A DNA stretch of 64,000 bases from Anthoceros angustus (taxonomy: Eukaryota; Plantae; Anthocerotophyta), in assembly GCA_010909165.1 (NCBI GenBank), contig VJWM01000025.1, positions 1,426,001-1,490,000 on the forward strand. Reading direction: 5' to 3'. Shown one piece after another: positions 1-64,000 of the stretch. How positions within the stretch are numbered: the first letter of the stretch is position 1; each line of letters begins with the position of its first letter. The position numbers and the translations under genes are program-made. Below the pieces are notes generated by a model. The model was given only the letters and a program-made list of their open reading frames with translations. It made no database searches and was not told where the DNA came from.

Positions 1-10
1 CTACACGCAG

Positions 11-1055
11 TCTTGGGGAGCTCTCTCCATCAGTACACAAGGTCCGCCACTTATTTTAAAGGCCAACAAGGAGTATGCAACCGTGGTAGATGGGCACGTC
101 ATCTTGGGGCGAAAAAGGGATCTGGCTAGAGCCGAAGTAGAGTATGAAGGTTAGTATTTCTGAACCATCTGAATGCGTTTGAATGTCCTGGTTTTCGAGA
201 AGTAGTTGCTAGTAGGATGGCTGCCAAATTTGTAGTATACATCGTTCCTTGCATGCTCTAAGGTTGCACTTGTTGTAGGATCGAAATCAAAAAGCGTCTT
301 GGAACTCCTACAGCTATCTCGCAAGTGCAGGCAGTAGGGTGAGTCAACATGAGTGTTATCCTAATAAAGGTGGAAAGAAAATGGAGAGGTTTGGCAGTGA
401 TTGTGAGCATAGAAGAGGATGACTGCCAAATTTGTAGTATACATTGTTCCTTGCATGCTCTGAGGTTGCACTTGTTGTAGGATCGAAATCAAAAACAGCT
501 TCTGTCGGGAACTCCTACAGCTATCCCCGCAAGTGCAGGCAGTGCAGCGTTTTGCAGTGTTATCCTAATGACAGTGTGGCAGCAGGCAAATGGAGAGGTT
601 TGGCAGTGATTGTGAGCATAGAAGAGGACAGACCTGGTGGAGCTGTCGACCGAGGGCAACTTGAACCTCTTCTCAAGAATTTGAAGTTCCATACTGATAT
701 AGTGGTGAACCAATCTGAGAACGTCAAAGCTTATCTTAGGAGACTTGCCAAGCTCCCTATCCTGGCTAACGACGATTGCTTTCTGTGTTGCATTAATGCT
801 CATGGGGGGATCGATGAAAATGGACGAGATTACATCCTCATAAGTGGAGCAGGTGGGGAGAAGCTATATGTTGATAATGATATCTTGAAGCCCATCTCTG
901 AATCCAGGTATCTTGCAAACAAGCATAAGGTCTTTGTGATCAATGCTTGTCGAGGAAGTGGCAGCCTTATAACAATCAAGAAAGCCGAGGACTCTGAAGT
1001 TGAGAAGAGCCAAGTGGTGAGCAAGAGAGCCGGAGAAGTCCGAGCCCTGTCATGA
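11..1055 (+). CDS. Caspase-like cysteine protease (peptidase C14A-like), 5' part including the large (p20) subunit; gene begins upstream of the window
   Basis: Exon 11-149 is open (SWGALSISTQG...EVEYE). A GT-AG intron 150-480 joins it in frame to exon 481-1055. Caspase motifs in order: RGLAVIV, DRPGGAVD (Arg 630-632), CFLCCINAHG (His 801-803), KHKVFVINACRG (Cys 948-950), then a linker. The ORF stops 7 nt inside the insertion that starts at 1048. Confidence 0.88.
216..629 (+). repeat. Tandem ~200-bp duplication of the caspase intron 3' end plus exon start (copy 1 ~216-420 degenerate, copy 2 ~417-629 intact)
   Basis: Both copies share ggatg(g/a)ctgccaaatttgtagtatacat...ttgttgtag|gatcgaaatcaaaaa...gagcatagaagagga. 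Copy 1 has indels and an in-frame TAG. Confidence 0.9.
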
Positions 1056-1964
1056 TGGGGTCACGCTGTATCGGGATCAGCGATTGTAGCAAGTCCATGT
1101 ACGTAGAGAGAGGATATCGGTAATATCCTAACATATAGAAATGTCATGTATTGTTAGCCATGGGTTTCCAGGTAGGTCGTGACGCAGAATTACCAATCGA
1201 TTTGCTGGATCATAACAAGGAGATTCGCGCGGGAGCTGGTGAGGGTGACTAGACCGGGAAAACACAATCATGGAAAACGATGGAAGGCGATGCATGGCAG
1301 GAGGGAGCAGCGACAGGAGAGCGACAGGCGACTAGGCGCGGGATACAAGAGGCAAGCGTGCTTGGCTTAGGATAGTCTTGAGAGTCTCTTTGAGCCAGAG
1401 GGAGTGACGAGCTCCTGGCCGCTGTAACCGTTAGTGAATGCCGAAAGCTTGCTTGGGAATTTCGAGTGGATGTCCGAGTCTGACATTTGGTTTTGGGTTG
1501 CGGCACTATGCCTGGCTCCTGTTGCGAACTCTCAAACTCACCACGTTCGATCGGCTGATAGACGCTGATTGAATGAGGCATTTTGGATGGGAATTTAGCA
1601 GGATTGTTGCTTTCTTTTTCTAATCAGCTCTCAACCATATGGGCATACGGGTCGTAGTTGAGCTGTTGATCATGACATGGACGCGTTGCGATTGCTATGA
1701 CCAGGGTTGTGCTGGTGTGTGTTGGACATGTCGCGTTGCTGCAAATGCCTGCAGCCGGTTAGTGGTGTCAGCACATGCACAAGCTGTGAGAACAGGAGAT
1801 GTTGTGCTATTCCGATGTCCAGCTGTTTTTGCACGACACCTAAGGTCTTTGTGATCAATGCTTGTCGAGGAAGTGGCAGCCTTATCACAATCAAGAAAGC
1901 CGAGGACTCTGAAGTTGAGAAGAGCCAAGTGGTGAGCAAGAGAGCCGGAGAAGTCCGAGCCCTG
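926..1964 (+). repeat. 124-bp direct duplication (926-1049 and 1841-1964) of the caspase catalytic-Cys/linker region flanking an insertion
   Basis: taaggtctttgtgatcaatgcttgtcgagg...ccgagccctg occurs twice with one synonymous mismatch (ATA/ATC). Confidence 0.97.
1048..1677. mobile_element. Probable solo LTR (630 bp) inserted in the caspase gene
   Basis: Bounded by TG...CA with an 8-bp terminal inverted repeat (TGTCATGA...TCATGACA) and followed directly by TGG (PBS-like position). No coding capacity. The flanks (agccc / tggac) do not form a matching TSD. Confidence 0.65.
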
Positions 1965-2246
1965 CATTCTGTGCGCGATTGTCTCATTGTTTACTCCACC
2001 AGTCATGGACAACGATCCTTCAGAGATACCGAGAAAGGCACAAACTTTATCACAGCTTTTATGGACGCCATCATCGACGGCTCTAAAATGGCAGACGTGT
2101 TGAGCATCTTAACAAGCGTGATGCGCAAGGTCACGGATATGGAGGTCAAACTCGCAAGCGGATCAGGACAGGGCATCGAAAAGAAATTCCAGTGTCCCGA
2201 GTTGTACTCCACCCTCACAAGAGGACTGTACTGGTCTTCACCATAG
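1841..2246 (+). CDS. Caspase-like protease, 3' part (duplicated NACRG plus small p10 subunit)
   Basis: DCLIVYSTSHGQRSFRDTEKGTNFITAF matches the caspase p10 pattern DFL..YST..G..SWR....GSWFI..L (Arg 2022-2024). It is followed by ILTSVMRKV and KKFQCPELYSTLTRGLYW*. The ORF is open from 1707. Confidence 0.88.
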
Positions 2247-3067
2247 CTCACTTGCCTGGCCAGCGGGAGTTGGGTGTGGCGATGACAGCTTCAATCCGCT
2301 GTCAGGTATGGTCTCGAGAGAGACACTGTTGGTGCATTCCAACGCCTTCTCATTTAGTCCAATGCGTTCTCACTTGTCGTTTCCTACTCATTTCGGACGT
2401 TCAGGCTCGCCCGCAATTGACAAAAGAAAGTAGTGGTGCTAGGCTAAGCACGGTTGGTGCATTCTCATCTGTCCTTTCCTGGTCATTTCGTAAGTTCAGG
2501 TGCGCATGCTGCAGGCTGCATTCTGCATGCAGGAGAAACATCTCACAGCCTCCTTGTGTTTACTAGTGAACAGGTGCTAGCTCATAGAGGGTAGGGAGGA
2601 AAGAACGAGCCAGTTGTAGAGCTGTAGCTGTAGCTTTTGATTTCACAAGGCAAGTGCAGATTTGCGTTCCTCTTTCTTGAAAGTGCAGAGCGTGCCGCTG
2701 GTGGAATGACTTCTAAATCTCTCACATGCGAGGCATGCGTTGTTCTACCTTCCTGATCAGCCCAGGCTGGGAGAGATGTCTCTCATTTCGGACGTGCCAT
2801 TGTCCCATCTCTGATTTTAAACTGAAGATCACTCATCTGCCATGTCGATCACTCATCTCCATGTTTTCTAATTACATAAGTGTTAAACTAAAGAGAGTTT
2901 ACGCTGTTGAGATGTGGATTAGATCATATATGCTTCACGCACACCACGAACTTGTATGTGGTGACATGCTGATGGTGCTTGACCCTCTCGGCTCGGACAC
3001 AATCGAGATCTGCTGTGTCATCTTCCCTGTTGTACAGTGTTCTCAAGAGATGTGTGGCTGAAAAACC

Positions 3068-3790
3068 TTGTGGGGCGACCAGTGGATCCATGACCTGACC
3101 TCAGTGTCAGGCTTGAGTATGCTGATTGCTCTGTATGGAAGATTGGAGCAAAAAGGCCTGATTTTAGTTCTCAATGTTACTCTTGCTTGCTTCTCAGGGC
3201 CTGTTGGATTCCTGGTACCTTGCCAAAACTCATGGGGATGTAGGAAGCGTAACACGGTGCTTTGACTGTCTCGTTTTCGTCCTAGCGGAATGGTTTGACA
3301 GTCTTGTGAGCCAGGTTCAGCAGCAGGCGTCTCCATGCATCCTCGTGGCAAATGTGGATGCCGCTACAGCCAGGTGCACAGGAGTAGCAGGCAGGCTCAG
3401 AGAGTCAGCTGGAGCTAACAAGAAACTTGCTGTACAGTCTGGCATTGATGTAAAGGATTTGTCGTGGGTTCTCGAGAGAGAGAAGAGGGATGAAATTTCG
3501 CGCAAGGTAGAGAGTAGCATTGTATCTACGTCTGAATTAGGAAGGGAGCTACGTACACACATACCACACACCACAAACTTGGTGTTGAAGCCGCCGTGTG
3601 ACAAAGGAAACAGAGGAAGAAATGCATGCTGTGAGAAGCTAGCTCTGGCTTCTGAAACCTTGAATCAATAAAAGTAGCAACATCTCTGGAGGCAAGACTA
3701 TGTACGCTTGTGTGATACCTGCCAGCGAGACCTACATAGTCCGCTCATTCTGCAGACATGGGCAATTGCAAGCCTCTGCTACTTTCTCGT
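3068..3790 (+). pseudogene. Degenerate PPR E2-DYW:KP fragment
   Basis: FDSLVSQVQQQASPCILVANVDAATARCTGVAGRLRESAGANKK...RDEISRKVESS...HIPHTTNLVLKPPCDK...CCEKLALA aligns by eye with the intact protein at 36969-41029 ([31 protein letters not shown]...LRRSAGAWKKP...RDDISSKLRSS...HVPHTELVLKPVSEK...GHAEKLALA). The Zn-ligand His is lost and the frame is broken after 3671. Confidence 0.8.
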
Positions 3791-4723
3791 AGTATATAGG
3801 ATGCTGAATATATCGAGATTAGAGTCATGTCCTTGAGGTTATGCCAAGCCCCAAGGGCTATCCTACACATGTAGGGCTTATGTGCACCATATAATTGTCC
3901 TGTCTAGCTGATATGAGTGAGTGACTAGCTTTACTATTTACCTCAAGCCAGTGGTGCTGTTGTAGACGACATCCATTGCCTCTGCTTCGTGTGTCTGCTA
4001 ACTGTGTTGATCATGTGGCGTAGCTGTGACTGTGATGTTTGTGAGTCCTAACAGCATGGCATTACATTGCATCCATGGAGATAACATGGAGTAGAGTAGA
4101 GGAAAGGGAAATCTTTACAGAAGGAAAATGGAGCATTATTGGCCTCCCCCTTCTCTCTCTCACCTCACCAAGGCAGCCGCAGCCGAGTGTCCGGTTGTGT
4201 GTTTGTACTTTCCCGGCTGCTGAATTATTGGAAGAGGCGTGTTCCGAGGAGTTGGTTTGATGCACGAGGCGGTGTTTGCAGGCAACTCAGGGCCCCACCT
4301 GCTTCGCTCGGAGCTGCCCAGCTGCCTGCGCAGGAGGTGCAGGGATGGCAGCGCCCGCTCCGGGTATCCTGCGCCATGCTGGGTGCTGTCAGGAATGTGG
4401 CTGCCTGTGCTGCTGCCTGTGCTGCTTGTCCCATGGAGCCCATGTCCATCCACCAGCTCTGCCCCCGGTTCCTTCCATGCTCTCCTGCTCTACTAATCTC
4501 TCGTCCATACTCTCCTCCCTCGCATCCCGTTGCTGCCCGGCCCGCCACGTGTCCTCGAAAGTGAAAAACAAATGCGATTTGCTTCCCCACTACGCTAAGG
4601 AACGCTTTTCGTCCCATGTCTCGCAGAAGGCGGGGTGAGGGCGACTCAGCAGCACAGGCAGCACAGGCAGCAGGAAAGCACAAGCAGCATAACTGGGTAG
4701 GAGCACAACCCTCGGCAAGCTTG

Positions 4724-5611
4724 ATGGGGGCCAGTGCTTCATTGCCTGAAGTGGTGTGGAAGACATTCGGAGCCCTGTTGGTGCTGCCCATCCAACACAA
4801 GCTGAGAGTGTTCAGTGTACTGGTGAAGGAACGCGACTCCTTCACGCTGATCGGAGATCTGGGCAGCCTGTGCACCGAAGGGGAGTCGAAGGTGTTTCTG
4901 CAGGACGTCATTGCCCACCAGGAAAAACGCTACATCACGTCCAAGGAGCTGGGATCGATTGACCGTCTGGTGGAGAACGATTCTCGATGGTCCAGCCGGC
5001 TTCTGGCGTTTCAAAATGGTTTTGCTGCGGGGCTCCAAAATGTGGATGCGTGGAGAATCACCGTTCCCGAACACCAGTGGGTATTTGCTGAGGAGGGTAC
5101 TAGTTTGAGGGATCTGTTGAACAAATTTGTCCCTGACGACGGGGATCTCCATTTCAAGAGGGGCAGGACTCTGGATCTGTGGATTGTGACTGAGGTGATC
5201 ACAGCCCCTTCCCTGACCATGTATGCTTTGAATGGGAAAGGAGCTGACATCGGCTTCTCCGTGACCCCTCCTGCTCCCCTGCCGGTACCGGTGGACGTGC
5301 AAATCACCCTCGGAGGAGAGGGCAGGGCAAAGCAGTTCATCTCCATCGCTGGGCCAGAACTGGATGACACAATTCAGCCCTTTCCCTTCGCCTTCAGGGG
5401 GTGGAAATGCACATACAAGAGTGGCTTCTTGAAGAAGTGGAAACCAGCCCGCCTCCAAGCGGACTCGTTTGATGTTCCACCTCTGAATGGAACACCTGAG
5501 AGACCAATCCGCAATGCAAGATGTGCTACCCCTCTGGCGGATCCCGATATGGCGGATTTTGTCGGGGAGGATGACTGGGTCACCACCATCCGGGATCCGG
5601 CAAAGCATTGA
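4724..5611 (+). CDS. Gasdermin-like pore-forming protein (bacterial/fungal type), 295 aa from the MGASAS start; ORF open from 4616
   Basis: Single-exon ORF. Segments FGALLVLP...LRVFSVLV...LIGDL, LWIVTEVITAPSLTM, PFAFRGWKCTYKSGFL and the tail DFVGEDDWV follow, in order and spacing, my recollection of Bradyrhizobium gasdermin (GINLILPP...PGDLII...RLGGW; FFVVTKVWRARGIRI; IFGLTLREVTYKDGAI; AFIGDDAFV). Not confirmed by HMM or structure search. Confidence 0.78.
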   Translation: MGASASLPEVVWKTFGALLVLPIQHKLRVFSVLVKERDSFTLIGDLGSLCTEGESKVFLQDVIAHQEKRYITSKELGSIDRLVENDSRWSSRLLAFQNGFAAGLQNVDAWRITVPEHQWVFAEEGTSLRDLLNKFVPDDGDLHFKRGRTLDLWIVTEVITAPSLTMYALNGKGADIGFSVTPPAPLPVPVDVQITLGGEGRAKQFISIAGPELDDTIQPFPFAFRGWKCTYKSGFLKKWKPARLQADSFDVPPLNGTPERPIRNARCATPLADPDMADFVGEDDWVTTIRDPAKH

Positions 5612-7643
5612 TGGCGGTCTTCGTGTGAGGCATTGCATTACAGTTAGAAGTGTGACAAACGTGTTGGTTAGGCAATGGCACTCCCTTTCTGGATGTTGCC
5701 ATCCCTACCTAGTGCACAAATTCTGTTTCAATCAGTGCAGCTTGAGCTGGATGCTGCTTGTGCCAGCCCTTGTCGTTTGATTCAGAGGTGGGAAGATCTG
5801 ATAGCTTCCTGGCTATAGCTTTGTTGTCTTCAAGTATGAGACGTTCCATCCTTCGTGTCTGGTGCTGTGCTCTGACACATACTGGAGATTCATGCATTCA
5901 TCAAAACACGGTGAAATCATTGGGCTGCGGTGTTTTAATGTATCTCACCAATTTCTACCACAGTAATCAGTCGATTAGTCTCATCTTCCTTGTGCACAAT
6001 GTCTGAGGCTGGTGGTAATCACTTCATCTGTGCGTCTGCATACTGTACACACGTAGATGATCAATCACACAGGAATCGGATATGTCCGGACGCGTTCAAT
6101 CAAATACGATGTGTTTCGGTAATCAAATCAGACCTGTCCCCTGTCCGGCACCACACGCTACATACTGGATCTTGACCTTTGAAGTGAAGGCATTCCGGAG
6201 ACCCAGTCAGGCGCGTGAAGAGTGAAGGCGCGTGGGCGGTGGAAGCAGGCATCCCGGTCCGGCAACCGGAATATTTAGGCATGTGTCAAGTTTGTGCAGA
6301 TGAGCTCTTCCTCCCTCTCACCTTATTGCAAAGCTTGTGTCCAGATGGAAGGTTTAACGCGGTTCTTGGGTATGTTGTAGTTGCCATCACTATGCTGCAG
6401 ATGACCCTAATCCTGTGACGTGAGGAATTGGGTAGCTGGCCGAAGAAGCAGAAAGAGCAGGAGCAGCAGCACCCTATCTCTGAAGACTAGCTAAGACTTT
6501 CCGTTGCTTTCGCTTTTCTTGGTCTGGTTTGGAGATCTGTTACACCCTACTTCCGCATTATCTACTAGGCAGTTAGTTCCACGTTCTCCGACCGAGCTGC
6601 ACCTTGTTGCTCCTCAATGTCTTTACCCACCACAACCCATGGTTCTGCTGCTCCAGATATTCTTGTCCGTAGCCCATACCTGTAAGCCGCTTTGCCGGCA
6701 TGTGTGCCTACAAGATGATCATACGAGACTGAGATGCATGGGGCAGGTGTCATCCCAATGTGCTGTTCATCGAAAAGATTTCACGAAATGCCTGTTGCCG
6801 GCTTCTTCGTTTGCATGCTATTGGCAATCCAGCGGTGGCTGCGATCTGGCGAACTTCCGATTTCACAATGGGCCTATAGGGAACAAGACATGCTCAAAGG
6901 CAGTTCCCTTCTTCATTTTATGGTTGTCAACATTTAGCAGGTTTCCATGACACAACATCCCTCTCCAAACCCAAAATTCATGGGTAGCTATTATGGATTG
7001 TCCTGTCCTCACAGGACACGGCATGAGCTGAGCAGTTCTGAATAGGCCACTTACCACAGAAGCCAGAAAGTAGGACTGATCCTTAATCACCATCCACACC
7101 CCAAAGCAGACGCACCTTCGCTTGCTGATCGATACGCACACCTGCACAATGGCCAGTGGCAAGCTTCTCAGCTAAAATTTCCACATACACAAGTCAGTGG
7201 TAGCCTTTGTGGACAGCCAGCGTGCAGAAACAAGTGGGTGTCTCCGGGAAAGAATGAAATTGCTGCTCACGAACGAGACTCACCAGAATCAACCACCTTC
7301 AATGCCAATTTTCACCATAACGAACGTACTGCAATGGAGGTCAGGATTGGCTGCCAGCCCCAGGGCATAATCGTTTGTCAAAGGCCCAGACACATAACAC
7401 CGGTACTGCTGGTGGTAATCAGCATGAAATAGATGGATATCTGATGCACAAAACCCATCATCAATACAATAGGAGGCAAAGAGAATAGACGATCAACCCC
7501 TCAATCATGTGAGCCATCAACGCACCAAGTTAATCGTTGATCGCAGACTACTTTAGCATCCTTATCATCTTACTCAAATGAGCACATCGGGCTTCCTTGT
7601 TCATCAACGGATCCTAGTCCCACATGTATAATCCTTGTCACCC

Positions 7644-7660
7644 TATATATATATATATAT
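7644..7660. repeat. (TA)n microsatellite
   Basis: tatatatatatatatat. Confidence 0.9.
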
Positions 7661-10189
7661 GTATATGTTTGATTGAGGGAAAAAGGGGCAACGAAGGTGG
7701 ACTTCGGGGGTCAAGGTGAGAAGGAGCGACTAAGTTCCTTACCTAAAGTTACCTACTGCTCCTAGAACATCATATGCAGGCAGAACAAATGGCCTGCAAA
7801 CTACGGAGGAAGAGCAAGAAGCGTCACCTGCCGCCGCTGCCTTGTGAAGGATTGCCGTCGAGAGGTCCCTTTGAGAGTCAAAGCACAGCATGGTGACCAC
7901 AACTTGTGGAAACGCGGAAACCGTCCCTAGTTGGCATGTTGGAGTTTTGTGGAATATGTTTTATGCATAAATATTGTCAAATTGATCTCAATTTTGTTCT
8001 ACATTACGTTTTTTGGGAGGAGAATTTTGTTGAATTTTTTTCCCACAAAAACATACATAACATATATCATTATCATTATTACCTGAATTAACGGTGGGAC
8101 AAATGACAACCTGAGGGACTAAGTACCCCTTGTCCACCTGCGGAATGCGCCGTTGCGCGCGGGCGCGACCACATGTGTTGATTAGGTTTTGCAAAGCGAG
8201 TGTTTTGGGGGCGGACTCTTCATGTAACAGACGTTTAGACGTAAGCGCGTCGTGGAGGCCAGCATTTACAGTGTGTGCACAGACTCGTTTGCACTCGTGA
8301 CGTGGAAGCTGGAAGTGTGGCCGGCTTATATTCGTTTGTGGGTGGCCGCGGGGCGTAAGAGCTGGGTTTTGATCGATTGGAGGCTGCTTGATTTTGGAGG
8401 TTGTTTCTAACATGGTCTTTGTTTGCTAGGAGGGTGCTAGTGTGGTGGTGCTAGGAGGGTGCTAGTGTGGTGGTGGGGCATTTTGAGTGTTGTCGTGAAG
8501 CGTGAAAAGTTTGGGACTACCGGTGTCCCGAGTATGAGCTTGTCCCGGGGCAACTCCACCAATCTTAGCTGTGAGGACTATGGGACTGCCTTGTCCCATA
8601 GCCGGGAGCCCCAGCCTTGTGGACCGCCATGTCCCATGGTTGAGCCCCGGCAGCCCGCAGGGATCGCCATGTCCCATGGCCGATCTGGTTGTAGCTCCCT
8701 TGCCTCCTATTGCCAGCCCACTTATCGTCCCAAAGATTCGCGACCCAGAGCTCGAATGGGGCCAAAGTTTCCCCAGTATGAGTCCGCCACAAAGGGTCCC
8801 CTTGCAAAGAACAAAATATGCTGGGAGAGCATCGCTCCTACAAAGGGATCCAGCGCAATGGCGGATTCACGAGATTTCTTGAAGATTTCTTGGCCAGCCA
8901 GCCTACTACCGAGCCTGAATCGAGCCTTGGCGCCTTGTTGGGAAGCACGCGCTGAGCAAAAAACACACAGATCTGATCGATCTTGGACAAATATTCTTGG
9001 TAGCTCTTGTCAATTTAGTCTTTTGGTGGAGTCAGTCTACTTTTTGTGTATGAATAGCTGCAAAACTACCCTGGAAGGAAACCATCCCAATACGGATCCG
9101 ATCCAAGGGTACTCAACCCTAGAAGGACGAAGCGGGTTTCTCACCATTTTGAGCCAACTCACTATCGATAAACAATTATACTAAAATAATTAGGCTCAGC
9201 CCTTCGCTGCACAATTAGCAAAACCTTGCATTCATTCGTTCTACGTTTTCGAGAAAATAACCGGACACAAGCAAGCTTCCACCGACTTTTTCTGGCGTGA
9301 AGATATGAGGCTATTGCACCGAGGACGGAAAGACGGGAAGCAGCATCTTCGATCGGCTACAAAATCTTTATGCTGAGCTCATCAGATGCGGCTGAGCATC
9401 CTCATAAGATCAAGCTGAACACCCTCGTAAGATCCCACCCCAAACCGATATTCCTACCAAGCCCTGCGATTTTTTTGATCACAAAATGACCTCTACACAA
9501 CAACCAGTGGTCGAGCAGCTCGGGAATCTCTTCAAATCTCATCGTTCGATGAGCCCTTGTACGTAGACTAGTAGACAGGGCAGATTTTCCTGCGGTTAAA
9601 TCAAGCATGCCAAACTTCGCTCAAGGGACCCCCAATCGTGAGGCTTCGCAAAAACAAATCACGGCCCGGAAAAGAGCGAGAATCGAGTCAAAATTCATCC
9701 TTCCGGGGTTAAGGTGGTCGCAAGTTGACCACTAGTTGCAGCTTAACTTGCATCCTCACAGGCTAATAGGTATGTTCTCTGGCACTACGCAGTTGTCAAT
9801 GCTCTCCCTGCTTCCCTTAGTGCCAATTCCAGTAAGCCCGACTCTACCCTGCTCTCAGTTCCTTGCCTCTTCAACAAAATGGCTCGTCTGGTATATCGGT
9901 CACGGATGGCACATCACCAGTCTCACATCCGAACTACAGTCTGCACATGAAAGGGAAGTCTGTTGACAAAACCCGAAACGAGTTAGACAGCAGAGCTCTC
10001 GCAAACACAAAAACAGTGAAGACGTTTGACGACTCTCGAACAGAACCAGCACAGAACTGTGGCCGGAAAACTGAATAAATGATGCAAGCTGGTAATACAA
10101 CAGGCTGCTTGAGTGTTGCATTCCAGACAGACGCTGGGGACAAAATTTAAACGAGCTTGAAATAACAGCCCGCAGGCACCGAGGCAAGG

Positions 10190-10749
10190 CTATTCCTCAT
10201 CCTCGGCCTCGTTGTCGGCGATATTGAAGTATCGCAATTCATACATGTTCCTATCCTTATTGGAGGCTATGACTCGCAGCCAGTCCCTCACGTTGTGCTT
10301 CTTCAAGTACTTCTTCGTCAAGTACTTCAGGTACCTGCAAACAACCACCAGGGGAGTCATTCACATCCGAACAGCAAAGGAATCCCTGACCGCAAAAATA
10401 ACCTAACAGGTCATCCAGCAGAAGGCTCGGTCCGACCTAAAGAGCAGGGGTGCTACCAACAAATTCCAAACCATCGCCAACAGCTAAGGCTGTCAACTAA
10501 CCTCTTCGAGAAAGCAGCCTCGGAGGTGACGCTTATTCTGTTGTTTTGACGTGCGATCGTGACGATGTCGCCCAGGACGCCCGCCTTGCCTCCAACCTTG
10601 ATCCTCTCTTGTAAAAACTTCTCGAAGGAAGCAATGTCCATGATCTTGTCCTCCACAGGCTTCCCGCAGTCGATGGTAAACGTGGAAGCCCTCTTCTTAC
10701 TCTTGGGACCCTGGCCCTTCTTGGCCGCAGCCACAGCAGCCGGCGCCAT
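10190..10749 (-). CDS. RPL22: 60S ribosomal protein L22e
   Basis: Exons 10749-10502 and 10334-10190: [34 protein letters not shown]...FSKR|[47 protein letters not shown]. Confidence 0.98.
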
Positions 10750-11259
10750 CGCTACAACAAACGTGCTGGAAATACGGTATGCGGGACTTCGGTCCAAATA
10801 TATAGGCCTTAGGTTTAGGGATACATATGTACGCTGCTATACTTCCATCCAGGCAAGTACACATACAGACAACAGATGTCTGGATCAGAGCCGCGCTATC
10901 AGTGCCACCCGAGGGGAAATCTGCCAAGGGAATGCGCCTGTTGGCAGATTCAGAAAAAGCGTATCAGGAATCGAGACGTGTGGCAGAAGCCACAGCCGGT
11001 ATGGGCTTGATTTGAGATGAGCGGGAAAGGATGACTCCCTGGTGGAAGGGGCAGCAGAAGCATAGAGGTCCTTTGACTATTGTCGAAGTAGGAAATGATC
11101 TCGTGAAGGAGGTTGTGTAGCGCAATTTGTTTTTCCTTGTGTCTGGAACGAGGATGGAGACCCAGGGCAGGAAACATTGCGAGGTACCATACAGACACTG
11201 CACTATTATTCTAGGTTTCAGGTTATCCATGGCCCGGACGCGCACCTTAAGCTGGAAGC

Positions 11260-11897
11260 ATGGGGAGGGTGAACTATGCACTGAACTCCTCTTCTATGCA
11301 GGCAGTACTGGTATTTCATGAGAACTCAAACATAGAGATAACCGGTGCAGTCATACGTTGCCTGTTACCTGGTGCTTGCTTGAATGACGAGGTCATGAAC
11401 CTGTACATGGAATTGCTGAAGGAACGGGAGTTAAGAGAGCCGGAAAGGTTCCTCAACTGCCATTCCTCAAGGATAAGCAACGTCAGGACTACGAGGCAGT
11501 TCGGAGATGAATTTCTCAGAGGATAATTGTTTACTGAGTCTGATAAGATCCTTGTCCCTGTCCATCAAGGCATGCACTGATACCTTGCTATCGTCAATGT
11601 AATGGACAAGAAGGTGAAGGATGTACTTGGATTCTCTCGGAGGGGACGATCCAAATGAATTGCAAGTTATTTCGCAGTACTTTGCCGATGAGATCAAGGA
11701 CAAGTCTGGTCACCATGTAGATGTAAATGACAGGAATTCTCATGCTCACATGACATTCCTGAGCAGCTCAATGAGTGTGACTGCGGCTTGTTCATGTTGA
11801 AGTACGCAGATTTCCTCAGCCGATGGGCTAGTCAATGCCTCTCGCAGGTGCACATGGATTTTTTCCGGAGGAAAAGAGCACGGGAGATACTCCAGTG
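11260..11897 (+). pseudogene. Intronless Ulp1/ESD4-type SUMO protease (C48) pseudogene
   Basis: VLVFHENSNIEITG...LNDEVMNLYMELLKERELREPERFLNCH, DYEAVRR*, DKILVPVHQGMH*YLAIVN, EQLNECDCGLFMLKYADFLSR, HMDFFRRKRAREILQ. Stops at conserved Trp codons, frameshifts and no introns. Confidence 0.88.
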
Positions 11898-12269
11898 ACC
11901 CGCAAACTGGGCAGCAGATTCAGAAGCATATATTTTGTCGGTGTTCCGCTCTTGATGACGTTCTCGACCTTTTGGGCAGTTAGAGGGTTGCAAGGCCCAT
12001 CGGGTAACATGAGATGGTATTCAATTCTTTTTCAGGACCTTGAATGCACTGGGGCTCCTGTGCTGAGTCCGCAGCAACAAATTGGAGGCAATTGTGTTGA
12101 AAACTTGCAATTGAAAGGTTGGACCACCGAATGCTCTGTATGGGAGACACAGCAAGGTGAAAACAAGACAGTTGATGGCCCACCCTGTGAAGGATCAGCT
12201 GTAGTCCCCCCTGCATCTTTGCCCATACATATGATCTTGCCTTGTTTAACATTTTATTCAAACCTGGTG

Positions 12270-12380
12270 AGAGTAGAATGGAACGTGATCCCAGGAACAG
12301 GCTTCCTTGTGGGCGCCAAGCACACGCTGACGCCACATTGCCTCATGTACATTGTGCGGACCCAGCAGATACCTCCCGAT
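12270..12380 (+). pseudogene. Possible SNM1/PSO2-type metallo-beta-lactamase gene fragment
   Basis: EWNVIPGTGFLVGAKHTLTPHC resembles recalled plant SNM1-like WN.IPGTPFRVDAF..LT..C. An HVHCAD (HxHxD-like) segment follows in a shifted frame. Short match only. Confidence 0.35.
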
Positions 12381-12637
12381 GGCCGTGAAGTGGCAGCCAG
12401 TAGACAGTTGAGTTTCCTCTGGTAAGAACATGAACGCGTCGGCTCCCGTCCGGTAACAACGAACGTCAACGGGCCACCTTCAGCTGAAACGGGTAACTGC
12501 CGCCCGTGCATACCACAGACATTTCTGTAATGCTGTTGTGCGCGTGTTGCGCGGCCAAGTTCTCGTCGAAGATTCCAGGATCACAGCCGTGTACAATTAA
12601 CGAGCACCTTTCCTTTCTTATTCCTCTTGTAAAAAAG

Positions 12638-15600
12638 CTACTTTGGTCTTCCTTTACTCTGGGGATGCTTCTCATCACCAACCATGAAACTATGCACGAG
12701 CCCATCCTTGTCTGTCCACGAGCTCCGACCTGGCTGCTTCCATGCGCTGATTCGCTCTCTCATAGCCTGCATCTTCCGAGCTTGCTCCCACATCTGAGCA
12801 CCCGTGAATATGTTTGACATCAACACGTACGCTGCAGCATCTCTTTCATCTAGCTTAACTGCTTCATTGAAAGCATGGAGTCCCACCTCCACATTGCCCC
12901 ACTTTCGACAAGCACCCAACAGAGTGTGCCAAACAGCACCATTAGGCTGCACAGGCATTGTCCTTACTAGAGCTAGTGCCTCATGCAGATGGCCTGCACG
13001 ACCCAAAAGATCTACCATGCATGTGTAGTGATCCTCTGTGGGAGTAATGCCATTATCTCTGTTCATAGCCTGAAAGGACTCCCACCCCTTGTTGACTAGT
13101 CCCGCATGACTGCACACCGTTAGTAGACTAAGATATGTGATACTGTCCAACGGTAAGCCATCAGCCATCATTCTCTGAACCAGGTCAAAGACCACTTCAC
13201 TGTCTCCTTGACAGGCGTAGCCTGCAATCAGTGCATTCCAAACCACAAAGTCTTTTTCATCCAACACATCAAACACCTGCTGTGCATCGACCATGCTCCC
13301 ACACTTTCCGTACATGTTAATCAAACTGCCTGCTACAAACTGATCACCTTGAAGACCTTGTTCTACAATCTGTGCATGTAGCAGCCTTCCCAGGTATAAA
13401 GCTGCCACATTGGCACATGCCTGCAGGAGGCACACAAATGTTACAGAATCGGGTGCAGCCATGCCTCCTTCCTGCATGGCACTAAAGAGGCGGAGGGCTT
13501 CGTGCTCCATCCTCTGCTGGCAATATCCTGCAATCATGGCATTCCAAGTCACCACATCTTTATGAGCAAGTCCATCAAACACCTTCTTTGCATCTTCCAA
13601 GCTGCCACACTTTGCATACATGGTCACCAAACTGTTGGCTACAAATACATCAGCTTGATGCCCTTGCTTTCTGATTTGGGCATGAAGCTGCTTCCCCTTC
13701 TCCAATGCCAGGGTGCCCACACTAGCACATGCCTGCAGGAGGCACACAAATGTCATGGTATCGGGTACAGCCACGCCTCCTTCTTGCATAGAACTATACA
13801 GACTGAGGGCTTCATGGCCCCTACCCTTCTGAGAATATCCTGCTACCATGGCAGTCCACGTAACCACATTCTTTTCATCAAGTCTGTCGAAAAGTCTCTG
13901 AGCTTCTTCCAAGCTGCCACATTTTGCATACATATTCACCAAACTGCTGGCGACGAACACATCAGCTTGGTGACCACGTTCTCTAATTTCACTGTGAAGT
14001 TGCTTCCCCTTCTCCAACGCTGAGGGACCGACAGATGCACATGCCTGCAAGAGGCAAACAAATGTTACAGAATTGGGTATTGCCATGCCACCTGCTTGCA
14101 TAGCACTGTAAAGGCGGAGGGCTTCCTGCCCCATGCCCCGCTGAGAATATCCTGCTATCATGGCAGTCCACGTCACCACGTCTTTCTGAACAAGTCCGTC
14201 AAACAGTCGCTGGGCGTCTTCTAGACTTCCACACTTTGCATACATGTTCACCAAACTGCTGGATAGAAACGCATCAGCTTGGTATCCTGCTTCCCTAATC
14301 TGTGTATGAAGCTGCTTCCCCTCCTCCAACGCCGGGGTGCCCACACTCGCACATGCCTGCAGGAGGCACAAAAAGGTCACAGAGTTGGGTACAGCTATGC
14401 CTTCGTCTTGCATAGCGCTGTAGAGGCGAAGGGCTTCCTGCCCCATACCCCGCTGAGAATATCCTGCTATCATGGCAGTCCACGTCACCACATTTTTTTC
14501 CTTAAGGCCATCAAACAGCCTCTGGGCGTCTTCCAAGCTGCCACACTTTGCATACATGTTCACTAAACTGTTGGCTACAAAAACATCAGACTGATGTCCT
14601 TGTTCTCTAACCAGGGCATGAAGGTGCTTCCCCTTCTCCAATGCTGGGATGCCGACACTTGCACATGCCTGCAAGAGGCACACGAATGTCACAGCATTGG
14701 GTACAGCCACACCTTCTTCTTCCATGGCACTGTAGAGCCGAAGGGCTTCCTGCCCCATGCCACGCTGAGAGTACCCTGCTATCATGGCAGTCCAGGTCAC
14801 CACATCTTTCCGACCAAGTCCATCAAACAGCCTCTTGGCATCCTCCAAGCTGCCACACTTGGCGTACATGTCCACCAAGCAACTGTACACAAACAGATCA
14901 GGCTCCACGCCAGTGGCCAACACAGCAGCATGAACCTCCTGCCCGGATTTCAGGTCTCCGCCCCTTGCACAAGCCTTCAGAACTGCCACAAACACATAAC
15001 CATCTGCCTTCACATTCGACCGGCACATCCGACGATACAACCCTATGGCCTCCCTCGCTCGCCCCTGCTTCACATGCGCAGAAATAACGGAACCCCACAT
15101 GAAGGCATCTGGCTGGTCAACCACTTCAAACACATCCATCGCGTCTTGCAACCTGCCATTAGAGGCATACAACCGCAAAACATAGTTGCACATGAACATC
15201 TCCGCCTGGTACCCCATCCTCACCATCAAAGCATGCATGCGGATACCCAAAACAAGATCGTTCTCCAATACACATTTCTTCAACACTTCGCAAAACAGTG
15301 CTTTGGAAATACAACCTTCCTTCTGCACCAAAACTCCCAGACCCTCAACAGCCTCAGCGAGGTGGCCATCACAACACAGCCTGTTCACCATCCCAGCTGT
15401 CACAATGCTGTCGTCACCTGCAGGCCTGCGTGGCATCTCCAAATCCAGAGCAGCAAGCTGCGCATCCACCCAGCCCAGCTGGTACAAACTGTTCAACCAG
15501 AGGACCTCCCGGCACTGCCTGTGCCGGAAGTCAGGCACCCAGAGGCTCACCCCATTTTGCCTGCCATCCAAACCAAGTGTAGGGTCCCGATACCCGGACC

Positions 15601-15898
15601 CCCGTCCAGCAAGAAATCCTCTTGGACGGGCTGGCGTTTTTGCAGAGCTGCTGCTGCTGCACCTCCCGACTTGGTTGTGCGCCCACAGATGGTTGCTCGG
15701 AGTCAGGCGACCGGGAGCTCTCCCTATACTCATCGCCAAACCATGACATTGTTGCGACCAGGAAGACGGTCCCCACGACAGGTCAGTGTTGCTGGACTGA
15801 ATTCCAACGCTCCAGACACCCATTTCTCGAAGCTGCACACCCTCAGCTTTCGCATCCGAGCGACCCGGGCATCCCAGATGGATCACTCCGTCAGTCAA
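12638..15898 (-). CDS. PLS-class PPR protein with E1/E2 and a DYW domain truncated after the PG box (organellar RNA-editing specificity factor)
   Basis: About 23 P/L/S motifs (VTWTAMIAGY; VTFVCLLQAC; SLVNMYAKCGSLED), E motifs, then KQPGRSSWTDKDGLVHSFMVGDEKHPQS and a stop. No HxE or CxxC. True start codon uncertain. Confidence 0.95.
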   Translation of the reverse strand: MTDGVIHLGCPGRSDAKAEGVQLREMGVWSVGIQSSNTDLSWGPSSWSQQCHGLAMSIGRAPGRLTPSNHLWAHNQVGRCSSSSSAKTPARPRGFLAGRGSGYRDPTLGLDGRQNGVSLWVPDFRHRQCREVLWLNSLYQLGWVDAQLAALDLEMPRRPAGDDSIVTAGMVNRLCCDGHLAEAVEGLGVLVQKEGCISKALFCEVLKKCVLENDLVLGIRMHALMVRMGYQAEMFMCNYVLRLYASNGRLQDAMDVFEVVDQPDAFMWGSVISAHVKQGRAREAIGLYRRMCRSNVKADGYVFVAVLKACARGGDLKSGQEVHAAVLATGVEPDLFVYSCLVDMYAKCGSLEDAKRLFDGLGRKDVVTWTAMIAGYSQRGMGQEALRLYSAMEEEGVAVPNAVTFVCLLQACASVGIPALEKGKHLHALVREQGHQSDVFVANSLVNMYAKCGSLEDAQRLFDGLKEKNVVTWTAMIAGYSQRGMGQEALRLYSAMQDEGIAVPNSVTFLCLLQACASVGTPALEEGKQLHTQIREAGYQADAFLSSSLVNMYAKCGSLEDAQRLFDGLVQKDVVTWTAMIAGYSQRGMGQEALRLYSAMQAGGMAIPNSVTFVCLLQACASVGPSALEKGKQLHSEIRERGHQADVFVASSLVNMYAKCGSLEEAQRLFDRLDEKNVVTWTAMVAGYSQKGRGHEALSLYSSMQEGGVAVPDTMTFVCLLQACASVGTLALEKGKQLHAQIRKQGHQADVFVANSLVTMYAKCGSLEDAKKVFDGLAHKDVVTWNAMIAGYCQQRMEHEALRLFSAMQEGGMAAPDSVTFVCLLQACANVAALYLGRLLHAQIVEQGLQGDQFVAGSLINMYGKCGSMVDAQQVFDVLDEKDFVVWNALIAGYACQGDSEVVFDLVQRMMADGLPLDSITYLSLLTVCSHAGLVNKGWESFQAMNRDNGITPTEDHYTCMVDLLGRAGHLHEALALVRTMPVQPNGAVWHTLLGACRKWGNVEVGLHAFNEAVKLDERDAAAYVLMSNIFTGAQMWEQARKMQAMRERISAWKQPGRSSWTDKDGLVHSFMVGDEKHPQSKGRPK
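13290..14950 (-). repeat. 312-bp-period intragenic tandem repeat (PLS triplets)
   Basis: The anchor aagctgccaca(c)ttt recurs at 13599, 13911, 14223 (variant), 14535 and 14847, exactly 312 nt apart. Confidence 0.92.
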
Positions 15899-16372
15899 GA
15901 AATAAACTCATACATCTCTTGACACATTGTCGAACTGTTTGTCAAAAATAAGTGGGAGAAGGTCGGGTGGTTATGACGAGGGAAATGCTCCATCTGAATG
16001 GTTGGGTACGACAGATTGCCACCAACCAAGACATCACCGTGGAGATTCCTATCAGTCAGGAACAGCGAGCACACGATTACTGCAAACAACAACGAAAACC
16101 TCAGACAACAAGCTTGCAGGCGGGAAAAATGTGAGACCTACTTTAGTGATGTGGGGAGGAATTTTGTTCGTTGCAAGGGAGTTAGAGGAAGCTTGGGAGA
16201 GAAACTTCGATGCAGCTCCTGGTATGCCGCCTAATCGAAATGAACCAAAATGCGCCTCTAACTTCAGTCCAGAAGCCTGATGCTCCTAGATGTCATCGAA
16301 GGGCCTTACAAGGTCGATCGAGGCAATTCTGTTTGTTATTGCCGTCTGCTTCTCGATCGCAGCGCAAGCATC

Positions 16373-17767
16373 ATGGCTGCACTCAGCTCTGCGTCTGCGG
16401 CCTGCCACCATCTGCATGCGGTCGCCGCATCATCCCGGCGAGAGCTTTCTGCAGTGGAGAATCGCGCCGGGCTGCGCTTGACAACCGTGCAATTTGCAAT
16501 GAAGCCTCTCAAGGTCCCGATCAGACGAGGTTCTGGAGGCCGGATGTTATACGCTAGCGCTAGCGCTAGCCCTAGTTCATCCTTTTCCTCCGAGTCTCCT
16601 TTCCCAGTGGAAGAAGATGAGATCAAGGAGGCTGTGACGGCTGAAGGCCGGCCTGTGAGCCGCTTGTCGCAGGCGGATTTTGTGAAGGAGGCGGTCCGGA
16701 GGCTGTCGCAAGAGGATCTGGAGGTGGCAGTGCGCAAGTACAATTTGGAGGACGAGCTGTTCGCGGAAGTGGATTATGCGCAGGTGAATGCCTTCACTGA
16801 TCGGGCCTTCAGTGGCAACCCGGCTGCGGTGTGCTATCTCCCCTACGCCGACGACTCACGGTGGCTTCAGCTAATTGCTCGAGAATTCAATCTGTCGGAA
16901 ACGGCCTTCGTGGTGAAGCGGCAAGGCTCGAGTCCGGAGGAAGGGCAAGCGGACGAGGATGAGGATGAGGATGAGGAGGAGCCCGTAGCTCCGGAAGAAG
17001 TCATCGACTTCGACCTCCGGTGGTTCACGCCCAGAGTGGAAGTGGATCTGTGCGGCCATGCCACCTTAGCTTCAGCTCACCTTCTGTTTGCTGCGGGCGT
17101 CGTGGAAGGCGACCTCATTCGCTTCCACACCAGATCAGGGATTCTACAAGCCAGAAAGGTGCAGGGATACGACGAATCGGTGGAACAAGGCAAGAAAAGA
17201 CCGTCCGGCAAGGGCGTGGTGGAGCTGGACTTCCCTATTTCAACAGCAACACAAATCGTTGGCGAACAGGTGCGGAAGCTTGCAACCGGGCTGGGGCTTG
17301 AACAGCAGCAGGTGGTTTGGGCTGGAGCCACTAGTCTTGGGGATTTCCTTCTGGAACTGGCGTCCTGGGAGCATGTGGAGGAAGTGAAGCCCATACTACA
17401 TCTGCTGGACGACTTGCCCGGCCGGGGCGGAGTCATCGTCACTTCCCGCGCCAAGCCTGGCAGCGGCTACCACATCGTCTCCCGCTTTTTTTGCCCTAAA
17501 GCTGGCGTCGCTGAAGATCCTGTCACAGGCAGCGCGCATTGCACGCTCGGCTGGTACTGGAGCTCCAAGCTAGGCATAAGCAGTCTGGAAGCCTACCAAG
17601 CGTCGGAGCGTGGCGGCTCCATATCCGTCCGGGTGGACGAGCAGGCCGGCAGAGTGTTTCTCCGAGGGGCTGCCGTCTTGGTCATGGCTGGCGTCATTCT
17701 CAACCCTGTCACCCCGGGGTCAGGGCCGTCTAAAACTGACGACAACTTTCCCTCGGTAGCTACTTAG
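16373..17767 (+). CDS. PhzC/PhzF-family (DAP-epimerase fold) protein with probable plastid transit peptide
   Basis: VNAFTDRAFSGNPAAVC, EFNLSETAF, LRWFTPRVEVDLCGHATLA, SRFFCPKAGVAEDPVTGSAHC, RGG. Ser/Ala/Arg-rich N-terminus. Single exon. Confidence 0.95.
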   Translation: MAALSSASAACHHLHAVAASSRRELSAVENRAGLRLTTVQFAMKPLKVPIRRGSGGRMLYASASASPSSSFSSESPFPVEEDEIKEAVTAEGRPVSRLSQADFVKEAVRRLSQEDLEVAVRKYNLEDELFAEVDYAQVNAFTDRAFSGNPAAVCYLPYADDSRWLQLIAREFNLSETAFVVKRQGSSPEEGQADEDEDEDEEEPVAPEEVIDFDLRWFTPRVEVDLCGHATLASAHLLFAAGVVEGDLIRFHTRSGILQARKVQGYDESVEQGKKRPSGKGVVELDFPISTATQIVGEQVRKLATGLGLEQQQVVWAGATSLGDFLLELASWEHVEEVKPILHLLDDLPGRGGVIVTSRAKPGSGYHIVSRFFCPKAGVAEDPVTGSAHCTLGWYWSSKLGISSLEAYQASERGGSISVRVDEQAGRVFLRGAAVLVMAGVILNPVTPGSGPSKTDDNFPSVAT

Positions 17768-17963
17768 ATTTTGGAAACCGATACGAGGCCGACCAATTTT
17801 GTATGTAGCTGGTCCAGCTTTACTTCTCCGATTTTGCGTTGTCCTAATTGGGTGTCTGTCTGACTTGCCCGAATTTGAGTTGAGAATGTTTCAATTTTTC
17901 AAAGAGGCATGATCCGAAACTCCTTGCGGGAACGACTTGCTAGAAGAAAGTTTGAGATCTGCT

Positions 17964-17972
17964 AAACCCTAA
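17964..17972 (+). promoter_or_regulatory. Telo-box (AAACCCTAA) about 190 bp upstream of ARPC5
   Basis: Exact motif in promoter position. A second copy (TAGGGTTT) lies at 48755-48762 upstream of the MscS-like gene. Confidence 0.35.
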
Positions 17973-18164
17973 ACTTCGCACAGACCGGAAGGCGAAAGAG
18001 CTCGTCCTGGTGCTGATGCTGCATCTCTCTCACAGCCAGCCTTGCGGTGCGTTTCCCGTGTGCAAAGCATAACTGGAGACCGGACAGCTCACAATAACTC
18101 CCCGCGCGAGATTCCTTAGCCACATTCCCCATCCTCATACAACCCGTTTGCACCTCACCTTCAC

Positions 18165-18862
18165 ATGGCGGACGATGATGACGGCCATCTGGAGGCAGAG
18201 GCATTTGTGGAGACGGAACGCGCAGAGGCGATCATCGACCGGATCGAGCACAAAACTCGCAGAGTGGAGAGATTCATACGATTGTGTGTACTTTCCAGCC
18301 TCTTTGTGCCAGGGTCAGTAGGCCGGCCCGTACTGACCAGGGATCGTGGTGTGGACAGGTCTCAATTCACCGAGGCACTGAGCACGTCTTTGGAGGATCC
18401 TCCGACGAAGACGAGGGATGATCTATGTAAGGTGAGAAACCTAAACTTTTGCAAATCCATTGCTTAGACGCGGCAACGGCAGGTGTGAGCAGAAGGAAGC
18501 TGAATTTTGTCCGTTTTGTGACCAGTCTGCGAATTGGCTGGTGGTCCATCGTGCATTGATGGCTGCCAAAGATGTGGATTCTCTGCTGGCTAATCTGGAC
18601 TCGGATTATTACGACATTCTGATGAAGTGAGTTTATGTCTTCGCTAGTCTAAGGTCGTTTGAATCGTCGTTTCATGCGGATGTGTGCCATGGCGTTAATT
18701 GCCACCTCCACTTTCTTGTGATACAGATATGTGTACAAAGGGCTGTCAACAGGAGACAGGCCAACTTGTGATCAGTGTCTCCGATTACATGAGAAGCTTG
18801 TAGAGAAGGCTGGGATGGGATGTATTATGCGTGCTCTCTGTGATACTGCTAATACTGTCTAG
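18165..18862 (+). CDS. ARPC5: Actin-related protein 2/3 complex subunit 5
   Basis: Four exons (~18165-18283, 18359-18431, 18526-18625, 18727-18862): AEAIIDRIEHKTRR...EALSTSLEDPPTKTRDDLCK|SANWLVVHRALMAAKD...YYDILMK|YVYKGLSTGDRPTCDQCL...TANTV*. Confidence 0.96.
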
Positions 18863-18957
18863 GCTGAGATGGCAACAGCACGAGGAAACGGACCTCGTAG
18901 CACCATACCATAAGTCAGTACATATGAGGTTAACTCTGAAGTTAAATAGAGCTGGCT

Positions 18958-21422
18958 TTGAAAAAACTGCCAGCCAGAGGTCTTGGACAGCGGAATGTTG
19001 GCTCTGCTCTGAGATCTGCGGATCATATCTTCCAGAGGCAAGCCGACGTCGATATGGAAGGCGTGAGCATGCCCTTTAACTGGCCGAAATGCGGCCCCGC
19101 ACTCTCGTCTCCAAAGCAGCTACAAGCTCCGGATGTTGATATCTCTAGGTTGCGTAGGGCTCGAGCAATGCTGTCCCGATCTCTGGGTTCCTCGGAGCGG
19201 GAGAATGCGTCCAACTGCATCCGGGACCTCCGCCTCTACAGTCTGTCGAGAATTCTTCCTCCTAGTAGATGTGGCTTGTCTGATGCTCATCCTGCAGATG
19301 AAGGCGATGTGTCTGCTGATGGACACGTTTTGGGAGCAGAGAGCCCAGATGTTTGCAACAATCCGCTGAGAAATGCATCCTCGCCTCAAATGCAAGAGGC
19401 AGCCCTCAGATTTGAAATTCCTAGAAATTGTTCCTCGTCTGGGGGAAATCTGACCAAAGAGCCCAAGGAGCCGCTAGGGAATGAGCTCGGGGAAGAGGGA
19501 GAGGAGTTCATTGGGAGTTCTGTGGTGCAATGCTCTCCTGATTGCCAGGGTCTATGTCCTTCCGCGTCGAGGCCTCCGACAAGCTCGTCCTTGGAGAATT
19601 CTTTCGTGTTGGTGGACTCTGGCAAATCAGATGCTGGGTTGAATGCCGGATTGCCGTGCTGCGGGTCCCAGTCCTTGTGCAGCAGGCCCCATTCCGAGCC
19701 AGGGCCCTCGGTTTTGCGCCAGAGCGCAGGGACAAATGTTTCTGCAGATGTGGGTGACTCCAAGGAGGCAGAGGCTCGTCGGTGGGGGGAAGAATCCGGC
19801 CACCTGTCGAGCAGAACAGGAGAGACTTGCGGTGCAACAGCTTGCACGCAGCAGGTTGGGGTTGGGGAGCGCGATTCTGAACAGATGGTGGGTGATCAGG
19901 AGAAGAGGGAATCTTCCTGGCTACTTGAGTCCGGACGGGGAGGAGGAGGCAAGGGGAAATTCACTGCTGGTAGTAAAGGAAGGCAGAGGGATGTCCACTT
20001 TGATGAATTAAGGCATGGCAGGTTTTTGGAAGGGCGGCTGGTTTATAGGCAGACATTCGTGATCCGATCGTACGAAGTTGGAGTTGATAAGACCGCATCC
20101 GTGGACACTTTGACAAATCTCTTCCAGGTAACCTTCGGCAGAATGCAGGGGACATGCCTTTGCTTGCCTTCTAGGAAACCGTAAGAGACCCGGTACGCCG
20201 CGTACAGGAGGTGGCATTGAACCATGTGTGGCTGCTTGGCATTTCTGGAGATGGCTTTGGGGCCACAGTTGCTATGAACAACCACCGGTTGATATGTGTT
20301 GTAACCAGAATGCATGTGGAAGTAGAACGGTACCCGTCGTGGTAGGCTTGGTTTGGCAGCAACACTTTTGTGACCATGCACTGCAGCAGGGATTGTTATG
20401 CTCACACAAACGTGTTTGCTGGTAAGCAATTTTCAGGAACGAGCTGGTGGATATCGACTCCTGGTTGGCGCCAGAGGGGAGGCATGGACTGCGTCGTGAT
20501 TGGCTTGTCCGTGACAACAAGAAAGGACACATCCTTGCTCGAGCCACGAGGTGAGGCCAATTTGTTTAAAGCTTTGGGCTAGACTGATGAGTGTAGAGAA
20601 AGAGCTCATGATGACCTGCTGAATTCAGTACCTGGGTGATGATGAACAAAGACACAAGAAAGCTGTCGAGAGTTCCAAGGGATGTGAGGGCAGAAATTGC
20701 TCCTTTTTTCGTGGACAGAGCAGTGCTTGCAGAGCCTCCACGAAGAGTCGAGAAGATTCGTGAAACAGCCCAGTTCACTCAATCTGGCTTGCGGGTACTT
20801 GCTCTCGAACCGTCTTTTTTGAGATGTGCCTCGGCATCTTCCTGCTTTCTCAAGATTGGTTTTGCCCTCGCTGATTCGAGATGTGCGCAAATTTGCAGCC
20901 TTGCAGAGGGGACATGGATGCAAACCAGCACGTCAACAATGTAAAGTACATCGACTGGATAATGGAGGTAATTCGCTCATGTCACGGCTGGTTGGACAAT
21001 TTTCCAAATATATCTTTCCAAGCTGCGTGACCTGCGTGCAGAGTATACCTGCCTCTATTCTGGCGACCCATGAGCTGAGTAGCATCACAATGGAGTACAG
21101 GCAAGAGTGTGGAAAAAATGACGTGGTTGAATCCTTGACCAACCCAGAGACCCAGCACCCTTCTTCGGAGTACACGCTGGTAATGACTGTAGGTAGCGGC
21201 CAGGTGAACATCTCCCCAGTCGGACAGAACAAGAGCTTCGCCTACTCCTCTGGGCCCTTGGCTTTCAATGGAGCCCCGGCCATCCCTGTTGACGCCAGCC
21301 TCGTACCTCTGCAGTACACTCACATGCTTCGAACTGTGACGGACAATGCTGAACTTCTCCGGGGACGTACTACATGGAGACTCCGAAAACGTGAGCAACA
21401 CTTTCCTTCCACCTGTATCTGA
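18958..21422 (+). CDS. Acyl-ACP thioesterase (FatA/FatB family) with a long N-terminal extension
   Basis: YRQTFVIRSYEVGVDKTAS, DMDANQHVNNVKYIDWIME, SITMEYRQEC, YTHMLR...LLRGRTTW across several GT-AG exons. Start uncertain. Confidence 0.93.
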
Positions 21423-21631
21423 TGCTACCTACGTTCACTTCGATTCACGACCCTCGAGTTCCAGATTGATTTCTTTGGTGATTGGTTGCATTGATGGGTC
21501 CTTGAACTATCAGGTCTACTCTCAGAGATAAGTCACCTCACTTCTCAGAATCCCACCATCCATGCAGATGTCCCAGCGGTTAAATGTTCTGGTCCATTGA
21601 TGGGTGTTGATATGCTAGCCGCTTGTTTCCT

Positions 21632-24600
21632 CTATGGATACGATGTCAAAGTGATGTCTAACTTCAGAGGACCCGCCCCCTTCCTTACCTCAAATACCTG
21701 TTGCACATCCTCGCCTGCAACTGAGACCGAATATTGTCCTGTAAATCCCCGAAATGCTATCTGTCCCTCAGCATTCGTCACACCACTGGTCTTGGTCAGC
21801 CATTCCTGCTTCAAAGCTAGAAATCGTTTTCCTGCTTCTGTTAGACTGGAGTCCCAATTCACCAGATGAGCACGCTCTCTGGACATGGCACCTTCCCAAA
21901 AGCCCCAGAGAAGGACTCCTTCGACACCTGGATGTGCGTATGCCTCTCTGAGAACCACTTCCAAATCGTCAGCCCTGATGTGCTCGTTTGATGATGCAAC
22001 ATCGACTTCTGTCAACCAAATAGGAAGTCCAGCAGAGCTCAAGACATCGAAGGATTCACGCAAGATGGAGCCCACTGGAGCATCAATGTGGCCCTGGACG
22101 CCAACCCCTCCCACTGTTGCTCCTTGTCTCTGAAGCTTCACTATATGTTCCACATATCTCTGCGCGGAGGAGTTGGCGTCACAGCCATCCTCGACATGGT
22201 AATCATTGACAAACAAGGTTGCATGGGGGTCGAATTGCTTGCACAGCCGGAACATATGTGGAATGATTTCACGGCCAAGTCTGTCTTTGAAGAACGAGCC
22301 ATGTAGCATTTCGTTGTTCACATCATAATGCTTAAACCTTCCCTGATAGCGAGATAACATGTCCTTAATCCGTCTTTGCACAGCATCACGCAAAGCAGGC
22401 TCCGGAAGACACTTCAGCCATTCCTGCACTGTATGTTCCACCTCCCAGAAGATACAATGGCCCCTTACAGGAATGCTATGCTGGGAACAGAAGTCCAGCA
22501 GTTCATCAGCGTCTTTGTAGTTAAGCTTACCCTGGCTGGGTTCAATCCACGTCCATTTCATCTCATTTTCAAATACTGCCCAATTGAACTGCTCCAGAAA
22601 GAACTTCACATAACTAGGGTTGTCGATGTTGTGTCGATTTATACATGAGCCAAGAGGAAAATCGTTACTTGTTTGGAGAACCTGCAATGACCGCGAGGGC
22701 ACAACGCGCCCATATCTGTCTTTGACAGTTAATATGACCTCTCGCTTGCGCACCTGGGTAGGGAATCTCTCAAGGTGTTAGCCCAGAGCGTGAATGAACC
22801 ATTCACCAAATACAAGAGCTGAGATGAGCAATATGAAGCCATTTGCACACCCGAATGAAATAACGTACCGTGTCTGTGCATGCAATTAGTTTTGTCAATC
22901 TCTCCGTTTTGTCCACTGCAAGAATCCGTAAGCCAGCTAACATAACGCTAGTACCAGGAGCTGGACCTTGAACGTACACAACAACCTTCTTGGCTGCGTT
23001 CTCTAACCGAAATGAGCCTCTTACTTCAGTCCAGGACCCTGATGCATCCGCCTGCGTCTCTCCCCCATTTACCCATGCATCGTCCACACTAAGAGCTACA
23101 TTAACCTTCTGGGCTTCAGTTGCAAGACGAAGTCTCACCCAGGCCTTAACTTCGTAAGTGAGGAATAGCCGCACTCTGTCAGTGATGTTCTGTGCTGGAC
23201 CCTCCCAGTAGTGATGTCGTTGTGTGGCAACAACACATTGAGATCCACGTGGTCCTTCACTGGTCACTTCCAGATGACATGACCCAAGAGCATACCAGGA
23301 GGCCAGTCCCTTGGAAAACGTGCTGTTTTCAACAATATTAATTCCATATCTTGGATCCTGTAACAAACACGTCCAAAGTTGCCCTCACCACTCTACTGAC
23401 CACAAAGTGCCCAACACCAACGATCAAGATACGAGATAAAAATGATCATCCCCAGAGCAACGAACATGACATCCAACCTCAAGGACAGGACGATTGGCAG
23501 GAGTTGGTTTCTTTAGGGGACGCATGGAAAAGCTCCGCACACTCATATCAACCCCACTGGGAGGTCCTTCCAAATAGGCTACCGCTTTGCTAGGTAGCTT
23601 GTGGAGAGTCAGCCTTCCCTTCAGCTCAACCCAACCATTTGTTGATGCTTCAGTTCTGCATGTACAGAATATGACACAAGGAGGTAGATGATTGAAAACT
23701 GGAAGAAATGGAGTGTCTAAAAGATGGATTTGAAATGCTCTACCTCCCCATGGAAATATATTGCTCTGCTCCATCCTGATTCACAATATGTAGTGTAGCA
23801 AGCACAGTTGCAGTGTTGACTGATCCATACAGCCTCACGACTGCATTGACATCATACACCACATTTGCTTTGAGGCGCCTAGTGATGTCTTGCTGAATGC
23901 CTTGCCATTCAGCACGGCGACATGATAGGACAACACAGTTGTTTATCCTGGAGAAGGAAGGCTTGCATCCATTGCAGGTCCAGCTTTCCAGTCCATCCTG
24001 AAAATTCCAGTTTTCTAGTATCTCTCCAGTACATACGCTCGGGTCTCCGTCCATATCCTCTTGCTTTTCCGTTGATCTGCTTCTACCCATCGCCGCTTGC
24101 TTCTGCAAAAAGCATCAGATCCATTCCATCAAGCGCCTCATCCCAAGAGTAGCCTTTACCACAGGGTGATGGTGTCATACCACAGCCACAGGCTCTCCAC
24201 TTGCTGGTGTGATGGATAGTCTTGCAAGAAGAAGACACACACCACGAGGCGGACCTTCAACATACACCAATGCCTTTGGCCAGGATGACTCCACCCGGAG
24301 CTTGCCCTTCAGTACCGTCCATTTCCCTGCCGAGACACTCCCCCTGCACAGCCCCACGACTCGTTCAAGCCTGGAAAACTGCAGAGAACTAAGCAAATTG
24401 ATGCACAAATCAGCTTCGGGAAGCACAATACTTTGCCAGCTGGATATACTGCGGTGCCCCGCCGGCAGCAGTGTCGAGCTTCAGGGTCACAAGCACTGGT
24501 ACATCTCCATCCTGTCCCACAGCACTCACCACAGCTTGCAAATCATACTCAACAGACGGCCTCAACCTGTCTTGTATCTCCTGTGAGATGCCCTGCCACG

Positions 24601-24775
24601 CTGCGGTCCGATTGGTGGCCACACAGCAGCAGGCGGAGCCGTCAGGCCAGCGCTCGCAAAGCACGCTGCCTGGAGAATGAAGGACGGAAATCTTGCAGCA
24701 CAGCGGCATCCAGCCTCTGAGGTCCTCCTGGAAAAGCGGGTTGTCGACGATGTTGGAAGGCGCAATCGGATCCAT
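21632..24775 (-). CDS. GH10 endo-1,4-beta-xylanase with three N-terminal CBM4/22-like domains
   Basis: Three repeats of N..F..GL..W...EGP, then FNWAVFENEMKW, VRGHCIFW, YDVNNEMLHG, GVQGH, IWLTEVD, LLWGFW. Confidence 0.96.
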
Positions 24776-25753
24776 CTCCGGAAGCAGGACTTGTCGCTGC
24801 AGAGCTCTGGTTCTGTTCCTGGGTTCCTGGCGAACGAGCCAGCCGGGTCAGTCCATCCACCTAACGCTGTCCCAATTGGCATGTCATTTGCGAGACGGCT
24901 GGCCACAGTGTGAAAGCCGCGTGGAGGATGGCGGGCGATTGTGATCGCCTTCAAGAATCTCGGTCTCCAAAGGGCGGGGGGCTCCTGAGACTACGATTTT
25001 GCGATCCTCACGCCGCTTCGATCTGTTTCCTGCCACTGCCGCTGCCGTCTGCGCTTGATGGCCATCGCCTTCGCCTCAAGCGTTTCTGGGTGGGCGTGAA
25101 GTTCATCCAAGGCGAGAGAAGGGGAAAGACTTGGTCCCCTTGCTGCCTAGAGGCATGCATGTTCCGTCTTTGGTGAGCTCGCCTCCTCATCCTGCACGAG
25201 CCTGGGCATTGTGGAGGGTCCTGTGTAGCTAGCCTAGGCCCACCTGAGACAATTGGTCTGTCTTGATGTTGGAATCAAAAGAATGGCGTCTTTCAATTTC
25301 TTGATTGGAAAACCTTCTTCCATACGAGCATTGGCAATGCCACCAGTGCCATGACGTAGTGCATTGCACCGGAATCTGCATCCTCACCTTGCCCAGAGAT
25401 CGCCCTGTGTAATGTTCTTCTATACATGGCAGCTTAGGAGCCTGTCGAAGCATATACCAGTTCTGCCCTTGAGGCAGGCAGGCTCAAGACACAGCTGGCC
25501 TCCACAGAAATGAGAACTAGTAAGCAGCTCTTGTTCACAACCTCTGGCACACTTTCCGCAGGATCCGTGACGTGGGAGTGGGGATCGTAGGGCAGGTTGG
25601 AGAAGGAACTAGCTAGCTGTGGTTGATTGAACTGGGTAGAGATAGAGAAACAGGATTAACCATTGCAGGGAAGTGACTCCCTCTTGCATGATCTCTGCAA
25701 GTAAGCCACGGCAAGACGTGGCTTTCTTGTATGGAAGATAAATTGCACCCTTT

Positions 25754-26379
25754 TTGCACAGAAAGAGGAGCATGGAGGAATTCCGGAAAGGGCAGAGTGG
25801 AAGCATTCACTCACCCCACCCTTCCTCCGCCGTGAAGGACACCGAGAAAGCTGGTACTAAGAAGTGCCCCCATTTGAAGGATTTTGACGTGTGCACGGTT
25901 TGCAACAAAACAGCAAAGCTGAAAGCCAAGGTTGCCAGAAAGAGCTATGCACCGGGTAGACAGGGGGGAACATCCCTGATGAGTAACAGGCGATCACAGT
26001 CTGCGTAGTTGATGGATGGAAGTGTCTTGCTCCGTTGCCTCATTGTGGGATTGCTCCCACTAGTTCTTCTGATCTTGTACCTGTGAAGCTGGAAGCCCCC
26101 CCTGCGAGATCTGGATATCATACAGGTGGCTTATCTCAGGGGATGCTGTTCTGGTGAGTGAGTGCAATGGCAATAAGGAAGAAGTGTGTAGGCAACTATC
26201 TTTGGGGACTGTTGCTGTACGAGAAATATTACGGCTTAACCAGAACTAAGCTGGTCTTCCGCCCGCCCCAGGTCATACAACTGCCACCTCCACCCCCAGA
26301 CCCTGCCCTCCTCAAAGGCAAAGGCAAGAAAAAAGTATCCATAGAAGCAAGCCCTGACAAACCCAAGAAGAAGAAGTAG
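25754..26379 (+). CDS. Putative small multi-exon gene of unknown function (Cys cluster; Pro/Lys-rich C-terminus)
   Basis: Coding-like segments KKCPHLKDFDVCTVCNKTAKLKAKVARKSYAP, DGWKCLAPLPHCG...LRDLDIIQ and LPPPPPDPALLKGKGKKK...KPKKKK*, separated by GT-AG intervals. Exact junctions unresolved. Confidence 0.45.
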
Positions 26380-26766
26380 TATTGCATTTGGTCGTTAAGC
26401 GCTTCGATGTTTTGTATGGTGGATTCACATGGGAAACTTGTGGAGAGACAGCTGACAGAAAGGCTCTATCTCCGCATCCTCACACGACAAGGAGTCCGTC
26501 AACATTCAACTGTCAAGTGATGATGCCTCACATATTGGTCTATATTGCTTTTATCCTTGGAGATATTTCGGACATCTGGCTTTCCGAGGGTTTCTGGCTG
26601 TGGGTGTACGCATCTCTGTGCTTGGATATCCCTAGGAAGGTGGAACCGGAAGTTCGAGGGAGGCGAGGTTGAGAAGACGAAAGCACATCTTGCATTAAGC
26701 GTACATTTAGTTGCTCCGTGAGCATCATCAATCTTACTATTCATGTTCAACAACTCTGCCCCAGGA

Positions 26767-28340
26767 TCAGAACTGCGTTTGCCCTGGGAGTACCATTTTA
26801 TCTTCTTCATCCAGACCAGGTCCGGCACATGCATTGCTCTCCTTGAACTCGGTTAACAGATCATTGACTTTGCTGATTACTGCCTCCCCATCACAATTGG
26901 CTGTTTCAGGCATGCCTATAAGCAATGCCTCACTTGGGCTCGTGCTAATTTCAATGACTTTGTTAAAATCTGCTAAAACCACCTCACTGGTGGATTCTTG
27001 CATTTCTTGCTCAGCCTGCGGTGATATCAGCTAAACAATCTCGCATATACCATGACAATCCACAAGGCCAAAAATTCAAGCAACATCTAGGGCCCCCTGT
27101 CTTGCACTTGGAGCATCCAGCTAGCTGATCAGAGAGCTAGTAGGAGAGACCTGTTGCTTACGCAGCTGCAATTACCTTGTATTCTTCCAGCCTCAATCTC
27201 CTTGCCGCTTTCTCATGTTCCCCCAACTGCCTCTGCTGCCCCAACCAAAAGACATCAGGTTCATGAAGATCTGCAAAAAGAAAACATCCTTATGGTGTTG
27301 CTGAGGACTGAGCATATGGCAGACCTGTATTGCTGTCTGGATTTGGACTCTTGAGTACAGTTCCTCATAAACAGCGTATATCTCGGCAAGAAGGAGTCGG
27401 AGGCCTTCAGTAAGATTTTGGTGTGGGAGCTCTCCAGCCTGCATGATGCAGAGATTAGCCGGCTGCTGGATGCTTGATCTACTTTGAGAGATCATCTGCT
27501 GCCTCAGGAGGCGGCAATTTAAATTGCAGTCAGACCTACTGTGGAGAGCAACATGCATTTGGACCTGCTTGACCACAGAGTTGTAACTAGAATCACCTCC
27601 GGATCCAGGACAGTCTAGGGGATTCCATGGCACTTGTTCAAGAAGGAACCTGCGAGTGACAACTGTGGAGTGGCATCCAATGACAATCTGGTTGGCTGAC
27701 AAAGGGCTAAACGCACACTTGATCTGCTCAACTGAAAGGGCACAAGCCATGTCTTGCTTATTAGCCACAATGAGCGCGGGCTTTCCCACTAGATGAGCAT
27801 GCCCAGTGGCCACCTTGAACTCGTTTCTTGCCTCCTCCAGCCGGTCCCTGTCCGAAGAGTCTATCACATAGATCATCCCGAATGCCTGTCAAAGTAGGAT
27901 TCACATCAGCACTGGTACGATCCTTTCATTCCCTGAGCCCAGCATCAGGAAGCCTGCCTGACCACAAAGCATGTACCTCTGCGAAGTAGTTCGGCCAGAT
28001 TCCACGAATCTTTTTCCCTCCCCCCAGGTCGAACACATGGGCTACCACATCATCTCCAGCATTCCATGACTTGCTCACAAACCCCAAGGTGGGCACGATG
28101 ATGTCCGCCGCAGGTTGCCCCCTGCTTTCACAAAGCACGGCACGCATCACCTCCTCCACACCTGCTCAAATTGCGAGCGGCAACGGTGCAGCAGGCATGA
28201 GCGGGACATGTGCACCTCATGTTTGTCAGCAGTGAGGATTTGCCAGCCCCGTCCAGCCCGATCAACACCAGCACAAGCCTCCGGCATCTCTTGCGTTTAG
28301 CCAAGAGCTGCAGACCTCCAGGCAAGCAGGCACAGAGGCA
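26767..28340 (-). CDS. ARL13: ARL13-type ciliary small GTPase (start uncertain)
   Basis: GLDGAGKS, VPTLGF, FDLGGGKKIRGIWPNYFAE (Gly in place of the catalytic Gln, typical of ARL13), IYVIDSSDRDRLEE, GKPALIVANKQD, followed by a coiled-coil exon. Confidence 0.88.
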
Positions 28341-28631
28341 GCAGCTGAGACCACATCCTTCAGCTGGCATTCTGGCGAAGCAAGACAGAGGGTTGCAGCA
28401 GGGCAGGCACGGAGTCGGACCACTCTGGAAATGCTCTGTGGTCTACGGGGAAGACATGTCTTTGCCGGGTCCAGGTCCGGCAGTTGGCCGTTGGAGGCCC
28501 CGGTCCCATGATTGGGACACACCGGGCCGGGTGCCAATGGAGACAAAAAGAGACCGGTGGTCCGCCGGGTTAGGCAAAACCCTCTTCCTTGCTCTCTCGG
28601 GCGCTTGGCTGCTCTGATCCGGTGGGCAACG

Positions 28632-31600
28632 ATGGGTTCGTGGAGAAGGCTTGGGAGATGCCTTGCAGGTGTCGACATTGGTGATCTCCTTCGAGCATGG
28701 GAGCCATTTGCAGCTCGCCGCACCTCTGCTGGCAAGGATTTTCTGATTTGATGGGCTGTAACAGCGGGCAGTCGAGTCGGACTGTAATGACACCGTGGTT
28801 CATCTTGTTGCAGGTTTGGATCGCAGCACGGGCAGGCCTGAGCTGAATTTAGTGGGTAGAATATGGCTGAAGGACTGGAATTCGTCGAGGCTGTCTGTCG
28901 GATTGTTCTCAGGTGGTGGACGTTAGAGAGGCAGATGTGTTGTGCGTGGTCGGGTTTTGGGCACCAATGCTGATTGTGCGCATTTCGTAGTGGTGGTGTG
29001 GGGTAGCTGGAGCTATGCGCAAGCTGAGGAGGCCCAGCGACGCTTCCCTTCCCTTGCTCCGGACGAGGGGTCCACGCAAGTCGAGCTTGTCGAGGGCAGC
29101 TTGCAGACGCCGCCAGAGGGCGAGGTTATATCCAACTCGCATACAGCCAGGTGGAGAATTTACACCAACATGGGACGAGAACTCTTCTCTCAGGTTGCGT
29201 GGGATTCCGTGTTGGTTGACCATGCTGGATGCCTTGTGTTCGCTATATGTTCACTTTTCAGTCGTGGTGCAGGGTCGTCTTGATGAGGCGGAGAGATACT
29301 TCACACGAGCCCTGGAGGAAGCGAAGAAGGGATTTGGGGAAGATGATCCACATGTGGCTTCTAGCTACAACAATCTTGTACACTTGCATCCCAAGAAAAT
29401 GTTACGCTTTCATGTTCTTTACCACCAGGAATTTTATGGCTAAGAATGTGTCCCACCATGGGTTGTCTTCAGGCAGAGCTGTTTAGGCTGAAAAGGGAGT
29501 ACACGAAGGCAGAGCCTTTGTACTTGGAGGCGGTGCAGAGGCTCGAGAGGGCCCTGGGTGCTGAAGCTCAAAGGTGAACGCTCGCATGTGGTTCTGATGG
29601 ATCGCTTTGGCCTAGCACAACATGGTTTGTTTTGGATCGGAGGTGGAGAAGTTACGTGGTTTTTACCATGGCATGCAGTGTAGGCTTTGCTTTGCACAAT
29701 CTGGGGAGTTTCTATTTCATTCAGCGAAGGTTTGAGGAAGCTGAAAGCTGTTACAGAGTATGGTTTACAGCCATTTTGTGTCTTTGCTTGATCGCATCAT
29801 ACACATAGCATTAGCTTGTTCAGAGTTCTTGAATGGAAGCATGATTTCAGCTTGTGTAGGCGTGCCTTGATTAACATGAGCATTGACCAGTTCTAGTTTC
29901 GGCATTCTCCGGTGGGGGATTTTGCGTGCACGTTTGCTGGTTGCATCAGCGTGCTTTGAAGGTAATGCCTTGTTTTCGTGTTCCTTATGATTCTTTTGTT
30001 GAGTTCTGGTGTGTACACGTCAGTACCATGGGTGTAACTTACATGTCTGACTTCGTGACTGAGGCAACAGAAGAGACGGATTTAATGTTGGAGCATCAGA
30101 CTGTGGGTCAAGTCTTATCACCTTTTATTTCTTTCATGCAGATCAAAGGACGAACCATGGGCTTTGACCATCCTGAGTATGCAAGTACAATGTTTCATCT
30201 AGGCGAGGTGCTGAATTATTGAGTCTCTACTGATTTTCCAGGGACACTTGTAAGGTGCAATTCTGCATTAAACGTGATGCCGTAATCAATGTGCAGGTTT
30301 TGCGGGTTCGTGGACATGTCAAGGATGCAGAGGCTTACATACGTGACTCCATACGTATACTTGAGGTTGTTCCTTGGTTGTATGGAAAGCTTATGACTTT
30401 TAGCACATACATCTGGAGATGCCAAATTAGTGAACTCAACGCGGTTGCAGGAGGCGGGTGGTGGCCACTCTAAAACTGCAGCTCTCAGAATGGGACGTCT
30501 AGCTGAGGTAGCTCATTTCTGCTCCTCAAAAAGGCCTCCTATCATGCGCTCTGGATTTCAGGATTTTGTCTGGCTGTATTAGATATTGGTGCACACTGGA
30601 CAACTTCAGGAAGCAGAAAACTTTCAGAGAAAGCTTGTGCACACCTTGGAGCTATCAGAGGTTAGTACACATTTCCATGCAGCTTAGGCTCTTAGACACG
30701 TTTACATTTGGAAGGGACAGTATCTTATGTTAGTGGGGAAAGAGCTCTAATGAGGTCATTCTAAGACCACCAGTTTGTGCGTATCTGAGATGATGTGTTG
30801 AGGCAGGGTTCAGATGCGATGGTCGTTGCAACTGCTGTAGATAACTTGGCTCTTACTCTTCAAGCAGAAAACAAGCTGGAAGAAGCTGAGGAGCTGCTGC
30901 AGAGGTTAGCCTCGCCATGCATGCATCATCGTGTGAATCAGTTCTGAAACCGTGTCACGTTTAGGATGGTAGCTCAACATGAGGTTGACTCATTGGCTAA
31001 ACGTGAAAACTTCGTGGCATGAAGATGTCTACATATCAGGCAACAGGCACTTGGCCCAGATGACGCCCTGGTAGGACATGATTTTTGAGATTCAGTACTG
31101 GTGCTTGTCGTCGTCCAACCGATGGGCACCCATTCCTCCAAGCAGGTTCTGGAAGCAAAGTGCACTCATTCTTCTGAAAGTTGTCGAATGTGTCAGGTTG
31201 GATCGACATTGTTCAAACTGGCATCCGTGGAAATGAAGCTGGGCGAAACGTTGTTGGCTTCTGGGCATGAGAAAAACAAAGATGCAGGGTCCTTGGCATT
31301 CCAGAAAGCAGAACAATATCTTCAACGCGCCATAGGGTCTGTGCCCTATCGTGGTTCCTAAAAGCAGGAGATGCAAGGTATCGTTTTGGTGCGTTCTGAT
31401 TAGTCCCATACATTGATCGCCTCACAATGTACTGCAGAATTGCAGAGCAGGGCTGGAAGGAGATATCAGAAGCAGCAGCAGCAGCAGCAACAACAACAGC
31501 ACCCAGAGTTACTAAAGGCATCAGTCGCAAGGAAAACATCTCGTCCATGATGGGCGAGACCCTTCTCGCTCTTGTAAGTTCTCAAATCTGTGCATTGCCG

Positions 31601-32058
31601 GCCAACAGCATTCCATGACCTACAATACCGTGGACTAACTGGTAGTTGCTATCATCGAAGACTCGATCCTTGAACACGCTCGCTCTACTGGAGATGCGAA
31701 AGGCAGACCTAGCCAGCACGCCAGCGGTGAGCATCTTTGCAACATCAGATTCACACACATTCCCCCTTGTCTTGCACTGAGTCTAACATCCCGACATGCT
31801 AACAGGAAGCTGCCCAATCAAGGGAGAAAGCGTTTCAAGCACTGGATCAGATTCTGTCCCTTCTTGATCAGGCACGGCACTCTCCCACACTCTGCTCCAT
31901 CATCTCCTTGTGTTGCTCGAGCCCTGACGTGTTTTGTGTCTGTGCAGCCTGCCATCTCCACACAGCTTTCAGACTGGCCTGATGTCCAGAAGGAACAGGC
32001 AACATGTGTCCATCGTCGTGCAATGCTGTTGAACACAGTCTCCAAGATACGACGCTAG
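28632..32058 (+). CDS. Multi-exon TPR protein (kinesin-light-chain-like TPR_12 repeats)
   Basis: WRIYTNMGRELFSQ|GRLDEAERYFTRALEEAKKGFGEDDPHVASSYNNL|AELFRLKREYTKAEPLYLEA, ALHNLGSFY, DHPEYASTMFHLGEV. Gene ends are approximate. Confidence 0.88.
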
Positions 32059-33563
32059 ACCATGTGTATCGTCATGCCACTCTGCTGAACGCAAACAGCT
32101 TGAAGATAGGCAGTGTAGGCGAAGAAGAATACGTACTTCGTGTACATACTGTAGCACAGCATTACGGTGCTGAATACACATAAAGCAATCAGTCCGTTGA
32201 AAATTAAACGACTTCCAAATTGAAAAACCCGCGGCGGGGATCAAACATCAAACGTGCGGACAGCGGCAGGCAGGCCCGGTCAGGTTCCGACCGACAATGG
32301 TCGTTACCTGCCGGGAAGACAACCGCGAGCCTCGACCTCGCGGTCCCGGTCGCACCCAGCCTTGCCCGCCTCCGGCATTCTTTCCACTTGGCTGGTTTTT
32401 TTGGAGAAGCGGATGTGCAAATCTTCCCAGTTCCGTTGCCTTGCATCAGTTGCATGCGCGATTTCCCGCTTGCTGAATTGCGCAAAGAGGTCGTTGCAGG
32501 CCTGCCACAAATTCGGTTGCATCCTTGCCGTGTGAGACGTTGTTTGCATCGAATTATCGAGACGCAGTCTGGGATTGATGTGCAATGCATGTATCTCGAT
32601 AAAACGTCTGGATGACCTCGGGCAGCGGATTAGGTTCCGAGGAGGCGGAGCATCCCTTCCCCTTCAAATTCTCAGGGACTGGTATATATTGCTGGACGAG
32701 TGACGGAACGTCTTGTTGCCGGCCTGAATCTGTGGACGACAGCCTCTGTGAATGGGAGGATTGAAGTGAGATAACTTTCCTGCTGGAATTGGTTTGGAAA
32801 CATCGGGGGCGAAGCGAGTGAATCTGTGAGTGCGTTTTGTGTGCGGTTGCAAGCGTTATTTGTTGTTAGGAGTGGCTTGCTCTAGATGTGATCTGGAGCG
32901 ATTGAAACTCTTGCGTCTGTCACAGGAATCACGAAGCAGCGGGAAATGAAACCTGGCTAGAATGATGTGTTTGGGAAGGCGGTCCAGTGCGTAGCAACCT
33001 TGCAGTTAGCGCAGGACAAGGCCGCGCCTGCAGTGCTGACTACTGAAAGCTAATGGTAGGTCAACCTTGATACCTGCAGGTACTGTACTGAAGGCTGAGA
33101 GTCGCCATGAGAGAATGTCATGCCAACAGTCACTCCCGGCCCTGACATCTCACGACAGTTGTGATCTGGTCTGTACCTTTGAATTGTTCTCCCTTCATAC
33201 CCGGACCAACGGTGGATACTGGCAGGTGGCGGCGACTTGTGTTCTGTCGAGTCACACGGTCGCTTGAGAATCGCCTCCGATCTGGCAAGCTCCTCAGACC
33301 GGAAGGTAAGCTCTGGCAGTGGCCAGCGTCTGTTGGCTGGTCATCTGGCAAGAAATCCCCGACTAGAAACTGCCTGTAACTGTTTGTGCACTGTCATCGA
33401 CAAAGTTGCACAAGTGATCTGAAGTCCGAGCTCAGCGAGATGAAATTAGTTTAAGATGCTTTAGAATTTTGAGCTGAGAGGGGTGGGGCTGAGGCGCCTC
33501 CTTAAAGCCTTTCATATAATCTCACGCAGTTGAAATTTTGCAGCTGTACGATCACAGTTGACG

Positions 33564-36561
33564 ATGGTGGCACCTGGTGGGCGCGTAAGGAAAGACGAGG
33601 AGACGTTGGATGCCTTGCCTGGCAATCGCAATATTATGGATCCATCACAATTGCAAGAACGCAATAGTTTCAGGGACTTGCCACGGTCGATGCAGAACTG
33701 CGGGCTTTCAAATGGTCACTCTACGTGGACGGTGGACGTGGAACAGAATGCAATGAAAGCATATCACCCCCCCACGCGCAAGGCTGCAGCGCGGGCATCA
33801 GGACCTCCACCAGCACCCATCACCTTGAAGGTTGGTTGAAATTCAATCGCCTCGTCACCAAGTTCGCCTATTTTGTCAACACGTTGTTGGGAGTTGGTTT
33901 GTGTGCTGTCTAAAACTGTTTCTAAGCTCTGAATCTTTCACGGTCCATTGTTTCCCAGCTCCTGAGATGTTAAATCATTCTGCAGGTTTCCACTTGCATG
34001 GTTATTATGGCTTTGAAATTGCATGTTGAGTACTAGCATGGCCTTTATCACTGTTAACAACTCCCAGAACATCCCTCAGGCAACAGTACCAGTAGAGTAT
34101 GGTTTTAAGTAGCAGTGGATACCGATTCGTGCGTTTGAGTTCTGAACAATAGAGAGGACGATATTTTTCAAATTTCTGGAACAGACTAGTAATCTTCGTG
34201 AAGGATGCAATGCAAAGCACGGCACTGAAATAGGTGGCTTGAAGCTGTTTGTCGCATGTTGTTTTTAAGGAAGTAGGAGAAATGTTTTCACCTGTACGAA
34301 ATCCGCTTAGTTCCTCGCCAAGAGAGAGTGAGCAGGAAATCTGAAACCTGTTTCGTTTGATTGTGCAGTTTGAAGATGTCGCTTACAATGTGACCCTGAA
34401 ATCGAAGGGGCAATGGTGGAACCCAGCAAACATGGTCAGTTATGTGCAGCAAAGAGGAACGGAGAAGGAAATACTGAAAGGCATCACAGGGACTGTAAAA
34501 CCTGGAGAGATGCTAGCGATGCTGGGGCCTTCAGGTAGCGGGAAGACTAGTTTGTTGAGCATTTTGGGAGGTCGTGTAGCAAGTGGGAAGCTCTCAGGCA
34601 CTATTCTGTACAATGATTTGCCATACAACAAAGCTATCCAAAGACGAACAGGCTTTGTCACTCAGGATGATATTCTACATGTACATCTTACTGTTAAGGA
34701 GACCCTGGTGTACGCGGCATTATTGAGGTTGCCGAGTGATAGATATAACAGAAACGAGAAAATCGGAAGGGCAGAGGAGATCATTGTTGAGCTTGGATTG
34801 GAGAAGTGTCAGGATGTCAGGATTGGAGATACGTTCGTACGAGGAATATCTGGAGGTGAGAGGAAAAGGGTCAGCATTGGTTTCGAGCTCATCGTGGATC
34901 CCAGTTTGTTGTTGCTAGACGAGCCCACATCTGGCCTGGACTCCACAACAGCATCTCGGATAATAACCACACTGCAAAAGTTGGCAAATGCGGGGCGGAC
35001 TGTGGTCACAACTATACATCAACCATCTAGCAGAGTATATCACATGTTCAACAAGATTATTTTACTGTCTGGAGGGCGTGCACTGTATTATGGTCAGGCA
35101 AGCGAAGTAATCCACTACTTCGCTCCCCTCGGCTTTCCTCCAGTTTTGGCAACGAACCCGGCAGACTACATTCTAGATCTTGCAAATGGTAACTGTTGTG
35201 ACACCTTTGGTTCCTTCGCTAAATATTGGCACGCTGGTCTTGCTCAAAATTGCTTTTGGGTGTGTTGGGGCCTGTTTCCTGTAACAAACTTTTGTGGGCC
35301 ATTCTGAGTTGTGGTGTTTTCACTTTGTATTTCCAGGTGTAACGCATGATATGCAGCCTGGTGGTGACGAAGGGCTACCAATTGACGAAGCTGAAGAGCT
35401 AAGAAAACAGCAGACCAAGGTGCAGGCTGCCGTTGTTGATCGTTTGTCTGATGCATATCAGCGGCTTTTGAAAACAAAGGCGAAAGAAGAAGTGGAGAGT
35501 CATAAATCTACGGAGCAGGAGATAAAAGGTGTGGCATCGATCGTCTCAGACCTGCTTGACATGACTTACCCATTATTGAAAGCGGTTACATGCTTTAAAC
35601 CTTTATTCAACGTTTCTCTCCTGTCTCTCACCAGCTTTAAAGGAGAAGGTGGACTGGCCAACATCGTGGGTGGAACAGTTCAGTGTTTTGCTGGTGAGGG
35701 GACTGAAAGAGAGAAGGCATGAAGCTTTTGGAGTGTTAAGAGTGACACAGGTTTTGGCGGTTTCATTCATTTGTGGACTACTCTGGTTTCAGTCGACCAC
35801 GGCACATATTCAAGATCAGGTCAGTTATGACCGTTCACAATGAATTCGGGCAATCCTTCGTTTGCTCCTTATTGCCTAGACTTCTCATTTGTGACTTGTT
35901 CTTCGGACAGCTTGGGTTGCTGTTCTTCTTCTCAACGTTCTGGGGGTTCTTTCCCCTGTTCTCCGCTATTTTCACCTTCCCTCAAGAACGGAAGATGTTG
36001 ATAAAGGAGCGCACCTCAGGAATGTACCGGTTGTCGTCATATTTTTTCGCAAGGACAATCGGAGATTTGCCACTGGAATTCGTTCTGCCCATCCTATTTA
36101 TTATCATCGTCTACTGGATGGGCGGTCTGAAACCAGCTGCCGACACCTTTTTCCTGAGTATGCTGGTTCTTCTATTCAACGTGCTGGTCTCACAGGGACT
36201 CGGTTTATTCCTTGGAGCTGCAGTGATGGAAACCAAGCAGGCAACGACATTGGCATCTGTTATCATGCTTCTTTTTCTGCTTGCTGGGGGCTTTTACGTG
36301 CAGAGAACGCCACCCTTCATTGCATGGGTCAAGTATCTCTCGTTCAGCTACTACTGCTTCAAAATACAGCTATCACTCCAGTACGACAAAGACCAGACAT
36401 ACCCGTGTGCCAGCGGAGTATGTCGAATTGAAGATTTCCAGGAAGTTAAGAATGTGGGTCTCGGACATATTGGCACAAGCCTCCTGGCACTTACACTTAT
36501 GATGGTCGGGTACAGGTTCCTGTGCTACTTGGCATTGCGAAGGCTGAAGGGCTTCAAATAA
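33564..36561 (+). CDS. Half-size ABCG transporter (ABCG9/14/21-like)
   Basis: GPSGSGKTS, ISGGERKRV, LLLDEPTSGLDS, TIHQPSS; TMD with ERKMLIKERTSGMYRLSSYF and LAGGFYV. Confidence 0.97.
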
Positions 36562-36968
36562 GCGTCTGAACGCATACATTTGGTGACATTGTTCAGGCGA
36601 ACAGACGCCAACATGGAGGACTTCATACAGCTGTTCGTTTCTGTACCGATTCCGGTACTGTCGATCACCACATGGAAACAGACGTCGCCAAAATGATGGA
36701 TGCTGTGTACATCTGCGAGCATCATTTCGCACTTCTCAATGCAAGAAATGTCCCTCATCTGTGTGACAAAGTCGTGCACATCCGAAGATTCCTGGTGACA
36801 AGTAGGCTACCTTTTTGCCAACTGAAGTGTTAAGTAGAGAAGTAGTACCAAAACGTTGGCATGGACTAGCCCGCGTACTTCATCACAGACTTCAGCCCGG
36901 TTTACCCAGTCTGGGGCAAATTGGGGTGGGCGAGGAGTGTGTTTGTTGAGTTATTAGCAAGCTCGCAA

Positions 36969-39900
36969 TTACTGATGACCGTCACATGAACACCAGCCAT
37001 CGACAAAGTGATGGACACGGTGTGCATCTCTAACTATGATCTCGCGCTTCTCAACGCGCGACATGATTTTTGTCCCACTGTGACAGTCATTGCACATGCG
37101 AAGGTTCTTAGTGACTAGCAAGGTCGTGCCATCCGGAGTGTTGAGCAGACCATAAGCCAATGCTAGTTTTTCAGCATGACCACATAACGCATCTTCCTTC
37201 TCTTTCTCAGAGACTGGCTTCAGCACTAATTCTGTATGTGGCACATGGCCCCCTTCTTCCTTCAATTGCAAATTTGAGCTCCTCAGCTTAGAGGAGATGT
37301 CATCCCTTTCCTCCCCCACAATAAAATCCTGGACCTTCCTATCCACCTCAATCCACGCCCTGGCAGGCTTCTTCCAAGCACCTGCAGACCTCCTTAAGCT
37401 TTCAATCCTCTCTACATCGGTCCACCTTCCAGCGTTGGCATACAAATTCGCCAGTAGAACGTAGGCACCAGCATTTTGGGGTTCAAGTCCGGTGAGATGG
37501 TCGAAACATCGCTGGGCACGGTCTATGTCGTTGTGGCTTGCACAGGCAGTGAGCAAGGATGTCCACCCGACAACATCCTTCTCAAAAGGCATACTTAGCA
37601 GGATATTCTCTGCCTCATCCATGCGACCTGCCCGTCCAAGAACGTCGACCATAGATGTATAGTGCAAGACCCCAGGAGCAATGCCATGGTCTTCCACCAT
37701 GCTTTTGAAATACTGTTGAGCCTGTGGTACCAGTGCCTGGTGACTGCATGCCACGAGAAGACATAGGAAAGTAGCATCATTGGGCTCGACCCCTTCCTGT
37801 CGCATCTCCTGAAAACACTGCATTGCCATTTGACTGTCATTGTGTTGGCTGTAGCCATAGAGGAGAGAATTCCATGTCACCACATCTCGCGCGGGCAGCC
37901 TGTCAAACACTCTGCGGGCATCGTCCAAGTTGCCGCATTTGGCGTACATGTCTACCAGGCTGCTTCCAACAGCCACCTCAGTTTCAAGTCTCTGTTTCTC
38001 AATTTCGGAATGAAGTTCCTTACCGTGACCTAAAGCTCCAATGCTGGCACACGCTTTTAAGAGGCACACAAAAGTGACTTGATCAGGAGTAATGCCCTCC
38101 TGTTGCATTAGTTCATAAAGATTAAGCGCCTCTTGGCCAAGTCCATGCTGAGCATATCCTGTAATCATGGCATTCCATGTCACCACATCTTTCGTGGGCA
38201 ACCTGTCAAACACTCGTTGAGCATCCACTAGACTGCTGCACTTAGCATACATGTCCACCAAGCCATTGCCAACCAATAAATTTGCTTCTAGTCCTCTATC
38301 CTGTATCTGTGAATGAAGGTTCTTGCCCTCATGTAGAGCTCCTATACTCGCACACGCTTTGAGGAGGCATGCAAATGTAACATGACTGGCTAGGGCCACA
38401 CCCTCCTGATGCATATTTGCATACAGAGAAAGCGCTTCTTCACTGAGCCCGTGTTGGCAGTATCCTGTAATCATAGCATTCCATGTCACCACATCCCGTT
38501 TTGGCAACCTGTCAAACACATATCGAGCATCCGCCAAGCTTCTACACTTTGCATACATGTCCACCAAGCTGGTACCTAAAACTACATTTTGTTCAAGACC
38601 CTCCTTTCGAATTTGTGCATGGAGCTCCTTGCCCTGACGCAAACATCCAATGCTGGAACATGCTTTCAAAAGACACACCAGTGTAGATTGAGTTGCCTCC
38701 ATTAGGCCGTGCTCTTGCATACACGCATACAGAGTCAGGGCTTCCTGATCAAGGCCGCACTGGACGTAGCCTGCAATCATGGCCCCCCACATCTGTACAT
38801 CTTTGTTTCCTAGCTTATCAAACACACTGCGAGCATCTTCAATGCTGCCACAGTTTGCATACATATCCATCAGACCACTGCTAATAATAGGATCAGCCTC
38901 AAGACCTCTTTCCTTAATCTGAAGATGGAGTTCCTTGCCCTCATTTAACAATCCAGTGCTGGCACATGCTTTCAAAACGCATGCATACGTGATATGATTT
39001 ACTGCAACAGTGGCATCATTTTGCAGACTTTTAAACAAAGACAGGGCCTCTACTCCGCACCCATACTGAGAGTATCCACTGATCAGAGCATTCCATGTCG
39101 CCACGTGCTTTGTAGGCAACTTGTCAAACACCATGTGAGCATCCTCCATGCTTCCACATTTTGCATACATGTCGATCAGGCTATTCCCCAAAATTTCATC
39201 TGTCTCAAGCCCATTATCCTGAATTTCACAGTGAAGCTTCTTGCCCTCACCTAAAGCTCGGATACTGGCACATGCATTGAGGAGGCAAGCATATGTCACC
39301 TGATTGGCTGGAAGCATTGCCTCCTGCTGCATTGAAGTATAGAGAGAGAGAGCCTCCTGACCGAGCCCCTGCTGGGCATAGCCAGCAATCATGGTAGTCC
39401 AAGTTACCACATCATTTGAGGGCAACCTGTCGAATATGCCACGAGCAGCCTCCAGACGACCGCATTTTGAATACATGTCGACAAGGCTACGGCCTATAAC
39501 TACATCACCATCGAGGCCTCTTTCCTGGATTTCCAAATGGAGCTGCTCGCCTTGGTGTAAGGCTCCACTAGTGCCACACGCTTTCAGGAGGGACACAAAT
39601 GTATAGTCATTTGGCGTGGTGACACCTTCCTCTTTCATACTTGAATAAAGAGTCAGTGCTTCTTGAGCAGGACCACAGCAGGCATATCCCCCAATCATTG
39701 CAGTCCACGTTACAACATCTTTAGATGGCAAGTTGTCAAACACATGGCGGGCATCTTTAATACTGCCACATTTCACATACATGTCTACCAGACTGCTTCC
39801 AATTACAACTTCAGCTTCAAGTCCATGTTTCACTATTTGAGAGTGAAGCTCCTTGCCTTCACGCAAAGCTCCGGTGCTGGCACATGCTTTTAGGAGGGAT

Positions 39901-41029
39901 GCATATGTAACATGATTCGCTGGAGTCATGCCATCCTTCTGCATGCTTGCATATAAAGAGAGGGCTTCCTGACAGTGCCCATGCTGAGCATATCCTGCAA
40001 TCATAGAAGTCCATGTGACCACACTTTTGGTCTCTAAACTCTCAAACACTTGGCGTGCATCCCCCAAGCTCCCACATTTTGCGTACATGTCCACCAGAGA
40101 ATTTCCCACAAACGTGTCAGGCTCAATCCTACTCCCTAGCACATCAGCATGGACCTGCTTCCCAGATTCCAAATCTGCTGTACATGCACAAGCCTTGAGG
40201 GCCGTAACAAATACATGATTGTTAGGCTTCACAGAGGACCGTCGCATCTCTTGATATAGTCGTGTTGCCTTCACTGGCTGTCCATGATCAACATGTGCAG
40301 AAATAACGTAGAACCAGGAGAAGGCGTTAGGTGTGGCCAGTTTGGCGAACACCTGCATAGCGTCCTGCAACCTGCCATTGGAAGCATACAGTCGGATGAA
40401 GTGGTTGGCCAAGAACGTTGTACACTCGTACCCACTGTCGAGAGAGAGAGCATGAACCCGTCTGCCAACAATAAGATTCTTCTCCAGGATGCAGCCTTTG
40501 AGCAAACGGTAAAAGGCTGCATCAGGCACATAAGACCCTTGCCCCACCAGGACATGTAAGGCCTCAACAGCCTCATTGAGCTGCCCCTCTTCGCGTGGCT
40601 TGCCCCAATTCCCAACTTCTGACGGACTTGCCACTCTGTACAGGCAGGCGAGTGTCACCACACATTTCTGCACGTTCAGATAGAGCTCGAGGCACAGAGG
40701 AAAGGGGTCTACCTCCCAGACTGCTCATGTCGGCCCGTTGGATAGAAAACAGGAGCATTTGATGCTATAGCAACGCCGACAGTTTGTGCTGTTAGAAGCT
40801 TGCCCTGGACCCAGGCGAGCTGGGAGTCAATCCACAATGCCTCCTTCCCGACTTTGTGCGCTGAATCACCACTCGTGGAATTGAACTCCAGTGTTGTACA
40901 TGGTTCCGCTTCAGCTCGCAAGGACGAAAGGTGTCTCCACCATTTCTCCCCAGCCCTCAGGTGTTTGGATGTGTTTTGAACCAGACTCCCGACAACCAAA
41001 TGGCCCCCAATTTTACCTCCTTTCCTCAT
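36969..41029 (-). CDS. PLS-PPR with full DYW:KP-type domain (candidate U-to-C organellar editing enzyme)
   Basis: About 29 PLS motifs, E1/E2, KKPARAWIEV, HAEKLA, RMCNDCH, C-terminus CSCDGHQ*. The long ORF has no early ATG. A predicted 77-nt GT-AG intron (40712-40636) joins the ATG-41029 ORF in frame. Confidence 0.95.
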
Positions 41030-41625
41030 CAGGCGGGCGTTGCCGTCTCACCAACATGCCGCTAACCTAAACAATCGACGGGCAAAGAGCTTGTGGAACT
41101 GTGTTCATCGTGTATGTCCCCCCTGTATGTTTTATCTCATGCTGCGAGAGCGGTCTTCCAAATCGAAACCGTAGGACACAGCGCTGTAACAGAGCTCGAC
41201 CAGACCTGGAAATGATACGACTACCAAGATTTCATTCGTCTCTGCATGAGCCGCAAATCTTCCAACACAGTGGAAGTGTGTTCCGATGCCCCAGCAACCG
41301 CACACCATCAAATTCTGATGCTGAGAGTTATATGTCGCACCGGTTTAAGGTCTGTGGTACCTATTCTACACTCCTACTACACGCTGGATGGAATATTGTC
41401 AAACTCTAAGCGCCCAAATGTGTACGTTCACGTACAAAATTGGACCTAGCTTAGAACGAACGGTGCCTTCCAAGGCTAAAAGACCTAGTTAGTAGCACGC
41501 TAAGTAGGTATATAGCACCTTCAATGAATTGATGTAGAATACAAAGCTTCACTCTTGGGTGACTGCATAAGCCGGATGGAGCAGTGATACTGTACTGCAG
41601 AGTGGCTGAGGTTCCGTCTTGGATG

Positions 41626-44595
41626 TCAGGGTTCCTCCGGGGAACCCCACAGGCAACGTCTCAGCGAGACCGACAAGTAGTCCATTGCTCCCTGGGGATG
41701 CTGAAATACGAAGCAAGCTCCCACGCACACGGCCAGAACTCCCACCATGGTCATGATGCTACGGGCCCCAATTCTCACATGCTGGTTCGCAAAAGTCGAA
41801 TTCCTGTAGCTATACCTTCTTGTCCGTCTGGATGCCCAAAAGTGCTCCATATCCAGGTCCGAAGCTGCTTTGCTGGAGAGGAATGGCTCCTTCAGGTTTT
41901 CGATATCCACAACACGGTGCCCTGTGTAATTTACGGGAACAACTAAAGCCCCATTCCCGACAGAAGAGGTGGATGCAGCTTTTGCTTCATCACCCTGCCC
42001 AAGAGGTGCACCTCTGTTCCCGATATCTAAGGGCTCGCTTTGCTGAGCGATACCGGAATCAGCAAGCCAACTTCGCAGAATACATTCCCGGACTTTGCTG
42101 ATAGTTGGGTTTTCCAACGCATGAGCACCATCCAGCTGAGCAGGGATGCTGACACCAAAAGACGCTGCAGAAGACAGTATCCGCCCTGCAACCGAAGGGC
42201 AGCCTCCAACCAAAGCGAACCTGAGAAGTCGTCGTAGCCTTATTGCATGCCACTGTCTACCTACAAAGGTGTCAAGTCTGTCCGGGGTGCTGTACCGATC
42301 TGGGTAGCTCAACACCCACCCCAAGTCAAGCAGTAGCGTATGGACCATCCTCCACAGATGGGCAGAATTGGACGCGGAATGCAGCCCAAGCCTGCTCATC
42401 AGTGTCTGCAGCTCAGCGCACACCTCGGCATCGGCGACAAGCAACGGGACATGATTGCTTGTACCATGGTTGTTTTCAAACTCAACATAAACCACCCCAC
42501 ACCTACCCGAGTTCACAGCAGGAATCCTTAGCTCATAAGATGATGTGTCCCCATCCGCTCTATGCATCCCCTGCCCATTTTGACTCCTATCAACAGCAAG
42601 ATATTTTCCCCCGAAAGAGAGAAATGGCCTCACTTCTCCACTACGAAGATTTTTGCCGTGCACTTGCACATTTGTAGACGAGCCAGCCTCCATACACAAT
42701 GGCCACACAAAGTCCAGCTTTGCTAGTTTTTCTCTCAACCCATTGTTGCGTATATCAGTGACATGCCCTTTCAAAACTTCACAAACCTGTTCCCCCAAGC
42801 AGGCAATAAAGTGGCCTGAATCCCAAAAACCCCCCCCTGATCCCTGGACAAGCTTGGCCACATAAGCAGCCCAGTTTGACTCGAGATCATCCCACATCTG
42901 CTGCTCCATGGACAGGAAGAGAGTTAGAATGGTGCAGCCAGATCGAATATATCCCTCTAGTTCCACTGGCATGTTCCCTATCCACTCCAGAATCTGTTGC
43001 CGCAACCTGCGGGGAAAGTCACCAGGATTCCAGTCATAAAGTTTGAAGGATATGCGTCCGGATGGGAAAGGGGAGGAGTAGGTGGGGGCTTTTCTATTCA
43101 GAGCTCTATATGAGGAAGGGTGCTGTTGAAAGAGGATGTCCGCATCGTGTGCGCCAGGGACCTTTGGGTTGGGAAAGAAGTTGTCCCCATGGAGATCGTC
43201 TTCAAGAAGAAAAGACAGCAGCGACTCTTCCTCGAGTCCCGATTTCCCGGGATTGAAGCCAAACTGCTGGCCCGACACTTCCCCAGAGGATGCACCCCAG
43301 TTTCTCGCATTCACTTCACCTGCCATATCATCATAAGGAGGCAGTGCTGTGGCCGCCAAGACCGGGTCCCCAAACACAGAGTTGGGGAAAACATTGGCAG
43401 CATCAACACTAACCCTCCCAGTTTCACTCGAGTGCAACCCTGCTCCCGACGTAGCCGGCTGCAGCTGCGCATCCAGAGTTGGTAATTGCAGACCTAGGGT
43501 ACCCGTGGACTGCGACAGCCCACACATAACCGAGCTCTGAAGAGAGTCCATGCAAGAAGAAACCGTAGTGGTACCACAACATCTGCCAACAGCCGCATCC
43601 ATGGACGACGAGCTGAGAGTGGACGCCAGCTTAAACGCAGGTTCCGAATCCAAAACCCCCGATACCGGTGCCTGCTCCATGGACGCAGAATTCTCCGTCG
43701 CAGGTGACGGGCTAGACTTGTCCTCACCTCCGACCTGACCATCAGGAACCTGGTGCACAGCTCCCTCCCCCGTCCCGGTCTCCCCCGACTCCATCATCTT
43801 CCTCCTCCTCCTCGTGTTATGCCTCTCAAGCTTCCGCCTGCAGCTCCTCTTCTCATCATCAAAATCCGTAAGCTTGTGAAACTTGCCACACTGCTGACAG
43901 TACCGATGAGCCTCCCCTTTGAGCTTCACCGTGATAGCATTAGCGCAGCGAAGACACACCCGGTGCCGCTGATGGTACCCCTTGAGCCTCCCGAGGTCCT
44001 CCCTGCATGCCTCCACCTGACACTTAGCCGTGGCCCTAGTCCGCTTCCGGCTCACCACATCCTCCTCCTCGTCATTGTCCGTGCACCCGCACGGCGTCCT
44101 CACCCCCGCCGCGTTGGGACACGCATCCTGCTTGCCCCCCGACATGCTGGACAACTGCTCTGTGACATCCGGAGACTGGCTCTCCTCCGCCTCCACACTG
44201 CCGCGACTCGGGACCGCAACCTCCAGCCCCGCCTTGCTCTTCCCTCCTGCTGCACCACCCCAACCCTCCCGCACATGAGCGCACACACATGCACATACAT
44301 CGAAGACATGCAGATTCCACATCCTCCAACACTTACCCCGTCCTGGTCCCCGCGCCCGCTTGCCAGCCGCCACGGCGCCATTCCTGTTCCGATTCCCGCT
44401 CCCGCTGCCATCTCCATCTCCAGCTCCGCCCTCGCTCTCCACATCCACATCCGCATCCACAACCACGACCGCATCGGGGCGCGAGTTGGCCACCAGCTGC
44501 ACGCTGTCCCAGTCCCAGAGCTCCCCTAGACTGGTGCCGTCGTCGATGATGCCACCGGCTTCCCGGTGGCAATCGGCCATGGAATTCATAAACAT
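41626..44595 (-). CDS. SPL7: SBP-box transcription factor, SPL7/CRR1 type; single exon
   Basis: CQVEAC...YHQRHRVCLRCANA...YCQQCGKFH...SCRRKLERHNTRRRRK (C4 first finger), ISFKLYDWNPGDFPRRLRQQI, IRSGC, C-terminal hydrophobic segment. First in-frame ATG is 44595. Confidence 0.93.
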   Translation of the reverse strand: MFMNSMADCHREAGGIIDDGTSLGELWDWDSVQLVANSRPDAVVVVDADVDVESEGGAGDGDGSGSGNRNRNGAVAAGKRARGPGRGKCWRMWNLHVFDVCACVCAHVREGWGGAAGGKSKAGLEVAVPSRGSVEAEESQSPDVTEQLSSMSGGKQDACPNAAGVRTPCGCTDNDEEEDVVSRKRTRATAKCQVEACREDLGRLKGYHQRHRVCLRCANAITVKLKGEAHRYCQQCGKFHKLTDFDDEKRSCRRKLERHNTRRRRKMMESGETGTGEGAVHQVPDGQVGGEDKSSPSPATENSASMEQAPVSGVLDSEPAFKLASTLSSSSMDAAVGRCCGTTTVSSCMDSLQSSVMCGLSQSTGTLGLQLPTLDAQLQPATSGAGLHSSETGRVSVDAANVFPNSVFGDPVLAATALPPYDDMAGEVNARNWGASSGEVSGQQFGFNPGKSGLEEESLLSFLLEDDLHGDNFFPNPKVPGAHDADILFQQHPSSYRALNRKAPTYSSPFPSGRISFKLYDWNPGDFPRRLRQQILEWIGNMPVELEGYIRSGCTILTLFLSMEQQMWDDLESNWAAYVAKLVQGSGGGFWDSGHFIACLGEQVCEVLKGHVTDIRNNGLREKLAKLDFVWPLCMEAGSSTNVQVHGKNLRSGEVRPFLSFGGKYLAVDRSQNGQGMHRADGDTSSYELRIPAVNSGRCGVVYVEFENNHGTSNHVPLLVADAEVCAELQTLMSRLGLHSASNSAHLWRMVHTLLLDLGWVLSYPDRYSTPDRLDTFVGRQWHAIRLRRLLRFALVGGCPSVAGRILSSAASFGVSIPAQLDGAHALENPTISKVRECILRSWLADSGIAQQSEPLDIGNRGAPLGQGDEAKAASTSSVGNGALVVPVNYTGHRVVDIENLKEPFLSSKAASDLDMEHFWASRRTRRYSYRNSTFANQHVRIGARSIMTMVGVLAVCVGACFVFQHPQGAMDYLSVSLRRCLWGSPEEP

Positions 44596-45200
44596 CTTGC
44601 CGGCCTGTTGCAGCTCCCGCTCCCGCTCCTGCTCTTGCTCTTGCTGTTGCACACAATGCCGGGAAGGAGAGGGCCTGGTGCGAGCGGGCTCAGCCGAGCT
44701 CCATGGCAGGCGGCGACGGCAGCATGGCCGGCTCACGCCGAGAAGATGCGGCTGCCATCACCTCAGGCCCTGGGGAGCTTGGGGCAGCTGGGCCTGGGGC
44801 TGGAGGCTGGAGGCTGGCACACCAACCAGGGCTTCCAGAAGCAGGAGAGCCGGGACGTGGGATTGGCGTCCAGGGAGTGCGTCCGGAAGGGCGAGGACGC
44901 AGCGAGAGGGCAAGGCAGAAACAGGACATGCCAGAAATCAAGTAATTTCACTGCTCGCCGTAGTTTCATACGGCCTTCCAGCTTCCAGCTTGGACGACGT
45001 CCCGATCGCCGATCGCCGATCGCACAGGCTACCCGAGACGTCTCCTTCGTCATCATATGTAACTTTGTCAGCACTTGTGCGCTCCTATAGCAAAGCTCCG
45101 ATGTTGTGACGCCAAGGCTATAATAATACCGAGCCGCTTCAAAAAGATCACATATTCACCGTGCTCCGCGATACCAACATACAAACGGGGTCACCATCTA

Positions 45201-45255
45201 CATAGCTAACTACTAGGTATATAGCTAACTACTAGCTACATAGCTAACTACTACC
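45201..45255. repeat. Short tandem repeat, three copies of atagctaactacta
   Basis: Seen directly, period about 19 nt. Confidence 0.8.
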
Positions 45256-45409
45256 ATCTACTATATATTAAATAAATTAAAAATAAGACAACTTAGAGAC
45301 TTTATAAATATGCAGAAATGAGAGGTCTCATCCACACCGGGGTGAAGGGAACAACCCTCTCAGGCCAAGTGGACACACATTTATAAGAACTTCATGATTA
45401 AGCATCCAG

Positions 45410-64000: not shown

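Follow-up and report, generated by a model that had tools for sequence, protein, structure and literature searches.

Does a hornwort carry a caspase and, beside it, a gasdermin that the caspase could activate? Plants have been stated to have neither caspases nor gasdermins (PMC12521494), and reviews place gasdermins in metazoans, fungi and bacteria only (PMC12881547; PMC11249213). Our search of the full-text literature likewise found no report of a plant gasdermin. The question was raised by the initial annotation of a 64,000-nucleotide stretch of Anthoceros angustus DNA (hereafter, the window), in which a caspase-fold protease gene and a gasdermin-like open reading frame (ORF) were proposed to form a linked pair. 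All of the features described below are on the + strand.

The protease is represented by a Pfam Peptidase_C14 domain split over two ORFs, 444-1055 (profile positions 1-138) and 1707-2246 (profile positions 116-233). Searched against the PDB, the large-subunit-like part with its linker (481-1049; Peptidase_C14 E 1e-13) gave caspase-8 and caspase-2 p18 as its best matches, with the R, H and C residues aligned, and the small-subunit-like part (1965-2246; Peptidase_C14 E 2.4e-18) gave p10 subunits of effector caspases as well as caspase-6 and -3. The catalytic His (INAHGG, codon 801-803) and Cys (INACRG, codon 948-950, as annotated initially) align to the SHG and QACQG motifs of caspase-8. The codon equivalent to Arg179 (630-632) encodes the R of EDRPG, which is matched to the second R of RDRNG in caspase-8, and the Arg341 equivalent (2022-2024) lies in SFR, aligned to SWR. 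Both S1 arginines are thus kept, in agreement with an earlier claim that the Asp-selecting residues are retained, and Gln283 (caspase-1 numbering) is replaced by Asn. The PDB matches listed were all caspases (caspase-8, -2, -6, -3 and -7), and no metacaspase or paracaspase was among them. Judged by its sequence, this C14 domain is true-caspase-like; its S1 pocket is of the Asp type, and cleavage after Asp is predicted.

The initial annotation had this gene running from 11 to 2246. The C14 domain is present, in two pieces, and the gene ends with a stop codon at 2244-2246, but it is not a free-standing gene that begins at 11. Instead, the 3' part of a preceding coding exon (2-149, frame 2, with no stop) enters from the window edge and closes with the donor GAAG|GTTAGT. 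The gene is larger than the window shows, its start being beyond the left edge, and the caspase is its final domain. The 49-aa piece encoded ahead of the donor had no Pfam match. A GT-AG spliceosomal intron follows (150-480; GT 150-151, AG 479-480), and its removal keeps the frame (..EVEYEG-SKSK..). In X1, the one run holding the locus, a contig passes from 150 directly into the sequence of 482 onward, the depth falls to about 1 over 201-400 while the flanks reach hundreds, and one loose end lies at 150. Whether X1 represents RNA or DNA is a guess on our part, and its exon-like coverage suggests RNA. A tandem duplication of about 202 nt has one degenerate copy inside the intron (214-419) and the other at 416-628.

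A spliceosomal intron had indeed been claimed for the caspase gene, but at 1050-1964, and there the claim did not hold. This region consists of a 791-nt insert (1050-1840), which breaks the caspase frame with a stop at 1053-1055, two codons past the first copy of a 124-nt direct repeat, and of the second copy of that repeat (1841-1964), which duplicates the active-site Cys and the linker. The two copies, 926-1049 and 1841-1964, bracket the insert and differ by one synonymous mismatch. No GT..AG borders the joints 1049|1965, which were therefore ruled out for splicing. The ORFs of the insert had no Pfam match, no further copy of the insert was found in the window, and an inverted-repeat scan revealed neither transposon-like ends nor telling terminal repeats. 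As assembled, the window copy does not contain an uninterrupted caspase coding sequence. Because this recent insert, with its 124-nt duplication, interrupts the domain, this copy of the protease is probably dead or weakly expressed.

It is possible, although we consider it unlikely, that the local pair is fully functional, with a 915-nt stretch, made up of the insert and one copy of the repeat, being spliced out as an intron and the caspase activating the neighbouring gasdermin in cis-linkage. A GT at 930 and an AG ending at 1844 lie inside the repeat, and since the repeat holds an AG|GT motif, splicing of 930-1844 would yield a seamless message in which the caspase frame is restored exactly. 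The donor, AAG|GTCTTT, is however weak, even if the 915-nt period is a multiple of 3 and the AG at 1843-1844 follows a pyrimidine-rich stretch. The depth of X1 drops to zero over 1001-1800 while the flanks are covered, as expected for such an intron, yet no read in X1 supports splicing at 930/1844, and the sole contig that skips the stretch, joining 923 to 1839, is only 94% alike and hence paralogous. None of the X1 contigs has the window letter at position 876 or at 2014, so the window's own caspase copy was not seen in this run. Finally, the near-identity of the 124-nt duplication points to a recent insertion rather than to an established intron.

The gasdermin-like ORF (4724-5611), annotated on the same strand as the caspase and some 2.5 kb away, is intact and intronless, has 295 codons (295 aa) and lies 2.5 kb 3' of the caspase domain. 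We aligned its product with six distant relatives (alignment A1; sequences only about 25% identical). A start codon at 4616 was dropped in favour of that at 4724, since the Met-Gly of all six relatives aligns to the latter. The Met-Gly start, an N-myristoylation-type motif, is invariant across the family, and the window protein begins with MGxxxS. Exact contigs of X1 span 4658-6000, gasdermin included. No second copy of either the gasdermin or the caspase was found elsewhere in the 64-kb window.

When AF2 was run with alignment A1, a gasdermin model of medium confidence was obtained (pTM 0.65, pLDDT 62); the single sequence gave an unusable one (pLDDT 32). The best eight Foldseek matches to the A1 model in the PDB were bacterial gasdermins (E 2e-7 to 4e-5, probability 1.00); GSDMB, GSDMA3, GSDME, GSDMD and RCD-1 ranked next. 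The best 13 matches in VIA-align were all gasdermins (Z 12.1-7.1), and the best fold match in a structure atlas was a Bact_GSDM cluster (TM 0.53/0.58). As modelled, the product of 4724-5611 has the gasdermin N-domain fold that had been ascribed to it, with a pore-forming core at residues ~1-243.

In searches with profiles, the PADLOC bGSDM HMM matched residues 146-240 of the window protein (E 1.2e-5) and two of its relatives (E 1e-9 and 6e-5), and the NCBIfam model prok_gasdermin gave E 0.04 for the window protein and 2.7e-6 for the relative P0002, all far under the curated 100-bit cut-off. The three best matches of a family-profile search of the PDB were bacterial gasdermins. The window protein is only 12-17% identical to bacterial gasdermins (bGSDMs), and by language-model features the clusters closest to it are Ascomycota proteins. 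It had no Pfam match (PF04598, PF26164) at E<=1, found no match in the PDB with phmmer as a lone sequence, and had no record in an exact-sequence look-up from either start. A homologue search among 1.8 billion representatives returned only five relatives, all weak; a word-indexed search matched neither the window gasdermin nor the caspase piece, and with alignment A1 it returned P0002 alone. No confirmed relative was recovered from metagenome contigs, searched with alignment A2 or the window gasdermin, or from bacterial and archaeal genomes, searched with P0002; thus, no donor lineage can be named for the horizontal acquisition that the initial annotation had put forward. The only relatives found look eukaryotic: they bear introns, sit beside plant-type NLR genes and end in eukaryote-style acidic tails.

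The linkage first noticed in the window recurs elsewhere, as a homologous pair is present in a plant-like metagenome contig, L010, that is independent of the window. In L010 and in a further contig, L007, the gasdermin homologue P0005 is preceded, on the same strand, by two C14 homologues (38% and 33% identity to the window caspase) and by two NB-ARC-LRR genes; the 481-1049 part shares 38% identity with C14a of L010. A protease gene thus adjoins the gasdermin both in the window and at P0005. Moreover, one caspase exon of the L010/L007 contigs apparently splices in frame onto an NB-ARC exon. Another relative, P0001, has an LRR-ARM NLR-like gene as its tail-to-tail neighbour.

If the caspase acts on the gasdermin, the most plausible site is D247 (LQAD|S, codon 5462-5464), which occupies one of the 15 invariant columns of alignment A1, with S, G or A as the next residue throughout. 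The context across the gasdermin family is xQAD|S/G, directly past the last core strand. D247 sits 4-6 residues beyond this strand, where the confidence of the model collapses, and the activated bacterial gasdermin 8sl0 stops, in the structural alignment, at model residue 243, near D247. An acidic tail of about 48 residues, common to the family, follows and contains an invariant F279 (codon 5558-5560). DxxD sites had been proposed for the tail; one of them starts at D247 itself, and so is invariant, has a small residue next and falls on the core/tail boundary. Together, D247 and the acidic tail look like a caspase site preceding a short inhibitory peptide, and the tail probably holds the core inactive.

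Plant immune genes commonly cluster, and the proximity of the caspase may reflect just this clustering if the gasdermin is real but not protease-activated, acting without cleavage or in a non-lytic manner. We regard this explanation as improbable. It draws on the existence of eukaryotic gasdermins that act without cleavage (PMC12881547) and on a tail modelled at pLDDT <50 (AF2), so that packing of the tail against the core is not readable from the model. A complex prediction with the p20-like and p10-like pieces and the gasdermin gave an ipSAE of 0.00, which speaks neither for nor against binding. That sequences so divergent all keep an Asp, with a small residue after it, precisely where core meets tail argues for cleavage instead, as do the Asp-type pocket of the linked protease and the fact that two far-removed lineages show linkage to one and the same caspase family.

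Between the caspase and the gasdermin, an E/DYW C-terminal-like PPR fragment, described earlier as a PPR pseudogene, was recovered by tblastn at 3228-3725 as a pseudogene remnant (35% identity to residues 1045-1197 of the window's PPR-DYW protein, E 4e-13). The corresponding ORF (3174-3671) had no match in Pfam; neither did the ORFs of the spacer (2250-4720), and positions 1-8000 had none in Rfam. The block was also said to sit beside clearly plant sequence, and land-plant PPR-DYW, PPR-E and SBP genes do lie on the same 64-kb window, with even GC content. A contaminant or mis-assembled block, with the plant itself devoid of these genes, would accord with the reported absence of both families from plants (PMC12521494) and with an intronless window gasdermin that resembles bacterial models, but it is highly improbable given these plant genes and the even GC, the intervening PPR fragment, the GT-AG intron of the caspase gene, the eukaryotic features of the relatives and the failure of P0002 to find a close bacterial relative.

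The explanation that we favour, with a probability of roughly 0.6, is that a plant cell-death module of the sensor-caspase/gasdermin kind has one of its units at this locus. The gasdermin would be of the bacterial, short-tailed type, built from a core of some 243 residues, a flexible linker with D247 and the acidic tail. Assembly of the sensor would bring the caspase domains together, resulting in their activation by proximity. The caspase would then cut the gasdermin past D247, the tail would leave, and the freed core, perhaps N-myristoylated, would enter membranes and cause cell death. Paralogous caspases encoded elsewhere in the genome would serve the still-intact window gasdermin in trans. 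For the broader proposal, that non-seed land plants own a pyroptosis-like pathway in which sensor-fused, animal-type caspases cut N-myristoylated, short-tailed gasdermins after Asp to form lethal pores, we put the chances at about even.

Among known systems, the bacterial gasdermin operons (7N50, 7N51, 7N52, 8SL0) offer the nearest fold and the only sequence-model matches to the window gasdermin. Bacterial gasdermins also have a core of similar size, about 240 residues, and end in a short tail, with no large repressor domain, and their neighbours are caspase-like, CHAT or subtilase proteases, just as the window gasdermin adjoins a caspase-family protease. In contrast to the bacterial systems, the window genes lie, with introns, in a eukaryotic chromosome, the proposed cut is after Asp, the family starts with a myristoylation-type Met-Gly rather than showing the reported palmitoylation of an N-terminal Cys, and the protease is apparently fused to a eukaryotic sensor (NB-ARC-LRR in L010). 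The proposed logic, from sensor to Asp-specific caspase, linker cut and pore, is that of the mammalian inflammasome (NLR, caspase-1/-4/-5/-11 and gasdermin D). As there, the protease is nearest in sequence to true caspases, and a small P1' residue after Asp is common to the gasdermin D cut and the proposed D247 cut. Unlike in mammals, a large C-terminal repressor domain is lacking, neither CARD nor PYD adaptors were seen, the sensor polypeptide itself appears to carry the caspase, and the genes are linked.

Fungal HET-Q1/HET-Q2 provides a eukaryotic precedent for a short-tailed gasdermin clustered with a protease gene, and the clustered protease of the fungal gasdermin removes a tail of about 5 kDa (PMC12881547). 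HET-Q2 is however a subtilisin-like serine protease with F238 as its presumed cut site, whereas here the enzyme is a caspase and the candidate site a conserved Asp. Neurospora RCD-1 and Trichoplax GSDM share both the fold (VIA-align Z 10.0 for 8jyw and 7.6 for 8jyz) and the small size of the window gasdermin. They act without cleavage (PMC12881547) and have no protease-removable tail, whereas the window family has the Asp site, the tail motif and the protease neighbour.

If the module is real, the caspase-gasdermin axis extends beyond animals, fungi and bacteria, and for part of the plant kingdom the textbook absence of caspases and gasdermins is wrong. A linked land-plant module would extend this death pathway to a fourth lineage of kingdom rank, one in which sensor, protease and pore are more compact than in mammals, the protease being fused to the sensor. 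It yields a clean, testable prediction, a cut after D247, and plant immunity would gain a new candidate executioner beside the resistosome channels.

The reading that we favor, at a probability of about 0.6, is that the Peptidase_C14 domain encoded by two ORFs within positions 1-2246 (plus strand) and the intact gasdermin-like ORF downstream of it on the same strand (4616/4724-5611) belong together as a single unit of a plant death module of the sensor-caspase/gasdermin kind, with an undamaged gasdermin and a neighbouring caspase copy that has suffered recent damage. As a single sequence, the gasdermin-like protein matched no Pfam family, no PDB sequence and no word-indexed homologue; a single-sequence AlphaFold model was useless. 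An exhaustive phmmer search of 1.8 billion representatives returned five relatives (among them P0001, P0002, P0003 and P0005; 28-31% identity, E 1e-9 to 3e-6), all of which lack a Pfam family and bear uninformative names. The AlphaFold model built from the alignment of the window protein with these relatives (A1) reached a pTM of 0.65, with a pLDDT of 70-88 in the core and below 50 for residues 244-295. When this model was compared with the PDB using Foldseek, the best eight matches were bacterial gasdermins (7N51, 7N50, 7N52, 9A84 and 8SL0; E 2e-7 to 4e-5), and GSDMB, GSDMA3, RCD-1, GSDME and GSDMD ranked below them. With VIA-align, run against 48,161 representative chains, the best 13 matches were all gasdermins (Z 12.1-7.1), followed at lower ranks by cholesterol-dependent cytolysins. 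The closest ESM Atlas cluster by shape was Bact_GSDM; by language-model features, clusters of Ascomycota proteins were nearest, and a cluster containing Bact_GSDM scored 0.94. The PADLOC bGSDM profile detected the window protein (E 1.2e-5), P0002 (1e-9) and P0003 (6e-5), and the NCBIfam prok_gasdermin profile detected P0002 (E 2.7e-6). A profile of the family searched against the PDB likewise gave bacterial gasdermins as its best three matches, co-linear with the query. The fold identifies the second protein as a gasdermin, with the sequence models in agreement, as the initial annotation of 4724-5611 had it.

All members of the family begin with Met-Gly, and Ser is found at position 6 in five of the six distinct sequences in A1. 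This N-myristoylation pattern argues for translation from 4724 and not from 4616; the in-frame ATG at 4616 lies upstream and would mask the N-myristoylation-type motif (4724-4741). Bacterial gasdermins are lipidated at the N-terminus, and the Met-Gly motif of the window family may be the eukaryotic counterpart. Asp247 (D247; codon 5462-5464) is among 15 invariant columns, in the consensus xQAD followed by S, G or A. It lies directly past the last core strand, where the model turns disordered. In the structural alignment, 8SL0, an activated bacterial gasdermin, reaches its end at the same boundary (model residue 243). The residues that follow D247 form an acidic tail, in which the Phe at 279 (F279) is invariant. 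Of the DxxD sites noticed previously in this tail, the first (DSFD) begins at D247. A caspase site before a short inhibitory peptide would be expected to look like this, with Asp and then a small residue in a predicted flexible linker at the core/tail boundary, and D247 is our candidate. In the proposed mechanism the protein would be lipidated, its tail would be inhibitory, and cleavage and pore formation would follow.

The protease is of the caspase type. The ORF at 444-1055 matched positions 1-138 of the Pfam Peptidase_C14 profile (E 1e-13), and the ORF at 1707-2246 matched positions 116-233 (E 2.4e-18). Against the PDB, the N-terminal piece found only caspases (caspase-8, E 1e-5, then caspase-2, caspase-1 and an ancestral effector caspase); the C-terminal piece found caspase p10 subunits and caspase-6, -3 and -7 (E 6e-7 and weaker). 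In these alignments, INAHGG pairs with ILSHGD of caspase-8 and INACRG with IQACQG; the Arg of EDRPG pairs with the second Arg of caspase-8 RDRNG, and SFR of the C-terminal piece with the caspase SWR motif. The protease thus retains its catalytic dyad and the two arginines of the S1 pocket, with Asn in place of Gln283, and the Asp-selecting residues attributed to the protease are borne out at the level of the alignment. By its sequence, the domain is like that of a true caspase.

An exon at 2-149, open from the left edge and ending GAAG|GTTAGT, joins in frame to 481 across a genuine GT-AG intron (150-480). In X1, the only public sequencing run that holds the locus, contigs pass from 150 straight to the sequence at 482 onwards. 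Thus, a larger gene ends in this caspase domain; no Pfam family matches the 49 residues of the exon end. Of the two duplications seen here, the older is in tandem (about 202 nt; 214-419 and 416-628, which are 86% alike, with indels); it spans the acceptor of this intron, and its degenerate copy now lies inside the intron. A further intron, which had been placed at 1050-1964, has no GT..AG at its ends. Instead, a 791-nt insert (1050-1840) lies between the copies of a 124-nt direct duplication, 926-1049 being the same as 1841-1964 save for one synonymous mismatch. The duplication carries a second copy of the active-site Cys and of the inter-subunit linker, and the assembled frame meets a stop two codons past the first copy. 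Splicing might remove the insert and leave the pair functional: an AG|GT at 928-931, in the repeat, would allow GT (930) and AG (1844) to rejoin the message seamlessly. This is a weak donor, and splicing of 930-1844 is supported by no read in X1; we regard this alternative as unlikely.

The contigs of X1, the kind of which was guessed as RNA, were placed on positions 1-6000. Their depth is exon-like (about 1 over the intron, zero at 1001-1800 and hundreds elsewhere), the spliced junction at 150 is present, and exact contigs span 4658-6000, gasdermin included. Such features would be expected of a transcriptome, but the spacer, too, is covered by contigs that look paralogous. At positions 876 and 2014 all X1 contigs differ from the window, and the sole contig that skips 915 nt is only 94% alike and so derives from a paralogue. 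The caspase copy of the window is therefore unseen in X1, while the gasdermin is seen, weakly suggesting expression of the gasdermin and little or none of the local caspase copy. An 818-nt contig, exact over 4658-5040, skips 4614-4657 and joins 4445-4613 to opposite-strand sequence near 2181; this contig is perhaps chimeric, or else represents a junction of a paralogous caspase and gasdermin placed head to head.

The linkage recurs elsewhere. The relative P0005 is encoded on the metagenome contigs L007 and L010 and on a 30.7-kb contig, in a cluster that reads, on one strand, C14 gene (262 aa), NB-ARC-LRR gene, 238-aa ORF, second C14 gene (275 aa), 236-aa ORF, second NB-ARC-LRR gene and gasdermin. 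The first C14 gene is 38% identical to the large-subunit piece of the window and 35% to the small, and has the His, the Cys and both arginines. Across lineages whose gasdermins are only about 25% identical, then, these two families are found side by side. A gasdermin that acts without activation by a protease, with the linkage reflecting the mere clustering of immune genes, seems to us quite improbable.

At L010:1855-5564, the C14 ORF ends CAG|GTAAGT, and the NB-ARC-LRR ORF, preceded by TTACAG, lies 280 nt downstream; the two join in frame. These splice signals make a single caspase-NB-ARC-LRR(-ARM) fusion gene probable, in a eukaryote with plant-type NLRs, and the contig looks plant-like. In the literature searched, we found no description of a caspase as a type of NLR N-terminal domain. 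The second C14 gene (L010:7538-8365), with Tyr for the catalytic His and Gln for the Arg341-like residue, probably encodes a pseudo-protease, perhaps a regulator by analogy with c-FLIP. The 236-aa ORF, without a Pfam family, is connected by GTAAGT..CAG signals and a small intervening exon with the second NB-ARC-LRR ORF (L010:8662-12748); here, too, a plant-type NLR may carry an unusual N-terminal domain. At L002:183-2631, P0001 lies tail-to-tail with an LRR-ARM ORF, about 380 nt away, that shares 41% identity with the C-terminal end of the L010 NLRs, which makes a third lineage in which a gasdermin has an NLR-like neighbour.

Outside the pair, the window is plainly land-plant DNA. Its minus strand encodes a PPR-E protein of 1085 aa (12638-15898), a PPR protein of 1233 aa with E and DYW-deaminase domains (36969-40673) and an SBP-box gene (41626-44736), and GC content is even throughout (0.45-0.56). 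The PPR pseudogene reported between the two genes is real, though a small remnant: at 3228-3725 (plus strand), a stretch resembling an E/DYW end shares 35% identity over 174 residues with the PPR-DYW protein of the window (tblastn, E 4e-13) and is not called by Pfam. We find it very hard to credit that contamination or mis-assembly gave rise to the block. Long ORFs also encode a PhzF-like protein (16280-17767; E 2e-68), a GH10 xylanase-like protein (21632-22753; E 6e-48) and an ABC transporter ATPase exon (34357-35307). With both proteins as tblastn queries, no further caspase or gasdermin copy was found in the whole window.

A search of bacterial and archaeal genomes with P0002 found no close bacterial relative. 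The initial annotation had proposed horizontal acquisition; nothing found here supports it, and the known relatives look eukaryotic. According to reviews, gasdermins occur in metazoans, fungi and bacteria, and in microbes are mostly clustered with proteases (PMC12881547; PMC11249213). Full-text searches for gasdermin with bryophyte or Viridiplantae, and for caspase or Peptidase_C14 with Roco, NB-ARC and bryophytes, returned nothing relevant, and no title or abstract retrieved for gasdermin with land plants or horizontal transfer, or for caspase with metacaspases, reports a plant gasdermin or a plant caspase. What we describe is a caspase/gasdermin pair, a variant of a known system, in a kingdom from which it was thought to be absent.

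Follow-up and report, generated by a model that had tools for sequence, protein, structure and literature searches.

A conserved aspartate as the candidate activation site of a short-tailed gasdermin from the land plant Anthoceros angustus

We tentatively propose that a short-tailed gasdermin encoded by the land plant Anthoceros angustus is activated by a cut after Asp247 (LQAD|S), and that an Asp-specific, caspase-type protease makes this cut. Among the places where the protein might be cut this appears to be the most likely one. It is the best candidate because the aspartate is invariant in the family and is followed by a small residue, because it lies in a predicted disordered stretch, and because the protease family encoded nearby has an Arg-Arg S1 pocket. 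The first-pass annotation of this DNA had placed candidate cleavage sites elsewhere, after the last Asp of two DxxD motifs, at Asp250 (DSFD|V) and Asp278 (DMAD|F). In each motif it is the first Asp that is conserved (D247 in 6/6 sequences and D275 in 4/6), so the earlier register is off by three residues.

In the mechanism that we envisage, the 18-residue acidic-aromatic motif DPDMADFVGEDDWVTTIR would fold back on the core and hold the gasdermin shut, by analogy with bacterial gasdermins (bGSDM). A protease of the kind encoded next door would then cut after Asp247 and free a 48-residue (5.3 kDa) tail, which carries the D-x-D-M-A-x-F...W motif, together with a 27 kDa pore-forming fragment. A cut at any point from residue 244 to residue 275 would release the tail. 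The adjacent caspase copy is broken, and the active protease would for that reason presumably come from an intact paralogue. The features on which we base this proposal are collected in Table 1.

Table 1. Positions in the window of the gasdermin gene, its candidate cut sites and the linked caspase region
Feature	Position	Strand	Basis and remarks
Caspase (Peptidase_C14) domain, 2.5 kb upstream of gasdermin, interrupted	444..2246	+	Pfam 1e-13 and 2.4e-18
Gasdermin-like gene, intronless, 295 aa from Met 4724	4724..5611	+	ORF, PADLOC, Foldseek, VIA, family alignment
Pore-forming gasdermin fold, residues about 5-243	4736..5452	+	Structural alignment of cleaved/pore forms
L-Q-A-D-S, proposed activation site (Asp247 codon 5462-5464, P1' Ser248)	5453..5467	+	Conservation, pLDDT <50
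DSFD motif; P1 Asp250 (5471-5473) not conserved	5462..5473	+	Alignments; P1' Val, then Pro-Pro
Variable linker, residues 251-272	5474..5539	+	Each relative has another length and composition here; pLDDT 31-43
Conserved C-terminal motif D-P-D-M-A-D-F-V-G-E-D-D-W-V-T-T-I-R, presumed autoinhibitory peptide	5540..5593	+	Alignments, model

A short-tailed gasdermin gene in plant nuclear DNA

The window, by which we mean the whole 64,000-nucleotide stretch that was analysed, is plant nuclear DNA; its genes include PPR-E and PPR-DYW editing factors, an SBP-box gene, an ABCG transporter and RPL22e. The gasdermin is read from an enclosing ORF at 4616-5611 (+) of 331 aa, whose C-terminal end reads ...KKWKPARLQADSFDVPPLNGTPERPIRNARCATPLADPDMADFVGEDDWVTTIRDPAKH. 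The start codon is almost certainly Met 4724 (MGASAS). We took it as the start because M1 and G2 are invariant in the six-sequence family alignment, because three independent transcript-like contigs of one relative (P0004) begin 19 nt ahead of its MG codon, and because the upstream ATG at 4616 is gone from two runs (X1 and X2), whose contigs are without 4614-4657. The ATG at 4616 was itself considered as a start and dropped; the five relatives start with MG and align from residue 1. A tblastn search within the 64-kb window found no second gasdermin copy, and the exact gasdermin sequence was absent from the protein collection searched. All six family proteins begin with Met-Gly, and five of them have a Ser at position 6, the classical N-myristoylation pattern. 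The MGASAS start suggests that the gasdermin is probably N-myristoylated, whereas bGSDM is palmitoylated at Cys3; the plant protein has no Cys near its N-terminus.

The first-pass annotation had read this gene as a gasdermin, and PADLOC, Foldseek and VIA support a gasdermin with a short tail. The PADLOC bGSDM model matched weakly (E 1.9e-5, residues 183-276 of the 331-aa ORF), a Pfam search of the ORF returned no match at E up to 1, and phmmer against the PDB, with the single gasdermin protein as query, returned no match either. A family profile ranked bGSDM first in the PDB, yet with an E of only 0.3. By language-model features, the nearest proteins were fungal hypothetical proteins (Ascomycota clusters) and Bact_GSDM clusters.

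The structural comparisons were made with an AF2 model built from the six-sequence alignment (pLDDT 63.8, pTM 0.66); a model from the single sequence reached a pLDDT of 32 and was of no use. Foldseek matched the AF2 model to the bGSDM crystal structures 7n51/7n50/7n52 (E 1e-7 to 7e-6, prob 1.0). VIA aligned residues 3-292 of the model with residues 4-266 of the Vitiosangium bGSDM chain at a Z of 12.4 over 227 residues, gave Z of 12.4/11.8/11.7 for three bGSDM structures, and gave Z of 8-10.7 for TrichoGSDM, GSDME, GSDMB, GSDMD, GSDMA3 and RCD-1. An Atlas shape search with the same model put a Bact_GSDM cluster at the top rank. On the strength of these Foldseek, VIA and Atlas matches the assignment is sound, and ORF 4724-5611, as modelled, encodes a genuine short-tailed gasdermin.

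Cleaved and pore forms of known gasdermins (bGSDM 8sl0 and 9a84, TrichoGSDM, GSDME, GSDMA3 and GSDMB) cover the model from residue 5/6 to residue 243/244, and the last core strand of the model spans residues 235-241. Residues 243-284 have a pLDDT below 50, and a disordered linker is predicted past the fold. Further on, the model has a helix (274-280) and a strand (286-290). The full-length structural alignment to bGSDM takes in the bacterial C-terminal peptide, and the tail of the plant protein is modelled there at a pLDDT of 43-52.

Aspartates of the linker and the tail

Relatives for the conservation analysis came from an exhaustive HMMER search of 1.8 billion representatives. This search yielded five true relatives (P0001-P0005, E 1e-9 to 3e-6), each of which is one uninterrupted ORF; they are remote, the family alignment putting them at 23-28% identity to the query. 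Another match, P0006, was dropped as a repeat-protein false match. We used an alignment of the query with the five relatives (A1) and, with P0007 added, seven sequences aligned in three other MAFFT modes. The conservation case is thus one of six (seven) sequences. A word-index homologue search gave no match with the single protein, and with two family alignments it had P0002 only among the matches listed. A metagenome locus scan gave no confirmed relative, and the scanned set seems to be without the contigs of P0005 itself. A tblastn search of the relatives' loci found no more gasdermin copies or caspases beyond L002. The query tail stops soon after the tail motif, and the relatives extend 40-60 residues further.

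D247 is invariant in six sequences, or in seven when P0007 is included, across all alignment modes. Fifteen columns of the family are invariant, and D247 is the sole polar one among them. This residue sits 3-4 residues beyond the pore-forming fold, in the predicted disordered linker. Ahead of it, Q245 and A246 each occur in 5/6 sequences, and the residue after it is always small (S, G, G, S, S and A). The pattern [QR][AF]D has exactly one match per protein, 10-14 residues past an invariant Gly. As a control, we shuffled each tail and re-aligned the shuffled tails in 300 trials. An invariant Asp with a small next residue in all sequences arose in 0/300 of these trials. An invariant Asp column alone arose in 28% of them, and for that reason the invariance of an Asp by itself is weak evidence in such acid-rich tails. 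As at caspase sites, D247|S has a small residue at P1' and lies in a stretch predicted to be exposed and flexible; the residue at P1' is not small at D250|V, D275|M or D278|F. The P4 residue, Leu244, adjoins the folded core, so access of a caspase to D247 may be tight.

Within the tail motif, F279 is invariant, D273 and M276 each occur in 5/6 sequences, and D275 and W285 each occur in 4/6. The motif takes in DMAD (5546-5557) and an alternative site, ADPD275|M (Asp codon 5546-5548), which would be a weaker second candidate than D247.

The DxxD motifs of the first-pass annotation are present as described. In the frame of ORF 4616-5611, the second Asp codon of DSFD is followed by Val, and DMAD lies directly before FVGEDDWV; cuts at these motifs would free tails of 45 aa (4.96 kDa) after DSFD and 17 aa (1.99 kDa) after DMAD. 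Both motifs lie beyond the gasdermin core, since the fold ends at model residue 243/244 after its last strand, and both fall in the stretch with a pLDDT below 50. Conservation of the Asp residues among relatives had been named beforehand as a test of the two sites, and D250 and D278 both fail it. The five relatives have A, S, S, S and G in the column of D250, to which P0007 adds another S. In that of D278 they have A, A, P, D and G, to which P0007 adds another D; this Asp recurs only in P0004 and P0007. Asp makes up 15% of the last 54 residues. Shuffles of the tail give a mean of 1.0 DxxD, and 26% of them give at least two (P=0.26); the presence of two DxxD motifs in the gasdermin tail is no more than chance. 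An adaptation of the linker to an Asp-specific protease does not show in the composition of this linker (VPPLNGTPERPIRNARCATPLA, with one acidic and three basic residues); only the invariant D247 at its start and a semi-conserved D-x-D at its end point to one.

The disrupted caspase gene next door and its kin

The first-pass annotation had named the neighbouring protease as an example of an Asp-specific enzyme to which the gasdermin linker would have adapted. The type of this protease fits, being that of animal caspases with both S1 Arg residues, whereas the copy itself is broken by a 915-bp insertion/duplication and a premature stop. The closest solved relatives of the neighbour are the animal caspases 6, 3, 7, 8 and 2. 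Animal caspases account for its top 60 and all 17 PDB hits, with no metacaspase or paracaspase among them. The H of NAHGG and the C of NACRG align with the catalytic dyad, the R of EDRPGGAVD aligns with the S1 Arg of caspase-8 (R260), and the R of SFRD aligns with the second S1 Arg (caspase-6 R220). Relative to the S1 pocket Arg179/Gln283/Arg341 (caspase-1 numbering), both Arg residues are kept and the Gln is changed to Asn. Arg residues in the caspase S1 pocket go with an acidic P1 residue, and the S1 Arg pair of the neighbour would, on this ground, predict an acidic P1. The linker between its large and small subunits reads KAED|S and is matched in the alignment by DVVD|N of caspase-6, an autoprocessing site of that enzyme. 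In its letters, KAED|S appears to resemble the QAD|S of the gasdermin.

The interruption begins after position 1049 and is flanked by a duplication, in which 903-1049 recurs as 1818-1964 (124-147 nt). A stop codon at 1053-1055 lies just past the first copy, and unrelated DNA follows until the second copy (from 1818). With this insertion and the premature stop, the adjacent caspase cannot be an active enzyme as it stands. The borders of the insertion are not GT..AG, and another tandem duplication of ~205 bp is found at 214-628. Coverage of the caspase region in a DNA-like run is about ten times that of the gasdermin, i.e., the region is multi-copy, and a contig with 94% identity joins 923 to 1839 with the insertion missing. 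This depth and this contig indicate that intact caspase paralogues probably exist. We also considered that the insertion might be spliced out, and rejected this: with CA..CA at its borders and 22 mismatches, the only joined form (923 to 1839) is a paralogue without the insertion and not a spliced RNA. Contigs of three runs contain caspase paralogues and no usable paralogue of the gasdermin tail; one of the runs, X1, is only guessed to be RNA.

Caspase-family genes and sensor genes are found beside relatives as well. P0005 sits between NB-ARC-LRR(-ARM) genes and has a stand-alone C14 gene 6 kb away that is 33% identical to the caspase of the window; in this C14 gene a Tyr replaces the catalytic His and the second S1 Arg is missing. 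P0001 has an LRR-ARM gene beside it, in tail-to-tail orientation. Judging by these loci, the linkage of the gasdermin to sensor and caspase-family genes recurs, and both of the adjacent C14 genes look inactive.

Known gasdermins, competing readings and implications

The bacterial system offers the closest parallel to the architecture proposed here. In Runella, a Roc-COR-CHAT protease cuts bGSDM at residue 247, in the loop before the C-terminal peptide, and in bGSDM this ~20-aa tail peptide with aromatic (Phe) anchors keeps the core inactive. The plant protein resembles bGSDM (Runella, Bradyrhizobium and Vitiosangium; 7n50, 7n51 and 7n52) in its full-length fold and its size of about 250-300 aa, in its short C-terminal peptide with putative aromatic anchors in place of a large repressor domain, in the almost equal linear position of the candidate cut site (247), and in the linkage of its gene to a caspase-family protease. 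It differs in sequence, with 11-17% identity between the two, in the 25-residue variable linker between the cut site and the tail motif, and in its candidate P1 residue, which is Asp where the bacterial one is Leu. Its host is a land plant, and the linked protease is nearest to animal caspases and not to CHAT.

Animal gasdermins have caspase sites such as DMPD|G in GSDME and FLTD|G in GSDMD. With GSDME and GSDMD the plant protein shares the fold of the N-domain (Z 8-10), a candidate P1 Asp that is followed by a small P1' residue and lies in disordered sequence beyond that domain, and a protease with a caspase-type Arg-Arg S1 pocket. Unlike them, it is without the ~200-aa C-terminal repressor domain, and its candidate site lies 3-4 residues past the fold instead of 25-35. 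The P4 residue of the family is Leu, Phe, Thr, Ser or Tyr and never Asp, so the candidate site is not a DxxD site. Among fungi, HET-Q1 is cut at F238|A239. It resembles the plant protein as a short gasdermin whose gene is linked to a protease gene (HET-Q2) and in the loss of a tail of about 5 kDa, which is predicted for the plant protein. The proteases are of different kinds, HET-Q2 being a serine protease of the subtilisin type, which cleaves after Phe, whereas the plant gene has a caspase beside it and a conserved Asp in its linker.

The other cut sites in the linker and tail fare worse than D247 when weighed against these data. Cuts after Asp250 and/or Asp278, as first proposed, are very unlikely. 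D278 does recur in two relatives, DMAD does resemble the DMPD of human GSDME, both motifs lie in the low-confidence stretch past the fold, and both fit the DxxD consensus that caspase-3/7 recognise in GSDME (PMC10942788). Neither P1 residue is conserved, however, the number of DxxD motifs is that expected by chance, and the P1' residue is Val, followed by Pro-Pro, or Phe, neither of which is small. A cut at D278|F would also fall inside the conserved tail motif, beside the invariant Phe, a residue that probably lies buried against the core. We regard a cut after Asp275 (ADPD|M), alone or besides one at D247, as improbable too, despite the conservation of D275 and D273 in the tail motif and a 20-residue (2.30 kDa) product that would fit the ~20-aa inhibitory peptide of bGSDM, with the cut just ahead of the peptide. 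Asn and His replace D275 in two relatives, and the P1' residue is Met (Leu in P0003) and not small. The acidic residues there may instead cap the helix at 274-280 or form pairs with basic core residues, and most relatives are acid-rich in this region, which makes an aligned Asp less telling.

The remaining readings do without an Asp-specific cut. A Phe precedes the cut in HET-Q1 and a Leu precedes it in Runella bGSDM, from which it follows that gasdermin activation does not need an Asp. The plant protein might likewise be cut by a metacaspase, with the cut behind Arg243 (KPAR|L) or one of the other Arg/Lys residues in the linker, or by a subtilase, as HET-Q1 is, with QAD conserved for folding, oligomerisation or docking. 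R243 occurs in 4/6 sequences, both adjacent caspase-like genes look dead, and metacaspases, but reportedly no caspases, are found in plants (PMC12521494). We nonetheless consider a non-Asp protease unlikely: the linker has no invariant basic residue, Arg 266 of NAR|C aligns with acidic residues, and the sole invariant polar residue of the family is an Asp with a small residue next to it. The linked protease family, moreover, has the Arg-Arg S1 pocket, and the large ORFs of the window contain no protease gene besides the caspase. It is also conceivable that there is no proteolytic activation, either because the protein works uncleaved or because the locus is what is left of a decaying module that has already lost its working protease. 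TrichoGSDM and RCD-1 are reported to work without cleavage. At this locus the neighbouring caspase is disrupted and partly duplicated, no run recorded as RNA contains the gasdermin gene, and the query tail is shorter than those of its relatives. Such a reading seems rather improbable, since the ORF is intact and has every one of the 15 residues invariant in the family. The conserved tail motif speaks for a protein that is regulated and autoinhibited, as does the invariant Asp, and the multi-copy caspase region and the 94% contig without the insertion point to intact copies that probably exist.

Cleavage after Asp247 has points of its own to set on the other side. The C14 neighbour of P0005 has a Tyr for the His, the S1 Gln is changed to Asn in the caspase of the window, the adjacent caspase is interrupted, and the docking of the tail is modelled at a pLDDT of 43-52; all of these count against the cut.

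Our literature search found no paper naming a plant gasdermin, and plants are stated to have metacaspases and no caspases (PMC12521494). The logic described here is the known logic of gasdermins and their proteases. What would be new is the host kingdom, the myristoylation-type N-terminus, the candidate Asp site in a short-tailed gasdermin, and the putative family-wide Q-A-D-small signature. It is possible, if doubtful, that a lineage of land plants and at least two other plant-like lineages (known only from transcriptome/metagenome contigs) keep a pyroptosis-type module, in which an N-myristoylated short gasdermin, kept closed by an acidic-aromatic tail, would be cut at a family-wide Q-A-D|S/G/A site by an Asp-specific caspase fused or linked to Roco/NLR-type sensors. 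The correction of the register matters in practice, as mutating D250 and D278 would probably give a false negative. With Asp247 as a concrete P1 candidate, a plant pyroptosis-like pathway becomes approachable with one mutant, and an MG start, a Q-A-D-small site after the fold and a D-x-D-M-A-x-F...W tail together provide a signature with which to search for more members. If such a pyroptosis-type module is real, caspases and gasdermins would act along one axis in a kingdom that is said to lack both.

An interrupted caspase from a multi-copy family

The Peptidase_C14 (caspase) domain upstream of the gasdermin is split by inserted DNA within 903-1964. Two repeat copies flank the insertion, with ~770 nt of unrelated DNA between them, and the gene carries a stop codon at 1053-1055. 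A 354-nt contig from sequencing run X1 (22 mismatches to the window) joins position 923 to 1839 and does not have the insertion. The contig therefore represents a paralogue with the uninterrupted caspase form. In sequencing run X2, summed contig depth was 150-220 over the caspase region (window 1-3000) and ~10-24 over the insertion, versus ~12-35 over the gasdermin (4600-6000). These depths therefore place the caspase domain in a multi-copy family and mark the gasdermin as low-copy.

A tandem duplication of ~205 bp (214-628) begins just upstream of the caspase domain and extends into it. The inter-subunit linker contains K-A-E-D-S, which HMMER aligned to the DVVD-N stretch of human caspase-6; this motif, which resembles the gasdermin's own Q-A-D-S, could be an Asp-directed autoprocessing site.

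Coordinates of features in the window and at the locus of P0005
Feature	Position	Strand	Identity or E value
Repeat pair flanking caspase insertion	903-1049, 1818-1964		92%
Tandem duplication pair	214-293, 416-495		96%
Tandem duplication pair	379-419, 588-628		100%
K-A-E-D-S of caspase linker	1896-1910 (and 981-995)
Intronless ORF, Ribosomal_L22e domain	10453-10797	-	5e-21
PPR-E and PPR-DYW editing-factor genes, SBP-box gene	12638-15898, 36969-40673, 41626-44736	all -
Long uninterrupted ORFs, PhzF-like and GH10 xylanase domains	16280-17767, 21632-22753		2e-68, 6e-48
Stand-alone C14 gene adjoining P0005	L002:2895-3722		33% to window's caspase

Remote gasdermin relatives

The remote gasdermin relative P0005 adjoins a stand-alone C14 gene, itself flanked by NB-ARC-LRR-ARM genes. 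In its product, the catalytic His is replaced by Tyr (FASAYD versus INAHGG in the window's caspase) and the second S1 Arg by Gln; lacking both residues, it is probably a pseudo-protease. For P0004, another relative, contigs from three different runs (L009, L010, and L011; 1-22) all start at one position, 19 nt 5' of the MG start codon. Such a shared start resembles the 5' end of a transcript, which points to expression of P0004.

Start codon and surroundings of the gasdermin

Contigs of both X1 and X2 lack 44 nt (4614-4657), a stretch that takes in the upstream ATG (4616) of the gasdermin ORF, which fits a start at Met 4724. Elsewhere in the window, the Ribosomal_L22e ORF has no ATG start as listed and may be a retrocopy, and PhzF-like and GH10 xylanase domains occur in long uninterrupted ORFs in this plant genome. 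The PPR-E and PPR-DYW editing-factor genes and the SBP-box gene place the gasdermin within ordinary plant nuclear DNA, not on a contaminant contig.

What the first reader, a model, noticed from the sequence alone, without database searches (positions are those of the whole stretch)
4724..5611. Intronless bacterial-type gasdermin with a short autoinhibitory tail
Seen: 295 aa, single exon, amphipathic beta-rich segments around LWIVTEVIT and ADIGFSV...VDVQITLGG. The last core strand FAFRGWKCTYKSGFL is followed by a Pro-rich linker and the tail DFVGEDDWV. Recalled comparison: Bradyrhizobium gasdermin has FGLTLREVTYKDGAI...AFIGDDAFV at the same positions, and its N-terminal G.NLILPP...GDLII...RLG pattern matches GALLVLP...FSVLV...LIG here. 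Size and short tail fit bacterial/fungal gasdermins rather than two-domain vertebrate ones. Inference: a pore-forming executioner, possibly acquired from bacteria.
Basis: partly seen in the sequence, partly recalled or inferred. Interest (0 to 1): 0.92.

Follow-up and report, generated by a model that had tools for sequence, protein, structure and literature searches.

The report
Bacterial-type gasdermin gene in a plant
A land-plant chromosome piece carries an intact, intron-free gene for a gasdermin-type pore-forming "cell-suicide" protein, downstream of a broken caspase-type protease gene; the reviews I read list gasdermins only from animals, fungi and bacteria, so this points to a possible pyroptosis-like death pathway in some plants.

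Summary
Window 4724-5611 (+) is an uninterrupted 295-codon ORF with every quoted motif.

- An AlphaFold model built only from the six family members matches solved bacterial gasdermins first (Foldseek E 1e-7; VIA-align Z 11.8 to Bradyrhizobium bGSDM). All top 13 VIA-align matches are gasdermins.
- The PADLOC bGSDM profile hits at E 1.2e-5. Pfam models do not hit.

The contig is plant nuclear DNA: it carries PPR-E-DYW and SBP-box genes, and the gene's base composition matches its neighbours. It is not contamination or a recent transfer.

An exhaustive search found only five relatives. All six proteins share three features:
- an N-terminal Met-Gly start, which fits the N-myristoylation pattern in 5 of 6;
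- an invariant Asp (D247, Q-A-D then S/G/A) just after the last core strand;
- an aromatic-acidic C-terminal motif.

A caspase-type domain lies upstream here, but it is broken. A homologous one, plus NB-ARC-LRR genes, lies beside a distant relative.

I infer a lipid-anchored pore-former, held shut by its tail and released by Asp-directed cleavage. Expression, cleavage and pore formation are untested. Bacterial origin is not shown. This scan had already noted paralogues on other pieces of this genome.

The parts
4724..5611 (+). Complete single-exon CDS of the gasdermin-like protein (295 aa plus stop)
   Evidence: ORF; homologues; fold matches; PADLOC bGSDM E 1.2e-5
4724..4741 (+). N-terminal M-G-A-S-A-S, a predicted N-myristoylation motif (Gly2, Ser6)
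   Evidence: M1 and G2 are invariant in 6 of 6 family members. Five of 6 fit G-{EDRKHPFYW}-x-x-[STAGCN]-{P}. The lipidation itself is inferred.
4724..5464 (+). Pore-forming gasdermin core, residues 1-247
   Evidence: AF2 model pLDDT is 70-90 over most of the core. It aligns to bGSDM 7n50, 8sl0 and 7n52 at Z 10.9-11.8. PADLOC profile positions 142-227 match residues 146-240.
5453..5467 (+). L-Q-A-D247 then S248: predicted protease (caspase-type, P1 Asp) cleavage site, directly after the last core strand (235-241)
   Evidence: D247 is invariant in 6 of 6. P1' is S, G or A in 6 of 6, and P3 is Q or R. It lies in the low-pLDDT loop 243-284. Cleavage is inferred.
5465..5548 (+). Flexible Pro- and Asp-containing linker, residues 248-275
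   Evidence: pLDDT 31-43. In relatives this stretch varies in length and is acidic.
5549..5581 (+). Conserved C-terminal tail motif M-A-D-F-V-G-E-D-D-W-V (276-286), the candidate autoinhibitory peptide
   Evidence: F279 is invariant; the motif M/L-x-x-F-x-acidic-x-x-W/F recurs across the family. The model places helix 274-280 and strand 286-290 at low confidence. The 7n50 alignment reaches model residue 292.
4616..4723 (+). In-frame upstream extension of the ORF, probably 5' UTR and not translated
   Evidence: It has no counterpart in relatives. It is frame-broken in the variant seen in run X1.
444..1055 (+). Caspase-type (Peptidase_C14) domain, large-subunit part, of a broken upstream gene
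   Evidence: Pfam PF00656 E 1e-13. Best PDB hits are caspase-8 and caspase-2. It carries NAHG and NACRG motifs.
1707..2246 (+). Second piece of the same caspase-type domain (repeat of the Cys motif plus the small-subunit part)
   Evidence: Pfam PF00656 E 2.4e-18. Best PDB hits are caspase-6, -3 and -1. A 147-nt direct duplication (903-1049 and 1818-1964, 92% identical) splits the domain.

Best explanation
Window 4724-5611 (+) is an intact nuclear gene of a land plant. It encodes a gasdermin of the short, bacterial/fungal architecture: a roughly 247-residue pore-forming core, a flexible linker and a short conserved C-terminal peptide.

Shown:
- the gasdermin fold and remote homology to prokaryotic gasdermins;
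- residence in plant nuclear DNA;
- a small family of relatives that share the N-terminal Met-Gly, an invariant Asp after the last core strand and an aromatic-acidic tail;
- repeated genomic linkage to caspase-type protease and NLR-type genes.

Inferred mechanism:
- the protein is N-myristoylated at Gly2 and held at a membrane;
- the tail (F279, W285) braces the core in the closed state;
- an Asp-specific caspase-type protease, fused to or working under an LRR/NLR sensor, cuts after D247 (L-Q-A-D then S);
- the freed core oligomerises into membrane pores and kills the cell.

The protease copy beside this gene is broken, so any activation would need a paralogue elsewhere in the genome.
For: Fold:
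- AF2 model from the 6-member family alignment, no templates: pTM 0.66, core pLDDT 70-90.
- Foldseek against PDB: ranks 1-8 are all bacterial gasdermins (7n51 E 1.1e-7, 7n50, 7n52, probability 1.0), followed by RCD-1, GSDMB, GSDMA3 and GSDMD.
- VIA-align against 48,161 chains: 7n50_A Z 11.8 over 214 residues (model 3-292), 8sl0 Z 11.8, 7n52 Z 10.9. Ranks 1-13 are all gasdermins; CDC/MACPF proteins follow at Z about 6.
- Atlas top row: a Bact_GSDM cluster, TM 0.54/0.59.

Sequence:
- PADLOC bGSDM scores 1.2e-5 for the window protein, 9.8e-10 for P0002 and 6e-5 for P0003, all collinear.
- NCBIfam prok_gasdermin hits 3 of 6 members.
- The family profile's two best PDB hits are bGSDMs.
- Language-model features point the same way.

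Plant origin:
- PPR-E-DYW and SBP-box ORFs lie on the same contig.
- GC3 and CpG o/e match the neighbouring genes.

Conserved motifs: M1, G2, D247 and F279 are invariant.

Linkage:
- A Peptidase_C14 domain lies 2.5-4.3 kb upstream on the same strand.
- It matches animal caspases best and keeps the positions that align with the two S1-pocket arginines (DRPGG, SFR) and with the His/Cys motifs.
- The relative P0005 sits 6-7 kb downstream of a homologous C14 gene and beside two NB-ARC-LRR genes.
- The relative P0001 sits beside an LRR fragment 41-44% identical to that NLR.

Bacterial gasdermins work in this way: C-terminal peptide brace, N-terminal lipid, adjacent C14/CHAT proteases often fused to LRR or NACHT domains (Johnson et al. 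preprint).
Against: - No Pfam gasdermin model hits. The NCBIfam hit for the window protein is 13.6 bits against a cutoff of 100.
- The tail and linker are modelled at pLDDT below 55. The core-plus-tail complex test gave no verdict.
- The adjacent caspase domain is split by a duplication, and the ORFs are fragmented.
- Transcription was not shown. The only run holding the stretch covers intergenic DNA too and may be DNA.
- The C14 protein next to P0005 aligns a Tyr where the catalytic His is expected.
- Only six sequences underlie the conservation claims.
Confidence: 0.62

Rival explanations
1. It is a stranded relic. The ORF is a true gasdermin homologue and still open, but it is silent or functionless because its partner protease gene at this locus has decayed. 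It is on the way to becoming a pseudogene.
For: The neighbouring C14 gene is rearranged, with 147-nt, 80-nt and 41-nt duplications and split ORFs. No RNA evidence was obtained here. Earlier notes of this scan describe decayed sensor-caspase copies elsewhere in the genome (unchecked).
Against: All 295 codons are open. The family-invariant residues (M1, G2, D247, F279) are all kept. The CDS is identical in a second run's contigs, although the downstream flank is identical too. Composition shows a coding signature.
Confidence: 0.22
2. It is a functional gasdermin-fold protein activated without Asp-directed cleavage. Activation could come from another protease class, as with the fungal subtilisin HET-Q2, or from partner recognition or redox change, as in RCD-1 or Trichoplax gasdermin. 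Alternatively it may have a non-lytic membrane role.
For: Fungal RCD-1 and Trichoplax gasdermin also appear among the structural matches (Z 8.0 and 10.3). The top language-model clusters are Ascomycota proteins without a Pfam family. The Runella bGSDM is cut after Leu, not Asp. The C14 protein linked to P0005 may lack the catalytic His.
Against: An invariant Asp followed by a small residue sits in an otherwise variable loop at exactly the position where bGSDMs are cut. The conserved tail argues for release by cleavage. Caspase-type domains that keep the aligned S1 arginine positions are linked in two lineages.
Confidence: 0.12
3. It is not a plant gene: either contamination of the assembly or a very recent transfer from a bacterium or fungus.
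For: Its nearest profile and structure matches are prokaryotic gasdermins. It has no introns.
Against: It lies on one contig with PPR-E-DYW and SBP-box genes. GC, GC3 and CpG depletion equal those of the neighbouring genes. No relative was found in 185,579 prokaryotic species genomes by pattern scan plus tblastn. Its only homologues lie on eukaryote-like contigs with plant-type NB-ARC-LRR genes.
Confidence: 0.02

Closest known systems
Bacterial gasdermins (bGSDM; Bradyrhizobium 7n50, Vitiosangium 7n51/8sl0, Runella 7n52; Johnson et al.)
   Same: - Same fold, and these are the best structural matches.
- Same size class and architecture: a core plus a short C-terminal peptide rather than a large C-terminal domain.
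- An aromatic-rich tail.
- A predicted cut site in the loop just before the tail.
- An N-terminal lipidation site.
- A neighbouring Peptidase_C14 gene, with LRR or NACHT-type sensors nearby.
   Different: - It is eukaryotic (a plant nuclear gene).
- Sequence identity is only 11-17%, and no Pfam or curated-cutoff match exists.
- The N-terminus has Gly2 (a predicted co-translational N-myristoylation site) where bGSDMs have Cys3/4 with a buried palmitoyl.
- The linker and tail together are longer (48 aa) and acidic.
- The predicted P1 residue is Asp, not Leu as in Runella.
Fungal gasdermin-like proteins (HET-Q1, RCD-1)
   Same: They are eukaryotic, short, single-domain gasdermins, usually next to protease genes with NLR-like architectures. 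RCD-1 is among the structural matches (Z 8.0). The top language-model neighbours are Ascomycota proteins of 276-347 aa.
   Different: HET-Q1 is cut by a subtilisin (HET-Q2), and RCD-1 works through allelic heteromers. No fungal protein reached E 0.001 in the exhaustive phmmer search. The linked protease here is of the caspase type.
Animal gasdermins (GSDMD, GSDME, GSDMA3) and caspase-driven pyroptosis
   Same: The pore-forming N-domain fold matches (Z 8-9). The predicted logic is the same: cleavage after Asp by a caspase-type enzyme downstream of an NLR-type sensor. The linked protease resembles animal caspases more than metacaspases.
   Different: There is no roughly 200-residue helical C-terminal repressor domain, the protein is much shorter, and there is no Pfam PF04598 match.

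Membership tests
Gasdermin superfamily | Fold of the gasdermin pore-forming domain (twisted beta-sheet core with N-terminal helix) | tested here: met
   Foldseek ranks 1-8 are bGSDMs (E 1e-7 to 1e-3). VIA-align Z is 11.8, 11.8 and 10.9, and ranks 1-13 are all gasdermins. The Atlas top row is a Bact_GSDM cluster. The model has pTM 0.66.
Gasdermin superfamily | Significant match to a curated gasdermin sequence model (Pfam PF04598 or PF26164; NCBIfam prok_gasdermin at its cutoff) | tested here: not met
   Pfam gives no hit at E up to 1. NCBIfam NF051890 gives 13.6 bits against a cutoff of 100. Only the non-curated PADLOC bGSDM model is significant (1.2e-5; relatives down to 9.8e-10).
Bacterial-type (short) gasdermin | A short C-terminal peptide instead of a large C-terminal domain, bracing the core | tested here: inconclusive
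   The short length and the conserved tail motif are shown. The alignment to 7n50 extends to model residue 292. However, tail pLDDT is below 55 and the complex test gave no verdict.
Bacterial-type (short) gasdermin | N-terminal Cys carrying a buried palmitoyl group | tested here: not met
   There is no Cys at positions 3-4. Instead Met-Gly is invariant, with an N-myristoylation-type pattern in 5 of 6 members. A different lipid is predicted, but no chemistry was tested.
Bacterial/fungal gasdermin systems | Gene encoded next to a protease gene, often fused to or beside LRR/NACHT/TPR sensors | tested here: met
   A Peptidase_C14 domain lies upstream in the window, although broken. In L002 a C14 gene and two NB-ARC-LRR genes lie beside P0005. 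The same NLR family lies beside P0001 in L008.
Gasdermin superfamily | Site-specific cleavage releases a fragment that forms membrane pores and kills the cell | not testable with these tools
   Only a prediction can be made: invariant D247 with a small P1' residue, in the loop before the tail.

The most novel reading that the evidence does not exclude
Some land plants (bryophyte-grade lineages) keep a complete pyroptosis-like pathway. In it, an LRR/NLR-type sensor activates an animal-style, Asp-specific caspase domain, which cuts a myristoylated short gasdermin after a conserved Q-A-D motif to open lethal membrane pores. This would be an immune execution route separate from resistosome channels and metacaspases. 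It would be either ancient in eukaryotes or acquired once as a module.
Probability: 0.4. Interest if true: 0.92.

Novelty: new variant of a known kind. Interest (0 to 1): 0.8.

Why it matters
In the reviews I read, gasdermins are listed for animals, fungi and bacteria (2025 review). None of six full-text searches pairing gasdermin with plant terms turned up a paper describing a plant gasdermin. By general textbook knowledge, not tested here, plant cell death is attributed to NLR resistosomes, MLKL-like proteins and metacaspases.

An intact gasdermin next to caspase-type and NLR-type genes in plant genomes would add a third eukaryotic kingdom to the gasdermin family. It would also make the question "do plants have pyroptosis?" directly testable, because there is a defined substrate, a predicted cut site (D247) and a predicted lipid anchor (G2). 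The conserved Asp site and the Gly2 motif give simple point-mutant experiments. The small family (6 sequences, no Pfam model) also supplies a seed profile for surveying bryophyte, fern and algal genomes.

Tried and rejected
- Single-sequence AF2 model: useless (pLDDT 32).
- Word-index homologue searches found nothing new.
- Metagenome pattern scans with the window protein and with a P0003-5 alignment found no confirmed relative. The full alignment had no stretch conserved enough to search with.
- Prokaryotic genome scan: no relative. The method sees only close relatives, so this argues only against recent transfer.
- phmmer of the window protein and of P0002 against PDB sequences: no gasdermin hit.
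- Complex prediction of core (1-247) with tail (248-295): no verdict, score 0.00, and the alignment was not used. This counts neither for nor against binding.
- Expression: the one run that holds the stretch (X1, 30 Mb, type unknown) covers intergenic DNA as well, so it cannot show transcription. X2 holds nothing.
- dN/dS between P0004 and P0007: only 2 differing codons, so uninformative.
- The two unnamed ORFs that flank the C14 gene in L002 are not homologous to each other. The idea of a shared adaptor domain linking the NLR and the caspase was therefore dropped.
- No second gasdermin copy is present in this window (tblastn).

Full report
**Observation**

The window has one long ORF at 4616-5611 (+).
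- The CDS has no intron: relatives align from residue 9 to residue 289 without a break.
- ATG 4724 is the likely start. All five relatives begin Met-Gly at the aligned position.
- In contigs of another run with the same species label, the stretch 4613-4658 is replaced (44 nt by 69 nt). That would frame-shift the upstream extension, while 4658-6032 is identical.
- A mirror ORF on the minus strand (4739-5638) has no family match. I take it as the usual by-product of a GC3-rich gene.

**Whose DNA**

The same contig carries two long PPR ORFs with E motifs, one of which ends in a DYW deaminase domain (12638-15898 and 36969-40673, both minus strand). It also carries an SBP-box ORF (41626-44736, minus strand). 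This combination marks land-plant nuclear DNA.

The gasdermin ORF has GC 0.55, GC3 0.63 and CpG o/e 0.60. The window as a whole has CpG o/e 0.62, and the neighbouring genes have similar values. It is therefore neither contamination nor a recent arrival. Earlier notes of this scan call the genome hornwort-like. I did not test that level of detail.

**What the protein is**

Curated libraries are silent: Pfam has no hit, and PDB sequences have no hit.

Remote signals all point one way.
- PADLOC's bGSDM model hits at E 1.2e-5 (residues 146-240 against profile positions 142-227 of 257).
- The same model hits two relatives at 9.8e-10 and 6e-5, over collinear ranges that together span profile positions 3-227.
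- NCBIfam prok_gasdermin hits three of six members, with a best E of 2.7e-6. The window protein scores only 0.041, far below the curated cutoff.
- A profile of the family ranks two bacterial gasdermin chains first in the PDB, at E about 0.3.
- Language-model features place the protein near clusters that carry Bact_GSDM and Gasdermin domains.

The decisive test was structural. An AlphaFold2 model was made with only the six family sequences and no templates. It has pTM 0.66, and most of the core is at pLDDT 70-90.
- Foldseek returns bacterial gasdermins at ranks 1-8 (E 1.1e-7 to 1.1e-3). Fungal RCD-1 and animal GSDMB, GSDMA3 and GSDMD follow.
- An independent all-against-representatives alignment gives Z 11.8 to the Bradyrhizobium bGSDM (214 residues; model 3-292 against chain 7-259). 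It gives Z 11.8 and 10.9 to the Vitiosangium and Runella proteins.
- Ranks 1-13 of that search are all gasdermins. Cytolysin and perforin folds come next, at Z about 6.
- The ESM Atlas shape search puts a Bact_GSDM cluster first.

**The family**

Exhaustive phmmer over 1.84 billion representatives finds only five true relatives. They are 28-31% identical and 315-362 aa long. Two come from JGI metagenome contigs and three from assemblies of public runs.

The alignment (A1) shows 15 invariant columns. Four of them are informative.
- M1 and G2. Five of the six N-termini fit the N-myristoylation pattern. This is an inference from the PROSITE-type rule, which I recalled rather than looked up.
- D247. 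It sits in Q/R-A/F-D followed by S, G or A. It lies six residues after the last core strand, at the start of the low-confidence loop 243-284.
- F279. It sits in a tail motif, M/L-x-x-F-x-acidic-x-x-W/F, that follows a linker of variable length which is acidic in most relatives.

Solved bacterial gasdermins work this way. A C-terminal peptide rich in Phe braces the sheet. A disordered loop just before the peptide is cut by the neighbouring protease. An N-terminal lipid stabilises the closed form. The plant family has Gly2 in place of the palmitoylated Cys.

**Neighbours**

A Peptidase_C14 domain lies 2.5-4.3 kb upstream on the same strand.
- It is in two ORF pieces, 444-1055 and 1707-2246.
- A 147-nt direct duplication (903-1049 and 1818-1964) repeats the Cys motif in both pieces, so this copy is broken.
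- Both pieces match animal caspases best: caspase-8 and -2 for the first, caspase-6, -3 and -1 for the second.
- The alignments keep the NAHG and NACRG motifs. They also keep DRPGG and SFR at the positions that align with the two S1-pocket arginines, which in animal caspases bind the P1 Asp. The pocket assignment comes from my knowledge of caspase structures.
- This fits the invariant Asp in the gasdermin.

The linkage recurs in relatives.
- On a 30.7-kb metagenome contig, the relative P0005 (26% identical to the window protein) follows a C14 gene and two NB-ARC-LRR genes on the same strand.
- That C14 protein is 33% and 26% identical to the two window pieces. It does, however, align a Tyr at the His position.
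- The relative P0001 lies tail to tail with an LRR-ARM fragment that is 41-44% identical to the C-terminal part of that NB-ARC-LRR protein.
- Gasdermin-protease-sensor linkage across relatives this divergent argues for a functional module.

**Mechanism proposed**

Shown: the fold, the plant location, the conserved motifs and the gene linkage.

Inferred: the Gly2 myristoyl anchor, the tail brace, cleavage after D247 by a sensor-coupled caspase-type protease, and pore formation by residues 1-247.

I put about 0.93 on "gasdermin-fold homologue in a plant nuclear genome" and about 0.6 on the full mechanism for this particular copy. The local protease is dead and expression is unproven.

**Origin**

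- Structure and profiles are closest to prokaryotic gasdermins.
- No close prokaryotic relative was found, and composition is fully ameliorated.
- The top language-model neighbours are fungal.

**Novelty**

None of the full-text searches that paired gasdermin with plant terms turned up a paper describing a plant gasdermin. A 2025 review lists gasdermin homologues in metazoa, fungi and bacteria only.

Within this scan the family was already noted, and followed up, on other pieces of the same genome. This window therefore adds a further intact paralogue rather than the first sighting.

I did not see the following stated in those note summaries:
- the invariant Q-A-D then S/G/A site, together with the caspase positions that align with the S1 arginines;
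- the evidence on the start codon;
- the shared NLR family beside two distant relatives.

**Limits**
- Only six sequences support the model and the motifs.
- The tail is modelled at low confidence.
- The complex test gave no verdict.
- No RNA evidence was obtained.

Noticed in passing
window 12638-15898 (-) and 36969-40673 (-): Two long single-ORF PLS-class PPR genes. The first (about 1086 aa) has an E motif; the second (about 1234 aa) has an E motif and a DYW deaminase domain. Both are typical land-plant organelle RNA-editing factors.
   Followed up: partly
window 41626-44736 (-): A 1036-aa ORF with an SBP (SQUAMOSA-promoter-binding) domain at residues 238-312. It is a plant-specific transcription-factor gene, apparently in one large exon.
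   Followed up: no
window 16280-17767 (+) and 21632-22753 (-): A 495-aa single ORF carries a complete PhzF-like domain (E 2e-68), and a 373-aa ORF carries a GH10 xylanase domain (E 6e-48). Both are intron-free, bacterial-looking enzyme genes in plant DNA. Their origin was not examined.
   Followed up: no
window 214-628 and 903-1964: The upstream caspase-type gene carries nested direct duplications: 80 nt at 214 and 416, 41 nt at 379 and 588, and 147 nt at 903 and 1818. These repeat parts of the protease domain, so this copy looks rearranged and dead.
   Followed up: partly
L002 2895-3722: The standalone C14 protein beside the gasdermin relative P0005 aligns S-A-Y where the window protein has N-A-H-G (the catalytic His position), while it keeps the Cys. 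It may be an inactive or atypical caspase, or the alignment may be off by a few residues.
   Followed up: no
L002 4019-4729 with 5511-8105: An unnamed 236-aa ORF just upstream of the NB-ARC-LRR ORF contains A-H-G-L-G-G, which resembles the alpha/beta-hydrolase nucleophile elbow with the Ser replaced. Together with the NB-ARC-LRR ORF it may form a hydrolase-NB-ARC-LRR gene of the kind reported from bryophytes (recalled, not checked).
   Followed up: no
L010-L012, L014-L016, position 1: Six contigs from six different runs that encode P0004 or P0007 all begin at the same nucleotide, 19 nt before the ATG, while their 3' ends differ. This could be a transcript 5' end, and so a sign of expression of this relative, or it could be an assembly break.
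   Followed up: partly
window 3124-4404 versus 4658-6032: In run X1 the upstream intergenic stretch differs at about 3.5% of positions, plus indels. The gene and 420 nt downstream of it are identical. This could reflect a haplotype mosaic, a paralogous repeat, or an assembly effect.
   Followed up: no
L001 3845-4099 and 8540-9001 (-): Fragments that match CofH_C and Radical_SAM lie downstream of the gasdermin relative P0002. They may be exons of an FO-synthase-like gene, which hints that this contig comes from an alga or a bryophyte.
   Followed up: no
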